Shown one piece after another: positions 1-64,000 of a stretch of 64,000 bases of DNA; positions within the stretch are counted from its first letter, which is position 1, and the number at the start of each line of letters is the position of its first letter. A program made the position numbers and the translations under genes. Source of the stretch: an uncultured Pseudomonadales bacterium (GTDB lineage: Bacteria > Patescibacteriota > Microgenomatia > UBA1400 > UBA1396); the NCBI GenBank assembly GCA_964447905.1, contig CAYUUK010000005.1, forward strand, positions 279 through 64,278, given 5' to 3'. Below the pieces are notes generated by a model. That model did no database searches. It worked only from the letters and a program-made list of their open reading frames with translations, and had not been told where the DNA came from.

Positions 1-71
1 CCTATAGGCGCATATAATAGTTCCACCATTCCACAAACAACAAAAAATTGACCCTTCGGTCAGTTTTTTAC

Positions 72-148
72 TGGTCGGGATGACTGGACTCGAACCAGCG
101 ACCTCGCGCTCCCAAAGCGCGCGCTCTAGCCATCTGAGCTACATCCCG
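72..148 (-). tRNA. tRNA-Pro (anticodon TGG), CCA encoded
   Basis: Manual cloverleaf on the reverse complement: acceptor CGGGATG/CATCCCG with the bacterial Pro-specific C1:G72 pair, anticodon stem CGCGC/GCGCG, loop TTTGGGA, T-loop TTCGAGT, discriminator A then CCA. Confidence 0.9.
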
Positions 149-261
149 AATGACGGCAGACCCGTATTGTACCGCATGTTGGCCATCATAAGTATACTAA
201 AGTATTTGTGCAGCGTACAATGGCGTTAGCGCACATGATGAGCAGAGAAGAGAAAGGAATC

Positions 262-894
262 ATGAAGCACACGCACATTGACGAGATACACTTCACCCAC
301 ATCACCTGGGAAGACTTAGCAGCGCTTACTGAAACGGTGGCAGAGGAGATTCTCCACGCTGAACAGGTACACTCATTTGATCGTATTATTGCCATTGCCA
401 ACGGTGGCTTAACTATGGCCCGCCATTTTGGTGATCGCTTAGGAATGAAGAAGATTAGTCTCTTGCAGACTGCCTTCTACGCTGATATTAACCAGCGTGA
501 GGAAGAGCCAACGGTCTTACAGCCGCTCGCGGTTGATATTACTGATGAGCATGTTTTGGTTTTTGAGGATATTGTTGATACTGGTAAAACGCTTGAGTTT
601 ATTCGCCCGTTGCTGCTTGATCAGTATGGAGCACAGTCAGTAACAATTGCCTCGTTACTCTCTAAATCTTGGGCCAGTGTCCAGCCAGATTTTGTGGCGG
701 CACAGCTGGACACCTGGATTATTTATCCCTACGAAACACGAGAAACCATTGAGTCACCTGCCCAGAAATGGACGCAAGCCGGTCACAACGCATCTGAAAT
801 CAGTAAGCGATTGATGGAAATTGGTTTTAGCACGCAAGATATTCATCGGTATTTTCACTACAATGATACTGCCAATGATACTGCCGGAGCTTGA
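262..894 (+). CDS. purine (hypoxanthine/xanthine-type) phosphoribosyltransferase
   Basis: PRPP-binding motif VLVFEDIVDTGKTL. GAAAGGA Shine-Dalgarno 6 nt upstream of the ATG at 262. The track ORF starts further upstream at 208. Confidence 0.75.
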   Translation: MKHTHIDEIHFTHITWEDLAALTETVAEEILHAEQVHSFDRIIAIANGGLTMARHFGDRLGMKKISLLQTAFYADINQREEEPTVLQPLAVDITDEHVLVFEDIVDTGKTLEFIRPLLLDQYGAQSVTIASLLSKSWASVQPDFVAAQLDTWIIYPYETRETIESPAQKWTQAGHNASEISKRLMEIGFSTQDIHRYFHYNDTANDTAGA

Positions 895-1370
895 TGAGCG
901 TCACGCAATTTAAAACCCTTCAGCGAAAAATTCCTACTTGGTTTCAGGCTGTTTGGTTGTGGTTGGTTATACTTTGCTGGGGTGCCTTCTCGGCTCCCGG
1001 TTGGGCTGGACAGTTTTTTGCCAAAGCGAGAGAAGTAAAGCACTTTGCGTTGCTTTCACCTCAAGAGCAACAGGCGGCTATATATGGGAGTGAGATGGCA
1101 CTTTTGCAAATGAAAGTGGTAGATTATACGCAAGAAGAATCAGATGTACTGCTTGTTGTGCCAGAAAAACCTCGCCAGTATGCAATTGGGAATAATCCGC
1201 CTCTACTGCGCGCGGTTACGCAGGGTTCGTTTGAAGTTGCTTCTATTACACAGGTAGCGAGTGACGAAGCCGGAATTGTTTTCTGGCACCCGGAACAGGC
1301 TATACACACCACTGAAGTACCTGCTCAAGTGGAAAGAGTTTCTTTAGAAAAAGAGAAAGTAGTAGAGTGA
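891..1370 (+). CDS. hypothetical secreted/membrane-anchored protein
   Basis: N-terminal hydrophobic signal-like segment. Start overlaps the upstream stop (TTG 891 or ATG 894). No recognisable family. Confidence 0.45.
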   Translation: MMSVTQFKTLQRKIPTWFQAVWLWLVILCWGAFSAPGWAGQFFAKAREVKHFALLSPQEQQAAIYGSEMALLQMKVVDYTQEESDVLLVVPEKPRQYAIGNNPPLLRAVTQGSFEVASITQVASDEAGIVFWHPEQAIHTTEVPAQVERVSLEKEKVVE

Positions 1371-2821
1371 TTGCGTTGGTACTTCTTGGACTGTTTTTAG
1401 CTGGAGCTCTGTTTTTTCGGGCGCTCTTCCAACGTCCGCTCACCTCTTTTGAATGGATTTTTGCGTATCCAGTAGGGCTTGCACTCACCGGTCTCTATCT
1501 TTTTCTTGGATGGTTGGCGTTGGTGCCATTTTGGCTTTTGACTGCATTTTGGTGGTTCAGTCTCGTACTGGGCGTGCTTTTTGGATGGAAACAGTGGCAT
1601 TTTGAGAGAGAGGTACAGGACACATTGCGTCTTATGACGCAAACAATTCGACAGGGAATTCGAGAACTGTTTGAGAGCAAGCCACCATTTTCGCACTGGC
1701 CGTTACTGTATATGGGTGCGGTCGTTGGTGTTGCCGCGCTGGTTGTGCTTGCTTGGCAGATTGCCTTCCCGCCGCTGAGTTGGGACTCACTCGCTTTGTA
1801 TGATTTTCGAGCGCAACGAGTCGTTGAAGGTTGGCAGATCCAGGATTTTGCTCGGCAATTTACCCGGATGCCAGAGTACCAGGCTTACGACTTTTTGCAT
1901 CCAATAACCAGTAGTTTGTGGTGGGCACTCGTGTATCAGTCAGGCGGTGCGCAGGTCTTGATGCTGTACTCCGCCTTACTCTTTACGGTGGTGCTGGCTG
2001 GGTGGAGTGTCTGGAAAACCTGGAGCGCTCGAGTAGTGTGGAGTTTTTTGTGGCTGAGTCTTCCGGCGGTATTCGTTTCGCTAACGGAAGGGTATGGAGC
2101 GTATCCGGCTAATCTCTATTGGGCACTCTTTGGACTGTGGTTTTTCGGTAAAGGAGGTGATCAGCTGAATGAACTACAGCGTTGGCAACCGTATCTGGTA
2201 GCTGGACTCTGTATTCTCGGTTCGGTGAGTGGGCGAGTAACTGAGTATTATTGGCTGGGCGTGTTATTGGTGAGTAGTGGTATTCTGGCTTATTTTGGAA
2301 GACATCAGATGGTAAAAACTGTGAAAAACTTTATGGCTTTGTGGCTGCTGCCGCTGATAAGTGTCGGTGTGTGGTTAGGAGCGCGAAGTTGGGCGGTACA
2401 GGTGAGTGGGGCTAGTGACGAGGATCGATCGATTGTCCACTTGGTGCAGTCGCTGTGGGACTCTGGACTCGCCCCTGTGTGGACAGCACTGCAGGCTGAG
2501 TTTGCACACTGGATATTCTCACCACTTTTGCCTTGGTTGGTTCTTGTTGCAGTGGGAGTGTGGATGTTCTGGCGTACTCGCCGCCAGTGGCCACGATTGT
2601 GGAGTGTATGGGGAGTGATGCTGGTGGTGAATGGAGGCATTCTGCTTGCCGGCATGGTGGCACTTCATATTGTTTTTGGAGAACGGTGGGAAGAGGCCAG
2701 ACAAGCGATGGATCGGGCAATTATGCCGCTTTTGGCTCTGATATTTATGTGGCTGGCTGATCTGACGAATCGATTTTTCCTTTCAGCTTCTGAGTCAGGC
2801 ACCTCTCGACAGAAAAAGTAA
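1367..2821 (+). CDS. polytopic integral membrane protein (Trp/Leu-rich), unknown function
   Basis: GTG start overlapping the upstream stop (translational coupling). More than 10 hydrophobic segments. Confidence 0.5.
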   Translation: MIALVLLGLFLAGALFFRALFQRPLTSFEWIFAYPVGLALTGLYLFLGWLALVPFWLLTAFWWFSLVLGVLFGWKQWHFEREVQDTLRLMTQTIRQGIRELFESKPPFSHWPLLYMGAVVGVAALVVLAWQIAFPPLSWDSLALYDFRAQRVVEGWQIQDFARQFTRMPEYQAYDFLHPITSSLWWALVYQSGGAQVLMLYSALLFTVVLAGWSVWKTWSARVVWSFLWLSLPAVFVSLTEGYGAYPANLYWALFGLWFFGKGGDQLNELQRWQPYLVAGLCILGSVSGRVTEYYWLGVLLVSSGILAYFGRHQMVKTVKNFMALWLLPLISVGVWLGARSWAVQVSGASDEDRSIVHLVQSLWDSGLAPVWTALQAEFAHWIFSPLLPWLVLVAVGVWMFWRTRRQWPRLWSVWGVMLVVNGGILLAGMVALHIVFGERWEEARQAMDRAIMPLLALIFMWLADLTNRFFLSASESGTSRQKK

Positions 2822-2841
2822 GTGTGGTACGCTAACTCGAG

Positions 2842-3198
2842 ATGTGGATTTTTCAAGTGAGCATGGCACTTTTTGCGGTGAGCATGCTCTATGTGCTCAG
2901 AATTCATTACCGCAAGCATCGCTTAAGTGCTTTTGAGTTTGGGTGTTGGGTGGCCGTTTGGCTCAGTTTTGTTGGTTTTGCTTTGGTTCCATCGGTTTTA
3001 CAAGGGGTAGCTGATGTCTTGCGCATTGGTCGGGTATTTGACCTGCTTGTGATTGCCGCGTTTATTATTTTGAGTACCGTGGTTATGGGCACACGTCTTC
3101 TGGTTTTAAAGGTGCGTGACCAGCTGGAGCAGCTGGTGAGAATGCAAGCACTGCAACGAGCGGAGTACGAAAAAGAAGTTTCTCGACTGAAAAAGTAA
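2842..3198 (+). CDS. small DUF2304-like membrane protein (two TM segments plus a charged C-terminal helix)
   Basis: About 118 aa with two TM segments and a C-terminal coiled-coil, immediately upstream of a GT2 gene. This size, architecture and position are typical of DUF2304-like proteins. Confidence 0.5.
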   Translation: MWIFQVSMALFAVSMLYVLRIHYRKHRLSAFEFGCWVAVWLSFVGFALVPSVLQGVADVLRIGRVFDLLVIAAFIILSTVVMGTRLLVLKVRDQLEQLVRMQALQRAEYEKEVSRLKK

Positions 3199-3203
3199 AA
3201 ACT

Positions 3204-4001
3204 ATGTCAGTTTCCCTTCCCACAATTTCGCTGGTGATGCCAAGTTACAACCAAGTGCAGTTTTTGCGCGGTGCACTGGAAAGTGTGTTGCAGCAAGGAT
3301 ATCCAAAATTGCAGTTGATTGTGCGTGATGGTGGCTCTACTGATGGCTCGGTAGATGTCCTGCGCTCGTATGGCTCGCGATTCCAGTGGGTTTCTGAGTC
3401 CGATGGTGGGCAAACCGCAGCTTTGAATGCGGGCTTTGCGCAGGCTACTGGAGAGATTATTGGTTTTTTGAATAGTGATGATCTTTTACTCCCCAATACA
3501 CTCTGGGAAGTAGCGGGACTGTTCCGTCTGTTTCCAGATTTGAACTGGGTAACTGGAGACTATCAGATTATTGATGAACATGGACAGTTGCGAGATCCGC
3601 TGATCAAACAGTATAAAACTTGGCAACGAAGTATGTTTCGCCATAGCCCTGCACTTTTTCCGCTCATTCTCGGAGTAAATAATCCGATTGTGCAACCAAG
3701 TACTTTTTGGCGCCGAGATATTCATGATCAAGGTGCTCGCTTACGCGAAGATCTCGATCTGGTAATGGATTACGAGTGGTGGTGGCAGCTGTATCATGCG
3801 TATGGATCACCGCTTGTGGTGCCGTATGAATGGTCAGCATTTCGTGTGCATGCTGACTCAAAAGGGGGGAAGTACTTTGCCGAGCGCCTCAATGAGCAGC
3901 TGGAAGTGGCTAAAGAGTACCAGATTTCAGCAGGACTCCAAAATATTCACGCTTTTCACAATCAAGTTGTGACCTGGATGTATGAGCGCGGCATTTCGTG
4001 A
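3204..4001 (+). CDS. glycosyltransferase family 2
   Basis: N-terminal LVMPSYNQ...VRDGGSTDGS, plus D-x-D-containing NSDD, is a GT2 signature. Confidence 0.8.
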   Translation: MSVSLPTISLVMPSYNQVQFLRGALESVLQQGYPKLQLIVRDGGSTDGSVDVLRSYGSRFQWVSESDGGQTAALNAGFAQATGEIIGFLNSDDLLLPNTLWEVAGLFRLFPDLNWVTGDYQIIDEHGQLRDPLIKQYKTWQRSMFRHSPALFPLILGVNNPIVQPSTFWRRDIHDQGARLREDLDLVMDYEWWWQLYHAYGSPLVVPYEWSAFRVHADSKGGKYFAERLNEQLEVAKEYQISAGLQNIHAFHNQVVTWMYERGIS

Positions 4002-4014
4002 TGCGTTGAGAAAT

Positions 4015-5004
4015 TTACTCTGAGAGCGTGGCCTGCACTTGAGCCTCGATCCAGTTATAGGTGCGGCGCAAGCCTTCTTCTAAACTGATTTCTGGTTCCC
4101 ACTTGAGGACTTCTTTCAGCTTGGTGTTGTCTGAGTTTCGGCCGCGTACTCCTTGAGGACCCTCAATGTGTTTTTTGGAGATCTCGACGCCAGCGATAGT
4201 GGCAATAATGTCGGCAAGTTCATTGATAGTTACCATGCGGTCTTGCCCGATGTTGAGCGGCTCAGAATACTCGGAGTTCATAAGCAGGTGTAAGCCGGTG
4301 ACGGCATCGTCTACGTAACAGAAGGAGCGAGTTTGTTCACCGTCGCCCCAGATTTCAATTTCGTGGTTGCCGGTGAGTTTTGCGGTGGCGATTTTTCGAC
4401 AGAGAGCTGCTGGGGCTTTCTCGCGGCCACCTTGCCAGGTTCCCTCAGGACCAAAAATATTGTGGAAGCGAGTTACTCGCGTTTCGATTCCATAGTCCTG
4501 CTGGTAGTAATGACAGAATCGCTCAGAAATGAGTTTTTCCCAACCATAGGCGTCTTGTGGGTTGGCTGGATAGGCATCTTCTTCTTTGAGGGGCTGCAGA
4601 TTGGTGATTTCTTGTTTTTCAACAGGGTAGATACAGGCTGAAGAGGTATACAGATATTTTTTGACGCCATTTTTCTGTGCGGCATCTAAAGTGTGCGTAT
4701 TTATCAGAGAGTTGTCATGCAAAATGACAGCATCGTGGCTGGAAATGTATCCCATCCCGCCCATATCAGCGGCTAAGGCATAGACTTGATCAATGTCTTT
4801 GGTCGCGGTAAGTGCGGACTCTTTTTCCCTCAGATCGAGCAGTAGAAACTCATCGGCTACGGTCTCAGAGAATTCTGGCTTTTTGATGTCCACTCCACGC
4901 ACCCAGTACCCGCGTTCTTTGAGAAAAGCAACTAAATGGTGGCCAATAAAGCCTCCAGCACCGGTGACTAAAACTCTGGTTGATGCAGTATCTTTTGTGG
5001 ACAT
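4015..5004 (-). CDS. NAD-dependent sugar-nucleotide epimerase/dehydratase (extended SDR)
   Basis: VLVTGAGGFIGHHL Rossmann motif and YTSSACIY catalytic-region motif. ATG at 5004 with GGAG 5 nt upstream. The track ORF starts at TTG 5016. Confidence 0.8.
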   Translation of the reverse strand: MSTKDTASTRVLVTGAGGFIGHHLVAFLKERGYWVRGVDIKKPEFSETVADEFLLLDLREKESALTATKDIDQVYALAADMGGMGYISSHDAVILHDNSLINTHTLDAAQKNGVKKYLYTSSACIYPVEKQEITNLQPLKEEDAYPANPQDAYGWEKLISERFCHYYQQDYGIETRVTRFHNIFGPEGTWQGGREKAPAALCRKIATAKLTGNHEIEIWGDGEQTRSFCYVDDAVTGLHLLMNSEYSEPLNIGQDRMVTINELADIIATIAGVEISKKHIEGPQGVRGRNSDNTKLKEVLKWEPEISLEEGLRRTYNWIEAQVQATLSE

Positions 5005-5035
5005 GTATGACTCCAATTCTATTCGTGCTCACATC

Positions 5036-5626
5036 TTAGCGAGAGAAACCTTCGTACGCAACGCGGGGAATGATGCCAGCCTTATCAACTGGCCAGTAGC
5101 GTAGAAAGGCGCGACCAACTATATTTTGTTTGCCAATAGGTCCCCACACGCGCGAGTCTGAGGAAAAAGGGCGGTTATCGCCAACTACGAAGTACTCGTT
5201 TTCACCCAAAAATACTTCCCGTCCGCCAGCGGTAAACTCACCGGCTTTGGTGTAGTTTTCAGGAGGAATGTAGGGTTCTGGAAGCGCTTGACCATTAATG
5301 TAGATAGCATTGTCGTGCACTGAGAGGGTATCGCCGGGCAAGCCAATGACACGTTTAATAAAGTCACAGCCAGTCCCCTGTGCACAACCAGCCGCCTCAG
5401 GGGCATGAAACACTACCACGTCGCCGCGTCGTGGTTCGCCAGTTTGGTAGGACACTTTGTCGGTGAGGACATACTCACCGCTGAGAAAAGTGGGTTCCAT
5501 GGACTGTCCATTTACCTGGTGTGGTTGCATGAAGAACAGATACACCACCAAAAAAATGGAAAGAGCAACGACAACTGTTTCAACAATGTCGAGCATGGCA
5601 CCGCTTATGCGCTGGAAAATACTCAT
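5036..5626 (-). CDS. lepB: signal peptidase I
   Basis: GQSMEPTF (catalytic-Ser box) and GDNRPFSSDSRVWGPI box are hallmark SPase I motifs. Internal Met at 5626 chosen to avoid overlapping the divergent neighbour. Confidence 0.85.
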   Translation of the reverse strand: MSIFQRISGAMLDIVETVVVALSIFLVVYLFFMQPHQVNGQSMEPTFLSGEYVLTDKVSYQTGEPRRGDVVVFHAPEAAGCAQGTGCDFIKRVIGLPGDTLSVHDNAIYINGQALPEPYIPPENYTKAGEFTAGGREVFLGENEYFVVGDNRPFSSDSRVWGPIGKQNIVGRAFLRYWPVDKAGIIPRVAYEGFSR

Positions 5627-5701
5627 ACAGCGTATTGTGGCACGCTCATGAGAGGCATGCAATACGAAAAGAATGCTGCTCCATGGCGTATAATAGGCCG
5701 C

Positions 5702-6439
5702 ATGCAAGTTCATGCAGTGCGAACACCTCAGATTGTACAGGCCGGTGATGATTTGAAATCGATTCTTCGGGAGAGTATTGATTCACTTCCTGAGCGTTCG
5801 GTGGTAGCCATTACTTCCAAGATCGTGAGTTTGGCCCAAGGTCGAGTTGTTGCTTCGAACACAGTTCAAAAACACGATCTCATTCGCCAAGAAGCCGATT
5901 TGTATACCGAGCCAACATCTTCCAAGTACGACATAATGCTCACGGTCACTGATGGCCACCTTTGTGTCAATGCTGGCATCGACGAATCAAATGCCAGTGA
6001 AGGCTATGTGTTGTGGCCAGAAGATTCTCAGCAGGTAGCCAACGAAGTATGGCAGTTTTTACGTGAAGAGTATGGGGTGAAAGAGCTGGGCGTCATTATT
6101 ACCGATAGTCGCACTCAGCCGCTCTATTGGGGAGTTATTGGCGCTACTTTGGCCCATTGTGGCTTTAAAGCGCTTAATACTCTGATCGGCACACCAGATT
6201 TATACGGTCGAGAAATGCGTATGACGCAGGAAAGTGTGTACCAAGCACTTGCGGTTGCTGCGGTATTTGAAATGGGCGAAGGCGCACAGCAAACACCTCT
6301 GGCTATTATCAGCGACATTCGTCAGATTACTTTTCAGAATCGGCCACCGACGCAAGAAGAGTTAGCCGCTCTGCACATTGAGCTCGAAGATGATGTCTAT
6401 GCGCCAATTTTGATGAAAGCTGAGTGGAAAAAACTTTAA
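5702..6439 (+). CDS. CofE-like protein (F420-0:gamma-glutamyl ligase family fold)
   Basis: Motifs ITSKIVSLAQGR, ITDSRTQP and GVIGATLAHCGF resemble the CofE/FbiB N-terminal ligase family. Start set at MQVHAVRT, 75 bp from the divergent lepB. Confidence 0.5.
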   Translation: MQVHAVRTPQIVQAGDDLKSILRESIDSLPERSVVAITSKIVSLAQGRVVASNTVQKHDLIRQEADLYTEPTSSKYDIMLTVTDGHLCVNAGIDESNASEGYVLWPEDSQQVANEVWQFLREEYGVKELGVIITDSRTQPLYWGVIGATLAHCGFKALNTLIGTPDLYGREMRMTQESVYQALAVAAVFEMGEGAQQTPLAIISDIRQITFQNRPPTQEELAALHIELEDDVYAPILMKAEWKKL

Positions 6440-6471
6440 AAAGAAAGTATAAATAGTAAAAAAGGAGTTTT

Positions 6472-6744
6472 GTGGCAAGAGGAGAAGGTGTTTCTGTAAC
6501 ATTTCGTTACACGAAAGATGGTAAAGACGGTGAAATGGTGTACGACGGTACGAACTCTGTAGCTGAGTACCAACAGGCGAAGCGCAAGTTTGAAAACCTT
6601 GTTGGACAAGTGTCGACACTCTCTAGATTTCGTGTCAGTTTTGAGAAAAATGGCAAAGTGGTTGATAGCTTTTTCAAAGCTGCTACGGAGTTTTACGGAC
6701 TTCCTAGGTCTGAGGCCCAAGAATTAGATGAGGATAACAGATAA
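6472..6744 (+). CDS. small hypothetical protein (90 aa)
   Basis: GTG start 6 nt after a perfect AAGGAG Shine-Dalgarno. No family recognised. Confidence 0.45.
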   Translation: MARGEGVSVTFRYTKDGKDGEMVYDGTNSVAEYQQAKRKFENLVGQVSTLSRFRVSFEKNGKVVDSFFKAATEFYGLPRSEAQELDEDNR

Positions 6745-6761
6745 TCCGGTACAATACCCCT

Positions 6762-7958
6762 ATGTCTGATTTACCAAAACATACTTTAACGCCTGAATTG
6801 GCTTTACGCCGCGGCGTTGATCAGATCTTGCCTGATGCCGATGCACTGGCAAAGGAGATGAATCAACGCTCTATTCGGTTGTATTTAGGCATCGATCCAA
6901 CGGGAAATCAGCTGCATCTGGGCCATGCGGTGGTACTGCGAAAGCTACAGCAGTTTGCCGAACTTGGGCACGAAGTTATCTTGCTCATTGGCAATGGCAC
7001 CGTTAAAATCGGTGATCCCACCGGCAAAGACAAAACTCGTCCCATGATTACCGACGAAGAAATCGAAGCTAACTTCCACAACTGGAAAGAGCAGGCGAGT
7101 ACGATTCTTGATTTTGACAAAATCACTATTCGCCGCAATGGTGACTGGTATGACGAGATGAATTTCTCTGAGCTGATCCGGTTGTTTTCCAATATGACCG
7201 TGCAGCAGCTTATGGAGCGTGATATGTTCCAGGAGCGTTTGAAAAACAACGCTCCCATTCACGCTCACGAAATTCTCTACCCAATTTTGCAAGGATATGA
7301 CTCTGTGGCCATGGAAGTGGATCTCGAGCTTGGTGGCACCGACCAAATCTTTAACATGATGGTCGGCCGACAGATGCTCAGGAGTATGAATGACCGTGAA
7401 AAATGGGTGCTGGCTGTGCCACTGCTCATTGGTACCGATGGTCGCAAGATGGGCAAGTCACTCGGTAACTTTATTGCTCTCACTGAAGCCCCACGCGACA
7501 TGTACGGCAAGCTGATGTCAGTTACCGACGAAATTATTACGCAGTACTTCCGTTTGCTGACCGACGTGGCCGACGAAGAGATCGACGACATGGACGCACA
7601 GATGGCGAATGGTGCGAACCCGATGGAGTTTAAGAAGCAGCTTGCTTTCACGATTACGGCTGATCTGCATGACACGTCGGCCGCTGAAGATGCCCAAGCC
7701 TACTTTGAGCGGACGGTGCAGCAGGGTGAGGTGCCGAAGAATATGCCGACACTTTCTCTTTCTCAGCAAGAAATCAGTGTTCTCGATCTTGTGATGGCCT
7801 CACAAGTTCCTGGGAGTCGCAGCGAGGGACGACGACTGATCGAACAAGGCGGGGTGAGTGTAAATGACGAAAAACTCACCGACCCCACTGCCGAAATTTC
7901 ACCTCAGTCCGGAGCCGTACTAAAAGTAGGAAAGCGAAATTGGTTTCGCATTGAGTAA
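6762..7958 (+). CDS. tyrS: tyrosyl-tRNA synthetase
   Basis: Class I HIGH motif as HLGH, KMSKS as KMGKS, and a C-terminal S4-like domain (GGVSVNDEKL). About 400 aa. Confidence 0.9.
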   Translation: MSDLPKHTLTPELALRRGVDQILPDADALAKEMNQRSIRLYLGIDPTGNQLHLGHAVVLRKLQQFAELGHEVILLIGNGTVKIGDPTGKDKTRPMITDEEIEANFHNWKEQASTILDFDKITIRRNGDWYDEMNFSELIRLFSNMTVQQLMERDMFQERLKNNAPIHAHEILYPILQGYDSVAMEVDLELGGTDQIFNMMVGRQMLRSMNDREKWVLAVPLLIGTDGRKMGKSLGNFIALTEAPRDMYGKLMSVTDEIITQYFRLLTDVADEEIDDMDAQMANGANPMEFKKQLAFTITADLHDTSAAEDAQAYFERTVQQGEVPKNMPTLSLSQQEISVLDLVMASQVPGSRSEGRRLIEQGGVSVNDEKLTDPTAEISPQSGAVLKVGKRNWFRIE

Positions 7959-7970
7959 GAAAGTGGAAAT

Positions 7971-8519
7971 ATGACAGCAGAGAGAACACCAACACCAAGT
8001 GGTGCGAGTAATACTGAAAGCCGCGAAGGAGCTGAAAACCAGACATTTTCTGAAGTACTGATTCCTGGTCACTTGAGCTACTTAGAAAGTGTCTTAGGTG
8101 TAGACTCAATTGATAATACAGTGGATGGCCTTGAATCGCTTTTGCGGGAGAACACAGAAGATGTTCTTACGGCACTGATGTTGGAATTGAATCAGATGGA
8201 TATCGCAGCAGTTATCCGCGGTGCCGAAGAAACTCTTGAAAGCTCAAGTAGTTCTCGGGCTGCAGAACAACTAATGTTAGCAAAAAGAACTCTTGAACCT
8301 AAAAGAGTTTTGGTGCGACTTATTTCACCGTATGTGCAGAATTTGACCGACCCGGGTCGGCAGAGATTGACTCAACTGCAAGAAGCCCTCAATGAAGAGA
8401 ATCCAGATTCTTACATGACAGAAATTGCCAGAGTCGAGGGAAAAATAGAGCAAGCTCGTGCAGCGGCTAAGCAGCGACAAGCTGAAATTCTGGCACTAAG
8501 AGATAAACGGTCAGAGTAG
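7971..8519 (+). CDS. hypothetical acidic coiled-coil protein
   Basis: ORF only. No motifs recognised. Confidence 0.4.
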   Translation: MTAERTPTPSGASNTESREGAENQTFSEVLIPGHLSYLESVLGVDSIDNTVDGLESLLRENTEDVLTALMLELNQMDIAAVIRGAEETLESSSSSRAAEQLMLAKRTLEPKRVLVRLISPYVQNLTDPGRQRLTQLQEALNEENPDSYMTEIARVEGKIEQARAAAKQRQAEILALRDKRSE

Positions 8520-8577
8520 GCCTACTCAGCTCTTTACGAGTATTGGTTTTTCGGTGCTCTCTGCGTAAGATACTCTT

Positions 8578-9864
8578 ATGACTGCTTTTCAAAAAGTGTG
8601 GCGCTTAGCGCTTCGATCCCCAGCCCTTCGCCAATCAGCCGTCGCGATGGTCGGTACTGGCTTGACCGGCGCTCTCATGGCCGCGGCCATGATTATGGCC
8701 TCGCGCTTTATGGGCCCGATTGATTTTGGTATTTTCTCGGTGGCTATTGCCATCATGATGATTCTCACCAAAGGTACAGATCTTGGTTTAAATCAGCTCT
8801 TTCCTCGGCTACTCAATCAGTGGCACACGCAGCCGGAAATCCAGGAAAATTTCTTGGCGCAGATGGTGAAGTGGCGAGTGATTCTTTCTGTCGTGACGAT
8901 GGTAATTGGGGTGATGAGCATTCCGATGTTGATGCAGTGGCTTGATTTTCCCCATATGAGCATTCTGGTTCTGGCGGTGCTCGGTGCAGTTTTGGTGGGA
9001 TGGTATGAGCATGGGTACTTACTGTTATCTGCTAGGCATAAGTTTGTGAGTGTCGCTGTGATGAGTGTGTTGCAGGCAGTCTTGAAGCTGGTTGTCTTTG
9101 CTGGATTATTTTTTTCTGGTTTTGGAACTACTTTTTTGATCTCGCTGATCTACTTTATTTCTCCCTTTGTGAGTTTGTTGGTGGTGGCTCAATTGACGCG
9201 CTTTGCTTGGCTGCGCAAGGCGGTTCCAACGCACCAAGCAGTATCGCGAGCGATTCGGCGATTTTGGCCGCATGCTGCTGTTGGGTCGATTGCCATTACG
9301 CTCATTAATAATGTCGATGTATTGCTGGTGCAAGGCTCACTCAACAGTTTAGAAACTGGCTTATATGCTGGTGCTACTCGGTTAGCTTCCTTTGTTGTGC
9401 TGATTACGTACGCGGTGAGTTCTGTGTTGAACAATCGCGTGAGTCGTTACCGGACGAAAGCTGACTTACGCTCCTATCTTTGGAAGTCCTTGAGTTTGGT
9501 GGGACTTTCTTTTGTAGGATTCTTATTTTTCGTGCCTATAGCGCGCGAGATTATGTGGTGGACAATCGGTCCAGAATACCTGGCTGGTTTAGTGCCGTTT
9601 ATTATTTTAATGGCCAATGCTTTGCTCGGGTTTGCGCTCGTGCCGTATACCAGTTACTTTTTTGCGGTGGATGCGCCGAGTTATCACTCCATTGGTGGTG
9701 TGATTCAAGTGGTGATCATTGTGGGTGGAAACATGCTGTATTTACAGTCTCACGGCTTGCTCGCGGCAGCGGGAATTCGACTGTTAGCCACCATCATTTT
9801 TGCGCTCTATACCGCGTTCATGATTGCGCTGACTTGGAAAAAAGTCGGGGCAGAAAACTCGTAG
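8578..9864 (+). CDS. polysaccharide flippase-like (MOP/Wzx superfamily) membrane protein
   Basis: 428 aa with about 12 TM segments. Sits in the glycan-locus context. Confidence 0.55.
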   Translation: MTAFQKVWRLALRSPALRQSAVAMVGTGLTGALMAAAMIMASRFMGPIDFGIFSVAIAIMMILTKGTDLGLNQLFPRLLNQWHTQPEIQENFLAQMVKWRVILSVVTMVIGVMSIPMLMQWLDFPHMSILVLAVLGAVLVGWYEHGYLLLSARHKFVSVAVMSVLQAVLKLVVFAGLFFSGFGTTFLISLIYFISPFVSLLVVAQLTRFAWLRKAVPTHQAVSRAIRRFWPHAAVGSIAITLINNVDVLLVQGSLNSLETGLYAGATRLASFVVLITYAVSSVLNNRVSRYRTKADLRSYLWKSLSLVGLSFVGFLFFVPIAREIMWWTIGPEYLAGLVPFIILMANALLGFALVPYTSYFFAVDAPSYHSIGGVIQVVIIVGGNMLYLQSHGLLAAAGIRLLATIIFALYTAFMIALTWKKVGAENS

Positions 9865-9878
9865 ATTTCTTGTCGAAG

Positions 9879-12155
9879 TTATAACCGATTCTGGAGAAAA
9901 CTCCGGAGGCCTGGGAGACGGTGAGTTGGTTCATACATAACTTGAATGAACTGGTCGTTTCCAGCAGGGAGTGGCACCGCCATGAGCGCTGGAGCTACTT
10001 GGATGGGTTTCAAGGTTTGTCCATTTACCATTACTTTCCAGTTGGGGTGCCAATTTTCTGCCAAGATAAGCACGCTTTGTTCAGTGGTAGAAATGGTGAA
10101 ATCAGCTCCATTTTCGTACGGAGTGTACTCAGTAATCTGAGCAGCAATGCTCGCTTCAGTGTAGGAAAGTGTGCAGTTTTTCGGTTTGGTGAGGTCACAA
10201 CTGGTTGGATCAGCGGTCCATACTCGCGGCCAAGCGGCGGTGTTTTCGTAGACGTACACGCCGGATTTCTCGGTGGCTAAAACGAGGTTATCATCTTGGA
10301 CCGGTTGTTCACTCAGCACGTATTTGACGGCCATTTGGTTGGTGACAGCATTGGACTCCGCTGACATGCGCAAGAAACCATTGTATGTAGTCTCTACAAC
10401 GGCAAAATGCTCTTGTAACCAGCGGAAGTAGTCAGTGGAAAGCGATGTGGAGTAGCCGTTGATCACCGGAACGTCAAATAATACAGACGAGTTTGGCAAG
10501 TAAATAGTTCCGCTGGCATGCACACGGCTAGTACCAATGTTATCTTGCAGCCAAGCAGTGAGCTCGGTATCAGGGAATATTTGGTCGCGCGGAGAAAAGG
10601 TATTGAAGTTGCCGAGTTGCAGGGTGAGCTCAAAAAAGACGTAGGCCGCAAGCAGTCCACGGAAAACTCTCCGAGAGAGGCGTTGTGACCAGCCAAGGAG
10701 AGCAATACCGCCATACCCACTCGCAACTACGGCCGCGATTGCGCCGGAGCGCAGAATCCAGCGCTGCTGCACCGCTTCCACTTGGAAGGAGTACCCAATG
10801 AGGAGTACAGCCACAGCTGCTACGAAAAGAAGCGGCCACAACCCGCGTGAACGCAGTGTTTTCCAGTTGAGCGAAGAAATTTTGGCAGTGACGTCATCAA
10901 AGAGCAAACTCGACCAAATGGCCCCGCTCAAAAGCACGAGTGTAATAAGGCGAGTAGCTTGTCCGAGGTTGAGAAATGGCACACCGTAAATAATTTGCGT
11001 AACCAGTGGCACTCCATGCATGATCGACCACGCCAACGCCGCCATGCCCACAAAGAATGTGGCGTCTTTCCGCCAGGTTTTTGTAAGCCACGCCCCGGAT
11101 AGCAGCAGCCATGGCAGTAAACTCATGTAGCGCCCATACTCCACAATATTTTTGTTACCAAAATAAGAGAACTGGTACGTGTTTCCCAGCATGTCTGGCT
11201 GAACGAAACCGGCGATTGACTCGGCAGCGCCAGAAACGGAACAGAGCTCGCAGATTGGTGTATGTTCGCCAGCTTGCTCGCCGCGGATACCGCTTTCGAG
11301 TTTGGTGGTCCAGTTAAGGAGACCTGGCGCCAAGATGGCCACAAAAATACCCACCGGCACAGCAAAGCCCAGTATTTTTTGAACCAGAGTGGCGAGTTTT
11401 GTGTAGGTCTTTTCTTGCCAGACCAAATACCAGAAATACACTCCGAGCATGAGCAAGAGATAGATCACTCCCTGCGTGTAGCCAGATGACCAAACAAAAT
11501 ACAGGAGCGGGAAAAAGGCAATCATCAGCCACCATTTGGTGGTGTACCACAGTCGGCGGAAGACCCACAAAACGAGCGGAAACAAGATCTGCGTATGGAG
11601 ATGAGCCGGGAACATGTACCAGACAATTTGGTGTTGGCCAAACAGCCAAAGAATGGCCCCAGCCAATGCGGCCGCGCGCGTGGGAGTGAGAGCATCTTTA
11701 CGCCCAGTCGCCCAGTCGCGAATGAGCCAGTAGAAAAAAACAGCTCCAAGCGCTGTTTGCCAGAGGGTGTTAATCAAAAAGGCCTCGATCACCCCGCCCA
11801 GTATCCAGCCAGGGAGCTGCAAGGAAATATAGAACCAGTTCATGCCGGCCGGTTGTCCACCGAATGTGTAGGGATTGTAGGTGCTGTACGAACCAGCCTG
11901 CAGATTTTCCCACATGAGCGTATGGCGCGGGGCATAGACCATGATGGCGTCGGCCAAAATGGAGTTACGCGTGCGGACTTCTTCGGCGACAGATTTCTGC
12001 GGAGCGTAAAACGTAGAAATATCACCTGGGAACATGGTGGAGTCTACAGGACGAATCGGCAGCCAGACAAATAGGCCGGCCAGCCCCAAGAACAGCATAA
12101 ACACATACCACGACTCTTGCAGCCAACGCGGAATCCACTGAGTAAAACGGCGCAT
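9879..12155 (-). CDS. large YfhO-like polytopic membrane protein with a C-terminal extracytoplasmic domain
   Basis: About 759 aa. N-terminal two-thirds is multi-TM, C-terminal third is soluble. Start at 12155 forms a TAATG overlap with the upstream GT2 stop. The track ORF extends to 12266. Confidence 0.5.
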   Translation of the reverse strand: MRRFTQWIPRWLQESWYVFMLFLGLAGLFVWLPIRPVDSTMFPGDISTFYAPQKSVAEEVRTRNSILADAIMVYAPRHTLMWENLQAGSYSTYNPYTFGGQPAGMNWFYISLQLPGWILGGVIEAFLINTLWQTALGAVFFYWLIRDWATGRKDALTPTRAAALAGAILWLFGQHQIVWYMFPAHLHTQILFPLVLWVFRRLWYTTKWWLMIAFFPLLYFVWSSGYTQGVIYLLLMLGVYFWYLVWQEKTYTKLATLVQKILGFAVPVGIFVAILAPGLLNWTTKLESGIRGEQAGEHTPICELCSVSGAAESIAGFVQPDMLGNTYQFSYFGNKNIVEYGRYMSLLPWLLLSGAWLTKTWRKDATFFVGMAALAWSIMHGVPLVTQIIYGVPFLNLGQATRLITLVLLSGAIWSSLLFDDVTAKISSLNWKTLRSRGLWPLLFVAAVAVLLIGYSFQVEAVQQRWILRSGAIAAVVASGYGGIALLGWSQRLSRRVFRGLLAAYVFFELTLQLGNFNTFSPRDQIFPDTELTAWLQDNIGTSRVHASGTIYLPNSSVLFDVPVINGYSTSLSTDYFRWLQEHFAVVETTYNGFLRMSAESNAVTNQMAVKYVLSEQPVQDDNLVLATEKSGVYVYENTAAWPRVWTADPTSCDLTKPKNCTLSYTEASIAAQITEYTPYENGADFTISTTEQSVLILAENWHPNWKVMVNGQTLKPIQVAPALMAVPLPAGNDQFIQVMYEPTHRLPGLRSFLQNRL

Positions 12156-13009
12156 TACTTCCATGCTTTGATCATACCGGAAAGGTTTTTGGCTCTCTCG
12201 AGCAAAATCTGCGGAGCAAATTTCAGCCAAGCCACCAGAGAATAACTCCCGAGCACAATCCGCCACCAGTTTTTCCAGTCTTGGCGAGCTTTGAAGCCAG
12301 AGAACTTGGTCGAGGTAGCGTGTTTGTGGTGATAAACGATGGCGTTTTCGGCGAGCGCGGAGGTGAAGCCAGCTTTTCGGGCGCGGAGGGCTAAGTCGAC
12401 ATCTTCTAGATAGGCAAAGAAACTTGGGCGGAAGCCGCGGAGCTGGGTGAGGAGGCGGCGGGTGTACAGCGCGGCGGCGGCGTCTGGGCCGAAGGGTTCT
12501 TTGAGCTTTGTGCGAGGCAACAGATTGGGGTGATTGGTCCAGGAATCCGCTGTGTGTTCCTTGTGAGGAAGCGGGATCGCCTGCCCGCGCCAGCGGAAGG
12601 TAAAGCCTTGGGAATCAAGTGTCGTTTTGTCGCTGAGGTGGATGGTAGAGGCAATCATGTCAGCGCCGGTGGCGTGGTGCGTGGCGACGAGTTCGGAGAG
12701 CCAATTTTGGTCGACCGTGGTGTCGTCGTTAAGGAGAACAACCAAGTCTTCGGTGCTGGCGGTGATACCCGCGTTGACGGCGCCGGTGAAGCCGGTGTTT
12801 TGGCCGAGGGAAATGCAGTGGAGCTTTAGTTGCTTGGTGAGTGTTGTCGGCACTGACTTTTCAAAAGCGCTGAGTTTTTCTTGGCTCGTGTTGGCCATGA
12901 GGTATACCGAAAAATCTGGTACTTGGTGGAGGTCAGCGAGACTTTTTAGACATGCCTTGAGCAGACCTGGACTGGTTAACAGCGTGGGGATGATGATGGC
13001 GACGGACAC
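12155..13009 (-). CDS. glycosyltransferase family 2
   Basis: IIIPTL... plus LLNDDTTVDQNWL (DxD region) is a GT2 fold. Confidence 0.75.
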   Translation of the reverse strand: MSVAIIIPTLLTSPGLLKACLKSLADLHQVPDFSVYLMANTSQEKLSAFEKSVPTTLTKQLKLHCISLGQNTGFTGAVNAGITASTEDLVVLLNDDTTVDQNWLSELVATHHATGADMIASTIHLSDKTTLDSQGFTFRWRGQAIPLPHKEHTADSWTNHPNLLPRTKLKEPFGPDAAAALYTRRLLTQLRGFRPSFFAYLEDVDLALRARKAGFTSALAENAIVYHHKHATSTKFSGFKARQDWKNWWRIVLGSYSLVAWLKFAPQILLERAKNLSGMIKAWK

Positions 13010-13012
13010 ACC

Positions 13013-13150
13013 TTATGAATTCTTATGAGAAGTTTTTTTTGTATCTTGGTGGTCAAGATACTCGGCTCGCAGGATGAAAAAAACAAGACCAAAAGACAAA
13101 ACAAGTGGTCCAGCTTGAGCGATAAGTTTGAGGATATTCTCAGAAAGCAT
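13013..13150 (-). CDS. possible micro-protein (45 aa, one TM)
   Basis: Short ORF, weak signals. Confidence 0.2.
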   Translation of the reverse strand: MLSENILKLIAQAGPLVLSFGLVFFILRAEYLDHQDTKKTSHKNS

Positions 13151-13346
13151 ATTTTTTGTTACTTTCGGCGTATTTATAGACAATATACCACAAGAAACCG
13201 GTAAGCCCAACGTTGGTAATAAACACAATCCAGGATGTTACTTCCAGTCGCATAAAGGCCATCCATGAAACACCAAACGTAATTTGTGAAGCTGTGAGGG
13301 CGATGTCATACAGGCGAGGAGCACGAAGTCGCGGGATTTTTGCCAT
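13140..13346 (-). CDS. possible small membrane protein (about 68 aa, two TM)
   Basis: Only an ORF with two hydrophobic segments in the 395-bp divergent region. No Shine-Dalgarno. Confidence 0.25.
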   Translation of the reverse strand: MAKIPRLRAPRLYDIALTASQITFGVSWMAFMRLEVTSWIVFITNVGLTGFLWYIVYKYAESNKKYAF

Positions 13347-13404
13347 TTGCCTCACTCTATCACCCAAAACAAACAACAAATGCACGGTATACTGAACTAC
13401 AGCT

Positions 13405-14547
13405 ATGCGCGTTCTCTTATTTGTCTATGAATACCCACCGCTTGGCGGTGGTGTGGCGAATGCTATTTATCACTTGCTGCAAGAATGGAAAGACGATGCG
13501 GACCTGACAATAGACGTGGTCACTTCTTCACTGAAAAATGAGTGGGAAACAGAGCAGCTCGCCAAGCGAATTGTGCTGCACCGAGTGCCCATTGGCGTGC
13601 GCTCTCCAGACAACTATCGCCGGCAAACGCTGGTGCATATGGTGAAGTACACGCTGGGATCGCTGTGGCGCGGAACTCGCCTGAAGATGAAAAACAGCTA
13701 CGATGTATCGCTTTCATTTGGGTATCCGGGGCCCGTGGCCAGTTGGTGGCTGTCGTGGTTTGGTGTGCCGTATGTCGTAGCGCTGCGCGGCGTGGATGTG
13801 CCTGGTTATAATCCGCGGTTTTCGTGGGGGAGCTGGGTGCATCGCTTGGTTATGCGGGTGCTGTGGAGCCGCGCCAAGGCGCTCACGGCCAATAGCCAGT
13901 GGCTCGCCGATGGAGCGCGGAAAACCTGGCCGCAGGCTCCGATTACCGTGATTCCGAATGGCGTTGATACTGATCTTTTCCAACCAGTGCCGCCAGAAGA
14001 CAAGTTTGCCGCCTTCACCGTCACCGCTGGCGGCACCGTCATGGGCAAAAAGAAACGCCTCGATGTTCTGATTGCTGGCTTTGCTGAGTTCGTGCAGGCA
14101 GAGAACTTAACCAGTAAAGAAGCCCAGCTGTTGCTGATTGGTGACGGTGATGAGTATGCTGCGCTGGTGCAGCTGGCGCAAGATTTAGAGATAGAATCTT
14201 ATGTTCGTTTTGTCGGCGCCAAAGACCGTAAATGGATTGCTCAAAACTTGCCGCGGTGTCATGTGTTTTGTTTGCCCTCGGTAGCAGAGGGCATGAGTAA
14301 TGCGGCGCTGGAGGCGATGGCGTGTGGGCTGCCGCTGGTTTTGAGTGATGTGGGGGCGGCAAGGGAGATGGTGCGGGGGAATGGGACAGTTTTGCAGTCA
14401 GTCTCGCCAGAAACAATTACGAAGACTTTGAGAGCTTGGCATGCCGATAGTGCTCTTCTTTTTACTATGAGTCAAAAAAGTGCGGCGTTGTCAGCAGAGT
14501 TTTCTTGGGGTATAGTGGGTAAAGAGTTGAAGGATCTATGGCAATAA
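13405..14547 (+). CDS. glycosyltransferase family 4 (GT-B, group 1)
   Basis: C-terminal FCLPSVAEGMSNAALEAMACGLPLV (E-x7-E GT4 motif). Confidence 0.85.
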   Translation: MRVLLFVYEYPPLGGGVANAIYHLLQEWKDDADLTIDVVTSSLKNEWETEQLAKRIVLHRVPIGVRSPDNYRRQTLVHMVKYTLGSLWRGTRLKMKNSYDVSLSFGYPGPVASWWLSWFGVPYVVALRGVDVPGYNPRFSWGSWVHRLVMRVLWSRAKALTANSQWLADGARKTWPQAPITVIPNGVDTDLFQPVPPEDKFAAFTVTAGGTVMGKKKRLDVLIAGFAEFVQAENLTSKEAQLLLIGDGDEYAALVQLAQDLEIESYVRFVGAKDRKWIAQNLPRCHVFCLPSVAEGMSNAALEAMACGLPLVLSDVGAAREMVRGNGTVLQSVSPETITKTLRAWHADSALLFTMSQKSAALSAEFSWGIVGKELKDLWQ

Positions 14548-15902
14548 ATTGGCGCAGACCGCTTATCTTTAGTCTCCTTACCCTGACGGGAAGTAAGGTT
14601 ACTTGGAACTTGCGCAAGATCTGGCAGTATCACCAACTGTCTTCTGCCGAACTCAAGCACATTCAAGACCAGAAACTCACAGAACTTCTTTTGCACGCCT
14701 ACAAAAAAGTGCCGTACTACCACGGAGAGTTACTGCGCCGTGGTGTCGTTCGCAAAAACGGCTCAGTAGATCTTCAAGCATTTACAGATATTCCAGTTAT
14801 GACGAAGGATCGCATGCGTTTGCTTGGTGAAAAATTGCACGCTATGGACCATAAGAAGCGGGGCAGTTTTGAGAATACTTCAGGTGGATCAACCGGTGAG
14901 CCGGTAGTGTTTTTGCAAGATGCACGATATAAGGACTGGAATATAGCTAATAAGTTGTACTATGCCGGACTGGTTGGGAAGCATGTTGGTGAGCGAGAAG
15001 TAAAATTGTGGGGATCAGAGCGAGATATTTTGCAGGGCTCAATCGGTGTTAAAGAACAGCTCATGAATTTTCTCTATAACCGCCTTCTTCTGAACGCTTT
15101 CTTGATGACAGAAGAAGATATGCGAGTGTATGTCGCCAAGATTGATGCCTTTCGGCCGCAGCATATTTGGACGTATGTGGACAGTATCTACCAACTCGCT
15201 CGTTTCATGGAAGCCAATACACTGCGCTTGCAGCACCCACCAAAGTCAGTTATTACCACTGCTGGGGTGCTCACCGAAGAGGTTCGTAGGTTTGTGGAGT
15301 TCGTCTTGAATACCAAGGTGTACAACCAGTACGGATCGCGCGAAGTTGGTGATATGGCTGCCGAAGACAAAACACAAAATGGATTAAATACTTTTCCTTG
15401 GACTCATTTTTTAGAGATTACTGATGCGGGAGAAATACTCGTCACTACCCTCGAAAATTACTCTATGCCACTGATTCGATACAAAATTGGTGACACAGCC
15501 GCGTGGCTCGATGAGAATAGGTACAAAACAGCGCAGAACGCAACTAGAAAACTTGCCAAGGTGACCGGACGAACCACCAATCATTTTCTGCGCGCTGATG
15601 GCACAGTAGTGCACGGCGAGTACTTTACGCACGTCTTTTACTTCAAATCTTGGGTGAAACGGTTTAAAGTGGTACAGGAGCAGTATGATTTGGTGCGATG
15701 TTTGGTCGTTTTAAATGGTCAGCCAAATCCGCAAGAACAAGCGCAAATGACTGCCGATATCAAGACCGTTATGGGAGAAGAGTGTGCAGTGGAGTTTGAG
15801 TTTGTAGAGGAGATCCTCCCGAGTGCTTCGGGGAAGTATTTGTATACGGAGAGTCTGGTTGTGAAAGAAAAAGGAGATCATGAGCTTCAAAAAAATACTT
15901 AA
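14538..15902 (+). CDS. PaaK/CapK-like adenylate-forming enzyme (phenylacetate-CoA ligase family)
   Basis: AMP-binding P-loop TSGGSTGEP. Length and layout fit the CapK/F390-synthetase family. Confidence 0.75.
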   Translation: MAINWRRPLIFSLLTLTGSKVTWNLRKIWQYHQLSSAELKHIQDQKLTELLLHAYKKVPYYHGELLRRGVVRKNGSVDLQAFTDIPVMTKDRMRLLGEKLHAMDHKKRGSFENTSGGSTGEPVVFLQDARYKDWNIANKLYYAGLVGKHVGEREVKLWGSERDILQGSIGVKEQLMNFLYNRLLLNAFLMTEEDMRVYVAKIDAFRPQHIWTYVDSIYQLARFMEANTLRLQHPPKSVITTAGVLTEEVRRFVEFVLNTKVYNQYGSREVGDMAAEDKTQNGLNTFPWTHFLEITDAGEILVTTLENYSMPLIRYKIGDTAAWLDENRYKTAQNATRKLAKVTGRTTNHFLRADGTVVHGEYFTHVFYFKSWVKRFKVVQEQYDLVRCLVVLNGQPNPQEQAQMTADIKTVMGEECAVEFEFVEEILPSASGKYLYTESLVVKEKGDHELQKNT

Positions 15903-16590
15903 AGAGTTGAATAGGAAGGTCGCAAAACAATACGCAGGTACTCGTGCGTACTGGATGAGATCACCTGCTGGGATATCTTTACTGAAAACAACTGAGTATG
16001 CTCTTGAGAAATATACCTCAGGAGGTGATTTTCTTGATGCAGGAGCTGGTAAATTGGCCTATCGTTCACTGTTGAAAGAGTATGCAGATACATATACCAG
16101 TTGTGATTTTCAGAAGGTTCATCCAGAACTAGATGTAGTGACGGATATTGAAAAAATGTCTTTCAAGTCAAAGAAGTTTGATCTCGTTTTTTGCTCCCAA
16201 GTTTTAGAACATGTGCCGCACCCTTGGCTGGCTCTCGGTGAGATGTACCGTGTTTTAAAGCCATCTGGAACGGCAATTATTACTGTCCCCATGCTTGGGT
16301 ACATTCACAATGCACCCTATGATTTTTACCGCTACACCCAATACGGTCTGCATACACTCGCTGAGGATGCAGGTTTTACTGTATTGGAGATTGCTCCTGT
16401 AGGTGGATTCTTTGCATTTCTAGGATACGTATTTACTACGCTTATTTCGCCATTGTATGGAGTTCCTTTTGTTGGAAAACTCCTCGTTCCGCTCCTCTAT
16501 CCGTTGTACTGGACATTTTTACAGTTAGATAGAATTACTAACAATGAGTCTTTTTTTCCGCTTAACTATCTCCTCGTGGTAAGAAAATAG
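15880..16590 (+). CDS. class I SAM-dependent methyltransferase
   Basis: LDAGAG (motif I), DLVFCSQVLEHV, VLKPSG. AAGGAG Shine-Dalgarno. Confidence 0.8.
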   Translation: MSFKKILKELNRKVAKQYAGTRAYWMRSPAGISLLKTTEYALEKYTSGGDFLDAGAGKLAYRSLLKEYADTYTSCDFQKVHPELDVVTDIEKMSFKSKKFDLVFCSQVLEHVPHPWLALGEMYRVLKPSGTAIITVPMLGYIHNAPYDFYRYTQYGLHTLAEDAGFTVLEIAPVGGFFAFLGYVFTTLISPLYGVPFVGKLLVPLLYPLYWTFLQLDRITNNESFFPLNYLLVVRK

Positions 16591-16591
16591 T

Positions 16592-17509
16592 ATGAAAGTT
16601 TTTTTTGCTGGCGATACAATTTTCCCTAATACGAAGCGTACTGTACAGTCAGAAGTCTTAGAGACTCTCGCGGATTCATCATTGTATTTAAATCTAGAGT
16701 CTGTACTTCTCTCAAAGCGGCCCATAAACAGTGATGCATCCTTGATCGCAAAATTACTCGGAAATTATCCAGTTTTTTCTCTTAGCGAAAATAGTGAAAA
16801 TTTCCCTGTAAAGAATGTGTTTTTCTTTCTATCGAATAATCACATTTTCGATTTTGGGAAAAAAGGCATATTGCGTACAGTGCAGTTTTTAGAGGAAGAA
16901 AACAAAGCTCATCAATCAGTAGATTTAGTAGATGGAGTCATAGTGGAAGTTCCTGTTGCCAATCAGGGAAGAATTCTTATTTATAACTGTAATCTTGTAA
17001 ACCCGAGTAAATATGGGGTGAACGTAAATATCTACAATCATAGGTATGGGAGCTTTCCTTTTTCGATTAGAGATGTCAATCGAGCGTTGCAAAATGTGGA
17101 ATATTCAGATGTTTTGGCAGTCATAGGTTTTCCGCACTTGGGGAAGTGTGGTCGAGATAATTTTAGCCCTCACGATTTTGCACAGCTTACGTCACTGCGG
17201 CAATATATTCCGAATTCTATTCCACATATAGTTTTAGGTCATCACTCACATCAAAATGGGAAAACGCATTATTTGCCTGAAAGCAATCAATTTTTACTCT
17301 ATAGCCTTGGTAATTTTATTTTTGAAGAGGTCCATGGTCGTTTTACGGATAAGTATTTTTATAATTACCTCGCCGAGGTAGATGTACAGTCAGGTAGAAT
17401 TGATATCACCCTGCACAAGATATATAGTGATGATCAGGAAATCAGGTTGGTTTCAGATAACGAAAAGTCGTATTATCCGACTGATAATATTGAACAGATA
17501 TCTTTGTAA
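16592..17509 (+). CDS. CapA-like metallophosphoesterase (PGA_cap family)
   Basis: FFAGD...NLES, SNNHIFDFG and GHHSH match the CapA pattern GD/NLE/ANNH/H-x-H. Confidence 0.55.
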   Translation: MKVFFAGDTIFPNTKRTVQSEVLETLADSSLYLNLESVLLSKRPINSDASLIAKLLGNYPVFSLSENSENFPVKNVFFFLSNNHIFDFGKKGILRTVQFLEEENKAHQSVDLVDGVIVEVPVANQGRILIYNCNLVNPSKYGVNVNIYNHRYGSFPFSIRDVNRALQNVEYSDVLAVIGFPHLGKCGRDNFSPHDFAQLTSLRQYIPNSIPHIVLGHHSHQNGKTHYLPESNQFLLYSLGNFIFEEVHGRFTDKYFYNYLAEVDVQSGRIDITLHKIYSDDQEIRLVSDNEKSYYPTDNIEQISL

Positions 17510-17524
17510 AGAATAAGGAAATCT

Positions 17525-17947
17525 ATGGACTACACAATCCAAGAATTTGAAAAAATAAATGATTCTCGAGGTGAATTAGTTGTTTTTCTGAAAAGTGATG
17601 AGCTCGATGAACGGGATCGAGAGTTTGGGCAGATTTATTTTGTTACTTTTGAAGGTGAAAACCAAATTCGTGGTGAACACTATCATAAACATTGGCGTGA
17701 GTGGTTCGGCGTGGTATCTGGGAAAATATTGGTCCGTCTTAAAGATGTACGTAGCGGAGAAAAAAAAGAGATCATTATTGATGCTGACCACAGTAAGTAT
17801 GTGCGTTTAGAAACCGGTCCGTATGTTGTTCACGGTTTTAAGAGTATTTCTGAGTATGCTGCCATGATCAACTATGCTAATGGCATGTGGTCAGAGAATG
17901 ATACGTTTGCTCACCCATTATTTAATGAGGAGTGGAATGAAGAATAA
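17525..17947 (+). CDS. WxcM/FdtA-like cupin (sugar 3,4-ketoisomerase family)
   Basis: DSRGEL...IYFVTF...RGEHYHKH fits the FdtA-type cupin core. AAGGA Shine-Dalgarno. Confidence 0.6.
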   Translation: MDYTIQEFEKINDSRGELVVFLKSDELDERDREFGQIYFVTFEGENQIRGEHYHKHWREWFGVVSGKILVRLKDVRSGEKKEIIIDADHSKYVRLETGPYVVHGFKSISEYAAMINYANGMWSENDTFAHPLFNEEWNEE

Positions 17948-18947
17948 TTCTGCGGTACGAGTACTAGTTTCAGCAGTTGGCAGTACAACAGCTTTATCTG
18001 CTATAAAAGGTTTTCGGCGTGGTACTCTTCCAGTGTATATCTTGGGTACAGATAGTAATTCGCACGATACCGTTGCTGGCAGCGTATTTTGTGATGCTTT
18101 TGAGCGAGTACCACTTTTTCATTCTGATGAATATATACCCAAAATGCTTGAGGTATGCGAAAAGCACAAGATCCAGGTTATTGTTCCGATTGTTGATGAA
18201 GAAGTGTTACTTCTGTCACAAAACAAAGCAGCCTTTTTAGAAAAGGGTATACACATAGTAGCTTCTTCGCACGAAACAGTGTTGAATTGTAATGATAAAT
18301 TAAAGACATATCAGGCGCTGCTGGCCCAAGGAGTGGAGACAACTCCTACTTGGTTGCTTGAAGAAGTAGAAGCTAGCAGCGTCATATTTCCTCTTTTCTC
18401 GAAGCCTAGAAAAGGCCTCAGTAGCCGCGGAATCTCGCTAATCTCTACGGTTGAAGAGTTGCAGTCACTGCGGTCGAAATCTAGTGATTGTGTAGTACAA
18501 CCATACTATCCAGGTACACTCTACGTTGTGGATGTGCTCAATACTACAGATGGAAAGAACATATTTGCTCTGCCAAGAATAGAACATGAATCAAAAAGTG
18601 GAGTTGGCGTAAAATCCACCACTACTCATAATGATACACTTACAATGATATCTCGAGAGGTGAGTGAGGCTCTTGGTATTTGTGGTCCAGCAAATATAGA
18701 GTTCATCCAGACAGAAGATGGCGAGTTTCATTTTATTGAGATTAATCCTCGTTTTTCTGCTGGGTCAATTCTGAGTACTGTTGCTGGAGTGAATATTCAT
18801 CAGCAAGCGCTTGAGTTGTTTCTGGGAAAAGATAGAAATGAGGCACTTGAGTTTTTATCTGGGGTTACTATGACTCGTTATTGGCAGGAAGTGTATTATA
18901 GAGATGGAGAAGAATTTGGGTCACAGAGGGATGAAGCATGGATTTAA
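17937..18947 (+). CDS. ATP-grasp ligase
   Basis: ATP-grasp fold layout: pre-ATP-grasp region, the central nucleotide-binding segment ...SKPRKGLSSRGI..., and the C-terminal IEINPR. GAGGAG Shine-Dalgarno. The 11-nt overlap with the cupin gene suggests coupling. Confidence 0.65.
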   Translation: MKNNSAVRVLVSAVGSTTALSAIKGFRRGTLPVYILGTDSNSHDTVAGSVFCDAFERVPLFHSDEYIPKMLEVCEKHKIQVIVPIVDEEVLLLSQNKAAFLEKGIHIVASSHETVLNCNDKLKTYQALLAQGVETTPTWLLEEVEASSVIFPLFSKPRKGLSSRGISLISTVEELQSLRSKSSDCVVQPYYPGTLYVVDVLNTTDGKNIFALPRIEHESKSGVGVKSTTTHNDTLTMISREVSEALGICGPANIEFIQTEDGEFHFIEINPRFSAGSILSTVAGVNIHQQALELFLGKDRNEALEFLSGVTMTRYWQEVYYRDGEEFGSQRDEAWI

Positions 18948-19870
18948 CGAGGAAAAAGATAGTCATCACAGGTGGTACCGGATTTATTGGGACGCATATA
19001 GTAAATAGTCTTCTATCTTTGGGAGCTGAGGTGATTTCTTTTTCTCGTAAAGAGCGTCTATCGCACCATCCCCGTTTGCATTTTGTGCAGTGTGACCTTT
19101 TCGAGTCATCTTTGCAGGAATACGAATCACTGGCAGATGTTATCGGACAAACTGATGCTGCCATATTTGCAGCGGCTAGTATCTTGCCTCGGAGCGAGGG
19201 CGTAGATAGTTTAATTGCGGCTAAAGAGAAAAACTTCGATACATTTTTGAATTTCACGGAGACCGTCGGAAAAAAAACAAAGCAAGTAATATTTACCAGC
19301 ACTATAGATGTTTATGGAGTTCCTGAACACGAAGAGTACAGTGAGGAACATCGAATTTTACCCGAGTCTTCCTATGGAGTCGCTAAGTATGCAGCTGAGA
19401 AGTATCTTGAGTATTGGTCTCGGCAAAACAGCATTCCGTATACCGGTTTGCGTTTTTCTCAAGTATATGGACCGAATGAGCCATTGGTTCGTGTCATTCC
19501 TTTTGCCGTGCAAGCTTGGAAAGAGAAAAAAGCCTTTCGCTTGATCAATGGAGGCACAGATAAGAGAAGATTTCTGTATGTCCAAGATGCTGTTTCCTCA
19601 ATCATATCTGCACTAAGTACCAATAAAAATACTTTTTACAACATTGCTGGAGAAGATGTGGTTACGATTAGGGATATAGTTTCCACGATTGAAACACTGA
19701 CTGGTTCCACGATGGAAATCCAAGATCTGGTCCAAGAAGGTCGAAGGCCAGTGCATAATGTACCAAGTATAGCCAAAGCGAAAGATGAACTTGGCTTTCA
19801 ACCGGAGTACTCTTTTATAGCCGGGATGAAAGAAGTATTAAAGGATGTATATGAACATGAACAAGAGTAA
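18938..19870 (+). CDS. NAD-dependent epimerase/dehydratase (SDR)
   Basis: VITGGTGFIGTHIV Rossmann motif; YGVAKYAAE gives the YxxxK catalytic pair. Confidence 0.8.
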   Translation: MDLTRKKIVITGGTGFIGTHIVNSLLSLGAEVISFSRKERLSHHPRLHFVQCDLFESSLQEYESLADVIGQTDAAIFAAASILPRSEGVDSLIAAKEKNFDTFLNFTETVGKKTKQVIFTSTIDVYGVPEHEEYSEEHRILPESSYGVAKYAAEKYLEYWSRQNSIPYTGLRFSQVYGPNEPLVRVIPFAVQAWKEKKAFRLINGGTDKRRFLYVQDAVSSIISALSTNKNTFYNIAGEDVVTIRDIVSTIETLTGSTMEIQDLVQEGRRPVHNVPSIAKAKDELGFQPEYSFIAGMKEVLKDVYEHEQE

Positions 19871-21131
19871 ACAACTTTTTGATGAGTACCAAAAATATGT
19901 GCTTGAGGTGACGCCGTTTCGCGCCCCAATTCTTGCATCGGCTCAAGGAAGTTACTATAAAGATATCGATGGAAACAGCTATCTTGATCTTATGGGAGGC
20001 CAGTTTTGTGAAGTGTTGGGTCATGGAGATGAAGAGTTAGCGGAAGTGGTGTATAAACAGAGTAAAAAGATTTTACATACCAATACATTGTGTTTGACGG
20101 AAGAGGTTCTCGAAGCATGTCGTGCACTCAGTGAAATAACAGATGAAAAGCTACAAAAGACAATTTTACTTTCCACAGGAGCTGAAGCAGTTGAATGTGC
20201 ATTACGATATGCTCGTTTTTACACCAAGAAAGATGGGATTGTTTCGATCACCAACGGGTACCACGGTTTAACATTAGCAACGCAAAGTATTTCGAGTGGC
20301 GGGGCATATGCTCATCCCCTAGTTCCTGGTTCCCACTTTATTCCAACTCCTGATTGGCACAATCGTCCTGATGATATTGATGAAGGGGAGTTTATAGATC
20401 AACACCTTAAAGCTGCCGAAGAGTATCTAGTGGCATATGAAGGCACCCTCGCCGCCTTCATTATCGAGCCAGTGGTATCAGTTGGAGGAATGATTTATTT
20501 ACCCAAAGAGTACTTTATCGGACTAGCGGAGATTGCCAAAAAGCATGACGCTCTGCTAATCTATGACGAGTGTCAAACTGGACTGGGTCGACTTGGCACC
20601 TGGTTTGGGTATGAGCGAACTGGCATAGTACCAGATATTTTAATTTTAGCGAAAGCAGCAGGACTCGGTTTTCCAGTTTCAGCAGTTATGTTTTCTCAAG
20701 AAATTGCGGAGGCTGTAGAAGGAAAGTTCATTCACTTTAGCTCGCACCAAAATGATCCTTTTTCTGCTCGAATGGTACTTCACTTAGTCAATACGATAAA
20801 AAAAGAAAATATGCTTTCAACAATTCGGGAAAGCGGTGAGTACTTTGTAAGTCGCCTGCAAGAGCTTTCTAAAAAAAGTGCTTTGCTGTTGCGGCCGCGT
20901 GGAGAAGGACTCATGATTTCTTTCGATTTACCAGAAGAGCACTTTACTGAGACGATAAATCCCGGAATGCGGCTCATTGATTTGCTTGAACAGCACGGGG
21001 TAATGGTGCAGGCAATCCACAGAGGTAAGACGTTCCGTATAATTCCAAGTTATCGCATTTCTCGAGACGAAATTGATTTTTGTATTAAGACACTCGATAC
21101 CTGTTTACAAATTTTAGAAAAGGAACTATGA
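19851..21131 (+). CDS. class III PLP-dependent aminotransferase
   Basis: IYDECQTGLGRLG (D-E-x-Q-T-G) and ILAKAAGLG (PLP lysine region). Start chosen 5 nt after AAGGA. Confidence 0.8.
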   Translation: MNMNKSKQLFDEYQKYVLEVTPFRAPILASAQGSYYKDIDGNSYLDLMGGQFCEVLGHGDEELAEVVYKQSKKILHTNTLCLTEEVLEACRALSEITDEKLQKTILLSTGAEAVECALRYARFYTKKDGIVSITNGYHGLTLATQSISSGGAYAHPLVPGSHFIPTPDWHNRPDDIDEGEFIDQHLKAAEEYLVAYEGTLAAFIIEPVVSVGGMIYLPKEYFIGLAEIAKKHDALLIYDECQTGLGRLGTWFGYERTGIVPDILILAKAAGLGFPVSAVMFSQEIAEAVEGKFIHFSSHQNDPFSARMVLHLVNTIKKENMLSTIRESGEYFVSRLQELSKKSALLLRPRGEGLMISFDLPEEHFTETINPGMRLIDLLEQHGVMVQAIHRGKTFRIIPSYRISRDEIDFCIKTLDTCLQILEKEL

Positions 21132-22228
21132 AAGTACCTTTCGTTGATCTCTCCCAACAATATAAAGAGGTGAAAGTTGAACTGCAGAAGGATTTCGATC
21201 GGGTTTTTGCAGCACAGAACTTCATTTTAGGAAATGAAGTTGAGCAGTTTGAAAAAGAATTTGCCGCGTATATTGGGAGTAAGTACTGTGTAGGTGTTGG
21301 AAGTGGAACAGATGCACTTATCCTCGCCTTAAAGGCAATGGGTGTCGGTGAGAATGATGAGGTGATTTTGCCCACACACACTTTTGTAGCTACTGCTTTG
21401 GCGGTGATCGAAACAGGAGGAACCCCAGTTTTTGTGGATGTGGATGAGGCTACTCTGCAAATGGACGTGGATGCTGTCGCTGCTGCTATAAACACTAAGA
21501 CAAAGGTTATTCTGCCAGTTCACTTATATGGATCCATGGTTCCAATGGACAGACTTGTGCAGTTAGCTCAGAAGCACGATATTCAGATTTTAGAAGACGC
21601 TTGTCAGGCACATGGTGCGACGTATTCTGGGCAAAAAGCCGGGACATTTGGTAGTATGGCTGCCTTTAGCTTTTATCCTGGGAAAAATCTGGGCGCTTAT
21701 GGCGATGCTGGGGCAATTGTTACTAATGATCCTGAACTCTATGAACAGGCCAAACTCCTGCATAACTATGGGCAAAGAAAAAAGTACCATCATGAAATGC
21801 TCGGAAAAAATTCTCGTCTCGATGAGCTTCAGGCTGCATTTTTGCGGACAAAACTCCTGCATCTGGATAGCTGGAATCAGCAAAGAAAGCAAATTGCCCA
21901 AAAGTATAACGCTTCTTTAGGGCAGTATCGCTTGGAAGTTCCTGATGAAATAGAGAGTGTATATCACCTATACGTGATCCAGCATCCTCATCGTGATGAG
22001 TTGCAGGCATATTTAGAAAACCATGGGGTGAATACGCTTATTCACTATCCCATACCATTGCACATGCAGCAGTGTTTTAAGTACATGAATCATGCTCCGG
22101 AAGAGTATCCGATTGCCGAAAAGTACACAGCACGGATTCTTAGTTTACCAATTTATCCTGGCATGACTGATGAGCAGGTAGACTATGTCATTGAGCAAAT
22201 TCTGACGTTTGAGAACGAGAAGAAATGA
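21128..22228 (+). CDS. DegT/DnrJ/EryC1/StrS-family sugar aminotransferase
   Basis: Typical N-terminus VPFVDL...ILG.EV..FE..FA.Y and the SFYPGKNLGAYGDAGAI PLP-lysine box. Confidence 0.85.
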   Translation: MKVPFVDLSQQYKEVKVELQKDFDRVFAAQNFILGNEVEQFEKEFAAYIGSKYCVGVGSGTDALILALKAMGVGENDEVILPTHTFVATALAVIETGGTPVFVDVDEATLQMDVDAVAAAINTKTKVILPVHLYGSMVPMDRLVQLAQKHDIQILEDACQAHGATYSGQKAGTFGSMAAFSFYPGKNLGAYGDAGAIVTNDPELYEQAKLLHNYGQRKKYHHEMLGKNSRLDELQAAFLRTKLLHLDSWNQQRKQIAQKYNASLGQYRLEVPDEIESVYHLYVIQHPHRDELQAYLENHGVNTLIHYPIPLHMQQCFKYMNHAPEEYPIAEKYTARILSLPIYPGMTDEQVDYVIEQILTFENEKK

Positions 22229-23196
22229 GATCCCCAACGGTTTCTATCACGCTAGCAACATATAACAGAACGGAATTTCTGCAAGGGACTCTCGATTCTT
22301 TAGTCGCGCAAACGTATCAAGATTTTGAGATTATCTTGGTGGATGATGGCTCAACAGACAATACCCCACAGCATATTGAACAATTACTAAAAAATAAGAA
22401 GTATGCAAAGGTTCGATTTTTTCCACTACCAGAGAATAGAGGAATAGCGTTTGCTATATCCTACGCAATGCAGCACTCAAAAGGTAAGTATATCTCCCAT
22501 ATTGGCTCGGATGATCTATGGCAGAAAACGGCTCTTGAAAAAATGGTGCAGGTGCTCGATACCAATTCAGAAGTTGGTGTTGTGTACACAGATGCCTCTC
22601 GGATTGATAGAGATGGCAAGATACTTTCTGAATCTCGTTTTGCTGAGAACCCAATAGGACCTCAAAAAGGCTGGGTTTTTAAAGACTTGCTTCTAAAGGG
22701 AATGTTTGTGTCCGCTATCTCAGTTACGTTTCGGCGATCTTTGTATGATATTGTTGGCGATTTTGATACTAACTATAGCATTAGTAATGATTACGATTTC
22801 TTTATGCGCTGTTCCGCTCATGCACAATTTGACTATATTAATGAGGTCTTAGCTTGTTGGAGAATGCATGACAAAAATCTTCATAAGAAAGACAAAACAC
22901 AAGCTTACATAGAGAGAATAGCGGTTATTCAAAAGAATTACATGGCATGTGGCAAGGAATTCCATATCTCCGAATTGAGATATCGAACTATAATTTCTAG
23001 TATTTATCTTCAAACTGGAATTTTCAAAGCACAAGCGGGCGACTTTGCGGAAAGCCGACCGTATTTCATTAAAAGTTTGATGTTTATGCCAGTAAATATT
23101 TTAGCGTTTGTGTTGTTTTTTAACACATATCTGAAATTACGATGGTTATGGCATTTTGAAATATATAAAAAAGTATATTTGCGAATGTTTAAATAA
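22225..23196 (+). CDS. glycosyltransferase family 2
   Basis: SITLATYNR...ILVDDGSTDNT and the GSDD DxD region. Confidence 0.8.
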   Translation: MRSPTVSITLATYNRTEFLQGTLDSLVAQTYQDFEIILVDDGSTDNTPQHIEQLLKNKKYAKVRFFPLPENRGIAFAISYAMQHSKGKYISHIGSDDLWQKTALEKMVQVLDTNSEVGVVYTDASRIDRDGKILSESRFAENPIGPQKGWVFKDLLLKGMFVSAISVTFRRSLYDIVGDFDTNYSISNDYDFFMRCSAHAQFDYINEVLACWRMHDKNLHKKDKTQAYIERIAVIQKNYMACGKEFHISELRYRTIISSIYLQTGIFKAQAGDFAESRPYFIKSLMFMPVNILAFVLFFNTYLKLRWLWHFEIYKKVYLRMFK

Positions 23197-23198
23197 GT

Positions 23199-24140
23199 AT
23201 GAAACAGATACAATCACTTATGACCACGAAATGGTTTCGATATGGTGTTTCGATTCTTTTGACGGTTTTTCTTGTTTATTACTTTGTTGATTTTGGATTC
23301 TTTTTTGAAAATCTGTTGTCTACACGCTGGGAATACAGTATCATTCCAATTGTTTTTTACTATTTTCTTTTGGCGGCAATGGCTATGCGATGGCGTGTAG
23401 CTTTACGGCACTTATCAATCCATGTGCCATTGAGTGAACTCTTTTTGCTCTATTTGAAACACAACTGTATAAACCAAATTTCTCCAGGAAGTATCGTTGG
23501 AGATGGATATCGTGTTATTCATCTAAACAAAAAATACTCGGTGCCGAAAACTCTTTCTCTCTCGACAGTTATTATTGAGCGAATAGTAGGATTAAGTACA
23601 CGTATTCTTCTATTTGTACTCTTTTCTTTGTACCTATTTACCCAAATTGACTTTGTTTCTTTTGATTCCACTTCTCTCACAAAATATGTGTATTTGATAC
23701 CTGTTGTCGGTGTGATCTTCTTGGTTTCCCTTAAGCTATTTAAGAATAAACTCTTTTCTTTATTCAACACTGTGAAAAGTACTCTTCTAAATAGATATGT
23801 ATTAGTGGCTTCAATTGGTTTTACGCTTCTTGCTCAGGGAATACAGATTATTATGGCGTATGGAGTAGCTTTAATGGTCTCACTTCCGGTATCTCTCTAT
23901 CAGATAGGATTTGCTTTTGTGCTGGTAGAGCTCATCATGCTCATACCAGTCAGTGTGAATGGTTGGGGGACAAGGGAACTGGTTTTGATATATACCCTAG
24001 GAATATTTGGTGTGGATCCAACACTCACAACACTTTTTGCACTGATGAGCCGTGCTGTATATGTTTTCCTTACGTTACAAGGTCTTCCTTTTGTTATCCA
24101 TGAGTTTGGATTAAGAAATACTTTCAAGAAGCAACAGTAA
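23199..24140 (+). CDS. UPF0104/LPG-synthase-TM 'flippase-like' membrane protein
   Basis: 8-TM protein immediately after a GT2, the usual GT2/UPF0104 pairing. Confidence 0.55.
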   Translation: MKQIQSLMTTKWFRYGVSILLTVFLVYYFVDFGFFFENLLSTRWEYSIIPIVFYYFLLAAMAMRWRVALRHLSIHVPLSELFLLYLKHNCINQISPGSIVGDGYRVIHLNKKYSVPKTLSLSTVIIERIVGLSTRILLFVLFSLYLFTQIDFVSFDSTSLTKYVYLIPVVGVIFLVSLKLFKNKLFSLFNTVKSTLLNRYVLVASIGFTLLAQGIQIIMAYGVALMVSLPVSLYQIGFAFVLVELIMLIPVSVNGWGTRELVLIYTLGIFGVDPTLTTLFALMSRAVYVFLTLQGLPFVIHEFGLRNTFKKQQ

Positions 24141-24141
24141 T

Positions 24142-26658
24142 TTATTTTTTGGTATAACTATACACAACTATTGGTTCATTTCTTCTGCCAGAATGCACAC
24201 CGACTTCGTCTATTGGGCTGACAAAGCGTTTCGTAAATATATCCATAACATAGAGCGAAAGTGTATTGTTATGCTCACTAAAGCGTCGGCCAGCGAATAG
24301 CCACAGCGTTTGGCCAGATTTCATTTGGGTAAGTACTTGTGTAAGCTCGTCAGCGTTTCGAATGTATGGTGTGTTTGAGTAGATCGAAAGAACCTTATTA
24401 CTTCCAGATGGAATATATCCCATTTCGGAGCTCAAAGTTCCATTCATGATGTAGTCGTATTGACCATAGTGCCAGGGGTTGTAGATATCTGTAACTACAT
24501 ATATATCATTTGGCCGCTTGTGGTTACTGATGAAGGATAGTGCTTCCAGTGATCGTGGACTTCTGATAACAGCTGTAATTCCGTGAAACACGTGTGGGTT
24601 TTCAAGTAGCTTTGTGTAGAGCTTTGCCTGAGAGATCGTGCTGCTAGAGTAGAGTTCAATGTCACCAACACGGTTTCTTTCAAAGTAGTAGTGACTGGCA
24701 TAGTCTTTTACGGTACGTGAGGAAAGGATACCAATCAAGAGTGTACCGATAAAAACGAATGGCAACAGTTTTTTTGAAATTGATAGTTTTTGCACAAGAG
24801 AAAAAAGGATCCAGATGGCAAAAATACCAAAAGCAATATATGTGCCGAGCAAATACTTAACGGCAAAGCGATTAAACAGTAAGAATCCAAAAAGGAAGTT
24901 AAGGAGAGAAAAAATACCGATTAGAGTTATTTTTTCTGGTATCTTGATGTCTAGAGTGCGCCGTTTTAGAAGAAAATAGAGCGTAAGCACCACAATGAAT
25001 ATCAAAATTCCAAGATGACTGTAGAGTATGGTCGAACTGTAGTAGTGGAATGTGGGTAAAAAAGAATCTAAAACCCCAACTGTATTCGAAGACTGGACTG
25101 CATAGGTTCCTTTTAGGAAATGCAGACGGTAAAAATTGAGAATTTTAAAATTAAAGAGGTATCCCGCTGTAAAGCTAGCAAGGAGTGACAGCAATGAGAC
25201 ATTTCTCAACCATTTCCATCGATCTCTAAGCACCAAAAACACTAGGAAAGCCGGTATTACTGCATAGCTGAACAAAAGACTTGAACCAGCTACAAAGACA
25301 ATACCAATATATGTGGCAAGTTTGCTCTTTGATATTTTTTGAATGGAAGTTTGGTGGAAGATAGCAAGTGAGAGAAAGAGCAGTAAATATCCAATCATGT
25401 AGTGGCGAGCTTGAGTAGACCAAGCAATAAGATAGGGATATGTAGCAGCATATATCCCAACACCACATGCGAATACTTTGTTTGTATTTTTATAGAACTG
25501 AGTTAAGAAGTACACAAAGGCAACACCTGTAAGTAACGAGACAAGTCGCATAGAAAAGTGATTCGTGCCCAGAAGCAATCCACTGAGAGCTGTTAGGTAA
25601 CTGAAGAGATAACCTCGCATATATAGTTGGCCTGATTCGAAGAGAGGAAAACCATTTTTGAGAATGGCATCAGTGATGAGAGGGTAGAGCCCTTCGTCGC
25701 CACTAAATGGTAACAGCGAAATGTTGAGGAGTCTCAGTATTGCTGCAAATAGGGTGGTGTAGAGTGAAAGTACAATAAATCGATGTTCTCGAGTTTGTGA
25801 ACCACTCTTTTCTGCGGAGAAGAAGTTAAGACGTATTCTTTTTTGTAATCGGATGGCTAAGAGTGTTGCGGAGCTCAAAAATGGTCCAAAGGAAATAAAG
25901 ATGACAGCGATATATTGTTCAAGTTTGTTAAAAATATACTCAGATTCATATACAGCTTTTTTGTACAGAAAATTAAGGAATTCTGTAGGGTCATTTCTAA
26001 AATCTGCGATCGAGAAGATGTGTCGATAGTAAACTGCTTCTAGCAAAAGTTCGCCAGAATTCGGAAGTATTTGGTAGGTATAGGTTTTCTGCTTGGATTT
26101 AAGTTTTGGAAAACCGAGAATCATTGTTTTTTCTTGAGTCGGGGTAAACTCAGTCTCGAAAAGCCATTCTGTTGAGTCTTTTTCTTTCAGTCGAAAAATA
26201 AAGTTGCTCTGCATCGGTGTTTTGAGTGTAACGAGCAGAGTGCCAAAATTATTTACAGTGGATTCGTAATAACCTTCATATGCATGCGTATTTGTTTTCT
26301 CCTCTTCTGTGAGAGCTTTATAAACAGTAATGTTTTTGGGAGGATGGGTTTCAAAATGATGTTGTGAAACTGAAAAAGAACCTGATAGAAACGTGAAAAT
26401 AGCAATGCTGGCGAGTAGTAGCGGTGAAAAAAGAAAAGAGATACCCAACTCAGTTACTGAATGAATGATTGCCCTAAATTGAATTTTCTTCCAATTGAAG
26501 GCAATAAGGCTAACGGTACTAATGATTGGTGCGAGAATAAAAAAATTTGGGAGTTTGAAGTATGGATGCGGACTAAAAAACTGGAGACAAAAGAGTAAAC
26601 CTGTCAGAGCAGAAAAAAGTAGAAATACTCGTGCTAACGAGGCAAAAGATAATTTCAT
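24142..26658 (-). CDS. GT-C glycosyltransferase (ArnT/PMT GT39/GT83-like) with extra N- and C-terminal domains
   Basis: Core PFSGDEGLYPLITDAIL...PLFESGQLYMRGYLFSYL matches the DE-x-Y loop-1 motif of the ArnT/PMT family. More than 12 TM; 838 aa. Confidence 0.65.
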   Translation of the reverse strand: MKLSFASLARVFLLFSALTGLLFCLQFFSPHPYFKLPNFFILAPIISTVSLIAFNWKKIQFRAIIHSVTELGISFLFSPLLLASIAIFTFLSGSFSVSQHHFETHPPKNITVYKALTEEEKTNTHAYEGYYESTVNNFGTLLVTLKTPMQSNFIFRLKEKDSTEWLFETEFTPTQEKTMILGFPKLKSKQKTYTYQILPNSGELLLEAVYYRHIFSIADFRNDPTEFLNFLYKKAVYESEYIFNKLEQYIAVIFISFGPFLSSATLLAIRLQKRIRLNFFSAEKSGSQTREHRFIVLSLYTTLFAAILRLLNISLLPFSGDEGLYPLITDAILKNGFPLFESGQLYMRGYLFSYLTALSGLLLGTNHFSMRLVSLLTGVAFVYFLTQFYKNTNKVFACGVGIYAATYPYLIAWSTQARHYMIGYLLLFLSLAIFHQTSIQKISKSKLATYIGIVFVAGSSLLFSYAVIPAFLVFLVLRDRWKWLRNVSLLSLLASFTAGYLFNFKILNFYRLHFLKGTYAVQSSNTVGVLDSFLPTFHYYSSTILYSHLGILIFIVVLTLYFLLKRRTLDIKIPEKITLIGIFSLLNFLFGFLLFNRFAVKYLLGTYIAFGIFAIWILFSLVQKLSISKKLLPFVFIGTLLIGILSSRTVKDYASHYYFERNRVGDIELYSSSTISQAKLYTKLLENPHVFHGITAVIRSPRSLEALSFISNHKRPNDIYVVTDIYNPWHYGQYDYIMNGTLSSEMGYIPSGSNKVLSIYSNTPYIRNADELTQVLTQMKSGQTLWLFAGRRFSEHNNTLSLYVMDIFTKRFVSPIDEVGVHSGRRNEPIVVYSYTKK

Positions 26659-27251
26659 AAAGTGCTTGGATCCTGAATAGTAAAGTATTTATATTTATCA
26701 CAGATATTATTTGTATTGCAGAGGCGTAAAATTGCGTTGTCTATAGGTTCTGTTACAGGTTGTTTTATAACAACTTTTTCATTTTCCCATCGGACAATGA
26801 TGAAGTTTGTATTTCCGACCGTGACTGTACCTGCTTGCCAGGGATCACCAAAATTTTGACCATTCAGAGACACATAATCACCTTGAATTGAAGAAGTACT
26901 ACTGAGAGAGTGTATCCTTAGTGCTGTGAATGAATTTGTGCCCGTGATAAAGAACAGAATTGCTATTGGAAGAAAAGAAAGAAAAACCAATACGTAAATA
27001 AGCGGGTTTCTTTTTTGAGCAATAAATTCACCTACCCAAAAAGCAACAATTGAAGAAATTAAGAGGCATATCGCTTGAAATATTAAAAAAAATGACTCGA
27101 AAGGGACTCGAGTTTGAAAGGAGAGTAATGAGCCGCTACTCAAGAGTATTACAAAAATTAGTAGAGCAAAGAAGAGTTTCCAAACAAAGAGATTCGCTGA
27201 TATAGGGATTGCTCGTATTAACTTTTTGGCCTGAGTCGTAATAGCATGCAT
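26655..27251 (-). CDS. membrane protein (3–4 TM plus a soluble C-terminal domain), unknown function
   Basis: ORF with TGA/ATG overlap to the downstream GT-C. Hydrophobic N-terminal half. Confidence 0.4.
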   Translation of the reverse strand: MHAITTQAKKLIRAIPISANLFVWKLFFALLIFVILLSSGSLLSFQTRVPFESFFLIFQAICLLISSIVAFWVGEFIAQKRNPLIYVLVFLSFLPIAILFFITGTNSFTALRIHSLSSTSSIQGDYVSLNGQNFGDPWQAGTVTVGNTNFIIVRWENEKVVIKQPVTEPIDNAILRLCNTNNICDKYKYFTIQDPSTL

Positions 27252-27258
27252 ATCAATA

Positions 27259-28170
27259 TTACTTTAAAAAGTAGTTTTGGTTAGATTTCTGCTGTATCAT
27301 CAAATCCATAATCAACCCACTCACAAACATCTGAAACCCAAACAATATCAAGAAGATAGCCATCAGGGGCCAGATGCGATCGCTCAAACTGTAGCCCCAA
27401 ACCAAGCGGGCGAAAAAGAGCCATGCCAAGAGAGCTACTCCGCTGCTGCCTAACAAAATCCCCACCCCGCCCAAAAAATGCAACGGCCTCGCCGAGTACT
27501 TCTGGAAGAACCACAAACTCAGCATGTCCAAGAAGCCCTTGAGCGTGCGCTTAAAGTTGTACTTCGTAGTGCCGTGGATGCGTGCGCGGTGGTTGGTGAC
27601 CATCTCGCCAATCTGGAAGCCGCGCCACTTCAAGATGGCCGGAATAAAGCGGTGCATCTCGCCGCGGAGATTCACGCCTTCGAAGCACTCTTGTCGATAG
27701 ACGCGCAGCGTACAGCCGGAGTCATGCACTCCATCGCTCACCAAAAACGAGCGCAGCCAGCGGGCGCCCTGGGAAATAAAGCGTTTACTAAAGGTATCCT
27801 TGCGGCGTTTGCGCCAGCCGCAGACTACATCGAGGTCTTCTTTGAGCAGTTTCTCCAGCATTTTTGGTACGTCGGCGGGGTCGTTTTGCAGGTCGCCGTC
27901 GAGCGTGACTAAGAACTCGCCTTGGGCGGCTTTGATACCGGCGTCCATCGAGGCGGTTTGGCCGAAGTTGCGGCGCATGCGCAGGATGGTGATGGGATCG
28001 AGTTTTAGCAGTTCGGCGTAGGTGTTGTCGGTGGAGCCGTCGTCTATAAAGATGATCTCAAATGGTTTTTTTATCTTTTTGGCCGCCGCCACTATTTCGC
28101 CATGCAGCGTGGCCACGTTTTCCTCTTCGTTCATGACAGGCACGATAAATGAAATGTACGGCGTAGACAT
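27259..28170 (-). CDS. polyprenyl-phosphate sugar synthase (GtrB/ArnC/DPM1-like GT2)
   Basis: ISFIVPVMNEEEN...IFIDDGSTDNT...TLDGDLQNDP...RGFLDM plus two C-terminal TM segments. Start set at MSTPY (28170). The track ORF's extra N-terminus looks non-coding. Confidence 0.8.
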   Translation of the reverse strand: MSTPYISFIVPVMNEEENVATLHGEIVAAAKKIKKPFEIIFIDDGSTDNTYAELLKLDPITILRMRRNFGQTASMDAGIKAAQGEFLVTLDGDLQNDPADVPKMLEKLLKEDLDVVCGWRKRRKDTFSKRFISQGARWLRSFLVSDGVHDSGCTLRVYRQECFEGVNLRGEMHRFIPAILKWRGFQIGEMVTNHRARIHGTTKYNFKRTLKGFLDMLSLWFFQKYSARPLHFLGGVGILLGSSGVALLAWLFFARLVWGYSLSDRIWPLMAIFLILFGFQMFVSGLIMDLMIQQKSNQNYFLK

Positions 28171-28406
28171 GCTATTTACTATACCAGGTTGTGCGTTTTG
28201 TGTGAAGGTTGGGTGGTATAACAGAACGTATGCGGTTTCAATTCCGAAAAATAATACGTATAGGAGCACAAAGATGGATCGGAATTGTCCAACGGCGTGA
28301 TTACACACATACAGCTATTACACTTTTACAAGTAACGTTTGGTGTGGCCTGGGCAAGTTTGCTGAATATTCAACACATCCAGGCTCCAGCAGCTCTGGGA
28401 AATTTG

Positions 28407-28436
28407 TTGATATGTTTACTCTTGTGGTACTATATT
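28407..28436 (+). promoter_or_regulatory. sigma70-like promoter TTGATA-18-TATATT
   Basis: The hexamers seen directly, with 18-nt spacing, about 20 nt upstream of an AAGGAG-ATG micro-ORF. Confidence 0.4.
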
Positions 28437-28455
28437 TTCTTAAAGAAGGAGCAAA

Positions 28456-28599
28456 ATGGTTGAATTCATTCAGAGGATTCTTGAGGGAATTGCATACTAT
28501 TCACCATTTATTATCATGTTCGTTATCACAAGCATGATTGTTGGACCGCTCTTATTGGCGCAATTCTTTGGATTTCTCTCAAAAATTATAAAAAACTAG
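28456..28599 (+). CDS. 47-aa single-TM micro-protein (MVEFIQRILEGIAYYSPFIIMFVITSMIVGPLLLAQFFGFLSKIIKN)
   Basis: ATG 5 nt after an AAGGAG Shine-Dalgarno, preceded by a canonical promoter. Absent from the track because it is under 60 aa. Confidence 0.45.
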   Translation: MVEFIQRILEGIAYYSPFIIMFVITSMIVGPLLLAQFFGFLSKIIKN

Positions 28600-29552
28600 G
28601 TATTGAGCCGATTTTCCCGATACCACTCCACAAACTTCCGTAACCCTGTAGCAAACGGCGTCTTGGGCTCATACCCCAAATCTTGCTGCGCGGCGCTGAC
28701 ATCGGCATACGTAATCTCCACATCGCCGGGTTGCATGGGGTATTGATCGATAACTGCTTTTTTACCGATGATCTCTTCGAGAGTAGCAATAAACTCGTTG
28801 AGGCTCACCGGTGTGTGGTTGCCGAGGTTGTAGATGGCAAACGGCTTGGGGTGATCAATGGCGCCTAACACGCCATCCACGATGTCGTCGATAAACGTGT
28901 AGTCGCGTTTGGTTTCGCCGGTGCCGAATTTTTTGATTGGTTTCCCCTGGAATATGGCTTCGGTAAACAAGTACGGCGCCATATCTGGCCGGCCATTTGG
29001 TCCGTACACCGTAAAAAAGCGTAAGCAAGTGGCTTGGATGTCATAGAGATGGGCGTAGGTGTGGCAGTACATTTCGAGCGCCTTTTTGCAGGCAGCGTAC
29101 GGGCTGATCGGTGCGTTGGCTGGGTCGGTTTCTGAGAATGGCACTTTGGTTTGGTTGCCGTACACGGAGCTGGACGAGGCGGCCACAATCTGTTTCACGC
29201 CGTGCTGGTGCATGGCTTCTAAGATGTGGAGAGTGCCTTGGACGTTGGTTTTTTCATACAGGAGAGGATCGGCGATGGACGGGCGCACACCAGCCCGCGC
29301 GCCGAGGTGGACGATGCAGTCAAAGGCGTTGTGGGCAAAGAGCGGTTCGAGCTCTGTTTGCTCGGAAAAGTCGAGTTGCTGAAAAGTGAAGTGCTCATGC
29401 TGTGCTAAGCGGTCAATATTTGCTTGTTTCCACTCAGGGCTGTAGTAGTCGTTGAGATTGTCGATGCCGGTAACGGTGTCACCCCGCTGCAGAAGCGTTT
29501 CGGCCACATGAGAACCAATAAAACCGGCGACGCCAGTAACGAGTAGATGCAT
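28596..29552 (-). CDS. UDP-sugar (glucuronate-type) 4-epimerase, NAD-dependent
   Basis: LVTGVAGFIGSHV, YSPEWK, SSSSVYG and YAACK (YxxxK) resemble UDP-glucuronate 4-epimerases. Confidence 0.8.
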   Translation of the reverse strand: MHLLVTGVAGFIGSHVAETLLQRGDTVTGIDNLNDYYSPEWKQANIDRLAQHEHFTFQQLDFSEQTELEPLFAHNAFDCIVHLGARAGVRPSIADPLLYEKTNVQGTLHILEAMHQHGVKQIVAASSSSVYGNQTKVPFSETDPANAPISPYAACKKALEMYCHTYAHLYDIQATCLRFFTVYGPNGRPDMAPYLFTEAIFQGKPIKKFGTGETKRDYTFIDDIVDGVLGAIDHPKPFAIYNLGNHTPVSLNEFIATLEEIIGKKAVIDQYPMQPGDVEITYADVSAAQQDLGYEPKTPFATGLRKFVEWYRENRLNT

Positions 29553-29611
29553 GGGGACATGGTAGCACAATTTGTGTGCGCTCACGCTCAGCAAGGAGCA
29601 AAAATGAATTG

Positions 29612-29685
29612 TGGCTGATTAGGGACTCGAACCCCAGACCTCTCGAATGTGAATCGAACGCTCTAACCAACTGAGCTAATCAGCC
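29612..29685 (-). tRNA. tRNA-Val (anticodon CAC), no encoded CCA
   Basis: Manual fold: acceptor GGCTGAT/ATCAGCC, D-arm GCTC-AGTTGGTTA-GAGC, anticodon stem TTCGA/TCGAG with loop TTCACAT, T-loop TTCGAGT. Confidence 0.9.
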
Positions 29686-29717
29686 TCAGAGGCATATTGT
29701 AGCATTGTTTTTTTTCC

Positions 29718-29746
29718 TTGCATATTTGCAAGCAACCTGCTAATAT
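29718..29746 (+). promoter_or_regulatory. promoter TTGCAT-17-TAATAT overlapping the palindrome TTGCAtatTTGCAA
   Basis: The hexamers seen directly. The -10 element ends 8 nt before the ATG at 29755, so the mRNA would be leaderless or nearly so. Confidence 0.4.
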
Positions 29747-29754
29747 ATTGAGAG

Positions 29755-30099
29755 ATGTCACGAACGCGGCGTCATGAACAACGCACTCATTCTCCAAAAA
29801 ATCGGCCGGAAAACCCGGAGTACTCTTTATTTCAGGTAGGCCACGTCTTTCGAGTCCGAGCTCCATTGCAGATACAGTTAGAAAAAGGCTATATTTTGGG
29901 ACTCGCACGAGGGGATAGGCTTATTTGTGAAGGGAGAAATGAATTTACGCTTCAGGATGTTCCGTTTGAACTCACTCACAAGCAAATCGCACATTTGCAG
30001 TTGGAATCGCTTGGTTCGCTCGAGCGGCTGCGAATGCTAGAGGCGGACGGTCAGCCTTTTTTTGAAGATGAGGATGATTTTTCAGAAGAGTATCGATAA
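29755..30099 (+). CDS. hypothetical protein (114 aa)
   Basis: ORF downstream of the predicted promoter. No family recognised. Confidence 0.4.
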   Translation: MSRTRRHEQRTHSPKNRPENPEYSLFQVGHVFRVRAPLQIQLEKGYILGLARGDRLICEGRNEFTLQDVPFELTHKQIAHLQLESLGSLERLRMLEADGQPFFEDEDDFSEEYR

Positions 30100-30106
30100 A
30101 GCGTGT

Positions 30107-31228
30107 TTACTCGCTCTGCTTCGCTAAAAATTCTTCCAGTACTTGTTGTACTTCTTGTGCGGAGTTTGCCAGCATAAGGCGAGTGCGGTACTCACTAGCA
30201 AAGGGGAATCCCTTGATGTACCAAGCTAAATGCTTTCGCATAGGCAGGAAGTGTTCATCAGGATAGGTCTCTTGGTACAGCTGTGAGTGCTCGATAGCAA
30301 TGTGAACGCGTTCTTCAACTGTTGGTGTTTGGGAAGCGTACTCGCTACTCCAGCCAGAGTCTCGATACCGCTTCATCTCGCCGATAAGCCAAGGATCACC
30401 GAACGTGGCTCTGCCGATAAGGACACCATCGATTGGATACTGGGCAAATTTTTCCTTAACCTGCTCTGGCGTACGAAGGTCACCATTTCCAAGAATTTTG
30501 GTTGGGGAACCTTGTGCCACTTCAGCAGCTTTGCCAATGAGGTCCCAGTTGGCAGCACCACTATAGAGTTGTTTGAGTGTACGGCCGTGTACAGATATCG
30601 CTGCTGGTTCGAGCTCCAGGAGTGTTTCTATCCAGTCGCCAATGACCGGAGTATCAAAACCAACACGCGTCTTCACGGACACAGGCAGAATGCGCCTCTC
30701 TTGATACTTTTCTGGGAGCTGGGCGTGGAGAGAAAGGATCATTTTTTTTGTTTTTTGCTTGAGTTCAGGTAAGTCATCGAGAGACAGGCCGTTCGCCCAG
30801 TCGGCAATACCGCGCTGTGTTTGGCGGATAAGTTCTTGTGCTAGATCCGGAGTGAGGATGAGTGCGGCACCTGATCCATGTTGGCGAACACTTTTGGCTG
30901 GGCAACCCATGTTGATATCAATCCCGTCAAATCCCAGGTAGCCTAAGATGACCGCGGTAACGTAAAACGCTCGTGGTTCGTTTCCAAATATTTGAGCGAT
31001 CACCGGTCGCTGGGTTTCGTCAAACTGAAAATCTCTGAAGAGGCGAAGTGCATTTCTGCTCACTCCCTCAGCGGAGGTGAACTTGGTCATGACGATATCT
31101 GGATTGGAGTATTTCTTTTGTAAATGGCGATACGGTTGATCTGTCACCCCGTCCATCGGGCTGAGTCCAATAATTTGGTCTGGTAGTGTGCTCCAAAATC
31201 CACTTGTCATGAGTGCGTATTGTATCAT
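30107..31228 (-). CDS. dus: tRNA-dihydrouridine synthase
   Basis: SPMDGVTD...IAQIFG...DINMGCP is the Dus family FMN TIM-barrel signature. Confidence 0.85.
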   Translation of the reverse strand: MIQYALMTSGFWSTLPDQIIGLSPMDGVTDQPYRHLQKKYSNPDIVMTKFTSAEGVSRNALRLFRDFQFDETQRPVIAQIFGNEPRAFYVTAVILGYLGFDGIDINMGCPAKSVRQHGSGAALILTPDLAQELIRQTQRGIADWANGLSLDDLPELKQKTKKMILSLHAQLPEKYQERRILPVSVKTRVGFDTPVIGDWIETLLELEPAAISVHGRTLKQLYSGAANWDLIGKAAEVAQGSPTKILGNGDLRTPEQVKEKFAQYPIDGVLIGRATFGDPWLIGEMKRYRDSGWSSEYASQTPTVEERVHIAIEHSQLYQETYPDEHFLPMRKHLAWYIKGFPFASEYRTRLMLANSAQEVQQVLEEFLAKQSE

Positions 31229-31234
31229 TGAGTA

Positions 31235-33100
31235 CTATGGAAATGTAGCTAATAGGTGCTGATTCCACGCATCTTTTATTACTCGATAGGTATTGTGTGT
31301 GATCCATCCATTCTGATGCCAGACTGAGAGTGTATCGAGAGTCTGTTGGGAGAGGTTTTGAGCGGCTGAGAGTTCGCCGAGTTCTGAGAGAGATTGTTTT
31401 GCATCTAAAAGCCGCTCGACAATGAGCGGAGAGCGAATGTGCTGCCAGGAGAGGAGTTGAGCCAAGTACTGTGGCGAAAAGATGTGAGCGCTGGCCGCAA
31501 TCGCGGACTCGTTTTGTTCAGTTGTGGTGTGCAGTGATGAATCAATATGTATGCGTGTTTGCATCGACGGATACTCAATCCATGCAGCATTTGTCAGTAT
31601 TTCACCAGACTGTGAATAGGTGTGAATGTGAATTGGAAAACTGAACGGTGACGTGGTTTTAAGAGAAATCTGCCATTCACCTTGTGGTTTGGCGATGTCG
31701 TACAGCCAGGCGTAGAGATCTCCGTCAAGTGTGTAGAGTTCGATGGGTTCAGGAAATACCGCTTCGCCATCTTGCCAGAAAAGGAGCTGTGTTCCGACTG
31801 GTACAAAAATACTGATAGCGCTCAAATCCGTATGACTCGGCGTAAATACTCGAGCGGAGGCGAAGGTGTTGTCATAAGCTTCAAGTGTTGTGTGCGCATA
31901 TAATGGGTCATGTATCTGAATCGTCTCATCACCTGGGCCGTAACCAGTAGAGACAACAAAGTGGCCCCGCTCATCAAGAATGGGGGTGATTCCAGTTTGG
32001 AGTGTTTCTCTGAGCCAGGAAAGGTGGTTTGTTGGCTTGGCAATGTATTTCATTTCAAGAGCGGGAGTGTGATATCTCCCAGCGTGCCAGGCACTCAAGC
32101 GAGTGAGCGCCCTCCAGTTGACTAAACCGGGGAAAACGAACCCATCTGGCTCTGATTGTAACCATTCATTCAGCGAGTCTGGAGTGATTTCTTGTCCAGA
32201 TGGAAGTAATTCTATGCCGTGGTATCTGAGCACCATGACGGCACTCGTAAGCGCACATCCCCACCGTTGTAGGGTGTGAGGTGTTTGTGAAGTGGTCCAC
32301 GTTTCTGCAGAATCGTACTTGGTCTGGGCCCAACGGGGATCATCTTGTTTGAAGCGCGGCACTGGCAAAGTGAGTGTTTCGCTGACGTCCCACCAACTGA
32401 AGTCAGCGAAGGATACAAAAGATGTGCTCGTATGGCCAACACTGCCCGCCACACCAATGGAACCAACAGTGAGGCGGGGATCGGACTCCTGCTCTCGTCC
32501 CTTATAGGCTAAAACGCCATCGAACCACAACATGATCTCTCCCGTGCTCTGATCGTACCGCAGCCGAACGGCGTAAGTGTGTCCTTTTTGAAAAGGAAAA
32601 TGCACTACAGAAGGGAGCACTCCATATGAATTTCCGGCGACAAATTTTTCTGGATGGATCGTATTTCCATAGAGATGAAACCCGAGATAGTTATCACTAT
32701 CGCTCCAGCGTACGAGTATATTTCGGTCCATGTCTTGATGGGCAAAGCGCATTGAAAAGCGTTGTTCAGTGACAGTGGGCCAGGTAGTATCGAGAAGCGG
32801 TGAGAGAACGGTCTTGCACGGTACGCTGAGAAAAATAGTCAACTCCGTGTTGTCTGGTGATGATATCCATTGAGCATCTCCATTGGGCCCGCGGCATGGG
32901 GCCGTTGGTTGATCAAACTGTTGATTGAGCACTGTTTGCCAAGAAGTAAATCCCTCGCTGGTACCATTTGTCGAGTAGAGCAGTTCTGCCGCCTGCGCTT
33001 TGGTAACAACTAAACCAAAGAGCATATACCAGCTCAGGCACAGTACACCAATTCGTATCCACATACGGCTACAGTAGCGAGCGATACTGACAAAAAACAA
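31235..33100 (-). CDS. secreted protein with a peptidase C39-like (papain-fold) domain
   Basis: N-terminal signal peptide. WGCALTSAVMVLRYHGI (Cys box) and ...ERGHFVVSTGY (His box) resemble the Peptidase_C39_2 domain. Confidence 0.5.
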   Translation of the reverse strand: MFFVSIARYCSRMWIRIGVLCLSWYMLFGLVVTKAQAAELLYSTNGTSEGFTSWQTVLNQQFDQPTAPCRGPNGDAQWISSPDNTELTIFLSVPCKTVLSPLLDTTWPTVTEQRFSMRFAHQDMDRNILVRWSDSDNYLGFHLYGNTIHPEKFVAGNSYGVLPSVVHFPFQKGHTYAVRLRYDQSTGEIMLWFDGVLAYKGREQESDPRLTVGSIGVAGSVGHTSTSFVSFADFSWWDVSETLTLPVPRFKQDDPRWAQTKYDSAETWTTSQTPHTLQRWGCALTSAVMVLRYHGIELLPSGQEITPDSLNEWLQSEPDGFVFPGLVNWRALTRLSAWHAGRYHTPALEMKYIAKPTNHLSWLRETLQTGITPILDERGHFVVSTGYGPGDETIQIHDPLYAHTTLEAYDNTFASARVFTPSHTDLSAISIFVPVGTQLLFWQDGEAVFPEPIELYTLDGDLYAWLYDIAKPQGEWQISLKTTSPFSFPIHIHTYSQSGEILTNAAWIEYPSMQTRIHIDSSLHTTTEQNESAIAASAHIFSPQYLAQLLSWQHIRSPLIVERLLDAKQSLSELGELSAAQNLSQQTLDTLSVWHQNGWITHNTYRVIKDAWNQHLLATFP

Positions 33101-33121
33101 ACACTTTGCGATACTACAGGT

Positions 33122-34093
33122 ATGAAAACCGTGACTTCATCGGTGATTGTTACCGTAAAAAATGATGCCCAAGCCCTGCAGCAACTGTGTACTGATCTTG
33201 AGGCGCAGTCAAGTTTGCCTACTGAAGTTATCATTGCCGTTGCTGCCTCAGAAGATGCTTCTCTCCAAGTGGCTGAAGCGTGGAAACCAGGACAGGTGGC
33301 GGTGACCGTTTTGCCATTAGCTGCAGAGGCTACCCGCTCAGTGGGTCGAAATGCTGCGGTTGATGCGAGCACTGGAGAGTTGTTAGTGTTTACTGATGCC
33401 GGCTGTCGACTGAGCGCGGAATGGCTGAAAGATATTCTTCACGCCCATTCACAGTCTGGAGCAGATCTCATTTCTGGCTTTACTCGTGGGCGAGTGGACA
33501 CGCCTCAGTTTGAGCTACAAACAGCATTTACACTGGTTCCTCGGTCAAGAATTGAACACCATCCGCTTCCGGCAACTCGAAATATGGCGGTGACACGAAA
33601 AGCGTGGGACGAAATTGGGCCCTTTCGAGCGGATCTCAACTTTGCAGAAGACTATGAGTGGTCGAGGCGAGCTCGACAGCTCGGGTATGACGCCCTGTTT
33701 GTGCCGGAAGCAGTGGTTACTTGGCAGCCACGAGAAAACATTTGGGAATTTTGCCGCATGGTTTATTTGCTTACCAAAGGAGATCTCCAGGCAAACACCA
33801 TCCGTTGGGGTCACGCTACACTGTTGGCTCGATACCTGGTATTCATAGGCCTGGCTGCACTTGCTTCCGGATGGCAGAATTCTTGGGTCTTTGGAGTTTT
33901 CACACTATTCACTGTCTGGTTTTTGTATATCCTGGTTAAGGCGACACGATTTCGTTTACATTTTGTGGCTTCTTGGTTCTTCTACCCCTGGTACCAACTC
34001 CTGTCTGACATGGCAGTTCTCTTCGGGACGCTATCTGGAGCGGTCGATTCGATGTATACTCGTACTATGAGCGTCCAAAGAGAGAACACATGA
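33122..34093 (+). CDS. glycosyltransferase family 2 with C-terminal TM helices
   Basis: VIVTVKND..., FTDAG, EDYEW motifs. Confidence 0.7.
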   Translation: MKTVTSSVIVTVKNDAQALQQLCTDLEAQSSLPTEVIIAVAASEDASLQVAEAWKPGQVAVTVLPLAAEATRSVGRNAAVDASTGELLVFTDAGCRLSAEWLKDILHAHSQSGADLISGFTRGRVDTPQFELQTAFTLVPRSRIEHHPLPATRNMAVTRKAWDEIGPFRADLNFAEDYEWSRRARQLGYDALFVPEAVVTWQPRENIWEFCRMVYLLTKGDLQANTIRWGHATLLARYLVFIGLAALASGWQNSWVFGVFTLFTVWFLYILVKATRFRLHFVASWFFYPWYQLLSDMAVLFGTLSGAVDSMYTRTMSVQRENT

Positions 34094-35346
34094 CCACTCT
34101 ATGGCAGCAGCTGGTGAGTTCGCGTGCTTTGCGGGGGATTTGGGCCCTTTCTTTTATGAAGTACTTTACGAAGTTCCTCACACTCGCTCGTCTAGCCGTG
34201 ATTGCTCGGCTTCTCGGTCCTGAGCAGTTGGGATTGTTTGGACTATCGGTTTTAGTTATCTCGATTACCGAAGTGTTTACCGAAACAGGTATCAACGCTA
34301 TCCTTTTGAAGGACCCCAAAAAGTTTCGCCAGTACTACGACACGGCTTGGGTTATCTCTTTGATTCGCGGGGTAAGTATTGCTGTACTTATCTTCTTCGG
34401 TTCAGGTTTCATTGCCAACATATATAATCAGCCGAGCTTACAGTATTTTTTGGCAATAGCCGCGAGTATTCCGTTTTTACGTGGTTTCATTAATCCGGCT
34501 ATTATTCGATTTCAGCAGGAACTACAGTTTGAGCGCGAGTCAGTGATGCGTATTGGGTTGCAGAGTCTGGACCTTTTCTCTGGCTTAGTGTTGGCCTTTT
34601 GGCTGGAGAGTGCGATCGGTTTGCTTTTGGGCATAGCCATCGCGGTAGTGGCGGAAGTGGTGTTGTCGTTTACGCTCTTTCCCGAACGACCAAACTGGGC
34701 GAAAGCCCGTTGGCAACAAGCTCGTCTTCTTTTCCAAGAATCAAAATATATTATTGGTAATGGCATGATCCACTACCTGACAGAGAATATTGATGACTTT
34801 CTCATTGGAAAGTACCTTGGTATATCAGCGCTGGGGTTCTATCAGACCGCCTATAAGTTAGCGAGCGCAGCTACCATGGACTTTGCCGCTACCGTAGGGC
34901 AGACGTTGTACCCGATATACGCTCGACATGCGAGTGCACAAAGAGCGGTGACGCGCACCTGGCTCAAAACGAATGTTTTATTATTGGGTGTGTTTTTGTG
35001 TGCAGCAGTTCCGTTTTTGTTGTTCACTCAACCACTCGTCCGGTTGGCTCTCGGAGTTGAGTGGTTATCAATTGTACCGGTAGTACGCATTCTTTTTGTG
35101 GCAGGGATAGCGAAAGCATTTATTACTACTTGGAATCCCTTGTCTATTTTGGCAAATAACTTACATCACCATGTCGTGATGAATATTGGCATGCTGCTCA
35201 TACTGGTACTCGGTATAACACTCGTAGCTGAGCAATGGGGATTGGTGGGAGCGAGCGCTGCAGTTTTACTTGCTTTTTTGTCAGTTCATCCGTATGAGTG
35301 GTTTGCAGTAGGGCAAGCGTTGCGGAGGTTAGACCATGCCAAGTAA
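34090..35346 (+). CDS. oligosaccharide flippase (Wzx/MOP family)
   Basis: 418 aa, about 12 TM. ATGA overlap with the upstream GT2. Confidence 0.65.
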   Translation: MTTLWQQLVSSRALRGIWALSFMKYFTKFLTLARLAVIARLLGPEQLGLFGLSVLVISITEVFTETGINAILLKDPKKFRQYYDTAWVISLIRGVSIAVLIFFGSGFIANIYNQPSLQYFLAIAASIPFLRGFINPAIIRFQQELQFERESVMRIGLQSLDLFSGLVLAFWLESAIGLLLGIAIAVVAEVVLSFTLFPERPNWAKARWQQARLLFQESKYIIGNGMIHYLTENIDDFLIGKYLGISALGFYQTAYKLASAATMDFAATVGQTLYPIYARHASAQRAVTRTWLKTNVLLLGVFLCAAVPFLLFTQPLVRLALGVEWLSIVPVVRILFVAGIAKAFITTWNPLSILANNLHHHVVMNIGMLLILVLGITLVAEQWGLVGASAAVLLAFLSVHPYEWFAVGQALRRLDHAK

Positions 35347-36103
35347 GCCGCGAAAGCCGAGTATTCGTATATCCGTAATTATTGTGAATTACCAAGCGGA
35401 TGAGTACGTTCGGAAACTACAAAAATCATTTCTTCAACGGGATGATATTGAGTGTATTGTTATTGATAACTCGAGTGGAGAGCGTGGCTACGGAGCCGGC
35501 TGCAATCTCGGTGCAGAGCAGGCGAAAGGTGAGTATCTCTTTTTTACGAACCCCGATGTGTACTGCACGGCGAGTGTTGTCGACTCACTGGCTGACTTCT
35601 TGCTTACCCACCCGCAAGTCGGGTTAGTTGGACCTCAGATTCGTAATGAGCACGGTGCTATAGATACTACGTGTAGTACGGTTCCAACGGCTTGGCAGGC
35701 GGCTGTAGTGTATTCTTGGCTCGGAACGCTTCCGCTCTTTGCGGATCAAGTGAAACAGTATCGCTTATGGGGTTTTAATCACCAGAGTTCTCGGCCGGTA
35801 CCCTCGGTGAGTGGCGCCTGTTTTATGATGCGAGCCGATGAGTTTCGTGCTCTTGGTGGCTTTGACGAACAGTTTTTCTTATACTTTGAGGAGTTTGATT
35901 TGGCGAAACGCATAAAAGAGATACTTGAAATGGAAGTGTACTATTTAGCAACGATTTCGGTTATTCATTATGGGCAACACTCTACGAATCAGACCTCTAC
36001 CGCACCGATTATCTTTCGCCAATCGCGGCGGCGTTGGCTGGAAAAATATTACGGCTGGAAGGGAATTCTGGCGAACACATGGATACGAATATGGGAAAAA
36101 TAA
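35336..36103 (+). CDS. glycosyltransferase family 2
   Basis: ISVIIVNYQ...IVIDNSSGERGYGAGCNLG...FTNPDV. Confidence 0.8.
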   Translation: MPSKPRKPSIRISVIIVNYQADEYVRKLQKSFLQRDDIECIVIDNSSGERGYGAGCNLGAEQAKGEYLFFTNPDVYCTASVVDSLADFLLTHPQVGLVGPQIRNEHGAIDTTCSTVPTAWQAAVVYSWLGTLPLFADQVKQYRLWGFNHQSSRPVPSVSGACFMMRADEFRALGGFDEQFFLYFEEFDLAKRIKEILEMEVYYLATISVIHYGQHSTNQTSTAPIIFRQSRRRWLEKYYGWKGILANTWIRIWEK

Positions 36104-36873
36104 AATCACTCCCCCTTACACTTATTATTTTGAGTAAGCATGAAGAGGAGCCAACGAAAGAGCGTCTCGAGAAATACTTACCGCAGGTTGAAGAAATAGT
36201 GGTTTGGGATGATGGCACTGGATCCAAAGAGAAATTAGCAGCGCTTGAGTCCCGATCGAGCAAAAAAATCAAAGTATTTTCAAATGAACTAGCGGGTGAC
36301 TTTGCGGCTCACCGCAACGAAGCTCTCGAGCAAGTTACCACCGAGTGGACCTTGTTTCTCGATGCCGATGAGGATCTGAACACTGAAGCCTGGCAAGAGA
36401 TTCAAATCATTCTCGAAAATGATCAGCATGACGCCGTCATTTTTCCTCGTCGAGATATTTTTCTCGGTCGCCAGCTCCGTTTTGGGGAGACTGGGAATAC
36501 CGCAGTCCTACGTATGGCAAAAACGTATTTAGCAAAAGGAAAATGGCAGCGTGCGGTACACGAAGTGTGGAATATTCCTTCTGAACGTGTGGCCACAGCA
36601 AACTCGAACATTCTGCATACGCCGCATCCCACTATTCGCCAATTTCTAGCTAAGCTGCACTGGTATGCGTCGTTGGAGCCCAGCGCCCGCCACCGCTTGC
36701 CGTTTTACACAATTCTCTGGCAACTCCTTTTCTTTCCGACCGCGAAGTTTTTACAAAACTATGTCTGGCGCCATGGCTGGCGTGATGGCTTTCCTGGATT
36801 AGTGCACGCCCTGTGCATGTCATACTACTCCCTGATTACTCGCGTGTACATGTTTGAGGTCTGGCATGCCTAG
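36091..36873 (+). CDS. GT2-like glycosyltransferase (LPS-core-type)
   Basis: VVWDDGTGS...FLDADE (DxD). Start at MGKIKS; the track ORF starts at 36034. Confidence 0.5.
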   Translation: MGKIKSLPLTLIILSKHEEEPTKERLEKYLPQVEEIVVWDDGTGSKEKLAALESRSSKKIKVFSNELAGDFAAHRNEALEQVTTEWTLFLDADEDLNTEAWQEIQIILENDQHDAVIFPRRDIFLGRQLRFGETGNTAVLRMAKTYLAKGKWQRAVHEVWNIPSERVATANSNILHTPHPTIRQFLAKLHWYASLEPSARHRLPFYTILWQLLFFPTAKFLQNYVWRHGWRDGFPGLVHALCMSYYSLITRVYMFEVWHA

Positions 36874-38068
36874 CAAGCGAAAAATGTGGAGCTTCTCAGC
36901 ACCGTGGTTTTTATTGGGAGGAATTGGCGTTGTAAGCTTGCTCGGTCAATTTGCGCGAGCTGCTACACCTCTTGGGCTTGTGAGCTATTATGAGTTTGGG
37001 ATTATTCTTTTCACGCTTTTCATAGCCAGAAGGATTCGGTTTTGGCAGTGGTTTCTGCAGCAAAGATTCATATGGTGGGCTACTGCGTTCTTGGGTTGGT
37101 CATTGAGCATTACTCTACTGCAAAACTTTTTTGCCGGCACGTTGTGGACTGATATGAGCGGATATGCGTATCTAGCTAAAATGGTGCTTTATTTGCTTTT
37201 TGGGGCAACTTTCTGGTTTTGGCAGAGAGAAACTGTGGTGTCTAAAAAAGAGAAGAGGATGATTTTCAGAGGTACTGTCAGTTGGTTTGTGATCTGGGCG
37301 GTGCTTGGTTTGAGCCAGTATATCTTGCTTCCAGACACACGCATTTTGTCTGAGCTGGGTTGGGATGATCACCTGAGTCGAGCATTCGCTACGCTCTTTG
37401 ATCCTACTTTTTACGGTGTGCTCATGGCTCTTGCTGCTATCTGGGTTCTGTCCTGGAAGCACAAGGCTACGGTCTTTACTTCGTTTTTGACCGCGCTTTT
37501 TTTATTAGCCTTAGCGGTGAGTTACTCCAGATTGGCGTACCTTGTCTACATTTTGGGTGTTTTGAGCATTTGGGCTACGAGCCGAAGTCGGCGGGTGTTG
37601 CTTGCTGTTCCACTACTGCTCATGGCCTTGGTTTTACTGCCCAAGGATGGTGGTGGGGCAGGGCAAAATCTTTTACGGACTCAGAGCATTACACAGCGTG
37701 TGGAACACGCTACTTTTCAAACAAGTGAGTGGTCTTGGAGTGAGCAGCTTCTTGGTCGTGGCTGGAGTGAAAAACGATTTGTAGCGGTACGTTCACAAGG
37801 AATTGCTGCGCAATACGGAGACAATGAATCAAGTGGTGGCACCCATGCTTCTGTGGCAGATAGTGCTTATTTACATATACTTTTAACAAGTGGTGTAGTA
37901 GGCCTTGTCTTTATGAGTGGAACGATGTTTACACTTTGGCAAAAAGTTCCCGCTACAGCCAAGCCAGTATTGCTCGCTTTTTTCTTCTCTGGTTTTGGCG
38001 CTCCCACTCTTTTCTATGGATGGATTTTGCTAGGAGTAATTTTCGTAATTGGGGTGTCGGCCGAGTAA
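36866..38068 (+). CDS. O-antigen ligase/polymerase-like (Wzy_C) membrane protein
   Basis: About 400 aa, more than 10 TM, with a large extracytoplasmic loop, in the glycan locus. Confidence 0.45.
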   Translation: MPSKRKMWSFSAPWFLLGGIGVVSLLGQFARAATPLGLVSYYEFGIILFTLFIARRIRFWQWFLQQRFIWWATAFLGWSLSITLLQNFFAGTLWTDMSGYAYLAKMVLYLLFGATFWFWQRETVVSKKEKRMIFRGTVSWFVIWAVLGLSQYILLPDTRILSELGWDDHLSRAFATLFDPTFYGVLMALAAIWVLSWKHKATVFTSFLTALFLLALAVSYSRLAYLVYILGVLSIWATSRSRRVLLAVPLLLMALVLLPKDGGGAGQNLLRTQSITQRVEHATFQTSEWSWSEQLLGRGWSEKRFVAVRSQGIAAQYGDNESSGGTHASVADSAYLHILLTSGVVGLVFMSGTMFTLWQKVPATAKPVLLAFFFSGFGAPTLFYGWILLGVIFVIGVSAE

Positions 38069-38115
38069 GCCGAGTTGGAAGTCAGCAGCAAACTTCGTGT
38101 TATGCGTATATGCTC

Positions 38116-39480
38116 TTATCGAAAAGCAACGGTGTCAGGTTTTCCAAATGCTTGGTTGAAACTACGCGCAAACTCGGCTGCATTAGCAAACCCAGAATCA
38201 GAACCTTTTGGCAGTGCCATTTCAAAAAAGATAAGTACCGATTCAAAGTCTAGTCCATATTTTTTACAGTAGGACTGTATTTTGTCCTCATGTAGGTTCC
38301 CAACACTGCCCAGCATAATATGTTGAATAGCAATACCAACTGGTGATACATTCTGCATCGTTGGCGGTGGGTCTATAGAAAGCCAATAGTTTTGGCCTGT
38401 AATGAGTTCGTGCAGTATGATGGCCACAGCAGAGCAATCGTAAGCCGCACCAGTATTCAGAGAACTGTATCCCATGCTTCCTCGTACATCACCTTCTTCA
38501 ACCGGATGGGCTAAACTGGCCAATCCAAAATCAAGAAGAACGGTTTTGTGGTTATTTGGATCATTTATCAACTTCTCATTTTTTAGCAGTGGAAGTATAT
38601 GCACCAGGATATTCTCAGGTTTGATATCACAGTGAATGAGTTCCATATATTGTCCGCGTTGGAGAGTATTAGCTACATTTCCACCACCGATAACTCGACG
38701 CACTTTTGGTGTGTGAAGCTCTTTTAATGTTTGCAGAATAGAGGAGACATATGCGTGTAGGTTCTCGGGATGAAGTATTCGCTCAATTACTTGAAGAGGA
38801 ATAGACGGATCTCGATCAATAATTTGGCGCAGGGTAGGATATTCATGAGTATCAAAGTACTCCATGATCAGAACTTTTTCTTCTGTGCTCGTCTTTCCAA
38901 AGTAGTAATATCTAGAGATTCCAGGTGTGCCGAGATGGGTTTCTCCTGCCAAAGTGTAGGCCTCGTGCATAATTTCTGGCACTTCCTCTTCTTTCCGATC
39001 AGGTCTGGTAATTTTTAGACCAACTCTTTTTTTTAGATTAAGACAAAACGCTGGGAGAAACTGTGCTGCCCCACCTTGGCTCATCATGTTCTTATCGTAA
39101 ATTACGATTGGGTTAGGAATTTTACGATCTGTATAAGCACTGGCAGATGAAAGTTCAGAGTTCAGAATCCAAGATCGGTCTTTATCGACGATTGAAAGGA
39201 CCAAAGAGCTTCTTCTTTCTCTATGAAAAAGAGTTATGAGCTCCTGCTTTTGCGATTGCTCTAAACGAGCAGCTTCGATTGCTCTTTTCAATTCAGGACT
39301 AACTTCCTGTAAGAACCGATTAAATTCTCGTTCCACACGAAATACCCCCTCAGGTGGTTTGGGAGGTTTGGTAGTGTCGAGAGGCTCGCCAACTTCTGGA
39401 CGAAGTTGAGATGTTCGCAGAGGAGTGTTTCTATCTCCTGGCCTTAGCCTCTCTATAATTTCACCGATTCGTAAAGCCAT
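38116..39480 (-). CDS. eukaryotic-like Ser/Thr protein kinase with a novel ~170-aa N-terminal region
   Basis: Catalytic loop HCDIKPENIL and DFG motif LLDFGLA, but no canonical G-x-G-x-x-G or VAIK motifs. The start codon lies 4 nt downstream of the tRNA-Lys 3' end. Confidence 0.7.
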   Translation of the reverse strand: MALRIGEIIERLRPGDRNTPLRTSQLRPEVGEPLDTTKPPKPPEGVFRVEREFNRFLQEVSPELKRAIEAARLEQSQKQELITLFHRERRSSLVLSIVDKDRSWILNSELSSASAYTDRKIPNPIVIYDKNMMSQGGAAQFLPAFCLNLKKRVGLKITRPDRKEEEVPEIMHEAYTLAGETHLGTPGISRYYYFGKTSTEEKVLIMEYFDTHEYPTLRQIIDRDPSIPLQVIERILHPENLHAYVSSILQTLKELHTPKVRRVIGGGNVANTLQRGQYMELIHCDIKPENILVHILPLLKNEKLINDPNNHKTVLLDFGLASLAHPVEEGDVRGSMGYSSLNTGAAYDCSAVAIILHELITGQNYWLSIDPPPTMQNVSPVGIAIQHIMLGSVGNLHEDKIQSYCKKYGLDFESVLIFFEMALPKGSDSGFANAAEFARSFNQAFGKPDTVAFR

Positions 39481-39484
39481 AATC

Positions 39485-39559
39485 GGTGAGCCCGGAAGGA
39501 TTTGAACCTTCGACGCACAGCTTAAAAGGCTGTCGCTCTAACCCCTGAGCTACGGGCCC
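39485..39559 (-). tRNA. tRNA-Lys (anticodon TTT), no complete CCA encoded
   Basis: Manual fold: acceptor GGGCCCG/CGGGCTC, anticodon stem ACAGC/GCTGT, loop CTTTTAA, T-arm GAAGG-TTCAAAT-CCTTC, 3' end ...A-CC-g. Confidence 0.9.
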
Positions 39560-39634
39560 ATCTTATACTTCACGCGCATCTCACATGAGAAGTACATGAT
39601 ATTATATCATGCGATTCACCTGTACAATAGGAAT

Positions 39635-40813
39635 ATGGACAACAGCTCTCCTCTGGCACATTTGCTCCGCCCGACAACTTTGAATGAAGTAGTCGGACAG
39701 TTGCACCTCATTGGCGAAGATAAGCCGCTCCGCCGATTGGTAGAAAAGAACGATGTGTACTCCATGATTTTCTGGGGACCACCAGGTGTGGGAAAAACCA
39801 CACTGGCAAGAATTCTAGCCAAGGCGAGTAACCGACCATTTATTGAGCTCTCGGCTGTTTCTGCCTCGAAAGCTGATGTGCGGGCCGTAATCGAAGATGC
39901 TCGTGCTCCGCAAAAAATGCTTACACAAACACATGTGCCACCAGTACTTTTTCTCGACGAAATTCATCGTTTTACGAAAGCGCAGCAAGATTTTCTATTG
40001 CCCTACGTCGAAGACGGCACAATTATTCTCATTGGAGCTACTACCGAGAATCCCTCTTTTGAAGTAATTTCACCGCTTCTGTCGCGGATGCGAGTGTATG
40101 TACTCGAAGAGCTTTCTCTCTCAGATTTGGAAACATTAGCAAAAAAAGCCTTTCACAGTCTTGGGATTGAAGACCCAAATGATGATGTTGTCCGAGAGGC
40201 GATTCGGCAAGCGAACGGCGATGCCCGACAACTGCTCACACTCCTTGATCATGCCTGGCAAACCTATGGTGAGATTACCAGTGAACAGCTGGAAAGCATT
40301 GGCCACAACTTGGTTCGTTTTGACAAGAGCGGTGAACAACACTACGACACCATCAGTGCCTTTATCAAAAGCATGCGCGCCAGCAATGTGGATGCGGCAC
40401 TGTACTATTTGGCACGGCTGGTCCATGGTGGGGAAGACCCCAAGTTTATTGCTCGGAGAATGGTGATTTTTGCTAGCGAAGACATCGGTTTAGCGCAACC
40501 AACTGCCCTCGTGGTGGCGAACGCCGTTTTTGATGCAGTGCACAAAACAGGATACCCCGAGGCACAGATAACGCTCGCTCACGGTGCAGCGTATTTGGCG
40601 CAAGCCAAAAAAGATCGTTCAGCCTATGATGCGTATTTTGCGGCACTCAGAGATGTAGAGAGTACTGGAAACCTACCAATACCAAAAAAACTTCGTAATG
40701 CTCCTTCAAAGCTTATGAAAGAGCTGGGGTATGGTGAAGGATATGACATGTATCCAGAGCCAGGTGAAAGTTTATTGCCAGAAAAGTTACAGAAGAAACG
40801 ATACTTTTCGTAG
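39635..40813 (+). CDS. rarA: replication-associated recombination protein A (AAA+ ATPase)
   Basis: Walker [12 protein letters not shown]; N-terminus [15 protein letters not shown] typical of RarA/MgsA. Confidence 0.85.
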
Positions 40814-40853
40814 AAATCTTTCCAGATACTTGATCCTATGCTACAGTGCTTGC

Positions 40854-41318
40854 ATGAAACAAACGTTTATTCTCACTACAGTACTTATGAGCGGCTTTTT
40901 GTTTGCTGGCTGTAGCATCACCACATCTGATACCATACCAACACAAAACACCGAGGACACTTCTATGCAAGAATCAACTCAACCCGAAATCAATGAACTG
41001 ATCATTGAGGACATCACTACCGGTGAAGGTCAAACAGCCGAGGCCGGAGACATGGTGACGGTGCACTATACCGGCACACTCATGGATGGCACTGTTTTTG
41101 ACTCTTCACACAATCGCAACACTCCGTTTACCTTTGAACTCGGAGCCGGCCAAGTGATTGAAGGCTGGGACCAAGGTGTGCAAGGTATGCAAGAAGGTGG
41201 TACTCGTAAATTAACTATTCCATCTGACATGGCTTACGGCGAGCGAGGTGTTCCTGGTGCTATCCCACCAAGCGCACCGCTGGTCTTTGAGGTTGAGCTT
41301 TTAGAAGTTGAAAAATAA
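40854..41318 (+). CDS. FKBP-type peptidyl-prolyl cis-trans isomerase, lipoprotein
   Basis: Lipobox LFAGC. FKBP core [16 protein letters not shown]...F.LG.G.VI.GWD.G..GM..GG.R.L.IP..AYG. Confidence 0.85.
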
Positions 41319-41320
41319 CT

Positions 41321-43831
41321 CTAGAGTACTGATTGAATCAATTTACTGGCTTGTGCGGTAGCATACAGATTTTCTAACGAGTAAGTGCTTGATTCTAGAG
41401 TGCTGTTCAAGTGCAATATTCTCTGATAATCCTCTAGTGTAAGGGGTTGGATATCGAGGAGTGCTTCTTTTTCTGACTGAATTTGCTCAATTTTTTCCTC
41501 TAGTTGAATACTTCTTTGAACTAAATGTGTGTCTAATTTTTGCAGTACTGTAGTGAGCTGACCTTTGAAAGCAGTCACCGCCTCTGGGTATTCCTCAGAA
41601 TGAAGAATTGAGTATGGTGACGTAGCAGTTTTTTCTCCGAGAAGTGCAAGAAGTGTGTTTTTACATTCTTCTGCTGAGAGAATTGATGATTCACGAGTAT
41701 CCTCAATTTTCCCACTTGCTAAAGTTGCTGCTGTCTTTGCCAGAACTGCGTGTATATGAGAAAGATCAGTAATATACGATGATTGAATGAGCTTCTGAAG
41801 TTTCTCTGGCTGTACAGTGTCACTGAGCATGTCGAAAATGTGTTCTAAAATTTTGCGAACGGTTGGAGTAGCAAGAACTCCACTGAAATCTTCTCTAATT
41901 TCCTTTTTTACTTCTTTTTCTGTTTTTCTTCGTTTTGCAACAGTACGAACTATGAGTGCTGCAGCAAATAAACCTGATGAAGCAACCAGATCAACTGGAG
42001 AACCTTCAGCATTGCTCGGTGGCCTCATCTCAAGCATAGACAAGTCTTCTCCCGGATTCGGCGTATATGGTGTGGCATCAAAGTATAAAAAGTGACCATT
42101 GGGGAGATGCATGACACCATTGAGATGTCCTACTCGGCTGTAAAGGCCGTTACCGTATTGGGCGTAGTGAGAACCTGTTTGCATGTATACGCGTACGTCA
42201 AAAGGAGCAAAAAAGTCGTCAACAATTTGATTTGCGATAGTGCAATAAAATGCTGGTAAGCCATATATGCTGTTGTAGCCATATCCAGCTAAGATGGGGT
42301 AGCGTGTAGCAATATCTGGATGCTCATAGAGTAAGCTATAAAAATGCTCAGATTGTATAAAGTTGACAAGCTCAATTAAGCTACTTTGAACTATCTCAGA
42401 GTAGCGGTCGTGATACTCAGTGACAGTCATAGGTGAGCTTGTGCCTTGAGAAGTTCTCCAGTCTTGATACAGCTGTTCTAATTGATTGTGCACTTCTTGG
42501 TGCATGGACATAATTTCTGGTGCACTAGCGAGAACTTCATAGAGTTCAGCGAGAGCTTCACGCTCTTCAAGGGTCTCGAAGGCGGATGAAAATATACCTG
42601 AATTTGGCGTGTACCGAGAACCATATGTTCCAAGATACTCTATTATCGCTGGAGCGATTGTGTGACCACGATCTGGTCTGGCAACGACCAACACTTCTGG
42701 TGAAGTAGTAACGTTTGAAGCGAGAGCAAGATTTCCGGGACCTGGTAAGAACAGCTGCATACCGGTGGCTTCATTTGTGAGAGGTACTATTTCTCGCTCT
42801 GATTCCACGAAAATTTGAGCGATATAGTATCCAACCGGAGGAAATATATTGCTTGATCGGGCAGTACTTCTGAAGGGCGAGTACACCCACTCATCTGGTT
42901 GAGGAGAGTATGTTTCCGCTGATATTTCTTCTACATACGTAATCTTTGATTCAGGAAAAGGAAGATAAGGTTCGGCTTCCTCACCAGCCTGGCGGTTGTA
43001 CCACATATCTGGAAAAAAGCCTAAGTATGTGCCGGAATCTGCAGAAGCAAGCGATTCTGGCACATGGTAGAGATCTGCGCGTCGGACAGTTGGTTGGCTC
43101 CTTAGAGCCTCTCTATCGAGTTCTCTAAGGATATCATCATATATTTCAGCACTTGATGGGGGTTCTTCAGCCTCACCATTTCTACTGGCGCCGAATATCA
43201 TTACACCACTTGCGAGTATCGTGAAGAAAATCATTAAGTAGATTACATAACGAAATTTTTTCCGGAGAAAATCATGTTCACTTTTTACAAAATCTCTTGT
43301 TTCAGAAATTTCTTTTTCAAATTCAGCTCCGAGAACTCCCATTTCCTTGATTCTTTTTTGGATAACATGATCTTTTGCGTGTGTACTTAATAAGTAGTGC
43401 GTGCCTCCCAATAGAAGTAATGATGTGAGGGCGCTTGACATATCTTGTCTACTATCAAGTATTTTAATGGCGCTCTCAATGCTTGAGAGTTCAAAGACAA
43501 CATATAAAGCAACGAGGAGGGCAGCTGTTGTTACAGTACCCGCAGAAGAAGAATGTGTCGCATATTCCGAGCGATCAGTGTCTCTTGTGACTTCTAAGAC
43601 GTCAGAGATAGGCGCATTTAACGCCATTTGATTATTTAAACCATAAAGGCCATAGATTCTGGGAGTGAAAAACTGTTCTAAGAACTCCATCTGTCTATAT
43701 CGCTCACGAACAAACGCAATTATCTCTTCAGATTTTTGGCTGGTAAACCCAGAAGAAAGAGGTAGTTTGTGAAGAACTTTTCGAGCTTTCTCAGATTGGT
43801 CAATCGAATCAATAGTTCCAATTCGCGACAT
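41321..43831 (-). CDS. membrane protein with a transglutaminase-like (TgpA-type) Cys-His-Asp core and a C-terminal coiled-coil
   Basis: Three TM segments. Between TM2 and TM3: FYCTIANQ ... GHLNGVMHL ... FLYFDATP, matching the order and spacing of the transglutaminase-like catalytic triad. The start may instead be the internal Met at 43690. Confidence 0.4.
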   Translation of the reverse strand: MSRIGTIDSIDQSEKARKVLHKLPLSSGFTSQKSEEIIAFVRERYRQMEFLEQFFTPRIYGLYGLNNQMALNAPISDVLEVTRDTDRSEYATHSSSAGTVTTAALLVALYVVFELSSIESAIKILDSRQDMSSALTSLLLLGGTHYLLSTHAKDHVIQKRIKEMGVLGAEFEKEISETRDFVKSEHDFLRKKFRYVIYLMIFFTILASGVMIFGASRNGEAEEPPSSAEIYDDILRELDREALRSQPTVRRADLYHVPESLASADSGTYLGFFPDMWYNRQAGEEAEPYLPFPESKITYVEEISAETYSPQPDEWVYSPFRSTARSSNIFPPVGYYIAQIFVESEREIVPLTNEATGMQLFLPGPGNLALASNVTTSPEVLVVARPDRGHTIAPAIIEYLGTYGSRYTPNSGIFSSAFETLEEREALAELYEVLASAPEIMSMHQEVHNQLEQLYQDWRTSQGTSSPMTVTEYHDRYSEIVQSSLIELVNFIQSEHFYSLLYEHPDIATRYPILAGYGYNSIYGLPAFYCTIANQIVDDFFAPFDVRVYMQTGSHYAQYGNGLYSRVGHLNGVMHLPNGHFLYFDATPYTPNPGEDLSMLEMRPPSNAEGSPVDLVASSGLFAAALIVRTVAKRRKTEKEVKKEIREDFSGVLATPTVRKILEHIFDMLSDTVQPEKLQKLIQSSYITDLSHIHAVLAKTAATLASGKIEDTRESSILSAEECKNTLLALLGEKTATSPYSILHSEEYPEAVTAFKGQLTTVLQKLDTHLVQRSIQLEEKIEQIQSEKEALLDIQPLTLEDYQRILHLNSTLESSTYSLENLYATAQASKLIQSVL

Positions 43832-45339
43832 ACCTTCATCCGGAGGAGTTTCGTATGGCGTTTTTTTGAGTGGTGTTTCTGAATATCCGGTTGAATTATT
43901 TTGCTCACAATCTGCAAAAACAGGTTTTTTCGCGGAGACGGAACTCCTACCGTAGCGAGAGAAAAAGCTACTAGGCTAACTTTTTCGGTAGCTGATAGGG
44001 AAAACCACGTGGGCCCAAAAAGCTGAGTGATCCACCTAGAGTTTTGTGCTTCAAAAAGTGATTGGAGTTTTTCCGAGAGATGATCGTAGTTTAGTGAAGC
44101 TTTGCCATGTTCACTAGCACGAGAGGTGATGAATGCCTCATAGAGAAGCGGGCTCAAGGTATGGAGTTTTTTCCACGGATCACTTAATCGCTGTCTCTCA
44201 TTGAGAATTGGTTGGCGCAATGGGTCATAATTCTCTAGTATTGCATCTAAAGCTCGGTACTGATTTCGCCGTAGTTGCAGTGTTTTTTGTCGGATTTCGG
44301 CTTGAAGTTTTCGTTCTTGTTCAACTACTTGATCCCGGATTTCCTGCCATGGATGAGCGCTATCTGCTCTTGCGGCAATGCGACTTCCATGGGCTATGAG
44401 AGCAGCATTTCCACCTGTTACAGCTCGTGAATCTAAGGGGATTTTTGTTCTTGCTTTAGTGATTTGATCAGTGCTAAAAATACCTTGAGGAATGGGAAGT
44501 TGTTGCAGTTGTGATTCTCCTAGATAGGCTGGTAAGAAAAAATCGGTCCAGTATTGAGAAATGAGAGCATTGTTCCTACTTTCTTGGCGCGTACCATTTT
44601 TTTTAATCAGTTCTCGAACGACTGGTGGTATAAATTCATGAGGAGCATTTTTGTTCAGTGCAGCTAGGTAGTAGGGAGCGTGCTGATTTGTGGCAGAAAA
44701 ATACCCATACAAATAACCAAAAATACAAATGGATTCTATAAATGTTTTACTGCTTTTTGTATTCCCATTGCAATATGCCTGAAGATTTGCCTCAAAATTT
44801 CTAAATACCTCCTGGGTGTACCAGTAAGAAAGGGGGTTGAGCATTTCTCTCGGCATAATTCGAGAAGTAGTTTCTTTCTTCATAAATTTAAGAGTGTTCG
44901 AGATATCATTACTGAAAGAAACGTAGCAGTATGAAAAAAGTAGTTCTTGTTGATCTTTACTGACCTCTTGATCAGGTAAGTGGTGGGAAATTATTTTTAT
45001 GAGAGCTGGTCGTAAGATACTTAAGATAGTTTCTATTGGTATTTTTTCAATTTCTTTATCAGTAAAAGTATTGTGTGGTAGTTTTTTCAGTATGTAGCGG
45101 AAAACGAGACGAGCTTTGGTAGGTGCTTTATTGGTGTATTGGTAGAGTACATTGATGCACTCGTCGAGTGACATGAGACTCACCCTCTTTAAGAAGTATT
45201 CTTCGAACTGTGAAGTGAGCAGCGCACGAAACAAAGGATTATCTAGTGTCTGCAACGGTATTTCGCTTGCTAGATCTCGCGGTTTTTTCTCTTTTTTACC
45301 GAGTAAAGAGCTGATGATGTTTTCACGTATTCTAGCCAT
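43720..45339 (-). CDS. hypothetical 539-aa soluble protein, no recognisable domain
   Basis: Long ORF, codirectional with and overlapping or abutting the TgpA-like gene. Lower GC than its flanks. Confidence 0.45.
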   Translation of the reverse strand: MARIRENIISSLLGKKEKKPRDLASEIPLQTLDNPLFRALLTSQFEEYFLKRVSLMSLDECINVLYQYTNKAPTKARLVFRYILKKLPHNTFTDKEIEKIPIETILSILRPALIKIISHHLPDQEVSKDQQELLFSYCYVSFSNDISNTLKFMKKETTSRIMPREMLNPLSYWYTQEVFRNFEANLQAYCNGNTKSSKTFIESICIFGYLYGYFSATNQHAPYYLAALNKNAPHEFIPPVVRELIKKNGTRQESRNNALISQYWTDFFLPAYLGESQLQQLPIPQGIFSTDQITKARTKIPLDSRAVTGGNAALIAHGSRIAARADSAHPWQEIRDQVVEQERKLQAEIRQKTLQLRRNQYRALDAILENYDPLRQPILNERQRLSDPWKKLHTLSPLLYEAFITSRASEHGKASLNYDHLSEKLQSLFEAQNSRWITQLFGPTWFSLSATEKVSLVAFSLATVGVPSPRKNLFLQIVSKIIQPDIQKHHSKKRHTKLLRMKVCRELELLIRLTNLRKLEKFFTNYLFLLGLPAKNLKR

Positions 45340-45432
45340 TTCTTCTAGTATAGGTAATCACGCTTCTCTTTGCTTCTACACTTTTTCGTCGTAGGATATG
45401 AAGAGTCCCAATCAAATTGAAAGGATCACTCT

Positions 45433-46710
45433 ATGGCATCTACGACGATTCAGTCCATCCAAGCACTAGAAGTACTTGCGTCTGGCGGATATCCCACCGT
45501 TGAGGCGCAGGTAACGCTTTCGACTGGAGTTTCAGCGCGAGCATCTGTGCCGTATGGAGCTTCGGCTGGTTCGCATGAGGCCTCTGTTCTTACGGACGGT
45601 GATGAGCGCTATCAAGGCAAAGGCATGCTTGGTGTGGTACACACCATTGAAGAGGACATTGCGCCAGAGCTCATCGGAAAAGACGTTTTTGATCAGCAAG
45701 CCATCGACCAACTCATGATTGATCTCGACGGCACTGCCAATAAGTCTCGGCTCGGCGGAAACGCGATTCTTGCTGTTTCTCTGGCTGCTGCCCGCGCTGC
45801 CGCACTGCAGGCAAAAAAACCTCTCTATCAGTATGTGGCAGAGCAGTTTTCTACAGGTTTAGACCTTACATCTGCTGAGCAGTTACCGCAGCCAATGGTA
45901 GTTGCCATAGAAGGCGGTAAGCACGCTGATAACACTACAGATTTACAAGAGTACTGTTTGTCGAGTATTGAATCTATCGCCCCTTCTGAGTCGGTGCGAA
46001 AGGTGCTGGAGTCGTATCACCAACTCAAGAAAATTCTGCAAAAAGAAGGCCTCTCTACCAATGTTGGTAACGAAGGTGCCTTTGCTCCCAACGGCATTGC
46101 CACCAATGAAGCGCCATTTGGGTACTTGGTGCGGTCGATAGAACAAGCTGGGTATACACCAGGAAAAGAGATAGGCATCTCGATTGATGCCGCGGCGAGT
46201 GAGTTCTATGAAAATGGGCAGTACGTGTTAGCGGTGGAGAATCGTACGTTGTCGGCGAGTGAGTTAGCAGCGTATTACGAGAGTTGGCTGGAAAAGTATC
46301 CAATCGCCACGCTCGAAGACATGTTCCATGAGGACGATTGGGAGGCCTGGATTCAATTCCTTCCTACTGCACAGAAATTTGGCGTACCGCATATCGGTGA
46401 CGACCTGACTGTGACCAACGTAGAGCGCTTGCAGCGAGCCATCAATGAGCGAGCTATTTCAGCAATTCTCATTAAATTGAATCAGATTGGTTCCCTTACT
46501 GAGACCGTGCAAACATGTATGCTGGCCAAAAAGCATGGACTTATGACCACAACCTCTCATCGTGGTGGTGGAGAAACGAATGACACTGCCATGGTGGATG
46601 TAGCGGTGGCAGTTGGCAGTCGCTTTATCAAATTTGGGCCGACTCGTGGAGAGCGGGTGAGCAAGTACAATCGCTTACTTCACATTGAACATGAGCTAAA
46701 AAACGCATAA
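45433..46710 (+). CDS. eno: enolase
   Basis: N-terminal barrel signature; SHRGGGETND (enolase signature SHRSGETED); KFGPTRGERV..KYN.LL.IE. Confidence 0.9.
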   Translation: MASTTIQSIQALEVLASGGYPTVEAQVTLSTGVSARASVPYGASAGSHEASVLTDGDERYQGKGMLGVVHTIEEDIAPELIGKDVFDQQAIDQLMIDLDGTANKSRLGGNAILAVSLAAARAAALQAKKPLYQYVAEQFSTGLDLTSAEQLPQPMVVAIEGGKHADNTTDLQEYCLSSIESIAPSESVRKVLESYHQLKKILQKEGLSTNVGNEGAFAPNGIATNEAPFGYLVRSIEQAGYTPGKEIGISIDAAASEFYENGQYVLAVENRTLSASELAAYYESWLEKYPIATLEDMFHEDDWEAWIQFLPTAQKFGVPHIGDDLTVTNVERLQRAINERAISAILIKLNQIGSLTETVQTCMLAKKHGLMTTTSHRGGGETNDTAMVDVAVAVGSRFIKFGPTRGERVSKYNRLLHIEHELKNA

Positions 46711-46800
46711 TTGACAACGTTTTTTACTCGATGTGAGGGTTGCAGCTGTTTCGAAAAGACCGTAAGATGAGAGTGCTCATAAAAAGGTAAGGAGTGCGTT

Positions 46801-47508
46801 ATGCGCAGACTTTCACGACGAGCCGTTTGGGCGAGTTCCCTGGCATTACTGATTGTAATGTCCTACATCGGAACCGCACAGGCGCACGTTTTGACTACGA
46901 TGAGTAGTCAGGTTCCCCCACAAACAAGCGAAAATCGTCTCCTCGCACAAGGTTCACCTGCGGAATCCCGCGTGGAACAGCGCGAGGCAACTCGACAGCA
47001 GCTCAATGACTCACAAGATGCGCGGCAAGAAAACCGGGCCATCAGAGTGGATGAGCTCCAAGAGATGCGCGATGAAGCCAAGGAAAGAGTTGCTGAGCAG
47101 CGCGAAGACCGGCAAAATACTCGCCAAGAACGCCGCGATTTTATTACTGAGCAACACGCCGATAGATTAGAGTATCGCTTCGGCGTCTACAGTGATCGAC
47201 TCAGCGATATTATTGTTCGACTGGATGCGAAGCTCACTGAGCTTGAAGCTGCTGGCTCACCCGTTGATGCCGAAAAGGCACAACTGGAAGCCGCAAAAGA
47301 CCTGCTGGTAGACGCTGATAATGCCGCTGCAGATGCGATCGTTCGCTTCTTGGCAATTGAACCGGCTGAGTATGAAACCCAGCGAGCCCAAGCGCTCGAG
47401 GCCAGAGATCTTGCGCAAACAGCGCGTGGTCAGTATGCCGCGGTCAGAATGAGTTTGCAGGAGATCATTCGTTCTCTCAAAGCACAAATGGCAAGGAGTG
47501 AATCATGA
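46801..47508 (+). CDS. secreted, highly charged (R/E/Q-rich) coiled-coil protein
   Basis: Signal peptide ...AQAHV. AAGGAG Shine-Dalgarno. No family. Confidence 0.45.
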   Translation: MRRLSRRAVWASSLALLIVMSYIGTAQAHVLTTMSSQVPPQTSENRLLAQGSPAESRVEQREATRQQLNDSQDARQENRAIRVDELQEMRDEAKERVAEQREDRQNTRQERRDFITEQHADRLEYRFGVYSDRLSDIIVRLDAKLTELEAAGSPVDAEKAQLEAAKDLLVDADNAAADAIVRFLAIEPAEYETQRAQALEARDLAQTARGQYAAVRMSLQEIIRSLKAQMARSES

Positions 47509-47780
47509 ATATGACCAGTTGGAGACGATATCTCGCAGTAGCAGTACTCGTTTTTGCTCTCATTTTAGGTACGGGTCTTCTATACTCACAGCGCGCCAAT
47601 GCTCCAGTACAACCACCTAGAGGCAATTCGCAAGAGTTTAGCCAAATGGATATGTACCAAACTTCTGAGCCAGCGGACGAAAACCTCAACAGAGAACTCT
47701 CTAGTGAGACCGACCTAGAAGCTCTTGAGCAAGACCTGCAAAACACAGTCATTCTTGACGAAGACTTCAGCGACCTCTAG
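47505..47780 (+). CDS. small single-TM acidic protein (91 aa)
   Basis: ATGA overlap with the upstream gene. One TM. Confidence 0.35.
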   Translation: MNMTSWRRYLAVAVLVFALILGTGLLYSQRANAPVQPPRGNSQEFSQMDMYQTSEPADENLNRELSSETDLEALEQDLQNTVILDEDFSDL

Positions 47781-47789
47781 ACTTTGAGC

Positions 47790-48368
47790 ATGGCACATCT
47801 TGTACTGATCCGTCACGGCAAAACTGAGTTTAATCAACAGCCAAAGCGCTTTACTGGTTTTACAGACGTCTCTATTTCTAAAGAGGGCACGGTAGATGCG
47901 CAGATTGTCGGTCAAAAGTTGAAAAAAACTGGGATACAGTTTGCAGCCGCGTACACTTCTTGGTTACAGCGAGCCTGGCAGACCCTCGATATCGTGCTCC
48001 CGATTATTGGTCAAGGCGATTTGGAGGTTATTAAGCATCCGTTCCTCAATGAGCGTCATTACGGAGATCTGCAGACCCACTACCATACCGAGATGATCGG
48101 TAAGTTCGGCGAAGAACAGGTCCAGACATGGCGGAGAAGCTATGCTGTTCGTCCTCCTGGCGGTGAGAGTTTAGAGGATGTGGTGTATCGGGCAAGTCAC
48201 TATCTAGAAACAGAGATTCTCCCTCGTGTTAAAAACGGCGAAAATATCCTTATTTCAGCGCACGGAAACTCAATTCGCGCCATTATTAAGTACCTTGATG
48301 GTGTTTCAGACAAAGAGATTGTTGGCCGGGAAATTGAGTATACAGTTCCGTTATTCTACGAGTTCTGA
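47790..48368 (+). CDS. gpmA: histidine-phosphatase-family phosphoglycerate mutase (dPGM type)
   Basis: LIRHGKTEFN matches the RHGESxWN catalytic-His motif. C-terminal second His in SAHGNSIRA. Confidence 0.75.
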   Translation: MAHLVLIRHGKTEFNQQPKRFTGFTDVSISKEGTVDAQIVGQKLKKTGIQFAAAYTSWLQRAWQTLDIVLPIIGQGDLEVIKHPFLNERHYGDLQTHYHTEMIGKFGEEQVQTWRRSYAVRPPGGESLEDVVYRASHYLETEILPRVKNGENILISAHGNSIRAIIKYLDGVSDKEIVGREIEYTVPLFYEF

Positions 48369-48408
48369 GTCTGCTTGTCTTGTTGTGCGGCCACTGATTT
48401 TGTTGAGT

Positions 48409-49866
48409 TTACTTAAGTTCGTTTGCGCTATTGAGGAATCGCTCTGTAACTCTCTCTTTCCCAATTGCCTGAATCGTCTCAAAGAGCGGCGGTGTGGCTT
48501 TTCTGCCGGTGGCCGCTAAACGAAGCATCATGAAGTATTGGCCCTTTTTCCAGTCATGAGCTTCCTGGAGTTCGCGAATAGCGGTTTCGATGGCTTCGTG
48601 TTGCCAGTCAGTAATCGTTTGCAGAGCTTCTACCGTTTTATGGAGCTGTTCGGCCACGAGCTCTGGCGTAGCGCCTTTTTTCAGCAGTTGATCAGAGTCA
48701 ACGGTTATATCCTGGTAAAAGAAATCAGTTAACTCAGTAAAGTCGCGAAGTGTAGTCATGCGATCGAGCACGAGCGGGAGATAGAGCGGAATGTTTTCTA
48801 CTGGATAGTCTTCTGGTAAGTAGGCCCGAATACGTTCGGCTACTTCTTCCAAGGACAGGATCTCGCGTAGGTACTTTCCGTTCATCCAGTTGAGCTTTTC
48901 CAAATCAAAAACCGGTCCGGTTTTTTGCATTCGCTGCATGTCAAAAACATCCACAAACTCTTCGAGCGATATAGGAAACTCTTTATTTTCAGGATGTGAC
49001 CAGCCTAGCAGCATTAAGAAATTAAGCAGTGCCTCTGGCAAGTATCCCTTTTCTTTGTAGCTGACAATAGAAACATCATTTTTTCGCTTCGAGAGCTTTG
49101 ATTTATCGGTGTTTCTCAGCAGCGGCATATGAGCGTACTCAGGGAGATCGAATCCCAAGGCCTTGAAGAGAATACTATGCTTTGGGGTGGAGCTAATCCA
49201 TTCTTCGCCACGCAGCACGTGTGTGATGCCCATAAGATGATCGTCCACCACGACGGCCATGTGGTAGGTGGGAAAACCATCAGATTTGAGTAAGACTTGG
49301 TCATCAATCTGCGCATGGTCAATCTCCACTTCACCGCGGATGAGGTCGGTCCATTGCGTTTTTCCTTCTGGAACACGCAAGCGAACAACATACTCTTCAC
49401 CCTGAGCGACCTTTGCTTTGGCCTCTTCTAATGAGTAGGTATGTAAGCAGTGGCGATCATATTTTGGAGGTTGTTTGGCTGCCTGTTGCGCGGCGCGCAT
49501 ATCAGCGAGTCTTTCGGAAGAACAGAAACAGTAGTAGGCGTCACCTTGCTCTATAAGTTGGTCAACGTACTTTTTGTATGTCTCGAGCCGTTCGGATTGG
49601 CGGTATGGTCCGTACTCTCCAGCACGCTGCACACTTTCATCAGGAGTAATTCCAGCCCATGAAAGCGCCTCAAAAATGACTTCTTCCGCACCTTCAACAA
49701 AGCGATTCCTGTCTGTATCCTCGATACGAACAATAAACTCACCATTCTGTTGTTTCGCAAATGCGTAGTTAAACAGAGCAATATACAAAGTACCGACATG
49801 GGCAATTCCAGTTGGGGAGGGAGCGATACGAGTACGGATATGGTTCATAGCGGTATTATACGTCAT
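48409..49866 (-). CDS. gltX: glutamyl-tRNA synthetase
   Basis: RIAPSPTGIAHVGT (HIGH), KLSKR (KMSKS), and RIEDTD typical of GluRS. Confidence 0.9.
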   Translation of the reverse strand: MTYNTAMNHIRTRIAPSPTGIAHVGTLYIALFNYAFAKQQNGEFIVRIEDTDRNRFVEGAEEVIFEALSWAGITPDESVQRAGEYGPYRQSERLETYKKYVDQLIEQGDAYYCFCSSERLADMRAAQQAAKQPPKYDRHCLHTYSLEEAKAKVAQGEEYVVRLRVPEGKTQWTDLIRGEVEIDHAQIDDQVLLKSDGFPTYHMAVVVDDHLMGITHVLRGEEWISSTPKHSILFKALGFDLPEYAHMPLLRNTDKSKLSKRKNDVSIVSYKEKGYLPEALLNFLMLLGWSHPENKEFPISLEEFVDVFDMQRMQKTGPVFDLEKLNWMNGKYLREILSLEEVAERIRAYLPEDYPVENIPLYLPLVLDRMTTLRDFTELTDFFYQDITVDSDQLLKKGATPELVAEQLHKTVEALQTITDWQHEAIETAIRELQEAHDWKKGQYFMMLRLAATGRKATPPLFETIQAIGKERVTERFLNSANELK

Positions 49867-49892
49867 TGAGGGCCTGGCCCTTAGGCCTATAA

Positions 49893-50960
49893 TTACTGGT
49901 AGACTCTGCTGTCTAGTGCGCTGACGTAGGCACGAAAGCCGTTGTCCCCGCTGAAAACGTACACAGGTTGATAGTAATTTTGTGCTTGAGACGGTTCATA
50001 GTAGCCCAAAGCTACTTGTCGAACTATGGCTGTACCACCGTCAGTAGGTGCAGAAACGACGTAGCCATCGCCGGCCTGTAGAGCCTGCCAGGCGAGTTGT
50101 GCTGGCTGCAGCGGATAGGTTTCAAAGTTTGACCAGTCAACCGTGGAGTATTGGGATTCAAGGTTCAAGACTCTCTCTCCTTGCTCCCGACTTCCAGAGT
50201 ACAAGACGCGGATAACCCCTTTGCCAGCTTCGGACGTAACTGTTGGGTAGGCGTTAGGGGCGAGGCGATAGATGTCAACTTGGACAAAGTCAGCCTCAGA
50301 AACACTGCTCACCGGCTGGAGTTCTCCGCCTAAGGCACGAATGTACGTAATTTTCGGTTCAGCCGTGGCAATGTCCGCTGGCAGTAAATTCGCCGAGCGC
50401 AAAAGACTACGAGTTTCCACGGTGAGCTGGGAGGGAGTGGGGATCATTTTTTTATCGAGCAGCGAGACAGATGAGGCCCAGTCAACCGATAAATCCATGT
50501 GGCGCGTTACGATGTCCATTTCGAGTGTGGCGGGAATTGGGGTACCTCGGCGCCAACGATACTCTTCAGCCGATATTTTTTCTGGAGCAAACACAAATCC
50601 GAGTGAGGCAGCTGTTTCTTTTGCACTATCGAGCGCGAGCAAACTCGGCTGAGCAGACGGCATAAAGTAAACGGGAATCTGCGACCCAAAACTTGGCAGG
50701 CGCTGACCAACCGTTTGGAGCTCATAGGACTCCGGTCGCTCATCAGCAAGTTGATTGGGAAATGCTGGGCGAGGAAGGTAGCCAAAGCCCATGGTTGGAC
50801 CTGGTGTAGGAGGTGGGTTCAAAGCACTCAAGATGTTTACTGAAGTAGACAGCACCGAACGGCCAACAATCAGAACTACCAAAGCGATAACACCATAGAT
50901 AACCGCCAATCGACCGTACTTCGCGAAATTTGTGAGTGAGTAATCTGAGCTTTGAGCCAT
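49893..50960 (-). CDS. hypothetical N-terminally anchored extracytoplasmic protein
   Basis: One N-terminal TM then a 320-aa soluble region. 26 nt upstream of gltX on the same strand. Confidence 0.45.
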   Translation of the reverse strand: MAQSSDYSLTNFAKYGRLAVIYGVIALVVLIVGRSVLSTSVNILSALNPPPTPGPTMGFGYLPRPAFPNQLADERPESYELQTVGQRLPSFGSQIPVYFMPSAQPSLLALDSAKETAASLGFVFAPEKISAEEYRWRRGTPIPATLEMDIVTRHMDLSVDWASSVSLLDKKMIPTPSQLTVETRSLLRSANLLPADIATAEPKITYIRALGGELQPVSSVSEADFVQVDIYRLAPNAYPTVTSEAGKGVIRVLYSGSREQGERVLNLESQYSTVDWSNFETYPLQPAQLAWQALQAGDGYVVSAPTDGGTAIVRQVALGYYEPSQAQNYYQPVYVFSGDNGFRAYVSALDSRVYQ

Positions 50961-50972
50961 ATTCCTATGATA

Positions 50973-52007
50973 CTAAATATTTTCTTGTTTCTGAAGCTGA
51001 AGAGTTGTGAGCATCCAGTTGGTGAGAGTCTGCGCTTCTTCAAATCGGTCATTGCTACCCAGAATCACGAGAATGATGTCGTGAGCCGGTTCGGTAATGA
51101 AGGTACTCGAGTCAGTCGCCGTTGCCTGGTTTGTTGTAAATGGTTCAGTAACTATACGAACTACCAGACTTTCACCAGCGAGTGCAGTTGTGCCTGTTTT
51201 CATCCCACGGTAGCGAGGATCTGTGTAGAGGAGTGCGTTAGTGGTGTAGATAGTGTCTATTCTGCCAGTACGGAGTTCTCGTACTTGCGCTACCGGTTTT
51301 GAGACGATCTCCGCGAGTACCGGAATTCTTAAAAAAGCATTCGCTAGTTGACCGATGTCTTCTGCCGTAGAGTACTGCTGTTCAGCATCTAGCCCGGATG
51401 GGTTTGAGAAATGAGTAGAAGCGAGTCCAAGTTCTTGAGCCCGCAAGTTCATTTGTTCAACAAAGCCAGGCATACCCTCTTGGTGGTGTCGGCTTAAAGC
51501 TTCAGCGGCGTCGTTTGCTGAAAAAATGAGCATGGCGTGCAGGAGGTCATAAACAGAAAATGTATCATTGGCAAAGAACTGTGCCCGGTTCCCAATTGCC
51601 GCAGCAGAGGTCCCAATAGGAACTGAAGTGTCGAGGGCATACTCATCATAGCTCACGAGAGCTGTCATGAGTTTTGCTAGAGAAGCTACCGAAGTAGCAG
51701 TTTGGGCATTTTCTTCAAAAAGGAGTTGATCCGTAGTGCGATCATAGGCCCAGACAGAGTTTGCGGTGAAGGCGGGTGGAGTGGCTAGCGTATCGAGTGT
51801 GGGTTGAGGTGCTGGAAGAACTGCTATTTGTTCTATCGGTAATGGTATTTGAGCGACCTGCGCATCTTGGTAGTACTCCCAGAAAGCGCCAATCACTCCA
51901 ATTCCAACAACGACGAACCATAAAACAAAAAGCCACATATACTCTTTGAGCCGTTGCATATACTCCATAACTGAAACATTGTGACAGTTTCTTACAAGTG
52001 AGTGCAA
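50973..52007 (-). CDS. D-alanyl-D-alanine carboxypeptidase (peptidase S11, PBP5-like)
   Basis: SxxK (SLAK), SxN (SAN) and KTG (KTGT) boxes, in order with the right spacing. Confidence 0.75.
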   Translation of the reverse strand: MHSLVRNCHNVSVMEYMQRLKEYMWLFVLWFVVVGIGVIGAFWEYYQDAQVAQIPLPIEQIAVLPAPQPTLDTLATPPAFTANSVWAYDRTTDQLLFEENAQTATSVASLAKLMTALVSYDEYALDTSVPIGTSAAAIGNRAQFFANDTFSVYDLLHAMLIFSANDAAEALSRHHQEGMPGFVEQMNLRAQELGLASTHFSNPSGLDAEQQYSTAEDIGQLANAFLRIPVLAEIVSKPVAQVRELRTGRIDTIYTTNALLYTDPRYRGMKTGTTALAGESLVVRIVTEPFTTNQATATDSSTFITEPAHDIILVILGSNDRFEEAQTLTNWMLTTLQLQKQENI

Positions 52008-52038
52008 GCCCCAGGTAATGCCGTGCTGAGCGGAAAAC

Positions 52039-52066
52039 TTGCACTATTACACTTGAGGAGTACAAT
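52039..52066 (+). promoter_or_regulatory. orphan promoter TTGCAC-16-TACAAT
   Basis: The hexamers seen directly. No protein gene follows for about 170 nt. Confidence 0.35.
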
Positions 52067-52192
52067 AGTGTGGAAATGAGTTTACAGCATTGCTACACTC
52101 CAGCGTTTACTATTTCACTTCGCCAAGGCAAGTGGAATTCGCGGGGTGCGCTTACATTTTTCTAAAAAAGAAAGACAAAAACAGAAAGCACA

Positions 52193-52220
52193 CCCCGGCC
52201 AAACACCGGGGATTTTTTTT
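52193..52220 (+). terminator. intrinsic terminator (CCCCGG-ccaaaca-CCGGGG followed by a T8 run)
   Basis: Perfect 6-bp GC stem with a 7-nt loop, then ATTTTTTTT, seen directly. Confidence 0.6.
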
Positions 52221-52235
52221 GAGAAGAAAGGAAAC

Positions 52236-52403
52236 ATGAAAAGTAGGGAGTCACTGACTAGAGAGCCAGAGAGGGCTCGCTTGATAAGCCATGACGAAAA
52301 CGCAGACTTTGAAAATATGCAGCAATTCGTCCTGAAGTATCGTGGCGAGAGTGTGCTGGTGCCAGATGTGGCAAAGCGGCTCTTTTATCCTGCTTTTGAA
52401 TAA
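52236..52403 (+). CDS. small hypothetical protein (55 aa)
   Basis: ATG after GAAAGG. The longer track ORF (52146) would read through the terminator hairpin. Confidence 0.35.
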   Translation: MKSRESLTREPERARLISHDENADFENMQQFVLKYRGESVLVPDVAKRLFYPAFE

Positions 52404-52419
52404 AATACGAGGAGAACCT

Positions 52420-52797
52420 ATGACTACAGAAAATGAACCAAGAACAAGAGTCGTTACTAAAAGCGAAGTACAGCATTTCATGTTTACTAGCAATGAAGAG
52501 ATCGCTATTGGTGCTCTCGTGCTAGGTAAAATAAATCAGCTCTATAGCAGTGACAGACGTGGTATTCGTATTTCTGGAACCTTTCCAATAAGTTCGATTT
52601 TCTTCCAGTTTGAGAATATAGATTTTGACCTTTACGATATAAGAGATTTACAACTTATTCTCGATATAAATACTCGTTTATTGGGAAGTTTAGCCAGATA
52701 TTGTAGTGCGGTGAATTTAGATCCTACTATCGCTATAAAAATTCAAGCAAAAATAGCTGAGTTGCAAAAAAAGGACCAGGGCGGATCAGTTCGGTAG
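52420..52797 (+). CDS. hypothetical protein (125 aa), AT-rich
   Basis: ATG 5 nt after a GAGGAG Shine-Dalgarno. No family. Confidence 0.45.
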   Translation: MTTENEPRTRVVTKSEVQHFMFTSNEEIAIGALVLGKINQLYSSDRRGIRISGTFPISSIFFQFENIDFDLYDIRDLQLILDINTRLLGSLARYCSAVNLDPTIAIKIQAKIAELQKKDQGGSVR

Positions 52798-54414
52798 TAC
52801 TGCTCGAATAATCAGCTCGAACTCTTTCCCTCGATAGTTGCTCGGGGCTATTTCGAGTACTACTGCGTGATAGTCTGATAAATTGCTACTCATCTTTTCT
52901 GCCGCTTTAAAATAGATTCCACTGGTGGCAAAACCGGTACTCGCGTTGCCAAATGTGAGGACCCAGTGACTGCCGTCTTTTCCTACTGGTTTGTAGTCAC
53001 GGAGATCAATATCCTCAATAAGGAACAGTGGGTTCTCGTTGGCTGCTCCAAATGGGGCGAATTTCTGTATAGTTTGGAGAGACTCAGCGGTGAGCAGTGA
53101 CCAATCGAGAGATCCAATTACATCGATTCTCGGTGTCAGCATTTCTTTTGGAAGCGCTGTGCGGGCACTTTCTCGAATAAAAGTGGTACTGGTTTCTAAA
53201 GATTCCGTAGGAATAGAAAAACCAGCTGCCATAGCGTGACCACCGAGAGCCAAGAATGGAATAGTTTTTTCGAGGCTGCGTAAAAACTCGATGGAGTTCC
53301 ACCCGCGAATCGAGCGTACCGATGCTTTGGCCACTGAATCGTTCACACTCAGAACAATCGCTGGCTTGTAAAATGTTTCAACCAGTTTACTTGCCAGTAG
53401 TCCGATAATTCCTTCATGGAACTCACCAGCTACAACGAGTATGTGTTCTTTTTCATGCGTTCTTTTGACTTCTTCAATGACATCTTCATAGAGTTCTTTA
53501 GTCAGCACCTGTCGCGAAGAATTGGTTTTTTGGAGAGCGTGCATCAACTGCTGAGTTCGATCAGGGTTTTTAGATACAAGAGCTCGTAAAGCGTCCATGG
53601 CATCACCTAACCTTCCCATGGCATTAATTCGGGGAGCAAGCGTAAAGTGAACCGTTTCAGGACTAGCGTCTGCAAGATGAATATTGGCCATTTTGGCTAG
53701 GGTTTGTAGGCTTTGGCGCGGTGTGGTGCGCAGAGCTTTCAGCCCATACACGGCAAAACTCCTGTTGGCCCCATGTAATGGCACCTGGTCGGCGAGAGTA
53801 CCGAGTACGACATAGTCAAGTTTCGTGGCCGCAATTGCTTCATTCAGGGAGTGCACCAACATCCATGCCACCGACACACCGGCCAATTGTGTTGAGTGCA
53901 GCACAATATCGGCTGCAGGTATGGTGCCATCAGAGGTGTGGTGGTCTGTAAGCAGAGTATCAACGCCTTTTTGCTTGAGCCAAGAAAATGCGTCGTGAGC
54001 CACGATTCCGTTGTCCACGGTAACCACGAGATCAGGTTGATACTCACTCCAAATTTCCTCTAGTGCGTGGACCGATAAACCGTATCCATGTTTTTCTCGG
54101 TGCGGTAAAAAGGGCCGCGCTGTGAGACCAAGTTCATGCAGAGTTTCCCAAAGTACTGCCGTTGCGGTTACTCCATCACAGTCGTAGTCACCAAATATGA
54201 GTACCTTTTCTTGATTTTTAATAGCGACCAAAAGACGATCTCGGGCTGCATCCAAAGCAGCAGGATCAAGCCCGTGCAGTTCGGAGGAAAGAGAGTCCGG
54301 TGAGGGCACCGTAAAAAAAGTTTCTCGATGGTTTTCTGGTATACGCGAAAGGAGGGCGTTGTAGAGCATTTCTTGCGAATCTATTGGCTGGGTCACCTGT
54401 TTATGAATATGCAT
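52786..54414 (-). CDS. recJ: single-stranded-DNA-specific exonuclease RecJ
   Basis: DHH family motifs GDYDCDG and LLTDHH, plus a DHHA1-like C-terminus. Confidence 0.85.
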   Translation of the reverse strand: MHIHKQVTQPIDSQEMLYNALLSRIPENHRETFFTVPSPDSLSSELHGLDPAALDAARDRLLVAIKNQEKVLIFGDYDCDGVTATAVLWETLHELGLTARPFLPHREKHGYGLSVHALEEIWSEYQPDLVVTVDNGIVAHDAFSWLKQKGVDTLLTDHHTSDGTIPAADIVLHSTQLAGVSVAWMLVHSLNEAIAATKLDYVVLGTLADQVPLHGANRSFAVYGLKALRTTPRQSLQTLAKMANIHLADASPETVHFTLAPRINAMGRLGDAMDALRALVSKNPDRTQQLMHALQKTNSSRQVLTKELYEDVIEEVKRTHEKEHILVVAGEFHEGIIGLLASKLVETFYKPAIVLSVNDSVAKASVRSIRGWNSIEFLRSLEKTIPFLALGGHAMAAGFSIPTESLETSTTFIRESARTALPKEMLTPRIDVIGSLDWSLLTAESLQTIQKFAPFGAANENPLFLIEDIDLRDYKPVGKDGSHWVLTFGNASTGFATSGIYFKAAEKMSSNLSDYHAVVLEIAPSNYRGKEFELIIRAVLPN

Positions 54415-54485
54415 GGTATCGACAGCGTACTCTGAACTGGTTTCTGACTCAAGTTTTTGTTCATTTCGTGGTAGTATGTCAAAGT

Positions 54486-55940
54486 ATGAAAATTCAGGTG
54501 CCCAAAGAAGTTTTGGCTCTGGTTATTACTCTGGAAGAAGCCGGGTACGAAGCCCATATTGTGGGTGGAGCTGTGCGTGACTCATTGCTTGGCCGTCCAA
54601 CCCATGACTGGGACTTCACCACCAATGCTCGACCGGAGCAAATTCAAGAGTTATTTGCCGAAAGTTTTTATGAAAATAATTTTGGCACCGTTGGTATAGC
54701 TCGCGAACACATTTGGAATCAACTTATAGAGCAAGAGATTACATTTACCAAACCAGATAACTGGGTTTTTGAAGTTACTACGTATCGAGTTGAAGGCCAG
54801 TATTGGGATAGCCGTCGGCCAGCTGAAGTTCAGTGGGGTAAAACAGTGGAAGATGATCTGCAGCGGCGCGATTTTACTATGAACGCCATAGCTTTACGGG
54901 TGCCTCACTGGAAGGAATACTCCTCACTTCTTGCTGACTTCGCTGCAGCTCCAGAAACACTCGAGATTGAAGTGGCGATTGTCGACCCGTACAAGGGTGT
55001 AGAAGCAATTCAGCAGCGTCGTATCGTTGCAGTCGGTGATCCCGATGTCCGCTTTACCGAAGACGCTTTGCGTATGCTGCGTGCAGTCCGATTTGCTGCC
55101 GAACTCGAGTTCATGATCGACCAAACAACGCTTATTGCCCTCCAGAAACACGCCGAGAAAATACAAAATATTTCTTGGGAGCGTATTCGCGATGAGTTTT
55201 TGCGAATACTCGTGACAAATAATATTGAAGATGCGCTGACTATTCTCTATACAACTGGTTTACTCCATTTCATTATTCCAGAATTAACCGATACTCGAGG
55301 AATCGAGCAACGAGGCCACCATGAGCACGATGTGTGGCTCCACTCGCTGAAAGCCTGTCAACTGTGTCCATCTGATGATCCAATCGTGAAACTCGCGGCT
55401 CTTTTGCATGATATTGCCAAACCAGAAACCCAAAAACCACTTCCTCACTCTGATGGAGAGTACTCTTTCTACAATCATGAGGTGATTGGTGCCCGTACAG
55501 CTCGAGATATAGCGAGAAGACTTCGGTTGTCAAAACGTGATGTCCAAAGAGTCTTTGTGCTGGTTCGCTGGCATATGTTTCACTATCAGCCCGATATGAC
55601 CGATAGTGCTATTCGCCGGTTTATTCGCCGCATTGGTGTCGAGAATATTGACGATATCATGGCTCTGCGCGAGGGTGATCGCCTTGGGAGTGGCAGTAAG
55701 CGCACCAGTTGGCGGCTGGAAGAAATGAAGGAGCGCATTCACGCTGAACTCAATCAACCCATGCAGATTAAAGATATGGTTGTTGATGGTGAAGATGTTA
55801 TGAGTATACTAGAGATTCCACCTGGTCCGGAGATTGGCAAGGTACTACGCGAACTGTTTGAGGAAGTATTCGAGAATCCGAGCCTCAATGAGCGTGAAAC
55901 ACTCATCAGTCGCCTGGAAGAAATGAAAAAGAGAGAATAA
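54486..55940 (+). CDS. cca: CCA-adding tRNA nucleotidyltransferase with a C-terminal HD domain
   Basis: GGAVRD...DWDFTT polymerase-beta-type head. HD motif LLHDIAKP. Start at MKIQVP. Confidence 0.85.
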   Translation: MKIQVPKEVLALVITLEEAGYEAHIVGGAVRDSLLGRPTHDWDFTTNARPEQIQELFAESFYENNFGTVGIAREHIWNQLIEQEITFTKPDNWVFEVTTYRVEGQYWDSRRPAEVQWGKTVEDDLQRRDFTMNAIALRVPHWKEYSSLLADFAAAPETLEIEVAIVDPYKGVEAIQQRRIVAVGDPDVRFTEDALRMLRAVRFAAELEFMIDQTTLIALQKHAEKIQNISWERIRDEFLRILVTNNIEDALTILYTTGLLHFIIPELTDTRGIEQRGHHEHDVWLHSLKACQLCPSDDPIVKLAALLHDIAKPETQKPLPHSDGEYSFYNHEVIGARTARDIARRLRLSKRDVQRVFVLVRWHMFHYQPDMTDSAIRRFIRRIGVENIDDIMALREGDRLGSGSKRTSWRLEEMKERIHAELNQPMQIKDMVVDGEDVMSILEIPPGPEIGKVLRELFEEVFENPSLNERETLISRLEEMKKRE

Positions 55941-55948
55941 TTACTCCT

Positions 55949-58663
55949 ATGTTGAATTTTTTGCAATCCATGTTTGATGTTCAGTCTCGTACGCTCAAGC
56001 GCTATGAAAAAATCATTGAGGTAATCAATGCTTTAGAAACCGACTGGAAAAAACTCTCAGATTCAGAACTGAAGGAGAAAACAGCTGAGTTTCGCTCTCG
56101 CCTAGAGGCAGGCGAAACGCTCGAACAACTTCTCCCAGAAGCATTTGCCACTGTGCGTGAGGCTTCTCGCCGGGTGCTTGGTATGCGACACTACGATGTG
56201 CAGCTTATGGCTGGTATTGCCTTCCATGAGGGCAAAGTAGCGGAGCAACGAACAGGTGAAGGAAAAACGCTTTCTGCCACAACCGCCCTCTATCTCAATG
56301 CACTCGAGGGAAAAGGCGCTCACCTGGTGACTGTGAACGATTATCTGGCTCAAGTTGGTGCTGGCTGGATGGGGCAACTCTATGAATCTTTGGATATGTC
56401 TGTGGCAGTGATCGGCCACGATGTGTCGTATCGGTACGATTCAGGTTTCACCGGTAAAGAGCGCGGGGATGAGCGCCTTGAGCATTTTCGCCACATTACA
56501 CGTCGCCAGGCGTATGAAGCCGATATCACCTATGGTACGAATAATGAGTTTGGCTTTGACTATCTGCGCGACAACATGGCTCAGAAACGAGCCGACCAAG
56601 TTCAGGTACACCATCATTTTGCCATCGTTGACGAAGCTGACTCTATTTTGATTGACGAGGCGCGCACACCACTGATCATTTCTGCGCCAGACGCAGAGCC
56701 AACCGAAAAATACAACCAATTTGCTCAACTGGTCAAAAAACTGACCGTAAAAGCTGACTACCAAGTTGACGAAAAAATGAAGATCGCGGCCTTAACTGAC
56801 TTAGGTGTGAAGCGCCTGGAGCGACTGCTCGATGTAAAAAACCTGTACGAAGAAGATTTTTCAGTAATTCATCATGTTGAACAGGCGTTGAAAGCGCAGT
56901 CTGTTTTTGAACGCGACGTTGACTATGTCGTTCGTGATAACCAAGTTATTATTGTCGACGAGCACACCGGCCGCCTCATGGAAGGTCGCCGCTACTCCGA
57001 TGGACTGCACCAAGCTATCGAAGCCAAAGAAGGTGTAAAGGTGCAGCAGGAGTCTCGCACGCTCGCTACGATTTCATTGCAGAACTACTTCCGTTTGTAC
57101 AATAAACTCGCTGGCATGTCGGGTACAGCGGTTACTGAAGCCGAAGAGTTTCAGCAAATTTATGACATGGATGTGCTCGCTATTCCAACGAATAAACCAG
57201 TAATTCGCCGTGACCACTCTGATGTCATTTACCAAACGCAACGAGCCAAGTTTAGTGCCATCTTGCGAGAAATCGAAGAAGTACACGCCACTGGAAGACC
57301 AATTTTAATCGGTACACGCTCGATTGAACAAAATCAGGTCGTGGCGAATCTTTTACGACGTAAGAAAATACAGCATGAGCTGTTGAACGCCAAAAATCAC
57401 GAGCGAGAGGCCTTCATTATTGCTGGTGCCGGTAAACCGGGAGCAATTACAGTAGCTACGAACATTGCCGGTCGTGGTGTCGACATTGTCTTGGGTGGGG
57501 CAAAGCCTGAGCGGCGTGATTTTGAAACGCAAGTTGCATTTGATACTGCATTACGTGACTGGCAAAAAGAACACGATACCGTTATTGAGTTGGGTGGACT
57601 CCACATTGTTGGTACCGCCCGCCATGAAGCGCGCCGTATTGATAATCAGTTGCGTGGCCGGGCTGGTCGACAAGGTGACCCTGGTTCCTCTCGTTTCTTT
57701 GTTTCGCTGGAAGACGAGATCATGCGAATTTTTGGTGGCGAACAAATTCAAAATATTCTTGGAGCGATGAAGATCGAAGAGAATATGCCTATTGAAAATC
57801 CTTTAATCACACGCGCAATTACTCAAGCGCAAGTGCGTGTTGAAGGCTTCTTCTTTGATCAGCGTAAAAATTTAGTGAAGTACGACGATGTTATGAATCG
57901 GCAACGAGAGGTCATATACTCACGTCGCGATGCCATTCTAGAAAGCATGCAAGCAGCGCAAGAGGAAGAGGAAACGAACTCTCAGCTCAAAGAACGCTTA
58001 TACCAAACATTCCAGGACCATTTCTCTACCTTTGTGGCTGCGCGCGAGTCAGACGGTTGGGAAGAAGTGGAACTGCAAAACCTGGTAACAGAGTTGGCGA
58101 GCGTTGTTCCTTTTGACACCAATTCACTGGAGCGCATAAAACAGCAACTCACCAGTAAAGACTCAAGCGAAGATATTCTCGAGTTTCTCACGAAGCTCTG
58201 GTCTGACACCTACCAACTCCGCGAAGACACTTTAGGTGCCAAAGCAATGCGTGATGTGGAACTCTATGTGTTTTTGAGCACTCTCGACGAACAGTGGATG
58301 AACCACCTCGATGACATGACAAATCTTCGCGATAGCATTTGGCTGCGTGGCGGAAAAGAACAGGCCCTGGCTGAGTATAAAAAGGAAGCGTTCCAGTTGT
58401 TTGACTCCATGATCCAGCGAATTGAGCTTGAAGCATTACGACGTATTCTTCGAATCCAAGTGCGTCCGGTAGAGAATACAGTTCCCCAAAAAGTTCAAGA
58501 AGTTGGGCCAGAAAAGGTGAGTACAGAAAACCAAGATTTAGCCACCGCTCTGCAAAATGCTGCCAGTGGCACCACTGCTCCTCAAGCAAAAGCCTCAGAT
58601 CAGACTAGCAAGAAAAAAAGCAAGAAATCGGGTAAGAAGAGGAAAAAGGGATCGTACCTCTAA
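55949..58663 (+). CDS. secA: preprotein translocase ATPase SecA
   Basis: Collinear SecA signature blocks, N-terminus through the helicase motifs (GEGKTL, DEADS-like VDEADSILIDEARTPLIIS). 904 aa. Confidence 0.95.
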   Translation: MLNFLQSMFDVQSRTLKRYEKIIEVINALETDWKKLSDSELKEKTAEFRSRLEAGETLEQLLPEAFATVREASRRVLGMRHYDVQLMAGIAFHEGKVAEQRTGEGKTLSATTALYLNALEGKGAHLVTVNDYLAQVGAGWMGQLYESLDMSVAVIGHDVSYRYDSGFTGKERGDERLEHFRHITRRQAYEADITYGTNNEFGFDYLRDNMAQKRADQVQVHHHFAIVDEADSILIDEARTPLIISAPDAEPTEKYNQFAQLVKKLTVKADYQVDEKMKIAALTDLGVKRLERLLDVKNLYEEDFSVIHHVEQALKAQSVFERDVDYVVRDNQVIIVDEHTGRLMEGRRYSDGLHQAIEAKEGVKVQQESRTLATISLQNYFRLYNKLAGMSGTAVTEAEEFQQIYDMDVLAIPTNKPVIRRDHSDVIYQTQRAKFSAILREIEEVHATGRPILIGTRSIEQNQVVANLLRRKKIQHELLNAKNHEREAFIIAGAGKPGAITVATNIAGRGVDIVLGGAKPERRDFETQVAFDTALRDWQKEHDTVIELGGLHIVGTARHEARRIDNQLRGRAGRQGDPGSSRFFVSLEDEIMRIFGGEQIQNILGAMKIEENMPIENPLITRAITQAQVRVEGFFFDQRKNLVKYDDVMNRQREVIYSRRDAILESMQAAQEEEETNSQLKERLYQTFQDHFSTFVAARESDGWEEVELQNLVTELASVVPFDTNSLERIKQQLTSKDSSEDILEFLTKLWSDTYQLREDTLGAKAMRDVELYVFLSTLDEQWMNHLDDMTNLRDSIWLRGGKEQALAEYKKEAFQLFDSMIQRIELEALRRILRIQVRPVENTVPQKVQEVGPEKVSTENQDLATALQNAASGTTAPQAKASDQTSKKKSKKSGKKRKKGSYL

Positions 58664-59857
58664 TTACTGTGCGGAGAGTTTTTCGGGAGCTCCAAAAATA
58701 ATGAGTTCTTCTTCCGCACGAGTTACCGCTGTGTACAGCCAACGCGACCACTCCTCGTCACTCATGTGTTGGGATCGTTCCTCTATGACCACTACTTTCC
58801 TTGCTTGGCTACCTTGGGCTTTGTGGACAGTGAGCGCATAGCCGTAATCAAAAAGTTCACCGACTATCGCTCGTTCTTTTGGACCGAGTGGAAGGGTGTT
58901 TTCCGCTCCAAACTGTTCTTGGACCGATAGTCCAGAATAGAGAATTTTCCCAGCAGTATCAGTTACTGTGAGATCGTATGAACTATACAGATTAGAGTCT
59001 GTGCTTGCCACTTTTATATGCGAAAGTACTCCCATCATGCCGTTATAGATGCCTTTTTGCCAACTATTCCTCAGACAAATAACTTGATCACCTGCTTCTG
59101 GTGTTTCTAGGTTGAGCGACAGCGTGCGACGAATAGAGTGATTAATGCCAATGCGGCTTTTGTTGAAGCCAGTTAAAAACAAAGTATCTGTTTTGTAGGA
59201 TTGATAGAGTTCTTCTATGAGTAACTGAGCGTCACTGCTGGTCATATCATATTTTTGAACACCCGCTCCAAAGTGATCTACGGGAATGTGTCCCTCTGTG
59301 CGAGCGAGTGTAGCCACATGAATGATCGGACTTTCTTCCGCTTGCCGATGAATAGTGGTGAGCTGGAGCTCTGGAGACTTCATTAAGGCAAAAGAGTCTC
59401 CAATTGGTGGCAGTTGGCCATGATCACCAACCGCTAATACTGGAATGCCAAATCCGGTTACGTCCTGCCACATCTCTCGCGTGAGCATTGAAGCTTCATC
59501 CACAATAATCAAGTCATAGGGAATGGTATTTTTTCTGTTCCACCCAAGTATGCTATCGGCTGGTCCGCTCAGCGGCTCATAGAGAAGGGAGTGGAGCGTA
59601 CTTATACTGTCTTTAGAGAGGTCGAGTTTTGTTCTGTGCAGTTTCTCGGCCAAGACTTGAGACGCTTTGCCAGTATATGCAGCGAATGCCACTCGCCAGT
59701 TGGGGCGTTGCTTTTTGAGAAGGAGACGCAGTGCCGCTATCACCGTTGTTTTTCCAGTGCCAGCGTACCCTCCTAGGGTAAGGGTTTGCTTTGTACCAGA
59801 AGATAACCAGGCAGCGACATCTCGTAAGACATCTTTTTGTTCTCTCGACAGAGGCAT
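58664..59857 (-). CDS. RecD-like ATP-dependent DNA helicase (AAA_30 plus UvrD_C_2)
   Basis: Walker A GYAGTGKTT, IVDEASM (motif II), TVHKAQGSQ (motif VI). Confidence 0.8.
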   Translation of the reverse strand: MPLSREQKDVLRDVAAWLSSGTKQTLTLGGYAGTGKTTVIAALRLLLKKQRPNWRVAFAAYTGKASQVLAEKLHRTKLDLSKDSISTLHSLLYEPLSGPADSILGWNRKNTIPYDLIIVDEASMLTREMWQDVTGFGIPVLAVGDHGQLPPIGDSFALMKSPELQLTTIHRQAEESPIIHVATLARTEGHIPVDHFGAGVQKYDMTSSDAQLLIEELYQSYKTDTLFLTGFNKSRIGINHSIRRTLSLNLETPEAGDQVICLRNSWQKGIYNGMMGVLSHIKVASTDSNLYSSYDLTVTDTAGKILYSGLSVQEQFGAENTLPLGPKERAIVGELFDYGYALTVHKAQGSQARKVVVIEERSQHMSDEEWSRWLYTAVTRAEEELIIFGAPEKLSAQ

Positions 59858-59906
59858 ATGGTCAGTATAGGGTAAAAAATAAACAAAACGTGTACAATTG
59901 AAGAGT

Positions 59907-60377
59907 ATGTCAATACTTCTCAACCTTATTCTTATCATCTTAGCGATACTTGGAGTGGCCGATTCTGGCTATATTACCTACGAAAAGTGGGCCAATGTTC
60001 CTTCCATTTGTCAGAACATCCCAGGATTTGATTGTGGTGCTGTTCTCAATAGTCCTTGGGCATATATTGGTCCAATACCACTGTCAGTATTGGGATTCTT
60101 GTTTTACTCATTTATATTGAGTGTGGCGGTGTATCACCTTATTACCGTTCGTCCAAATCCGTTAGTGAAACACTTACTTCTTTTGAGCACGAGCTTTGGC
60201 TTCCTGTTCTCACTCTTTTTGGTCTATTTGCAGGCTGTGGTGATAGGTGCTTTTTGTTTGTTCTGTATGATTTCTGCCGGAACTTCAACGCTCATTTTCC
60301 TCACCTCCATTGGTTTTTGGTGGGAGCGAAAGAAAATTGATGCTGCCAATGATGATCACACAGAAGAATCGATATAA
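59907..60377 (+). CDS. vitamin K epoxide reductase (VKOR) family membrane oxidoreductase
   Basis: Loop Cys pair (C...DC) and the TM CxxC active site (CLFC) in a 4–5 TM protein. Confidence 0.6.
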   Translation: MSILLNLILIILAILGVADSGYITYEKWANVPSICQNIPGFDCGAVLNSPWAYIGPIPLSVLGFLFYSFILSVAVYHLITVRPNPLVKHLLLLSTSFGFLFSLFLVYLQAVVIGAFCLFCMISAGTSTLIFLTSIGFWWERKKIDAANDDHTEESI

Positions 60378-60392
60378 CAGGAAGAAGGATCT

Positions 60393-61511
60393 ATGATTCG
60401 GCCAATAAGCGATGTTTCAGAATGGGGCTACCACAGCGTGGTCAAGCCGATTTTGTTTTCCATTCATCCTGATCACATTCACGAGAATTTCTTAAATGCT
60501 GCGGCAATTCTGCCAAGTATTCCTGGCGTCTTACCCTTTTTTCGTAAAGCGTGGTCGTACCATGATCCCCGTTTAGCACAAGAAGTTGCGGGTGTTCATT
60601 TTCCACTTCCACTGGGCATTGCTGCAGGCTATGACTATTTGGCGAAAGCCGCCTCGGCAACCGAAGCACTCGGCGTGGGCTGGCACACATTTGGGACTGT
60701 TACCTACGGCTCATACGCGGGCAATACACCCCCACTGTACGGTCGATTGAAGAAATCAAAGTCACTTTGGGTGAATAAGGGATTTAAATCTCCTGGTGCG
60801 GCGGTAATAAAAACGAGTATTAAAGACCTAAAAGCACGAATTCCAGTTGGAGTGAGTATTGGCGCTACGAATCGCCGGTATGATTCGCTAGAGGAAGTTA
60901 TTAACGAGTATGTCGCTGCTTTCACCACGCTGCAGTTTCCAGAAAACATTTCGTATTATGAAATAAACATCAGTTGCCCCAACTTGCAGACTGGCATTTC
61001 GTTGTATCAACCAGCAGTTCTTGATCAGCTCTTGCAAAGCATCGATACTTTAGATATACAGCAGCCAACATTTATAAAAATGCCGGTCGATATTTCTGAC
61101 CAACAGTGCCGTGATTTGCTCGACGTAATTAAAAAACACAAAGTGACCGGTATTATTATTGGTAATCTCACAAAAAAGAGAAAAAATCCGGCTGTCTTTC
61201 AGGTTGAAGCGCAGCGATTCCCAGAGTTTGGCGGGTTGAGTGGCAAGCCTACTCAGCACTTATCCGATCGTTTGATTCGCGTAGCATATCGGCACGCTGG
61301 AAATGATCTGGTAATTGTGGGCTGCGGTGGAATCTTTACAGCTGAAGACGCGTACAAGAAGCTCCGATCTGGAGCAACACTGTTGCAGTTTATAACCGGG
61401 ATGATATATGGCGGTCCGCAAAACATTGGTCGGATTCATGCTGGAATCGCTTCGCTTCTTGAGAGGGATGGTTTTTCGCACATCTCAGAAGTTATTGGTA
61501 TTGATGCCTAA
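60393..61511 (+). CDS. pyrD: dihydroorotate dehydrogenase (class 2, quinone)-like
   Basis: PLGIAAGYD, TFGTVT, EINISCPN, VGCGGI blocks. Confidence 0.7.
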   Translation: MIRPISDVSEWGYHSVVKPILFSIHPDHIHENFLNAAAILPSIPGVLPFFRKAWSYHDPRLAQEVAGVHFPLPLGIAAGYDYLAKAASATEALGVGWHTFGTVTYGSYAGNTPPLYGRLKKSKSLWVNKGFKSPGAAVIKTSIKDLKARIPVGVSIGATNRRYDSLEEVINEYVAAFTTLQFPENISYYEINISCPNLQTGISLYQPAVLDQLLQSIDTLDIQQPTFIKMPVDISDQQCRDLLDVIKKHKVTGIIIGNLTKKRKNPAVFQVEAQRFPEFGGLSGKPTQHLSDRLIRVAYRHAGNDLVIVGCGGIFTAEDAYKKLRSGATLLQFITGMIYGGPQNIGRIHAGIASLLERDGFSHISEVIGIDA

Positions 61512-61542
61512 AATACAAGTCTGCATCGTGTACAATACCATC

Positions 61543-62946
61543 ATGCAACGAACGTATATTTCTGAAACTGTTGAACACGTCGGCGAGACCGTTACCCTTT
61601 CTGGATGGGTTGATACCAAGCGTGATCACGGCAAAATCACCTTTATTGATCTGCGTGATCGGACCGGAGTGGTGCAGTGTGTTGGCTTTAAGATGATGAG
61701 TGAACTGACTGTTGAGTCGGTAGTTTCCTTAACAGGACTTATTAAAGCTCGCCCAGAGAAACTCATTAATCGAGATCTCCCAACTGGAACAGTGGAAATA
61801 GAAGTACAGAGTTACGAAGTGCTCAATGCAGCTACCGAGCTTCCAATTTTGGTAAAAGATGATGGTCGCAAAGAAAACGAAGAAGTGCGGCTCAAGTATC
61901 GCTACTTAGATCTGCGCCGTGAACGCATGCACTCGATTGTACAGCTGCGCTCCCAACTCACCCGTGCTCTCCGAGAAGAACTCTATGCAGCTGATTTTGT
62001 AGAAGTAGAAACACCGCTCCTCACCAAGTCCACAAAAGAAGGAGCACGTGACTTTGTGGTGCCATCTCGTTTCAACCCGGGCAAGTTTTATGCTTTGCCA
62101 CAGAGCCCGCAGCAGTACAAACAGCTGCTTATGACTGCCGGTGTCGAACGATACTTCCAATTTGCTCGCTGTATTCGGGATGAAGACCTCCGCGCTGATC
62201 GCGGATTTGAGTTTACGCAGCTCGACTTGGAAATGAGCTTTGTTGAGCAATCTGACGTCACTGACTTTGTTGAGTCGATGGTCAAGTCTGCTGTGCACTC
62301 TGTTGGCGGCAAGTTGCAACAAGAAAAATTCCCTGTCTACACCTATGAGCAGGCAATGAAGGAATTTGGTGAAGACCGGTTCGATCTTCGTACAGAAGAG
62401 GAAAAAGAGCAGGGCGTTTTAGCGTTTGCCTGGGTGGTTGACTTCCCATTCTTCAAGAAAGTAGACAAAAAAGACACCGCCGAAGTCCGAGATGGGAAAA
62501 GCGGTTGGACTTTTACGCACAATCCATTCAGCATGCCTCACGCCGAAGACCTAGAAAAACACATGAACGGTGAAGACCTCGACTCTATTTTGACGTACCA
62601 ATACGACTTAGTATGTAACGGCTACGAAGTTGGCGGCGGAAGTATCCGCGCACACCGACCAGAAATACTGCGCCAAACATTTGCCATCATGGGCTACAGC
62701 GAAGATGAAATTGAGCAAAGCATCGGTCACATGCTCAAAGCCTTTGAGCTTGGTACCCCACCACATGGAGGTATAGCCTTGGGATTTGATCGTTTAGTTA
62801 TGCTGTTAGCTGGCGAAACTTCTCTGAAAGAGACGGTCGCTTTCCCAATGACCTCAACCGGAAAAACTGCCGTTATGGACGCCCCAGCCAGTATTTCAGA
62901 TGAGCAGCTGGATGAACTGCATCTGCAAGTGGTTGAAAAAGAGTAA
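61543..62946 (+). CDS. aspS: aspartyl-tRNA synthetase (short form lacking the bacterial GAD insertion domain)
   Basis: Class II motif 2 FRDEDLRADRGFEFTQLDLEMSF and motif 3 GGGSIRAH. N-terminal OB-fold. Confidence 0.9.
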   Translation: MQRTYISETVEHVGETVTLSGWVDTKRDHGKITFIDLRDRTGVVQCVGFKMMSELTVESVVSLTGLIKARPEKLINRDLPTGTVEIEVQSYEVLNAATELPILVKDDGRKENEEVRLKYRYLDLRRERMHSIVQLRSQLTRALREELYAADFVEVETPLLTKSTKEGARDFVVPSRFNPGKFYALPQSPQQYKQLLMTAGVERYFQFARCIRDEDLRADRGFEFTQLDLEMSFVEQSDVTDFVESMVKSAVHSVGGKLQQEKFPVYTYEQAMKEFGEDRFDLRTEEEKEQGVLAFAWVVDFPFFKKVDKKDTAEVRDGKSGWTFTHNPFSMPHAEDLEKHMNGEDLDSILTYQYDLVCNGYEVGGGSIRAHRPEILRQTFAIMGYSEDEIEQSIGHMLKAFELGTPPHGGIALGFDRLVMLLAGETSLKETVAFPMTSTGKTAVMDAPASISDEQLDELHLQVVEKE

Positions 62947-62996
62947 GTATTTTAGCCGCTTGCAGCGCACTAGTTTCTTCCGTACACTGAAGGCAT

Positions 62997-63701
62997 ATGC
63001 CTACAGCCGCTTTGAGTTTGAAAAATATCTCCCATTCCTTCGGAAAAAAAGAGGTACTGCGTAATATTAGTTGGCAACTGCAGCCAGGAAAAACCTACGC
63101 ACTTATCGGCCCGAATGGTGCTGGGAAAAGCACTTTGTTTCGTATTCTTACTGGTCTCATTCGGCCCACAGAAGGTTCCGTACAGTACGGCACGATTGAT
63201 GTGGCCACGCAACCAGTTGAAGCACGCAAACAGTTTGTCTATTTGAGTGATGAACCGAGTATCTATCCGTATTTGAGTGGAGAAGAGTACCTGCATCTTA
63301 TGGCGTCCACTCGCGGCATTGATCGTGGCGAAGCAACGAAGCGATTACAGAAAATAGAGCGCCTCTTTCCCCATTTGCCCTCTTTGCATGAACCACTCGG
63401 TGAACAATCACGCGGAACACGCCAGAAAATCCTGTTTTTGGGCGCTTTACTGTCTCAACCTCGAGTACTACTCAGTGATGAACCAATTGTGGGACTTGAT
63501 CCAACCAGCATTCACCAATTTGGAAAACAGCTTCGCTCTTATGCGCAGTCAGGTGGCACAACTTTGCTCGCACTCCACACACTCGAATTTGCCCAAGAAT
63601 ACGTGGACGAGGTGGCCGTACTTGTAAACGGAGAAATACGAACAACTGCCGAAGTTACTGGTTCAACCCTAGAAAAACTCTACCAAAAGTACACAGCATA
63701 A
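62997..63701 (+). CDS. ABC transporter ATP-binding protein
   Basis: Walker A GPNGAGKST, signature/Walker B LLSDEPIVGLD. Confidence 0.85.
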   Translation: MPTAALSLKNISHSFGKKEVLRNISWQLQPGKTYALIGPNGAGKSTLFRILTGLIRPTEGSVQYGTIDVATQPVEARKQFVYLSDEPSIYPYLSGEEYLHLMASTRGIDRGEATKRLQKIERLFPHLPSLHEPLGEQSRGTRQKILFLGALLSQPRVLLSDEPIVGLDPTSIHQFGKQLRSYAQSGGTTLLALHTLEFAQEYVDEVAVLVNGEIRTTAEVTGSTLEKLYQKYTA

Positions 63702-63713
63702 ATATGTTTTGGC

Positions 63714-64000
63714 AACTCATCCGTACCGACTTCATTCATCTGAAACAGTGGTGGAGTAACCACTGGGGAGCGAAAACAATCATTGCTCTGATCTCATTGG
63801 TTTTGGTGGGAATCTTTGCTATTGGGTTAGAACAAACTGCGTATTACTACTTTTCTTCTCTCAGCCAGTCCGAGCCATATGGCAGGGTAACCGCTGAGTA
63901 TATTTTGCACGCAGCGTTTATTGTTTCTCTTTGGTTTACCGCGGTATCGAGTTTCGTTCTAGCGAGTAACCATGTATGGGAAACAAACCAAGAGTGGGAT
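63714..64000 (+). CDS. ABC-2-type permease, partial (runs off the window end)
   Basis: ORF starting 12 nt after the ATPase gene. Hydrophobic N-terminus. Confidence 0.45.

Follow-up and report, generated by a model that had tools for sequence, protein, structure and literature searches.

Amino-acyl 3-amino sugars are a known class of glycan constituents, encountered in C. difficile and in E. coli O antigens. The flagellin glycan of C. difficile RT027 (type B) carries a terminal Fuc3N with its amine acylated by a Gly/Ala peptide, and a 'carbamoyl-phosphate-synthetase-like' ATP-grasp gene, situated two genes from an FdtB homolog, is required for the peptidyl-Fuc3N moiety. In V. cholerae, the PaaK/CapK-like VpsH, the sole genetically studied CapK-like enzyme found, is needed for a lipid-linked disaccharide to carry its glycine amide on GulNAcA. 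Uronate amidation in C. jejuni HS:2 involves the transaminase Cj1437, the C-terminal ATP-dependent amidoligase domain of Cj1438 and the HAD phosphatase Cj1435. As in C. difficile, the locus described here has an ATP-grasp gene near a QdtB/FdtB-like DegT aminotransferase gene. Given the known amino-acyl sugars, the kind of product predicted for it has more precedent than the initial annotation had implied.

The window (the whole stretch of DNA analyzed, 64 kb of a candidate-phyla bacterium) contains eight forward-strand ORFs (14538-22228) that are translationally coupled, with start/stop overlaps of 4-26 nt and gaps of 1-15 nt. The coupled run described initially was thus borne out and is in fact longer, comprising 11 genes (13405-24140) with a GT4 glycosyltransferase at the front and a GT2 glycosyltransferase and an LPG_synthase_TM protein at the end (Table 1). 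The linkage to glycosyltransferases is clear. We interpret the region as a composite surface-glycan operon of two modules, one for an acylated 3-amino sugar and one for an independent decoration, and consider that this reading has about an even chance of being correct. The domain assignments proposed earlier all held in HMM searches, with nuances concerning the ATP-grasp protein (Pfam matches to ATPgrasp_Ter, ATP-grasp_3 and PylC-like_N, but only marginally to ATP-grasp_4) and the adenylating enzyme, which was unmatched in the local Pfam copy. As also stated initially, no NeuB-like synthase is present in the entire 64 kb window. A Woesebacteria MAG shows the entire cluster in synteny, and the three proteins used as queries are 81-92% identical to their counterparts there, so the cluster is not an assembly artefact. 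The closest relatives of the locus are L002 and L005, and the eight genes are syntenic in both.

Table 1. Coordinates and predicted products of the genes discussed.
Position	Strand	Predicted product	Evidence
13405..14547	+	GT4 glycosyltransferase, first gene of the coupled run	Glyco_trans_1_4 5e-24, Glyco_trans_4_4 1e-14 (Pfam)
14538..15902	+	CapK/PaaK-like adenylate-forming ligase (predicted)	precomputed PF27533 CapK_C, PaaK structures, motifs
15880..16590	+	SAM methyltransferase, variable member of module 2	Methyltransf_11 2e-15 (Pfam)
16592..17509	+	PGA_cap (CapA-like) putative metallophosphoesterase	PGA_cap 9.6e-11, 42 bits, cut-off 27 (Pfam)
17525..17947	+	FdtA/QdtA-like cupin, putative NDP-4-keto-6-deoxyhexose 3,4-ketoisomerase, block core	Pfam and motif
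17937..18947	+	PylC-like/PRK12767-type ATP-grasp carboxylate-amine ligase (predicted), block core; start of database protein, longest ORF from 17874	Pfam, NCBIfam, AlphaFold, Foldseek
18938..19870	+	extended SDR, NADP-type	Epimerase 1e-38 (Pfam)
19845..21131	+	class III (omega-type) aminotransferase	Aminotran_3 3e-81 (Pfam)
21128..22228	+	QdtB/FdtB-like NDP-3-keto-sugar C3-aminotransferase (predicted), block core	DegT_DnrJ_EryC1 1e-124 (Pfam)
22225..23196	+	GT2 glycosyltransferase	Glycos_transf_2 6e-32 (Pfam); one C-terminal TM segment
23199..24140	+	LPG_synthase_TM (flippase-like) polytopic membrane protein, last gene of the run	PF03706 6e-34; ~7 TM-like segments
24142..26658	-	838-aa polytopic membrane protein, convergent with the operon	~14 TM-like segments and soluble C-terminal domain (hydropathy)
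28596..29594	-	UDP-glucuronate 4-epimerase-like SDR	ASSSSVYG; PDB 5u4q 311 bits, 6zl6 series 163 bits, MoeE5 150 bits

With regard to the amino sugar, the best PDB match of the DegT protein was QdtB (E 1.3e-116, 393 bits). DesV, WlaRG and WbpE followed at 260-390 bits, and we take all four to be C3-aminotransferases; a clear score gap separates them from perosamine synthetases, ArnB and dTDP-4-amino-sugar transaminase (≤185 bits). The cupin matched Pfam FdtA (2.3e-10, 40.8 bits; cut-off 23) and, at ~1e-4, the PDB entries of FdtA, QdtA and WxcM, and it keeps the R-G-x-H-x-H-K histidine motif in alignment with FdtA and QdtA. The DegT ranking and this motif thus lend good support to the route suggested by the initial annotation, and the product of the two enzymes, as judged from their sequences, is very probably a 3-amino-3,6-dideoxyhexose. 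The Pfam score of the cupin for Polysacc_synt_C, the C-terminal domain of CapF/WbjC, was slightly above that for FdtA (1.4e-11, 44.9 bits), an observation that counts against the two-module reading. Within the 64 kb window there is neither a 4,6-dehydratase with the canonical signature nor a nucleotidyltransferase or UDP-sugar 6-dehydrogenase; therefore both the 6-deoxy substrate and a uronic acid are assumed to come from elsewhere.

Comparison of about 170 related loci revealed a conserved block, which consists of a cupin or a WbpB-like oxidoreductase, the ATP-grasp ligase, either an SDR and a class III aminotransferase or a methyltransferase and a HAD phosphatase, DegT and GT2. It was found in CPR bacteria, Spirochaetes, Cyanobacteria, Clostridia and Bathyarchaeia, so that an ATP-dependent ligase of an uncharacterised kind recurs within it in bacteria and archaea. 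The gene order is cupin-ATP-grasp-SDR-aminotransferase-DegT-GT2 in L005, L089, L090 and L092, DegT-GFO-ATP-grasp-SDR-aminotransferase in L008, and cupin-ATP-grasp-methyltransferase-HAD-DegT-GT2 in L009, L091 and L094. The cupin lies directly upstream of the ligase in L005-L007, L009, L011, L089-L092, L094 and L095, while a GFO_IDH_MocA oxidoreductase takes its place in L008 and L099. Within the close ATP-grasp subfamily (174-293 bits), 11 loci had enough flank: a cupin or WbpB-like GFO oxidoreductase stands beside the ligase in eight of them, DegT lies ≤7 kb away in eight, and the SDR with the class III aminotransferase is present in five.

That one ligase accompanies two routes to 3-keto sugars ties it to the 3-amine. 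In addition, Hexapep, GNAT and formyltransferase families are absent from the Pfam-annotated genes of L005-L008, L089-L092, L172 and the window, which makes the ATP-grasp protein the best candidate for acylating the sugar amine. A carboxylate-activating ligase on the sugar amine had been proposed initially, and the nearby 3-keto generator and DegT, along with the lack of N-acetyltransferases in the Pfam-annotated loci, support this for the ATP-grasp enzyme. Activity on the 3-amine is its most parsimonious role; gene context and the C. difficile precedent indicate that it probably attaches a small acid in place of acetylation. The AlphaFold model of the ligase (pLDDT 92) has 2pn1, biotin carboxylases, L-amino-acid ligases, PurK, PylC and also CPS as Foldseek neighbours. 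Enzymes that activate bicarbonate are among them alongside amino-acid ligases, which counts against the two-module reading.

The ligase might also follow the logic of C. jejuni HS:2, activating a uronic acid residue at its C6 carboxylate and coupling it to a small amine that the SDR and the class III aminotransferase supply. The amide product would then lose a phosphate to a phosphoesterase (PGA_cap in this locus, HAD in others), and DegT and the cupin would make a different feature of that sugar or of a second one. Cj1437, the C-terminal domain of Cj1438 and Cj1435 do perform this chemistry, a PHP phosphoesterase adjoins the ligase in Sinorhizobium, and a UDP-GlcA-epimerase-like SDR lies within the window. 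L008 and L099 have a WbpB-like 3-keto generator, and the substrate of WbpB is a uronic acid sugar. Among the first 88 loci, 38 have a distant ATP-grasp family member fused to a HAD phosphatase or directly beside one, an association that suits ligation of a phosphorylated partner and Cj1438-like amidation equally. However, the Cj1438 domain belongs to the ATPgrasp_TupA family and has no detectable relationship to the ligase of the window, a member of another family (hhalign probability 0.2%). Moreover, the 6-deoxy sugars of the cupin route have no carboxylate, a UDP-sugar 6-dehydrogenase is missing from every Pfam-annotated locus as it is from the window, and the loci with SDR and class III aminotransferase (variant A) contain no phosphatase inside the block. 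We therefore regard uronate amidation by this ligase as unlikely.

The eight genes had been considered a single pathway, a view that the neighbourhood comparison does not support: they fall into two modules, each of which occurs without the other, and the CapK-like ligase, methyltransferase and PGA_cap genes make up a decoration module of their own, tied to GT4. GT4 is a conserved partner located immediately 5' of CapK in L001-L004, and PGA_cap travels with CapK. The methyltransferase is near CapK in L004, while in L005 CapK and PGA_cap have no methyltransferase between them. The CapK-like protein has >4000 homologs, matches PaaK structures at 4.7e-12 and carries TSGGSTGEP and a C-terminal SGK motif; its scores for NCBIfam PaaK and F390 are far under the cut-offs. 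Two C-terminal TM-like segments predicted from hydropathy (residues 166-184 and 188-206) make the methyltransferase appear membrane-anchored. The PGA_cap protein, which had no sequence match in PDB, contains the motifs FAGDT, NNHIFDFG, FPHLG and GHHSH. Acylation of a sugar amine had been proposed for the CapK-like ligase too, but the VpsH analogy makes it more likely that this enzyme amidates the carboxylate of a uronic acid in a lipid-linked glycan.

Translational coupling of all eight genes and their synteny in L002 and L005 would still suit a single pathway, in which the CapK-like and ATP-grasp enzymes act on one amino sugar, yielding for example a dipeptidyl or doubly acylated substituent that is then methylated. 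The multi-residue peptide on C. difficile Fuc3N is in line with this, as are the CapK and PGA_cap genes (40% identity) of the block-bearing locus L089. Nevertheless, in L089 PGA_cap adjoins CapK ~8 kb from the cupin block, behind two GT4 genes. L003 and L004 (with GT4) and L174 have CapK but no block, and L006-L008, L090-L092 and L172 have the block but no CapK. Since the VpsH precedent and the apparent membrane anchor of the methyltransferase also speak against it, a single pathway seems quite unlikely.

Regarding the SDR of the block, the motifs TST[I/V/A]D[V/I]YG and YxxxK are conserved in an alignment over seven loci. The T-D-E triad of dehydratases is missing from the protein, and its strand beta2 is followed by S/T-R-K. 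It scored above no NCBIfam equivalog cut-off and matched only GalE/UXS-type enzymes in PDB (~1e-23). The missing 4,6-dehydratase signature, the NADP-type look and the functional pairing with the class III aminotransferase argue against the dehydratase role initially considered. The top PDB matches of the aminotransferase were dialkylglycine decarboxylase and omega-transaminases (~1e-57), and all NCBIfam equivalogs were below cut-off. Its counterparts in the same block elsewhere form a distinct subfamily (46-66% identity), and it accompanies this SDR type in all eight loci having the latter. In one locus (L172) an Fe-dependent alcohol dehydrogenase stands in the place of the SDR beside the aminotransferase, a swap which suggests that the two enzymes are a redox/omega-transamination pair making or tailoring the acid. 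The NADP-type motif would favour reduction in vivo, which counts against the two-module reading and makes the direction of the pair uncertain.

The closest solved relatives of the SDR are all nucleotide-sugar enzymes (GalE, UXS, GlcNAc 4-epimerases), and the cupin resembles the cupin domain of CapF/WbjC, a partner of an NADPH-dependent SDR domain. The SDR could thus be proposed to carry out an oxidation or reduction at one position of the NDP-sugar ring, as a 4-ketoreductase, an epimerase or an oxidase feeding the aminotransferase, to give a diamino sugar or a stereoisomer. The ligase would then N-acylate, N-formylate or N-carboxylate one amine, in keeping with PurK, biotin carboxylase and CPS among its fold neighbours. 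However, ring-ketone amination of NDP-sugars is the task of the DegT family, and we know of no class III aminotransferase performing it. Furthermore, the replacement in L172 comes from a small-molecule enzyme family, and the SDR is not CapF-like in sequence (no match to Cap5F in the PDB search at E ≤ 1e-10), so that action on the ring is rather improbable. A LysZ/LysY/LysJ-like conversion of a carboxylate to a primary amine, via an ATP-grasp acyl phosphate and an aldehyde formed by the SDR with NADPH, would fit the strictly conserved order and overlap of the ligase, SDR and aminotransferase genes, the NADP-type motif, the preference of class III enzymes for aldehydes and primary amines, and the ATP-grasp-SDR adjacency in Sinorhizobium, but it is highly improbable, as to our knowledge no acyl-phosphate reductase is an SDR and ATP-grasp enzymes do not normally release acyl phosphates, variant B loci have the ligase without SDR and aminotransferase, and the Sinorhizobium SDR is just 24% identical with a different motif.

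According to the two-module reading, module 1 (17525-23196; cupin to GT2) would make and transfer a nucleotide-activated 3-amino-3,6-dideoxyhexose. Enzymes encoded elsewhere would supply NDP-4-keto-6-deoxyhexose, which the cupin, judging from its family and motif, would convert to the 3-keto sugar, and the DegT enzyme would perform the well-supported C3 amination. The PylC-like ligase would activate a small carboxylic acid as acyl phosphate and acylate the amine, an ATP-dependent, CoA-independent reaction distinct from acetylation. Acting on the acid ahead of ligation, or on the acyl chain once it is bound to the sugar, the SDR and class III aminotransferase may interconvert R-CH2OH or R-CHOH, carbonyl and amine, leaving an amino or hydroxy substituent. 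In module 2 (13405-17509), an independent decoration unit, the CapK-like enzyme would most likely adenylate a carboxylate and form an amide on a lipid-linked glycan intermediate, probably on a uronic acid placed by GT4. The role of the PGA_cap phosphoesterase may be to trim an amine substituent that bears phosphate, and the methyltransferase may work at the membrane.

The decorated sugar is likely transferred by GT2, which adjoins DegT in most block loci (L001, L002, L005, L009, L011, L089, L091, L092, L096). The LPG_synthase_TM gene follows GT2 in L001, L002 and L005, and CapK in L004. The 838-aa protein had no match in the Pfam search; its homolog in L002 weakly matches PMT_2 and its position is kept in L005, and it is a possible GT-C-type extracytoplasmic transferase. 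Speculatively, GT2 would load polyprenyl phosphate, LPG_synthase_TM would flip the product and the 838-aa protein would attach it extracytoplasmically. Finally, the second SDR of the window (28596..29594) scored below the NCBIfam cut-offs for GalE and TviC, and its PDB matches include the 6zl6 series and MoeE5, which are UDP-GlcA 4-epimerases. It is contextual evidence of a uronic acid in the glycan, and L004 has a homolog of it (430 bits) in the vicinity of CapK.

All eight plus-strand genes that the initial annotation had assigned to a single pathway for an amino-acid-acylated, methylated amino-deoxy sugar were recovered in the ORF list with their coordinates, neighbouring genes overlapping by 4-26 nt or being separated by gaps of 1-15 nt. 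Pfam and NCBIfam searches upheld the methyltransferase, PGA_cap, cupin, ATP-grasp, extended SDR, class III aminotransferase and DegT calls. The coupled run exceeds these eight genes, extending from a GT4 glycosyltransferase at the 5' end through a GT2 glycosyltransferase to an LPG_synthase_TM gene, and an 838-aa membrane protein on the opposite strand converges on the end of the operon. The description of genes, coordinates and domains therefore holds; of the interpretation, the route to a 3-amino sugar stands, whereas the single eight-gene pathway does not. A CapK-like protein identical to that of the window was found on a public contig of 29.6 kb (L001). A Candidatus Woesebacteria MAG (L002; GCA_021208925.1) shows synteny over the whole cluster, with protein identities of 83% (CapK), 81% (ATP-grasp) and 92% (class III aminotransferase) for the three proteins searched. 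Given this synteny, the attribution of the DNA to a CPR bacterium had been right. In L002 (8667-11164), the closest relative, the GT4 and CapK-like genes are each found in two ORFs (148 + 235 aa, and a short fragment + 387 aa), reflecting either frameshifts or MAG assembly errors. The G+C content is 37-43% over 16-28 kb of the window and 47-53% in the immediate flanks; this compositionally distinct glycan island fits horizontal acquisition or different constraints. Scanning the operon for promoters and terminators gave counts not above those of shuffled sequences.

Coordinates of the operon, its modules and neighbouring features in the window
Feature	Position	Strand	Remark
F420-0:gamma-glutamyl-ligase-family protein	5405-6439		among housekeeping genes
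Wzx-like flippase	8578-9864		adjoins the GT2/YfhO-like pair
GT2/YfhO-like pair	9879-13009	-	GT2 (12155-13009) overlaps start of 795-aa YfhO-like membrane protein (9879-12266)
GT4 glycosyltransferase	13405-14547	+	first gene of the run; 10-nt overlap with next start
CapK module	13405-17509	+	GT4-CapK-methyltransferase-PGA_cap
Eight annotated genes	14538-22228	+	CapK-like to DegT
Methyltransferase	15880-16590	+	two C-terminal hydrophobic segments, residues 166-206
Glycan island	16000-28000		compositionally distinct
ATP-grasp block	17525-23196	+	cupin-ATP-grasp-SDR-class III aminotransferase-DegT-GT2
GT2 glycosyltransferase	22225-23196	+	
LPG_synthase_TM membrane protein	23199-24140	+	last gene of the run
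838-aa protein, 198-aa protein, GT2	24142-27251	-	arrangement conserved in L005
UDP-GlcA-epimerase-like SDR	28596-29594		ASSSSVYG motif
Second glycan assembly locus	33122-38068	+	
Protein-kinase-domain protein	38116-39480	-	Pkinase 9e-11; adjoins tRNA-Lys

Anchoring on the two ligases, CapK-like and ATP-grasp, gave related loci in public assemblies (L numbers) for comparison: 80 each from species-representative genomes and from metagenomes, two plasmid regions, and those of 12 context look-ups. The order cupin-ATP-grasp-SDR-class III aminotransferase-DegT-GT2, referred to here as the block, recurs in L005, L089, L090 and L092 (variant A), as well as in L006 with the DegT gene 6.5 kb off. In L008 the order is DegT-GFO-ATP-grasp-SDR-class III aminotransferase, a GFO_IDH_MocA oxidoreductase replacing the cupin, and L099 carries GFO-ATP-grasp-SDR, the class III aminotransferase and DegT not being detected there. 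This oxidoreductase partner is WbpB-like; besides the cupin route, WbpB/WbpE is the one known to lead to a 3-keto sugar. A variant B, cupin-ATP-grasp-(SDR)-methyltransferase-HAD phosphatase-DegT-GT2, is present in L009, L091 and L094 and partially in L007, L010, L011, L096, L097 and L098. Members of the close ATP-grasp subfamily are 34-49% identical over the best aligned segment; 11 of their loci have enough flank, and of these eight carry a cupin or GFO, eight DegT and five the SDR together with the class III aminotransferase. The block is distributed over CPR bacteria, Cyanobacteria, Spirochaetes, Clostridia and Bathyarchaeia.

The same comparison separates the CapK-like gene from the block. 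CapK homologs at 50-54% identity retain an upstream GT4 and have no cupin, ATP-grasp, SDR or aminotransferase genes around them; conversely, L006-L008 and L090-L092 contain the block but no CapK. In L089, CapK adjoins PGA_cap after two GT4 genes, approximately 8 kb from the block, and in L004 an LPG_synthase_TM gene and a methyltransferase also accompany CapK. We thus conclude that the eight genes do not form one pathway, and that two modules, GT4-CapK(-methyltransferase)-PGA_cap and cupin-ATP-grasp-SDR-class III aminotransferase-DegT-GT2, have been fused in the operon of this lineage. In L092 (4657-18716) and L007 (2862-8312) the block directly adjoins Wzm/Wzt exporters with a Wzt_C carbohydrate-binding domain, and in L092 also a GDP-mannose 4,6-dehydratase/DegT/SDR trio and GT11. 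In these two loci, Wzt_C might recognise the decorated sugar as a cap that ends the chain.

The best-supported part of the earlier interpretation is the route to a 3-amino-3,6-dideoxyhexose through a putative 3,4-ketoisomerase and the DegT transaminase. The cupin, a single domain of approximately 140 aa, matches Pfam FdtA (PF05523) at 40.8 bits (cut-off 23; residues 1-126) and also passes Polysacc_synt_C, the C-terminal cupin domain of CapF/WbjC, at 44.9 bits. Over its own full length it aligns with FdtA and QdtA, and the R-G-x-H-x-H-K motif, the site of their catalytic histidines, is conserved (IRGEHYHK, aligned to PRGFHAHK of FdtA, 2pa7, and TRGYHSHK of QdtA, 4zu7). The best solved relative of DegT is QdtB (E 1.3e-116, 393 bits), along with DesV (352), WlaRG (315) and WbpE (267), which we take to be C3 aminotransferases acting on a 3-keto sugar. 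Perosamine synthetase (185 bits), ArnB (153) and the dTDP-4-amino-sugar transaminase 4piw (145), presumably C4 enzymes, score lower, so that by sequence the DegT protein is demonstrably nearer to the C3 group and of C3 type. Its PLP-binding lysine motif, read directly in the translation, is SFYPGKNLGAYGDAG. Neither a nucleotidyltransferase nor an SDR with a dehydratase signature was found in the 64-kb window; the suppliers of an NDP-4-keto-6-deoxyhexose are thus not encoded within it.

Classical Qui3NAc and Fuc3NAc clusters encode the acetyltransferase QdtC or FdtC. The window shares with the QdtA/QdtB/QdtC system of Thermoanaerobacterium thermosaccharolyticum and the FdtA/FdtB/FdtC system of Aneurinibacillus thermoaerophilus the 140-aa RGxHxHK cupin, the QdtB-nearest DegT and a glycosyltransferase after them. 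Unlike these dTDP-Qui3NAc and dTDP-Fuc3NAc clusters, it has no QdtC/FdtC-type LbH N-acetyltransferase and no RmlA or RmlB, and carries an ATP-grasp protein, a predicted NADP-type SDR and a class III aminotransferase between isomerase and aminotransferase.

The ATP-grasp protein, whose longest ORF starts at 17874 and whose identical database entry starts at 17937, matches Pfam ATP-grasp_3 (3e-15) and also contains a PylC-like_N domain; the residues expected for nucleotide and Mg binding, K121, K156, E268, N270 and R272, are invariant in alignment A2. Its structure model is confident (pLDDT 92) and the top structure matches are ATP-grasp folds, the nearest being the uncharacterised 2pn1, followed about equally by biotin carboxylases, PurK, CPS, PylC, RizA, BL00235 and YwfE. 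The fold search confirmed the superfamily, with amino-acid-ligase and carboxylase types scoring alike; judged by its modelled fold, the protein would be a carboxylate-activating ligase, the substrate not being fixed by the fold. The nearest functionally characterised folds are RizA, BL00235, YwfE/BacD and PylC (query-normalised TM score 0.62-0.72), but identity to these ligases is only 14-18% and the scores of biotin carboxylase, PurK and CPS are no lower. As for the nucleophile, the ligase adjoins a generator of the 3-keto sugar, whether of the cupin or of the WbpB-like route, and in the block loci it nearly always has DegT in its vicinity; neither the Pfam-annotated genes of these loci nor the window yielded an N-acetyltransferase, GNAT or formyltransferase. 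These findings point to the 3-amine of the sugar. The N-acyl groups of amino sugars are, to our knowledge, normally attributed to transferases that depend on acyl-CoA, ACP or formyl-folate; in the block, the ATP-grasp gene stands at the usual place of the acetyltransferase, coupled to a redox/transaminase or a methyltransferase/phosphatase pair.

A published precedent comes from hypervirulent C. difficile (RT027/RT023): in its type B flagellin glycan, the amine of a terminal Fuc3N is acylated by a Gly/Ala-taurine sulfopeptide. In the respective locus (CDR20291_0244-0247), the genes for an FdtB homolog and for a 'carbamoyl-phosphate-synthetase-like' ATP-grasp protein lie two genes apart, and inactivation of the latter led to loss of the terminal glycan moiety. 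A C3-type/FdtB-like aminotransferase and an ATP-grasp ligase in one locus are thus common to both, and the product there is an amino-acyl 3-amino sugar for which the ATP-grasp gene is genetically required; the window ligase may be likened to it by description. The C. difficile locus differs in having a FemAB-like acyltransferase and an ornithine-cyclodeaminase/alanine-dehydrogenase-like gene, and in lacking FdtA, the SDR and the class III aminotransferase. Amide-linked amino acids are also known in several E. coli O antigens. In the literature searched, ATP-grasp and FdtA/FdtB/QdtB were named together only in the C. difficile flagellin work, so the conserved block seems undescribed; a search for CPR glycan loci with these genes returned nothing relevant, and archaeal AglU (threonine attachment), considered as a relative, was mentioned in no paper found. 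In the plasmid collection, the homologs were only unannotated or generically named. A ligase homolog is present on plasmids of 74 Sinorhizobium records; on pSMED01 of Sinorhizobium medicae (L173, 4592-10937) a distant homolog (28% identity) lies in a PAPS-synthesis context, the order being CysD-like, CysNC-like, inositol-monophosphatase-family, PHP phosphoesterase, ATP-grasp and SDR. With an SDR just 24% identical, this locus is too distant to serve as a functional guide.

The SDR and its companion, the class III aminotransferase, may be concerned with the acid to be attached. The SDR subfamily conserves T-S-T-[I/V/A]-D-[V/I]-Y-G and YxxxK, with T-I-D where 4,6-dehydratases have T-D-E and S-R-K after beta2, the latter features being conserved in seven loci. 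The S/T-R-K replacing the Asp of NAD+-retaining epimerases and dehydratases suggests use of NADP(H). The solved relatives of the SDR are nucleotide-sugar enzymes, at only about 1e-23. An NDP-hexose 4,6-dehydratase function was rejected, the T-D-E triad being absent and the score against RmlB-type TIGR01181 reaching 94 bits (cut-off 365). The class III aminotransferase accompanies this SDR type wherever it was found (8/8 loci). It matches Pfam Aminotran_3 at 273 bits, is below the cut-off of every NCBIfam model, and forms a subfamily of its own (46-66% identity) resembling omega-transaminases and dialkylglycine decarboxylase. Class III enzymes act on aldehydes and primary amines. In the Clostridia locus L172 (7767-13049), the order DegT-ATP-grasp-class III aminotransferase-Fe-dependent alcohol dehydrogenase-RmlC-like sits inside a Wzm/Wzt ABC-transporter polysaccharide cluster, the aminotransferase being 42% identical to that of the window. 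That an unrelated Fe-dependent alcohol dehydrogenase takes the place of the SDR argues, by analogy, that the pair may interconvert alcohol, carbonyl and amine. Such chemistry makes the pair the proposed source of the acid attached by the ATP-grasp protein, which it would make or tailor before or after ligation.

A HAD phosphatase very often accompanies the ligase across the wider ATP-grasp family (27-35% identity): of the first 88 loci, seven carry it as a fusion with the ligase and 31 as the next gene downstream. In Sinorhizobium a PHP phosphoesterase precedes the ligase. This association suggests that many members of the family ligate a phosphorylated partner. The fusions (L041, L049, L072, L075, L079, L087 and L088; C-terminal HAD, ORFs of 529-572 aa) occur in Firmicutes and one Saccharibacteria MAG, several with the order DegT, PglC-like phosphoglycosyl transferase, ATP-grasp::HAD. 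The phosphatase link is compatible both with acylation of the sugar amine by a phospho-acid and with the main rival reading, in which the ATP-grasp protein would amidate the C6 carboxylate of a uronic acid with a phospho-amine. The latter has a model in C. jejuni HS:2, where a transaminase (Cj1437) leads to serinol phosphate, an ATP-dependent amidoligase (C-terminal part of Cj1438) couples it to glucuronate and a HAD phosphatase (Cj1435) trims the product. The logic of an ATP-dependent ligase, an aminotransferase and a phosphoesterase in a glycan locus is shared, but in HS:2 the sugar supplies the carboxylate, whereas in the window a 3-amino sugar would be made beside the ligase. Homology of the two ligases was rejected: Cj1438C, taken from the supplement of the published C. 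jejuni paper, matches ATPgrasp_TupA at 1.3e-37, the window ligase does not, and the hhalign probability between them is 0.2%; the likeness to HS:2 is therefore one of logic only. No UDP-sugar 6-dehydrogenase was found in the 64-kb window or in any Pfam-annotated locus, which counts against a uronic acid. A uronic acid in the glycan would be consistent with the UDP-GlcA-epimerase-like SDR of the window, a homolog of which (430 bits) lies near CapK in L004; among the structural relatives of this SDR are the 6zl6 series and MoeE5, both taken here to be UDP-GlcA 4-epimerases. A complete pseudaminic or legionaminic acid pathway was rejected, since no NeuB-like nonulosonate synthase or CMP-transferase was found among all window ORFs of at least 150 aa, and DegT, of C3 rather than PseC/LegC type, is below the PseC and LegC NCBIfam cut-offs.

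Amidation of an acidic sugar is also the chemistry to which the CapK module may be related. The CapK-like protein, of a very large family (>4000 homologs) and always encoded downstream of GT4, had no match in the local Pfam copy, while PF27533 CapK_C is precomputed for the identical protein. It carries the ANL P-loop TSGGSTGEP and the C-terminal catalytic lysine motif SGK, and matches PaaK structures at 4.7e-12. Its scores against PaaK equivalogs (46.5 bits, cut-off 646, for TIGR02155; 53.5 bits, cut-off 700, for NF041878) indicate a relative within the PaaK superfamily only. The best NCBIfam matches of the methyltransferase and the CapK-like gene, both far below cut-off, are the DVU_1556 and DVU_1553 families, named after nearby Desulfovibrio vulgaris locus tags. 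PGA_cap reaches 42.1 bits in Pfam (cut-off 27) over profile positions 82-254 only, with putative metal-binding motifs read by eye, and no PDB sequence match was found. The methyltransferase is probably membrane-anchored; its TM-like segments and the preceding GT4 are consistent with action of the module on a membrane-bound glycan. In a 2026 genetic study, amide linkage of glycine to the GulNAcA of a bactoprenyl-PP-disaccharide required the PaaK/CapK-like V. cholerae VpsH. VpsH and the window protein, likened by description, are both PaaK/CapK-like adenylate-forming proteins of polysaccharide loci next to GT4 enzymes. The genetics of VpsH concern an amide-linked substituent on the carboxylate of GulNAcA, a polarity opposite to the acylation of a sugar amine first envisaged for the CapK-like ligase, an assignment that by this analogy appears less apt. 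By these genetics the target of VpsH is a uronic acid, whereas no uronic-acid-forming dehydrogenase was detected in the window. In the light of the VpsH genetics, the CapK-like/PGA_cap module may serve to decorate acidic sugars with amides.

Returning to the ATP-grasp block and acylation of the 3-amine, N-acylated 3-amino-3,6-dideoxy sugars are already known as a class of product; the block with alternative tailoring pairs, centred on an uncharacterised ATP-grasp subfamily, is widespread and apparently undescribed. Beyond family membership, every catalytic assignment in the operon is one that we infer. We tentatively propose, as a possibility held with considerable doubt, that the PylC-like ATP-grasp subfamily represents a widespread, hitherto uncharacterised means of N-acylating NDP-3-amino sugars through an ATP-dependent acyl phosphate, independently of CoA, ACP and folate. 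The SDR or Fe-dependent alcohol dehydrogenase would, with the class III aminotransferase, give the acyl chain an amino or hydroxy end, possibly with the chain already on the sugar, and the methyltransferase/phosphatase pair in the sister variants would imply phosphorylated acids such as phosphoglycerate or phosphoserine. If true, this would be a new enzyme logic for the diversification of bacterial and archaeal glycans. If the ligase acts as proposed, it would explain the making of amino-acyl and peptidyl 3-amino sugars, such as the C. difficile flagellin cap and several O antigens, and would offer a genomic signature by which glycans of this kind could be predicted. Uncultivated CPR bacteria depend on cell-cell contact, and the same assumption would give insight into their surface chemistry.

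Regarding delivery of the sugar, DegT-GT2-LPG_synthase_TM followed by the convergent 838-aa protein is kept in L001, L002 and L005. TM-like segments number one (C-terminal) in GT2, about seven in LPG_synthase_TM and about 14 in the 838-aa protein, which has a soluble C-terminal domain and whose L002 homolog shows a weak PMT_2 match. This architecture resembles the three-component systems of polyprenyl-phosphate-sugar synthase, flippase and GT-C enzyme, a resemblance offered as a possibility because GT2 is not specifically GtrB- or ArnC-like in NCBIfam. After the 838-aa protein, which has no Pfam match, come a 198-aa protein combining hydrophobic segments at its N terminus with a TIG/IPT domain, and then a GT2; paralogy suspected between the 838-aa and an 836-aa membrane protein was not found. 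The GT2/YfhO-like pairing upstream of the operon resembles CsbB/YfhO-type extracytoplasmic glycosylation systems. Finally, the second glycan assembly locus of the window comprises a GT2, a Wzx-like flippase (Polysacc_synt_3, 1e-53), two further GT2 and a Wzy_C polymerase/ligase-like gene.

Follow-up and report, generated by a model that had tools for sequence, protein, structure and literature searches.

Genes of the glycan locus

The window, a stretch of 64,000 nucleotides, belongs to a Candidatus Woesebacteria (Patescibacteria/CPR) bacterium. Its Dus protein was 76% identical to that of a Ca. Woesebacteria MAG, and the best match of its TyrRS was a Ca. Woesebacteria protein at 90% identity, with other Patescibacteria next. 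The surface-glycan locus comprises the following features:

8578–14547, four genes (the next four lines): conserved, GC3-enriched frame of the locus (Pfam; GC3 0.54–0.67)
8578–9864, plus strand: Wzx-like flippase (Pfam)
9879–12266, minus strand: YfhO-like GT-C (Pfam)
12155–13009, minus strand: GT2 (Pfam)
13405–14547, plus strand: GT4 (Pfam)
14538–15902, plus strand: CapK/PaaK-like adenylate-forming enzyme, acyl-AMP/CoA ligase type (PF27533, CapK_C; weak NCBIfam matches to PaaK and the DVU_1553 family)
15880–16590, plus strand: class I SAM methyltransferase, MT (Methyltransf_11, E = 2e-15)
16592–17509, plus strand: CapA-like protein, PGA_cap, metallophosphoesterase-type (PF09587, E = 1e-10), no TM helix predicted by the TM scan
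17525–17947, plus strand: FdtA/WbuC-like cupin, putative keto-sugar isomerase (PF05523, E = 2e-10; NCBIfam matches to the WbcJ C-terminus and the WbuC cupin)
17874–18947, plus strand: ATP-grasp ligase, PRK12767 "carbamoyl-phosphate-synthase-like" (Pfam, NCBIfam); the true start is probably near 17937, as in the NCBI 336-aa call
18938–19870, plus strand: short-chain dehydrogenase (SDR), NDP-sugar epimerase/dehydratase family (PF01370, E = 1e-38; weak NCBIfam likeness to RmlB/GalE/LegB)
19845–21131, plus strand: class III PLP aminotransferase, ArgD/GabT-type (PF00202, E = 3e-81)
21128–22228, plus strand: DegT/PseC-type sugar aminotransferase (PF01041, E = 1e-124)
22225–23196, plus strand: GT2 glycosyltransferase, TuaG/EpsE-like, one C-terminal TM helix (Pfam, NCBIfam, TM scan)
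23199–24140, plus strand: UPF0104/flippase-like membrane protein, MprF-TM type (PF03706, E = 6e-34; TIGR00374 flippase-like domain), approximately seven TM helices (TM scan)
24142–26658, minus strand: divergent GT-C glycosyltransferase, 838 aa (homologues, ArnT profile match, fold)
26655–27251, minus strand: 198-aa membrane protein, three TM helices and a C-terminal IPT/TIG Ig-like domain (Pfam, TM scan)
27259–28308, minus strand: ArnC/PgfS-type polyprenyl-phosphate glycosyltransferase, GT2 (NCBIfam ArnC E = 7e-39, PgfS E = 3e-33), two C-terminal TM helices (TM scan); the true start is probably near 28134–28170
28596–29594, minus strand: GalE/RmlB-like NDP-sugar epimerase/dehydratase, first gene of the minus-strand operon, GC3 0.65 (Pfam, NCBIfam)
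29611–29685, minus strand: tRNA-Val(CAC) (ARAGORN, Rfam)

The 11 genes called between 15880 and 27251 in a first-pass annotation were all upheld with Pfam and NCBIfam. They included the 838-aa protein, which had no Pfam or NCBIfam match of its own and is a GT-C of ArnT-like fold, as judged from its homologues, its ArnT profile match and its predicted fold. The ArnT/PMT_2-like core corresponds to approximately residues 290–650, with D321 invariant and E322 near-invariant. On its N-terminal side lie about 290 lineage-specific aa (four TM helices and a beta-rich loop), and on its C-terminal side a soluble domain of about 190 aa. PMT_2 was matched by 35 of the 42 aligned sequences, the window's protein among them, and the best match of the profile in the PDB was ArnT (5ezm, E = 1.8e-4). 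The AF2 model had a pLDDT of 71.9, with most of residues 290–510 above 90, and its top 22 Foldseek matches were all GT-C (ArnT, E = 1e-7). An exhaustive search among 1.84 billion representatives returned only three sequences at E <= 1e-30 (79%, 37% and 31% identity).

The DegT enzyme was nearest to the NCBIfam models of 4-aminotransferases, namely PseC, PRK11706 (dTDP-4-amino-4,6-dideoxygalactose transaminase) and WecE; its best relatives on metagenome contigs were just 48% identical. Neither a nucleotidyltransferase nor an N-acyltransferase could be recognized in the block. The tRNA-Val(CAC) abuts the right end of the locus, and adjoins it also in the sister species described below (blastn). 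A Logan contig of the same sample stops at this tRNA.

Composition of the low-GC block

A GC drop had been noticed by eye at 15880–27251. The sliding profile bore it out, with 0.35–0.43 over approximately 16.0–27.5 kb and 0.45–0.55 to the left and right of it. A two-change-point maximum-likelihood fit over 8–36 kb (LLR 142) placed the edges at 15833 and 27358, within approximately 50–110 bp of those limits, with GC values of 0.500, 0.394 and 0.491 to the left, inside and to the right. The GC of this block, hereafter the cassette, was 0.395, compared to 0.446–0.477 in backbone segments of the same size (n = 16). Its 11 ORFs ranged in GC from 0.357 to 0.434, starting with the MT at 0.409, and in GC3 from 0.29, in the TIG protein, to 0.41. 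The mean GC3 was 0.347 ± 0.030 compared to 0.450 ± 0.053 in 35 backbone genes (Mann–Whitney p = 9.6e-6). The reported bias towards F, I, K, N and Y was equally real: these residues represented 0.290 of the cassette proteins vs. 0.205 of the backbone, and still 0.263 when the count was restricted to the seven soluble cassette enzymes, while GARP usage was 0.193 vs. 0.246.

The GC values first quoted for the flanks were correct (GT4 0.539, GT2 0.513, epimerase 0.535). Because these immediate flanks are themselves GC3-enriched (0.58–0.67, compared to a genome backbone of GC ~0.47 and GC3 ~0.45), the true drop, measured against the genome, comes to approximately 7 points in GC and 10 in GC3 instead of 10–20; the step stands, and its depth had been overstated. 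The tetranucleotide z-score test, put forward as a check of foreign origin, did not separate the cassette from the backbone (r = 0.63, null 0.47–0.71), with little power for 11 kb and for a donor from the same phylum. The dinucleotide delta* slightly exceeded the null maximum (43 vs. 40.5).

The compositional edges had been taken for the limits of the module, with which they do not coincide. The MT at 15880 is low-GC yet common to L026, a relative with a TyrRS identity of 76%. The CapK-like gene at 14538 is not low-GC (0.456, near the backbone) and is by comparison a member of the variable module: it is missing at the L026 locus, where the MT directly follows GT4, and its C-terminus precedes PGA_cap in the distant contig L023. 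On the right, the step at 27251/27259 splits a probable functional unit made of the ArnC-like GT2, the TIG membrane protein and the GT-C. The ArnC-like GT2 lies outside the block (GC3 0.67), yet it shares the operon and the conserved trio, and is likely the donor-forming partner of the low-GC GT-C. The TIG protein was always found between the other two (L003, L020–23 and L030).

The sister species and other Patescibacteria

The cassette is also found in a sister species (TyrRS 90%), where gene order, junctions and GC step are the same; the order from Wzx to the epimerase was identical in L003, L020–22 and L030, all of the sister lineage. Cassette proteins were 62–93% identical to their sister counterparts, within the range of the backbone (Dus 76, MgsA 87, TyrRS 90, C39-like 42). 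The TIG protein evolved fastest (62%), and values were 74–76% for the CapA-like protein, 87% for the MT, 92% for the class III aminotransferase and 93% for the cupin. Outside the block, they were 75–83% for the frame, 86% for the epimerase and 93% for the ArnC-like GT2. Nucleotide identity was even, at 0.70–0.87, across both GC boundaries. GC3 was kept orthologue by orthologue (0.36–0.41 in the cassette and 0.58–0.68 in the frame of the sister), and GC4 in the two species was 0.35 and 0.40 in the cassette, 0.49 and 0.56 in the backbone. The four-fold-site distance of the cassettes was ~1.09, with an NG86 dS of 1.43 and a dN/dS of 0.08. Since the two copies are separated by ~1.1–1.4 synonymous substitutions per site at a dN/dS of ~0.08, the supposed swapped-in serotype cassette is not a recent, strain-level acquisition. 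As the GC offset persists in both species after such a divergence, the AT-richness could be actively maintained in these genes and not be the fading signature of an import.

Relatives with TyrRS identities of 76%, 69% and 66% (L026, L027 and L028) keep the TyrRS–Wzx anchor, followed by different, also AT-rich, glycan genes. L026 retains Wzx, YfhO, GT2, GT4 and MT (frame 63–76% aa identity; MT 64%, in the same position after GT4) and then carries unrelated genes, and in L027 and L028 the glycan genes after TyrRS–Wzx are wholly different. The variable genes were each GC3-poorer than their own backbone. The comparison covered the first 10 kb after TyrRS, and a cassette could in principle lie elsewhere in these three genomes.

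Other Patescibacteria carry portions of the cassette within glycan loci of different make-up. L023 carries CapK–PGA_cap...UPF0104 and GT-C–TIG–ArnC-like, the high-GC ArnC-like GT2 (68%) thus travelling with the cassette and being likewise linked to TIG and GT-C; identities to L023 were 35% for the CapA-like protein, 62% for the cupin and 66% for the class III aminotransferase. In L024/25 and L031 only a core was present, of which the cupin is the first gene (50% in L024; class III aminotransferase 55%), and next come Wzm/Wzt in L024/25 and other GTs in L031. The reused sub-blocks are this cupin–ATP-grasp–SDR–class III aminotransferase(–DegT)–GT2 core and the ArnC-like GT2–TIG–GT-C trio. Because different genes occupy the TyrRS–Wzx site in relatives and cassette parts recur in other Patescibacteria, the locus is a hypervariable mosaic, as first suggested, though a source outside the phylum does not fit; module exchange was probably older and intra-phylum.

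The homologues of the ATP-grasp ligase formed a ladder of 81% in Woesebacteria, 49% in L023, 42–44% in Patescibacteria and then 35–39% in other phyla and archaea, with none found between 49% and 81%. In the NJ tree the ligase fell in a 13-member clade whose named members were all Patescibacteria. The first-pass annotation had expected cassette genes to hit phyla different from those of the flanks. The closest were Woesebacteria, and then only Patescibacteria among the named hits, the same ladder as that of the backbone TyrRS, so that the nearest cassette homologues share the lineage of the flanks. Direct signs of the horizontal acquisition first suspected were likewise absent: no donor was identified, and integrase and other mobility genes, flanking repeats, att sites or att-like tRNA fragments and phage or plasmid relatives were looked for at the cassette and none was found.

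Origin of the cassette and proposed function

The low-GC stretch is a variable sugar-decoration module of a surface-glycan locus, of old, Patescibacterial pedigree, and an ordinary example of how such loci evolve. We consider it probable that it is an old AT-rich module obtained by older exchange within the phylum and serving an amino-sugar, lipid-linked surface-glycan function. In this model, the locus would occupy a fixed chromosomal site, with TyrRS and the Wzx-led frame on the left and tRNA-Val/Dus on the right. The module (15.8–27.3 kb) would have been present with the same junctions before the split from the sister Woesebacteria, and would then have co-diverged under purifying selection. 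It would have arrived by older exchange, much as O-antigen and capsule loci are diversified; an import that was recent or came from another phylum does not fit. The direction and date of any transfer are what we infer.

The sharp GC step at 27251/27259, the 11.5-kb block of low GC, the shifted amino-acid usage and the delta* value are what a recent swap of a serotype cassette from a distant lower-GC donor of another phylum would leave as an unameliorated signature. This is very improbable and is contradicted already on recency and taxonomy by the sister cassette at dS ~1.1–1.4 and by best homologues in Woesebacteria, then other Patescibacteria. The host-like TETRA signature, the lack of mobility genes, repeats and phage or plasmid relatives, and a right-hand step that cuts a conserved ArnC-like/TIG/GT-C unit also speak against it. 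Even less credible is an assembly or binning chimera, the low-GC block of another organism joined in silico, as metagenomic assemblies and abrupt compositional steps might suggest. Assembly error does not explain the junctions: an independent Logan assembly of this sample (L001) shows them too, as do the four NCBI MAGs L003 and L020–22 and a further SRA run from the sister lineage, and genes overlap or abut across them (14538/14547, 15880/15902 and 27251/27259).

A stronger, albeit unlikely, alternative is that no horizontal transfer occurred. The cassette would be ancestral in this part of the Woesebacteria and lost or replaced elsewhere, repeated loss could account for its patchy distribution, and AT-richness would be a maintained property of the gene class, due for example to weak expression of accessory glycan genes (AT-biased mutation, little codon selection) or to protein-level constraints. 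Indeed, both species retain the GC offset despite silent divergence at or near saturation, and it tracks the genome-wide shift in GC4. In each of the four lineages the variable glycan genes, irrespective of which they are, exceed the backbone in AT, core-block GC is 0.40–0.48 in every host background, the ArnC-like GT2 is GC3-richer than its neighbours even in L023, and the TETRA signature is host-like. However, relatives with TyrRS of 66–76% have an entirely different set of genes at the site, the closest non-sister cassette (L023, ~35–68% aa) is far more diverged than the TyrRS of those relatives, very large databases yielded no intermediates in the ATP-grasp and GT-C searches, and the core is found in unrelated cluster architectures, Wzm/Wzt-type and Wzx-type. 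Because of this content turnover, the missing intermediates and the unrelated architectures, module movement explains the pattern more easily than loss alone. It is less likely again that the whole locus, frame and cassette (~8.5–29.6 kb, perhaps from 5.4 kb), passed between the two Woesebacteria by homologous recombination after their split; the shared junctions would then reflect later transfer and not common ancestry, which is compatible with our account of the origin of the cassette. Divergence in the locus (pS 0.61–0.64, dS 1.3–1.4, dN 0.11–0.13) is below that of 16 backbone genes (pS 0.73, saturated; dN 0.29), and the adjoining TyrRS and F420 ligase also have a low p4 of 0.50–0.52. Yet the backbone values are saturated and come from a small sample with fast-evolving proteins, Wzx inside the locus has a p4 of 0.70, and a low p4 in conserved genes could stem from codon constraint. 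Any exchange would in any case be ancient, since the two species differ by more than one substitution per silent site even within the locus.

The genes likely make a modified amino sugar and transfer it, lipid-linked, to the cell surface; reaction order, product and acceptor are deduced from family assignments. An NDP-activated amino-deoxy sugar with an amide-linked, possibly methylated, substituent would be the joint product of the SDR, the cupin isomerase, the DegT and class III aminotransferases, the ATP-grasp ligase, the CapK-like adenylating enzyme, the methyltransferase and the CapA-like protein. The GT2 enzymes would load this sugar on a lipid carrier, the ArnC-like one giving the polyprenyl-phosphate sugar, which would cross the membrane via the flippase-like UPF0104 protein or Wzx. 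The 838-aa GT-C, probably with the small TIG-domain protein, would then place the sugar on a cell-surface acceptor.

Salmonella O-antigen clusters contain segments of differing GC, all below the genome, which were read as lateral assembly (Reeves and colleagues, PMC3715488). Like the rfb/O-antigen and capsule clusters of Salmonella enterica, the present locus lies at a fixed site between conserved genes and varies in content among related lineages. It groups sugar-biosynthesis, glycosyltransferase and Wzx/Wzy-type processing genes, and its segments differ in GC, the serotype-specific sugar-pathway, GT and processing genes being lowest. Here, unlike there, it is species or genera of an uncultivated CPR lineage that differ, rather than strains of a single species; two species more than one silent substitution per site apart share the cassette, the immediate frame genes are GC3-enriched vs. 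the genome, and the locus is known from sequence alone.

The Arn pathway (L-Ara4N on lipid A) shares a DegT-type aminotransferase, an SDR, an ArnC-like polyprenyl-phosphate GT2 (E = 7e-39) and a GT-C, ours having its best profile and fold matches to ArnT. The logic is also similar, from a cytoplasmic amino sugar through a lipid-P-sugar and flipping to extracytoplasmic transfer. In contrast, the locus has no ArnA formyltransferase/decarboxylase fusion, ArnD or ArnE/F, a UPF0104 flippase-like protein being present instead; all NCBIfam scores are far under the equivalog cut-offs, and the GT-C is extended at the N-terminus by ~290 aa and has a partner with a TIG domain. CPR bacteria are not known to synthesize lipid A, so the acceptor here must differ. 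The Fdt/Qdt pathways of dTDP-3-amino-3,6-dideoxyhexoses (FdtA isomerase, FdtB aminotransferase, FdtC acyltransferase) similarly have an FdtA-family cupin near a DegT-family aminotransferase and an SDR. The DegT enzyme here, however, scores best against 4-aminotransferases (PseC, WecE type), the block yielded neither an FdtC-like acetyltransferase nor RmlA, and the most conserved partners, the ATP-grasp ligase and the class III aminotransferase, are both foreign to Fdt.

Three-component glycan modification modules are classic serotype-converting, laterally moved units. As with the modules of Shigella and Salmonella phages (GtrA/GtrB/Gtr(type)) and of Firmicutes (CsbB/GtcA/YfhO), genes for a polyprenyl-P GT2 and for a GT-C occur together, and a pre-made surface polymer would be decorated outside the membrane. 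No GtrA/GtcA-family flippase, prophage context or phage match was detected here, and the module is coupled to a pathway of 8–9 genes for a bespoke sugar. A second GT2 and YfhO-like pair lies in the same glycan locus (9879–13009).

Base composition and gene content of the cassette

The 1-kb sliding profile fell to a GC of 0.35–0.43 between approximately 16.0 and 27.5 kb, and a two-change-point likelihood fit across 8–36 kb placed the edges of the low-GC segment at 15833 and 27358 (LLR 142; GC of 0.500, 0.394 and 0.491 from left to right). The GC dip that the first-pass annotation had located at 15880–27251 is real and at that position. The 11 ORFs of this interval, which constitute the cassette, showed a GC3 of 0.29–0.41 and a GC of 0.357–0.434. 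Their mean GC3 was 0.347 +/- 0.030, compared to 0.450 +/- 0.053 in 35 backbone genes (Mann-Whitney p = 1e-5), and the GC of the whole cassette was 0.395, compared to 0.446–0.477 in 16 backbone segments of equal length. The initial estimate of a 10–20 point drop was too large. The GT4, GT2 and epimerase genes then taken as references are themselves enriched in GC3 (0.58–0.67, versus approximately 0.45 in the genome backbone), so that, measured against the genome, GC falls by about 7 points.

The amino acid bias noted at first reading was also observed, with FIKNY usage of 0.290 in the cassette versus 0.205 in the backbone, and GARP usage of 0.193 versus 0.246. FIKNY usage was still 0.263 in the seven soluble enzymes alone, indicating that the bias is not simply a membrane-protein effect. 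Low GC as a mere consequence of membrane-protein composition was likewise ruled out, these soluble enzymes being also poor in GC3.

The glycan locus of the window displayed three compositional classes. The conserved frame genes on either side of the cassette, Wzx, YfhO-like, GT2 and GT4 at 8578–14547 and the ArnC-like GT2 and epimerase at 27259–29594, had a GC3 of 0.54–0.67, above that of the backbone (approximately 0.45), in the window and in a sister species alike. Their orthologues in the more distant locus L026 were backbone-like (GC3 0.37–0.42). This enrichment could correspond to codon selection for expression or to a separate history.

The gene content originally read from the sequence was in agreement with Pfam and NCBIfam.

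Genes of the cassette assigned by Pfam and NCBIfam, and the Wzx gene of the frame
Cassette: methyltransferase
Cassette: PGA_cap/CapA-like protein
Cassette: FdtA/WbuC-like cupin
Cassette: ATP-grasp protein, PRK12767 type
Cassette: SDR
Cassette: class III aminotransferase (AT-III)
Cassette: DegT/PseC-type aminotransferase
Cassette: GT2, TuaG/EpsE-like
Cassette, 23199–24140: UPF0104/TIGR00374 flippase-like protein
Cassette: 198-aa protein with three TM helices and a TIG domain
Frame, 8578–9864: Wzx, flippase candidate

The CapK-like ligase and the adjoining methyltransferase (14538–16590) had as best NCBIfam matches the "DVU_1553 family AMP-dependent CoA ligase" and the "DVU_1556 family methyltransferase". 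These matches were weak, with scores far under the cut-offs. The two families take their names from adjacent Desulfovibrio genes, which hints, from sequence matches, at a ligase–methyltransferase pairing that may recur across genomes.

Conservation and variability of the site among relatives

The window is bacterial and encodes SecA, TyrRS, GltX, LysS and enolase. A scan of species-representative genomes detected a Candidatus Woesebacteria MAG with a 76% identical Dus, and the identity of TyrRS was 90% to a Ca. Woesebacteria protein, 66–77% in unnamed relatives and approximately 60% in other Patescibacteria. The host lineage is Patescibacteria group, Microgenomates group, Ca. Woeseibacteriota. 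The window was also represented by contigs in the Logan assembly of SRR7048223 and by a 69.7-kb NCBI contig. Loci of the sister species (L003, L020–22, L029 and L030) were obtained in four NCBI MAGs and an additional SRA run.

The complete locus was present in the sister loci in the same order: TyrRS, Wzx, YfhO-like, GT2, GT4, CapK-like, the eleven cassette genes, ArnC-like GT2, epimerase, tRNA-Val and Dus, with junctions identical to those of the window. The recurrence of these junctions in independent assemblies rules out an assembly chimera. The cassette proteins were 62–93% identical to those of the sister, comparable to the backbone (TyrRS 90, MgsA 87, Dus 76 and C39-like 42%), and nucleotide identity (0.70–0.87) was uniform through both GC boundaries. 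The sister showed a GC3 of 0.36–0.41 in the cassette and of 0.58–0.68 in the frame, with the step at the same gene boundary as in the window. The four-fold-site difference between the two species was 0.566 (a distance of about 1.09), and the NG86 method gave a dS of 1.43, a dN of 0.11 and a dN/dS of 0.08. The cassette has been under purifying selection since the species split. Since the sister possesses the same cassette and junctions while silent sites are far apart, the cassette predates this split. A recent or strain-level swap is excluded by the shared cassette at more than one silent substitution per site.

Individual sister MAGs contained split versions of several genes that are intact in the window: L020 of GT4 and GT-C, L021 of PGA_cap and L022 of many. 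Errors from assembly at low coverage are the probable cause; some populations may also contain true pseudogenes.

At greater depth the glycan site NEVERTHELESS is hypervariable. The left anchor, TyrRS-(small ORFs)-Wzx, was conserved in the window, the sister and three more distant relatives, L026, L027 and L028. The right anchor, tRNA-Val/Dus, was conserved in the window and in the sister loci L003 and L030. L026, on the Logan contig SRR17161168_9286 and with a TyrRS identity of 76%, keeps the left frame gene for gene (Wzx 63%, YfhO-like 74%, GT2 69%, GT4 76%). A methyltransferase orthologue (64%) follows directly after GT4, with no CapK-like gene between them. The next two genes, one GT4-like and one of 268 aa, are unrelated to the cassette. 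In L027 and L028 (TyrRS 69% and 66%), wholly different glycan genes follow TyrRS-Wzx. The variable genes of the three loci, other GTs, SDRs, a DegT and methyltransferases, were not orthologous to the cassette. They were also poorer in GC3 than their own backbones: 0.29–0.33 versus 0.37–0.44 in L026, 0.27–0.37 versus 0.41–0.56 in L027 and 0.31–0.38 versus 0.44–0.56 in L028. The first-pass view of the locus as a mosaic with a variable cassette is thus supported by the presence of other glycan genes at the same TyrRS-Wzx site. Absence of the cassette, as seen in the visible 10 kb, was confined to relatives with a TyrRS identity of 76% or less. In large protein databases no ATP-grasp homologue had an identity between 49% and 81%, and no GT-C homologue one between 37% and 79%, a gap that is expected if intermediate relatives are without the cassette.

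History of the cassette

The distant Logan contig L023, which holds glycan genes only, encodes the CapK C-terminus, PGA_cap, cupin, ATP-grasp, SDR, AT-III, DegT, GT2 and UPF0104, as well as GT-C, TIG and ArnC-like GT2. Identities to the window were 32–66% for the cassette proteins and 68% for the ArnC-like GT2. A "Patescibacteria group" MAG (L024/25) possesses only the core cupin-ATP-grasp-SDR-AT-III-DegT-GT2, followed by a Wzm/Wzt ABC exporter, and a Parcubacteria MAG (L031) carries cupin-ATP-grasp-SDR-AT-III-GT2 within another, different cluster. The GC of the core block was 0.40–0.48 in all these backgrounds. When metagenome contigs were scanned with DegT, the central gene, the relatives obtained were at most 48% identical, and none shared other cassette genes.

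A NJ tree built from 119 ATP-grasp homologues placed the protein of the window beside those of the sister and L023 and an unnamed sequence. This group was nested in a clade of 13 members, all the named ones being from Patescibacteria, with Spirochaetes, Salinibacter, haloarchaea and methanogens outside. Identities decreased from 81% in Woesebacteria to 42–49% in Patescibacteria and 39% or less in others. The closest homologues of the cassette had been expected in a foreign phylum; for ATP-grasp, the gene tested with taxon names, the contrary was found, the nearest being from Woesebacteria. Oligonucleotide signatures, among them the tetranucleotide z-score suggested at first reading, have low power at 11 kb. 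The TETRA correlation between cassette and backbone was 0.63, inside the range of native segments of the same size (0.47–0.71), and the dinucleotide delta* of 43 was marginally above the null maximum of 40.5.

No integrase or transposase was present among the annotated ORFs of the window, and the flanking repeats, searched as insertion scars, were short and at chance level only. Rfam showed three intact tRNAs and no duplicated tRNA fragment. The tRNA-Val(CAC) gene, at 29611–29685 (-), adjoins the right end of the locus, 2.4 kb past the right GC step, and the same-sample Logan contig stops exactly there. With neither integrase nor duplicated tRNA fragment, there is no evidence for this tRNA as an integration site. 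A phage or plasmid vector was ruled out, there being no phage DNA match and all plasmid protein matches being below 30%. Among the marks of a recent island, atypical composition was thus observed; absence from close relatives, mobility genes or scars, and, for ATP-grasp, foreign closest homologues were not.

An inverted pair of the motif CACCAAACGT[AT]A[CT]TTGT[GA]AA was located at 13263–13295 (+) and 28320–28352 (-). Each of the two convergent operons is preceded by one copy, ahead of GT4 on the left and of the ArnC-like GT2 on the right, with the same orientation relative to the operon. The right copy was partly conserved in the sister MAGs, the left copy was not. The pair may represent a shared promoter or operator, or be due to chance.

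The cassette is best described as the variable module, specific to this clade, of a surface-glycan locus that is itself hypervariable. It is neither recent, nor, judged from ATP-grasp, from a different phylum, nor bounded by the GC edges. Segments of differing GC, all below that of the genome, are known in O-antigen and capsule clusters and have been taken as lateral assembly (PMC3715488). The present locus shares with such variable regions a fixed site between conserved genes, a content varying by lineage and low-GC segments.

The most economical history is an exchange of modules inside Patescibacteria ahead of the split of the two species. The numbers in the NCBI names of Woesebacteria range from 33 to 45; we take them to be GC percentages, in which case many Woesebacteria are lower in GC than the host genome. 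As a real alternative, these accessory glycan genes may be actively maintained in an AT-rich state: the GC offset has been kept in both species past more than one silent substitution per site, and it tracks a genome-wide shift, with GC4 values in the two species of 0.35 and 0.40 for the cassette, and of 0.49 and 0.56 for the backbone. The whole glycan locus could also have been exchanged later between the two species, as hinted by a silent-site divergence about half that of the other sampled backbone genes (pS 0.61–0.64 versus 0.73), although codon constraint and saturation could by themselves produce this lower value. The low silent divergence spanned approximately 5400–29600 in comparisons with L003, L021 and L029, and TyrRS and the F420 ligase had a p4 of 0.50–0.52. 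The locus shows that the mosaic of O-antigen and capsule clusters, in which frame genes are conserved and an AT-rich variable sugar-pathway cassette occupies a fixed site, is also at work in Woesebacteria, CPR bacteria of tiny genome size that presumably live attached to a host.

The ArnC-like GT2, TIG and GT-C trio and its possible role

The high-GC GT2 at 27259–28308 (-), considered at first as flanking, is an ArnC/PgfS-type polyprenyl-phosphate glycosyltransferase (ArnC E = 7e-39) with two C-terminal TM helices. In the minus-strand operon it is followed, after 8 bp, by the TIG protein and then by the GT-C. The three genes remained linked in the sister species, and likewise in L023. Because these genes are co-operonic and conserved together, the sharpest GC step splits a probable single functional unit: the enzyme forming the lipid-linked donor and the enzyme using it are most probably one unit cut by the step. 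The GC edges, initially regarded as the limits of the cassette, do not play this role on the right side. For genome scans this is a caution, as a sharp GC step marked neither a recent or foreign insertion nor the boundary of a functional module. A later recombination junction at the right-hand step was ruled out, the sliding identity to the sister being uniform across it. The four-fold-site difference between the ArnC-like GT2 and its sister orthologue was 0.30, compared to 0.50–0.70 in other genes, and in L023 this gene was richer in GC3 than its neighbours (0.49 versus 0.30–0.35).

The 838-aa protein had no Pfam or NCBIfam match of its own, and Pfam at E <= 5 on three orthologues was also empty. 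A word-indexed homologue search returned only the query and one 79% relative, and among 1.84 billion cluster representatives, scanned exhaustively with HMMER, no more than three relatives reached E <= 1e-30. The weaker HMMER matches all covered residues ~290–500 and lay at the N-termini of the matched proteins. An alignment of 42 sequences was made with the window protein and 41 homologues from these HMMER matches. PMT_2 was matched by 35 of them, and a profile search of the PDB with this alignment placed ArnT (5ezm) at the top (E = 1.8e-4). A profile of just four orthologues gave nothing meaningful against PDB sequences; the search succeeded after the distant homologues were added. D321 was invariant and E322 near-invariant over the 42 sequences, as expected for the acidic motif of the first extracytoplasmic loop in the GT-C fold. 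The AlphaFold (AF2) model had a pLDDT of 71.9 overall, with residues 290–510 mostly above 90, and the top 22 Foldseek matches in the PDB were exclusively GT-C, ArnT being first (E = 1e-7, target TM 0.51–0.53). From the PMT_2 matches of the homologues and the profile and fold matches to ArnT, the 838-aa protein is identified as a GT-C glycosyltransferase with an ArnT/PMT_2-like fold. Its additions are a lineage-specific N-terminal part of ~290 aa, unmodelled, and a C-terminal soluble domain. A polyprenyl-phosphate sugar is suggested as its donor, the sole hint being the co-operonic ArnC-like GT2.

In the pathway that we propose, the SDR, the cupin and the DegT-type 4-aminotransferase would produce an NDP-amino-deoxy sugar. 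An amide-linked substituent would be added and tailored by the class III aminotransferase, the ATP-grasp ligase, the CapK-like adenylating enzyme, the methyltransferase and the CapA-like protein. Loading of the sugar on a lipid carrier would be the task of the GT2 enzymes and flipping that of UPF0104 or Wzx, and the GT-C with its TIG-domain partner would deliver the sugar to a surface acceptor. The working logic is that of the Arn and Gtr / CsbB-YfhO systems. The cassette region has only ArnB-, ArnC- and ArnT-like members, all far under the equivalog cut-offs, and Pfam/NCBIfam scans of the locus did not find the ArnA fusion, ArnD or ArnE/F; the locus therefore does not belong to the Arn pathway. 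A polyprenyl-P GT2 with C-terminal TM helices next to a GT-C is shared with the Gtr / CsbB-GtcA-YfhO type. No match to a small flippase of the GtrA/GtcA family was present in the locus, where the candidates are just UPF0104/TIGR00374 (23199–24140) and Wzx (8578–9864).

As a tentative and rather unlikely reading, the core cupin-ATP-grasp-SDR-class III aminotransferase(-DegT)-GT2 would make an undescribed amide-decorated amino sugar, which the ArnC-like GT2, the TIG protein and the GT-C with its 290-aa extension would put on the surface of the episymbiotic CPR cell by an unusual lipid-linked route. Among named closest matches, the core block was found in Patescibacteria only. If this reading is true, module exchange would be a way for ultra-small CPR bacteria to vary the surface shown to hosts and phages. 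What the analysis itself yields in practice is modest: a defined gene block for sugar modification that is conserved over Patescibacteria, and a GT-C subfamily of very few members accompanied by a TIG-domain protein. They are possible heterologous-expression targets for learning the make-up of the CPR cell surface.

Another pair of genes in the window that may serve lipid-linked extracytoplasmic glycosylation is located at 9879–13009 (-) and consists of a YfhO-like GT-C of 795 aa and a GT2. The two ORFs overlap by ~110 nt, and the pair was conserved in the sister and in L026. A second glycan cluster is located at 33122–38068, past Dus and the C39-like protein, and comprises a GT2, a Wzx-type flippase, a GT2, a 279-aa protein and a Wzy_C/O-antigen-ligase-like protein. 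It has the backbone GC and was far more diverged from the sister than the low-GC cassette (45–68% aa identity). Another low-GC stretch, with a GC3 of 0.33–0.34, covers 38116–45339. It encodes a protein-kinase-domain protein 31% identical to its sister orthologue and, on the minus strand, two large proteins of 836 aa (41321–43831, without Pfam match) and 539 aa (43720–45339). This stretch may be one more region involved in the cell surface or in host interaction, either acquired or evolving fast. At the other side, a F420-0:gamma-glutamyl ligase (CofE)-like gene at 5405–6439 (+) adjoins TyrRS and occupies the same position in the sister, L026 and L027, a curious presence in a CPR genome of minimal metabolism.

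Follow-up and report, generated by a model that had tools for sequence, protein, structure and literature searches.

A probable polyprenyl-phosphate-sugar-dependent extracytoplasmic glycosylation locus in a Candidatus Woesebacteria (CPR) host

Three minus-strand genes at positions 24142-28170 of the window (the whole 64-kb stretch of DNA that was analysed) have been taken, in a sequence-only reading, for a Gtr/Arn-like module that makes a lipid-linked sugar, flips it and transfers it outside the membrane. The questions raised by this locus are whether these genes form such a system, which of its steps they cover, and what the acceptor of the sugar may be. All three open reading frames were found where that reading had placed them, and they are listed here with their neighbours.

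8578-9864: second Wzx-like gene
9879-12266: YfhO-like GT-C protein
13405..22228, plus strand: upstream part of the convergent operon, encoding a GT4, a CapK/PaaK-like ligase, a methyltransferase, PGA_cap, an FdtA-like cupin, an ATP-grasp protein, an SDR and aminotransferases
17525-17947, plus strand: the FdtA-like cupin, within the convergent operon
22225..23196, plus strand: GT2b, 323 aa, Leloir GT-A of the sugar-to-sugar type (TuaG, PglI, chondroitin synthase, SpsA-like)
23199..24140, plus strand: UPF0104/LPG_synthase_TM protein (PplT, AglD2/YbhN family), 313 aa, candidate flippase, convergent with the GT-C gene
24142..26658, minus strand: GT-C glycosyltransferase, 838 aa, divergent member of the ArnT/PMT_2-like clan
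26655..27251, minus strand: accessory membrane protein, 198 aa, with three TM helices and an extracytoplasmic IPT/TIG (Ig-like) domain (Pfam, hydropathy)
27259..28170, minus strand: GT2a, 303 aa, ArnC/GtrB/PgfS-like polyprenyl-phosphate sugar synthase (predicted), with a GT-A domain and a C-terminal two-helix membrane hairpin
28178..28206, minus strand: sigma-70-like promoter match (TTCACA-17-TATAGT with TG), ending 8 nt 5' of the GT2a ATG
28596..29594, minus strand: GalE-like NDP-sugar epimerase/dehydratase, upstream of GT2a
33122-38068: Wzx/Wzy-type cluster

The three minus-strand genes are real and not chance ORFs, because orthologues are found in the same order in four further loci (L001-L004); dN/dS values against L002 span 0.05-0.20 across all five genes tested (GT2a 0.05, middle gene 0.20, GT-C 0.10). 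The longest possible ORF of GT2a begins at a GTG at 28308, and since its homologues are 303 aa long, the ATG at 28170 is the real start. The overlapping stop and start codons described earlier exist at only one of the two junctions: the stop of the middle gene and the start of the GT-C share an ATGA (26655-26658), through which both genes are translationally coupled, whereas 7 nt separate the GT2a stop (27259) from the ATG of the middle gene (27251). The promoter is a consensus match only, of a kind rarer in this region than in shuffled sequence.

The first enzyme, GT2a, holds DDG and DGD motifs in its GT-A domain (Pfam PF00535, E 2.8e-30). Residues 6-289 match the NCBIfam models ArnC (E 5.6e-39) and, as second best, PgfS (E 1.9e-33), both under the equivalog cutoffs (134 bits against 529 in the case of ArnC), while the full-length protein, hairpin and DXD motif included, matches the PDB structures of ArnC (9hwj, E 1.5e-33) and GtrB (5ekp, E 2.8e-24). 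Its assignment as an ArnC/GtrB/PgfS-type enzyme is thus borne out over its full length by both searches. The C-terminal TM hairpin on which this assignment had been made to depend is present, as the two hydrophobic segments noticed there (230-257 and 265-293 by hydropathy) align with the membrane hairpin of ArnC. From this homology, GT2a is predicted to make a polyprenyl-phosphate-linked sugar. The GalE-like epimerase (Pfam Epimerase, E 2.4e-60; NCBIfam GalE, E 2.5e-53, under cutoff) probably supplies it with the nucleotide sugar. This gene is placed alike in L001, L002 and L015 (50% identity to the L015 fragment) and is absent from the corresponding position in L003.

The middle protein had been judged not to be a GtrA-type flippase, which is correct given its three TM helices and outward IPT/TIG domain, and it gave no GtrA match. 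The TIG domain (PF01833, residues 112-165) scores just over the Pfam cutoff (E 2.7e-4, 21.3 bits against 20.9), is also present in the L001 and L003 orthologues and is kept in alignment A5; only a single cluster of homologues of the middle protein was found among 5.8 billion proteins. Because none of the three genes encodes a flippase, the proposed module to make, flip and transfer a sugar is not self-contained. The functional unit extends beyond them, to the GalE-like epimerase upstream and to the convergent operon 13405-24140.

The best candidate for the flippase, and a likely one, is encoded outside the interval 24142-28170 by the UPF0104 gene, whose stop codon is 1 nt from that of the GT-C gene. 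Its product matches Pfam PF03706 (E 6e-34, over cutoff) and the flippase-like domain TIGR00374 (E 3.5e-18). In this family, flippase activity is known only for the MprF domain with a phospholipid, and is not known for a polyprenyl-phosphate sugar. UPF0104 proteins have been predicted to be flippases, and in archaea their genes lie in a conserved neighbourhood together with those of a PMT/STT3-like enzyme and an AglD-like GT2 (PMC5898192); moreover, glycolipid operons such as gpgSDF, in which the synthase is a GT4, end in a UPF0104 gene (PMC12713373). The protein encoded here may instead flip the product of the GT4 and GT2b. GT2b is probably not a polyprenyl-phosphate sugar synthase; its PDB matches include none of ArnC, GtrB and DPMS. 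The upstream part of this operon, which includes one class-III and one DegT aminotransferase, probably serves the synthesis and attachment of a modified amino sugar. As two Wzx-type flippases and the YfhO-like GT-C are encoded in the same glycan region, partners could also be shared otherwise.

The 838-aa protein comprises the following parts.

26365..26658, minus strand: residues 1-98, three extra N-terminal TM helices, lineage-specific (hydropathy)
26014..26286, minus strand: residues about 125-215, extracytoplasmic Ig-like beta-sandwich between extra TM3 and extra TM4
24709..25800, minus strand: residues 287-650, ArnT-like transmembrane catalytic core (region aligned to GT-C structures)
25681..25710, minus strand: PFSGDEGLYP, residues 317-326 of the translation, first extracytoplasmic loop with the putative catalytic D321-E322
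24145..24708, minus strand: residues 651-838, C-terminal extracytoplasmic alpha/beta domain

Although the protein itself has no Pfam match, most of its relatives carry PF13231, and structure and profile searches agree with the proposed GT-C fold, with ArnT and PMT as its closest kin; the DE of the first outer loop is conserved. The fold similarity, the other point on which the earlier interpretation hinged, was found with the predicted model, among whose structural matches ArnT ranks first or second (Foldseek E 1.3e-7, 619 columns against the 541-residue ArnT chain); the profile of its relatives matches STT3A (E 8.5e-10) and ArnT (E 6.9e-8). Model confidence in the core is high over most of residues 287-650 (pLDDT ~85-98, with lower values at 511-560 and 631-650). 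Alignment A1 shows no variation at D321 and E322, whose conservation across 80 relatives is 90% or more, and distant relatives show an equivalent W/x-DE directly past their TM1. The remaining core invariants are R309, P338, G343, Y346, R348, R371, R418 and Y420. By the distribution of positively charged loops, the beta-domain, the DE loop and the TIG domain all lie on the outer side. Fold and motif are thus evident, and from them the enzyme would be expected to transfer a sugar.

Both terminal additions described for this protein exist, with corrected sizes. The N-terminal one is not of about 300 residues but of about 286, GT-C TM1 being the helix 287-310, and its three TM helices, Ig-like beta-sandwich and further TM helix are confined to the closest relatives. 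Residues 1-98 are conserved in P0011 and L002 (pLDDT <50), and confidence in the model is low for its first 127 residues. The C-terminal domain covers about 188 rather than 170 residues and is not an addition, but normal in the wider family, since its HMM matches 59 of the 220 collected relatives (51 outside its eight building sequences) and ArnT-type enzymes also have a C-terminal periplasmic domain. Its invariants are Y653, N727, Y731, D735, N739, Y748 and Y760, and residues 700-838 are mostly modelled with a pLDDT >90 when a deeper alignment is used.

GT2a, the TIG protein, the GT-C and the convergent UPF0104 gene with GT2b are found together in L001-L004, at GT-C identities of 79%, 76% and 37%. 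At 37%, in L003 and L004, the block from PGA_cap to UPF0104 is kept, and so is the order GT2a, TIG protein, GT-C. The UPF0104 gene adjoins GT-C relatives in these four loci and in L008, L010, L011 and L015, a linkage that persists to about 26-28% GT-C identity. In L008, L010 and L011 (28%) the GT-C is convergent with UPF0104, GT2, methyltransferase and GT4 genes, the gene 5' of it encodes a different beta-rich protein in place of the TIG protein, and the contigs end short of where an ArnC-like GT2 could be visible. L015, a distant locus, is a single operon of epimerase, GT2a-like protein (44% identical to GT2a, E 5e-91), GT4, two methyltransferases, UPF0104 and then GT-C; L008 and L010 likewise have a GT4 and a methyltransferase together with the GT-C. 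The conserved partners of the GT-C, namely the GT4, GT2b, methyltransferase and UPF0104 genes, are of a glycan- or glycolipid-building kind. GT2a is far more conserved than its neighbours (93% in L002 and 68% in L003, against 62-76% and 32-35%), and GC content is 0.53 in GT2a and the epimerase against 0.36-0.39 in the TIG, GT-C, UPF0104 and GT2b genes.

Taken together, the locus is quite probably a polyprenyl-phosphate-sugar-dependent extracytoplasmic glycosylation system of an uncultured Candidatus Woesebacteria (CPR) bacterium, a fairly ordinary cell-surface glycosylation locus, but a real one. On the cytoplasmic face, GT2a would move one sugar from a nucleotide sugar, probably provided by the epimerase, to undecaprenyl or another polyprenyl phosphate, as its full-length homology suggests. 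The UPF0104 protein would then flip the lipid-linked sugar, in line with the conserved gene linkage and the published predictions for the family, and the GT-C would pass it to an acceptor on the outer face via D321-E322 of its first outer loop. The outward Ig-like and TIG domains are interpreted here as acceptor-recognition or scaffold modules, by likeness to the CBM, MIR and TPR domains of other GT-C enzymes; both three-component systems and GT-Cs that bear additional binding domains have been described (PMC11127046).

As for the acceptor, we tentatively propose a lipid-anchored short glycan or glycolipid. The enzymes of the convergent operon (a GT4, GT2b, a methyltransferase and the amino-sugar enzymes) would assemble it at the cytoplasmic side of the membrane, and it would then be exported. 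The logic would then resemble that of PIM/LM synthesis, lipoteichoic acid glycosylation, or the action of ArnT on lipid A. With the same donor pathway, the GT-C could instead glycosylate proteins, as an O-glycosyltransferase of pilins, S-layer proteins or others at the surface, in the manner of PMT or of the streptococcal systems GtrB/PgtC2 and PgfS/PgfE/PgfM1; its Ig-like domain and the TIG domain would then bind the protein substrate. This is unlikely: the conserved partners are a GT4, GT2b, a methyltransferase and UPF0104 rather than a substrate protein, neither a MIR nor a TPR domain is present, and the suggested survey for Ser/Thr-rich secreted proteins gave no strong candidate in the 64-kb window (maximum S+T fraction of 0.38 per 40 residues, in a short doubtful ORF). 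It is likewise doubtful that the enzyme adds a branch sugar outside, in a Gtr- or GT136-like manner, to a polymer (polysaccharide or teichoic-acid-like) that the neighbouring Wzx/Wzy genes produce. The nearby Wzx/Wzy-type cluster and second Wzx-like gene favour such a role, as do the GT2 and Wzx genes close to the module in L001 and the extra carbohydrate-binding domains typical of such GT-C systems (PMC11127046); however, a tRNA-Val, a Dus gene and a C39-like gene separate the cluster from the module, and the short contigs of distant relatives show UPF0104, GT2, methyltransferase and GT4 but no Wzx/Wzy. Finally, it is very unlikely that this is only a variable glycan island, in which the three genes and the convergent operon are not one pathway, GT2a serves another GT-C (e.g., the YfhO-like one) and the 838-aa enzyme takes its donor from elsewhere, because, although the conservation and GC contrasts and the uncoupled GT2a junction fit it, the three-gene order survives divergence, L015 joins a GT2a orthologue, UPF0104 and a related GT-C, and the GC contrast recurs in L003 and can be explained by AT-rich codons of hydrophobic, fast-evolving membrane proteins.

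Regarding known systems, the Gtr/Arn-like label has to be given up in its strict sense: neither a Gtr nor an Arn orthologue is present, GtrA, ArnD, ArnE, ArnF and an ArnA formyltransferase are all missing here, and the GT-C carries LYP and LYMRG in place of RYA and YFEKP, the loop motifs of ArnT (PMC5377068). The ArnC/ArnT pathway of lipid A aminoarabinose modification (GT2 ArnC, GT83 ArnT) nevertheless shares with this locus the full-length GT2a homology, the structural match of the GT-C, the SDR and DegT (ArnB-like) amino-sugar genes of the adjacent operon and perhaps a lipid-anchored acceptor. In contrast, both GT2a and the GT-C fall far under the orthologue cutoffs, and the N-terminal module (3 TM, Ig-like, 1 TM) and the TIG partner are extra. 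The CPR lineage of the host is generally considered to have no outer membrane.

The streptococcal O-glycosylation systems (PMC12041528, PMC5856776) also combine a GT2 Und-P-sugar synthase, an adjacent epimerase gene and a GT-C in a cell with a Gram-positive-type envelope; however, PgtC2 and PgfM1 are YfhO-family GT-Cs, unlike the ArnT/PMT_2-like protein found here, whose surroundings encode neither a substrate adhesin nor a Ser/Thr-rich protein. The GT4 and terminal UPF0104 flippase gene resemble gpgS and gpgF of gpgSDF/hexSDF (PMC12713373), and mycobacterial PIM/LM synthesis (GT4 PimA/B, GT2 Ppm1, GT-C PimE) offers a parallel in its GT4-built lipid-anchored glycan, which a GT-C extends outside the membrane from a GT2-made polyprenyl-P sugar. 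Both differ in that no deacetylase is present here, the lipid acceptor of this locus is purely a prediction, and they lack counterparts of the ATP-grasp protein, two aminotransferases, FdtA-like cupin, CapK-like ligase and PGA_cap.

The three-component systems GtrA/GtrB/GtrC, CsbB/GtcA/YfhO and GT136 (PMC11127046) likewise unite a polyprenyl-P sugar synthase, a flippase and an outside-acting GT-C, and GT136, Emb and AftD also have an additional extracytoplasmic beta-sandwich domain. Here, in contrast, the candidate flippase is UPF0104/PplT and not GtrA, SMR or MATE, the GT-C belongs to the ArnT/PMT_2 branch and not to GtrC, YfhO or GT136, a TIG-domain membrane protein is added, and the components are spread over two convergent operons. 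In the archaeal neighbourhood of AglD-like GT2, UPF0104 (AglD2) and PMT/STT3-like proteins (arCOG00897, arCOG00899, arCOG00563; PMC5898192), AglD often fuses GT2 and UPF0104, whereas in this bacterial (CPR) host the genes are separate and UPF0104 adjoins the non-ArnC-type GT2b; in both, function is predicted, and the same three families are linked in the genome.

The module comprises three minus-strand ORFs, which lie where the sequence-only reading had placed them:

27259-28170, minus strand: GT2a, a family 2 glycosyltransferase of 303 aa
26655-27251, minus strand: the middle protein, a membrane protein of 198 aa
24142-26658, minus strand: the GT-C protein, of 838 aa

The overlapping stop and start codons described in that reading hold for one of the two junctions: the middle and GT-C genes share the ATGA at 26655-26658, whereas the GT2a stop is separated from the middle start by a gap of 7 nt. 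The motif PFSGDEGLYP is indeed present, as GT-C residues 317-326 (coded at 25681-25710). The longest ORF for GT2a starts at a GTG at 28308, but its homologues in other Woesebacteria are 303 aa long, the length obtained from the ATG start used here. The same gene order has been found in four further loci, L001, L002 (Candidatus Woesebacteria S5C87), L003, and L004, and the dN/dS values with respect to L002 are 0.05 for GT2a, 0.20 for the middle gene, and 0.10 for GT-C. All three ORFs are real genes. The members of the 90% cluster of GT2a are named Candidatus Woesebacteria in NCBI, which assigns the organism to the CPR/Patescibacteria, and the window, which carries genes for tRNA synthetases, SecA, enolase, and RecJ along with three tRNAs, is chromosomal.

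A putative promoter (TTCACA-17-TATAGT with an extended -10 TG; 28178-28206, minus strand), recognized purely by its match to the consensus, ends 8 nt before the GT2a ATG (28170). An mRNA started from it would have no leader or almost none, and a Shine-Dalgarno sequence is not evident. In L001 (Logan assembly SRR12390697), the reading frame shifts within a C/A homopolymer run (ACCCACCAAAAAATG) at positions 9940-10010, orthologous to window 26300-26370; misassembly, a pseudogene, or phase variation could account for this. The resulting split of GT-C into 116 and 724 aa has been rejected as the true structure, given this homopolymer frameshift and the intact ORFs of 848-860 aa in L002, L003, and L004.

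GT2a matches PF00535 in Pfam, and its residues 6-289 are homologous to residues 10-293 of ArnC (NCBIfam, E 5.6e-39; PDB 9hwj, E 1.5e-33). Homology has also been found with PgfS (E 1.9e-33) and, over residues 4-289, with GtrB (5ekp, E 2.8e-24). The alignments take in the DXD motif, in which the DGD of GT2a stands opposite the DAD of ArnC, and both C-terminal TM helices. The C-terminal TM hairpin, expected earlier from two hydrophobic segments, is thereby located at residues 230-257 and 265-293. GT2a consequently shows the GT-A domain with a DXD motif, the C-terminal two-TM hairpin, and the full-length homology that define ArnC/GtrB-type enzymes, and is, from its sequence, a member of the polyprenyl-phosphate sugar synthase class. 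It is not an orthologue of ArnC, the Und-P-L-Ara4FN synthase (134 bits vs an equivalog cutoff of 529), and it also falls below the PgfS equivalog cutoff (116 bits vs 500). As these scores are far below the cutoffs, no sugar specificity can be assigned.

The affiliation of the 838-aa protein is recognizable only through an 80-sequence profile and structure models. Direct searches with this protein gave no match in Pfam (E <= 0.1), NCBIfam, or the PDB sequences, and a profile of eight sequences gave none in the PDB. Apart from the protein itself, a word-indexed homologue search retrieved a single relative, at 79% identity, while an exhaustive HMMER search of 1.84 billion representatives yielded 385 matches, only three of them at E < 1e-30: P0002 (79% identical), P0011 (860 aa, 37% identical over the full length), and P0012 (31% identical, from residue 289). 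Four other relatives (P0013-P0016) have the membrane core and the C-terminal domain in common with GT-C, and the remaining matches mainly cover residues 290-500. In profile scans with the alignment A4, a single locus was obtained from genome contigs and no relative from metagenome contigs.

The 80-sequence profile matched STT3A (8.5e-10), ArnT (6.9e-8), and ALG9 (1.3e-3) among the PDB sequences, and the proteins found with it are mostly named GT39, ArnT-family, or mannosyltransferase. PF13231 (PMT_2) is carried by P0013, P0015, and most of the 62 profile matches, and is matched weakly by P0002 and P0014. A first AlphaFold model, built with 56 sequences, had a mean pLDDT of 61.5; the second, with 80 sequences, reached 73.3 (pTM 0.71), with most of the core (290-650) and most of 700-838 above pLDDT 85-90. 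The structure searches agreed with one another, Foldseek placing ArnT at the top (E 1.3e-7, 619 columns; the ArnT chain has 541 residues), and hence the fold similarity on which the sequence-only reading hinged was found. The predicted structure shows a multi-pass fold with the N-terminal GT-C module and an acidic DE in the first extracytoplasmic loop after TM1, as in the GT-C superfamily, and the GT-C fold is established.

The acidic pair, D321-E322, lies just after helix 287-310, is invariant in the alignment A1, and is conserved to at least 90% in 80 relatives; distant relatives have an equivalent x-DE motif directly after the first TM helix. In the eight closest sequences, R309, D321, E322, P338, G343, Y346, R348, R371, R418, and Y420 are invariant, along with a C-terminal set formed by Y653, N727, Y731, D735, and N739. 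The first-loop motifs RYA and YFEKP are needed for the activity of ArnT (PMC5377068). The first loop of GT-C reads PFSGDEGLYPLITDAILKNGFPLFESGQLYMRGY, with LYP and LYMRG at positions that are equivalent by eye. The protein has therefore been rejected as an ArnT (GT83) orthologue, and the NCBIfam ArnT profile does not match it. Like ArnT, in which a C-terminal periplasmic domain follows the TM core, GT-C ends in a confidently modelled alpha/beta region (700-838).

Hydropathy and the AlphaFold models give the following layout for the GT-C protein:

residues 3-30, 36-54, and 68-98: extra TM helices
residues about 125-215: beta-rich soluble region (Ig-like)
residues 249-271: extra TM helix
residues 272-292: strongly basic loop (Arg/Lys-rich)
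residues 287-310: TM1, followed by the DE loop
up to residue 650: membrane core
residues 651-838: alpha/beta domain

By the positive-inside rule, the beta domain, the DE loop, and the C-terminal domain are all predicted to face the outside of the cell, the DE loop because the flanking loop 272-292 is rich in Arg and Lys. Both ends of the protein had been described as unusual additions. This is so for the N-terminal extension of about 286 residues, as local HMMs found the N-terminal module confined to the closest relatives. The C-terminal domain, in contrast, appears in 59 of the 220 collected relatives and is therefore a normal feature of the family.

In the middle protein, three TM helices precede an IPT/TIG domain (PF01833, 21.3 bits vs a cutoff of 20.9), which is also recorded in the L001 and L003 orthologues and is the conserved part of the protein. 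From the charged loops, this domain is predicted to lie outside the cell. The earlier statement that this is not a GtrA-type flippase stands, as PF04138 is not matched and GtrA proteins have about 120 aa and four TM helices; a GtrA-, ArnE-, or ArnF-like flippase has been rejected on the basis of the three TM helices and the TIG domain. Its homologues form only one cluster in a collection of 5.8 billion proteins, and it is the fastest-evolving member of the gene set (62% identity to L002, 32% to L003). In two loci with 28%-identity GT-C relatives (L008:2-445 and L010:1-702), the gene overlapping the GT-C start encodes a beta-rich protein that is not TIG, has no Pfam match, and has its 5' end cut by the contig. 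A different extracytoplasmic partner may occupy the TIG slot in these loci.

The module faces a convergent operon, and an epimerase gene lies upstream of it:

13405-24140, plus strand: convergent operon for a GT4, a CapK/PaaK-like ligase, a methyltransferase, PGA_cap, an FdtA-like cupin, an ATP-grasp protein, an SDR, a class-III aminotransferase, a DegT aminotransferase, GT2b, and UPF0104
22225-23196, plus strand: GT2b, 323 aa
23199-24140, plus strand: UPF0104/LPG_synthase_TM, 313 aa
28596-29594, minus strand: GalE-like epimerase

The UPF0104 and GT-C genes converge with their stop codons 1 nt apart (the UPF0104 TAA ends at 24140, and GT-C begins at 24142 on the minus strand). As there is no terminator-like hairpin in the intervening stretch (24138-24144), the two transcripts must either overlap or end within the facing gene. 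The UPF0104 protein is above the thresholds of PF03706 (E 6e-34, 118 bits vs 33.4) and of the TIGR00374 flippase-like domain (66 bits vs 43.2).

This linkage recurs in other loci. In L003 and L004 (GT-C 37% identical), the block from PGA_cap to UPF0104 is kept opposite the GT2a, TIG, and GT-C genes, and in L008, L010, and L011 (28% identical) GT-C is again convergent with UPF0104, GT2, methyltransferase, and GT4 genes. L015 holds a single operon with an SDR epimerase (50% identical to that at 28596-29594), a GT2 (44% identical to GT2a over the full length, E 5e-91), a GT4, two methyltransferases, UPF0104, a GT-C that is a 542-aa PMT_2 relative (26% identical), and a second GT-C. The tandem PMT_2-type genes (L015:5001-8399; 542 and 545 aa) follow UPF0104, and the start of the first overlaps its stop. 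The triad of GT2a, UPF0104, and GT-C, whose component functions are predicted, is thus encoded together in the window, L001-L004, and L015, while the more distant GT-C relatives P0031 and P0161 are found without the convergent-operon context.

UPF0104 is the flippase domain of MprF and has been predicted to be a flippase for archaeal glycosylation, where it is encoded beside a PMT/STT3-like protein and an AglD-like GT2 (PMC5898192). It is also encoded last in glycolipid operons such as gpgSDF, in which a GT4 serves as the synthase (PMC12713373), and is widespread, either alone or fused to glycosyltransferases (10.1101/2022.03.11.483950). Gene linkage and these predictions support the protein encoded at 23199-24140 as a candidate flippase. 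GT2b is similar to GT-A enzymes that join sugar to sugar, such as chondroitin synthase, SpsA, and TuaG. The idea of GT2b as a polyprenyl-P sugar synthase, which with UPF0104 would form a split AglD, has been rejected as the main explanation: in the PDB it is related to chondroitin synthase, SpsA, and GalT1, and ArnC, GtrB, and DPMS do not appear among its matches. The GT2 of the single operon in L015 is GT2a-like, not GT2b-like.

The base composition shows a sharp step between 15880-27251 and 27259-29594. The GC content is 0.36-0.39 for the TIG, GT-C, UPF0104, and GT2b genes, 0.37-0.43 for the remaining plus-strand operon, and 0.53 for GT2a and the epimerase (window mean, 0.46), and the contrast is repeated in L003 (0.46 vs 0.34-0.38). 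GT2a is also conserved far above its neighbours. The step could be the result of horizontal transfer of the acceptor-specific part or simply of membrane-protein codon bias.

In the proposed mechanism, GT2a would load a sugar, probably supplied by the adjacent GalE-like epimerase, onto polyprenyl phosphate, as its homology suggests. UPF0104, given its conserved linkage, would flip the lipid-linked sugar, and GT-C would transfer it outside the membrane via the putative catalytic pair D321-E322, a role suggested by homology and fold. The Ig-like insert and the TIG partner may act as acceptor-recognition modules, by analogy with other GT-C enzymes in which extra extracytoplasmic domains have such a role (PMC11127046).

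The acceptor tentatively favoured, at somewhat under an even chance, is a lipid-anchored glycan produced by the operon for GT4, GT2b, the methyltransferase, and the amino-sugar enzymes, because these operon genes travel with GT-C. The addition of a side chain to a polymer made by neighbouring Wzx/Wzy genes is a less likely alternative. Such a cluster lies in the window:

33122-38068, plus strand: Wzx/Wzy-type cluster for a GT2, a Polysacc_synt_3 flippase, a GT2, a 279-aa ORF, and a Wzy_C/O-antigen-ligase-like protein

This cluster is a possible source of an acceptor polymer, and the module in L001 is also adjoined by two GT2 genes and a Wzx gene. A protein O-glycosyltransferase, by analogy with the PMT and Pgf-like systems that offer a precedent (PMC12041528), is likewise a less likely alternative, and the Ser/Thr-rich secreted proteins that the sequence-only reading proposed to seek as acceptors gave no convincing candidate within the 64-kb window.

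With the lipid-anchored glycan as acceptor, the approximately 16 kb of the two convergent operons (13405-29594) might even encode a complete pathway for a CPR-specific lipid-anchored glycoconjugate, a rather doubtful proposal. A glycolipid with an N-acylated amino sugar would be assembled by the GT4, GT2b, and the methyltransferase; UPF0104 would carry it outwards, possibly along with the polyprenyl-P sugar; and the new ArnT-like GT-C subfamily would finish it outside, recognizing the acceptor via the Ig-like insert and the dedicated TIG partner subunit. If true, Woesebacteria would have their first defined pathway for an envelope glycolipid, and there would be genomic evidence for UPF0104 proteins as flippases of GT-C dependent glycosylation in bacteria.

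Several other features have been observed in the window:

8578-9864, plus strand: Wzx-like gene, adjoining the following two
9879-12266, minus strand: 795-aa ORF with a weak YfhO C-terminal match (PF09586, E 6.9e-8)
12155-13009, minus strand: GT2 overlapping the upstream end of the 795-aa ORF
31235-33100, minus strand: 621-aa protein combining a Peptidase_C39_2-like domain (E 6.6e-7) with a hydrophobic segment at the N-terminus, beside a Dus gene
41321-45339, minus strand: two large adjacent ORFs of 836 and 539 aa without a Pfam match

The region 8578-13009 may thus hold a second GT2/GT-C pair. The 836-aa ORF (41321-43831) has about three hydrophobic segments and a local Ser/Thr-rich stretch near residue 82. 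Paralogy of GT-C with this ORF or with the 795-aa YfhO-like ORF has been tested and discarded; the 795-aa ORF shows no detectable similarity to GT-C. A 609-aa ORF occupies the position of the 621-aa C39-like gene in L001 and L002.

CPR/Patescibacteria are tiny, largely uncultured bacteria that live attached to other cells, and to our knowledge their surface chemistry is almost unknown, though it must mediate attachment. The locus offers a concrete, testable gene set for one CPR surface glycoconjugate, and it is a further, bacterial instance of the recurrent linkage between an ArnC-type synthase, UPF0104, and an ArnT/PMT-like GT-C, which bears on the old question of what flips polyprenyl-phosphate monosaccharides. 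The advance is incremental, as the literature already contained the enzyme classes, the logic of three components, and the prediction of UPF0104 as a flippase. Literature searches on CPR and Patescibacteria gave nothing specific to this system. What is new is a small, fast-evolving GT-C subfamily (its size taken from the three representatives at E < 1e-30) with an N-terminal module of three TM helices, an Ig-like domain, and one TM helix; a dedicated TIG-domain partner protein; and a clear bacterial case of GT2/UPF0104/GT-C linkage.

The module is orthologous neither to the Arn, Gtr, CsbB-YfhO, and GT136 systems nor to the archaeal neighbourhood: its scores fall short of the equivalog cutoffs, it has no ArnT motifs, and GtrA, ArnD, ArnE, and ArnF are lacking. 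Its working logic is that of the three-component Arn, Gtr, CsbB-YfhO, and GT136 systems, and it mirrors the archaeal neighbourhood in which an AglD-like GT2, UPF0104, and a PMT-like protein are encoded together.
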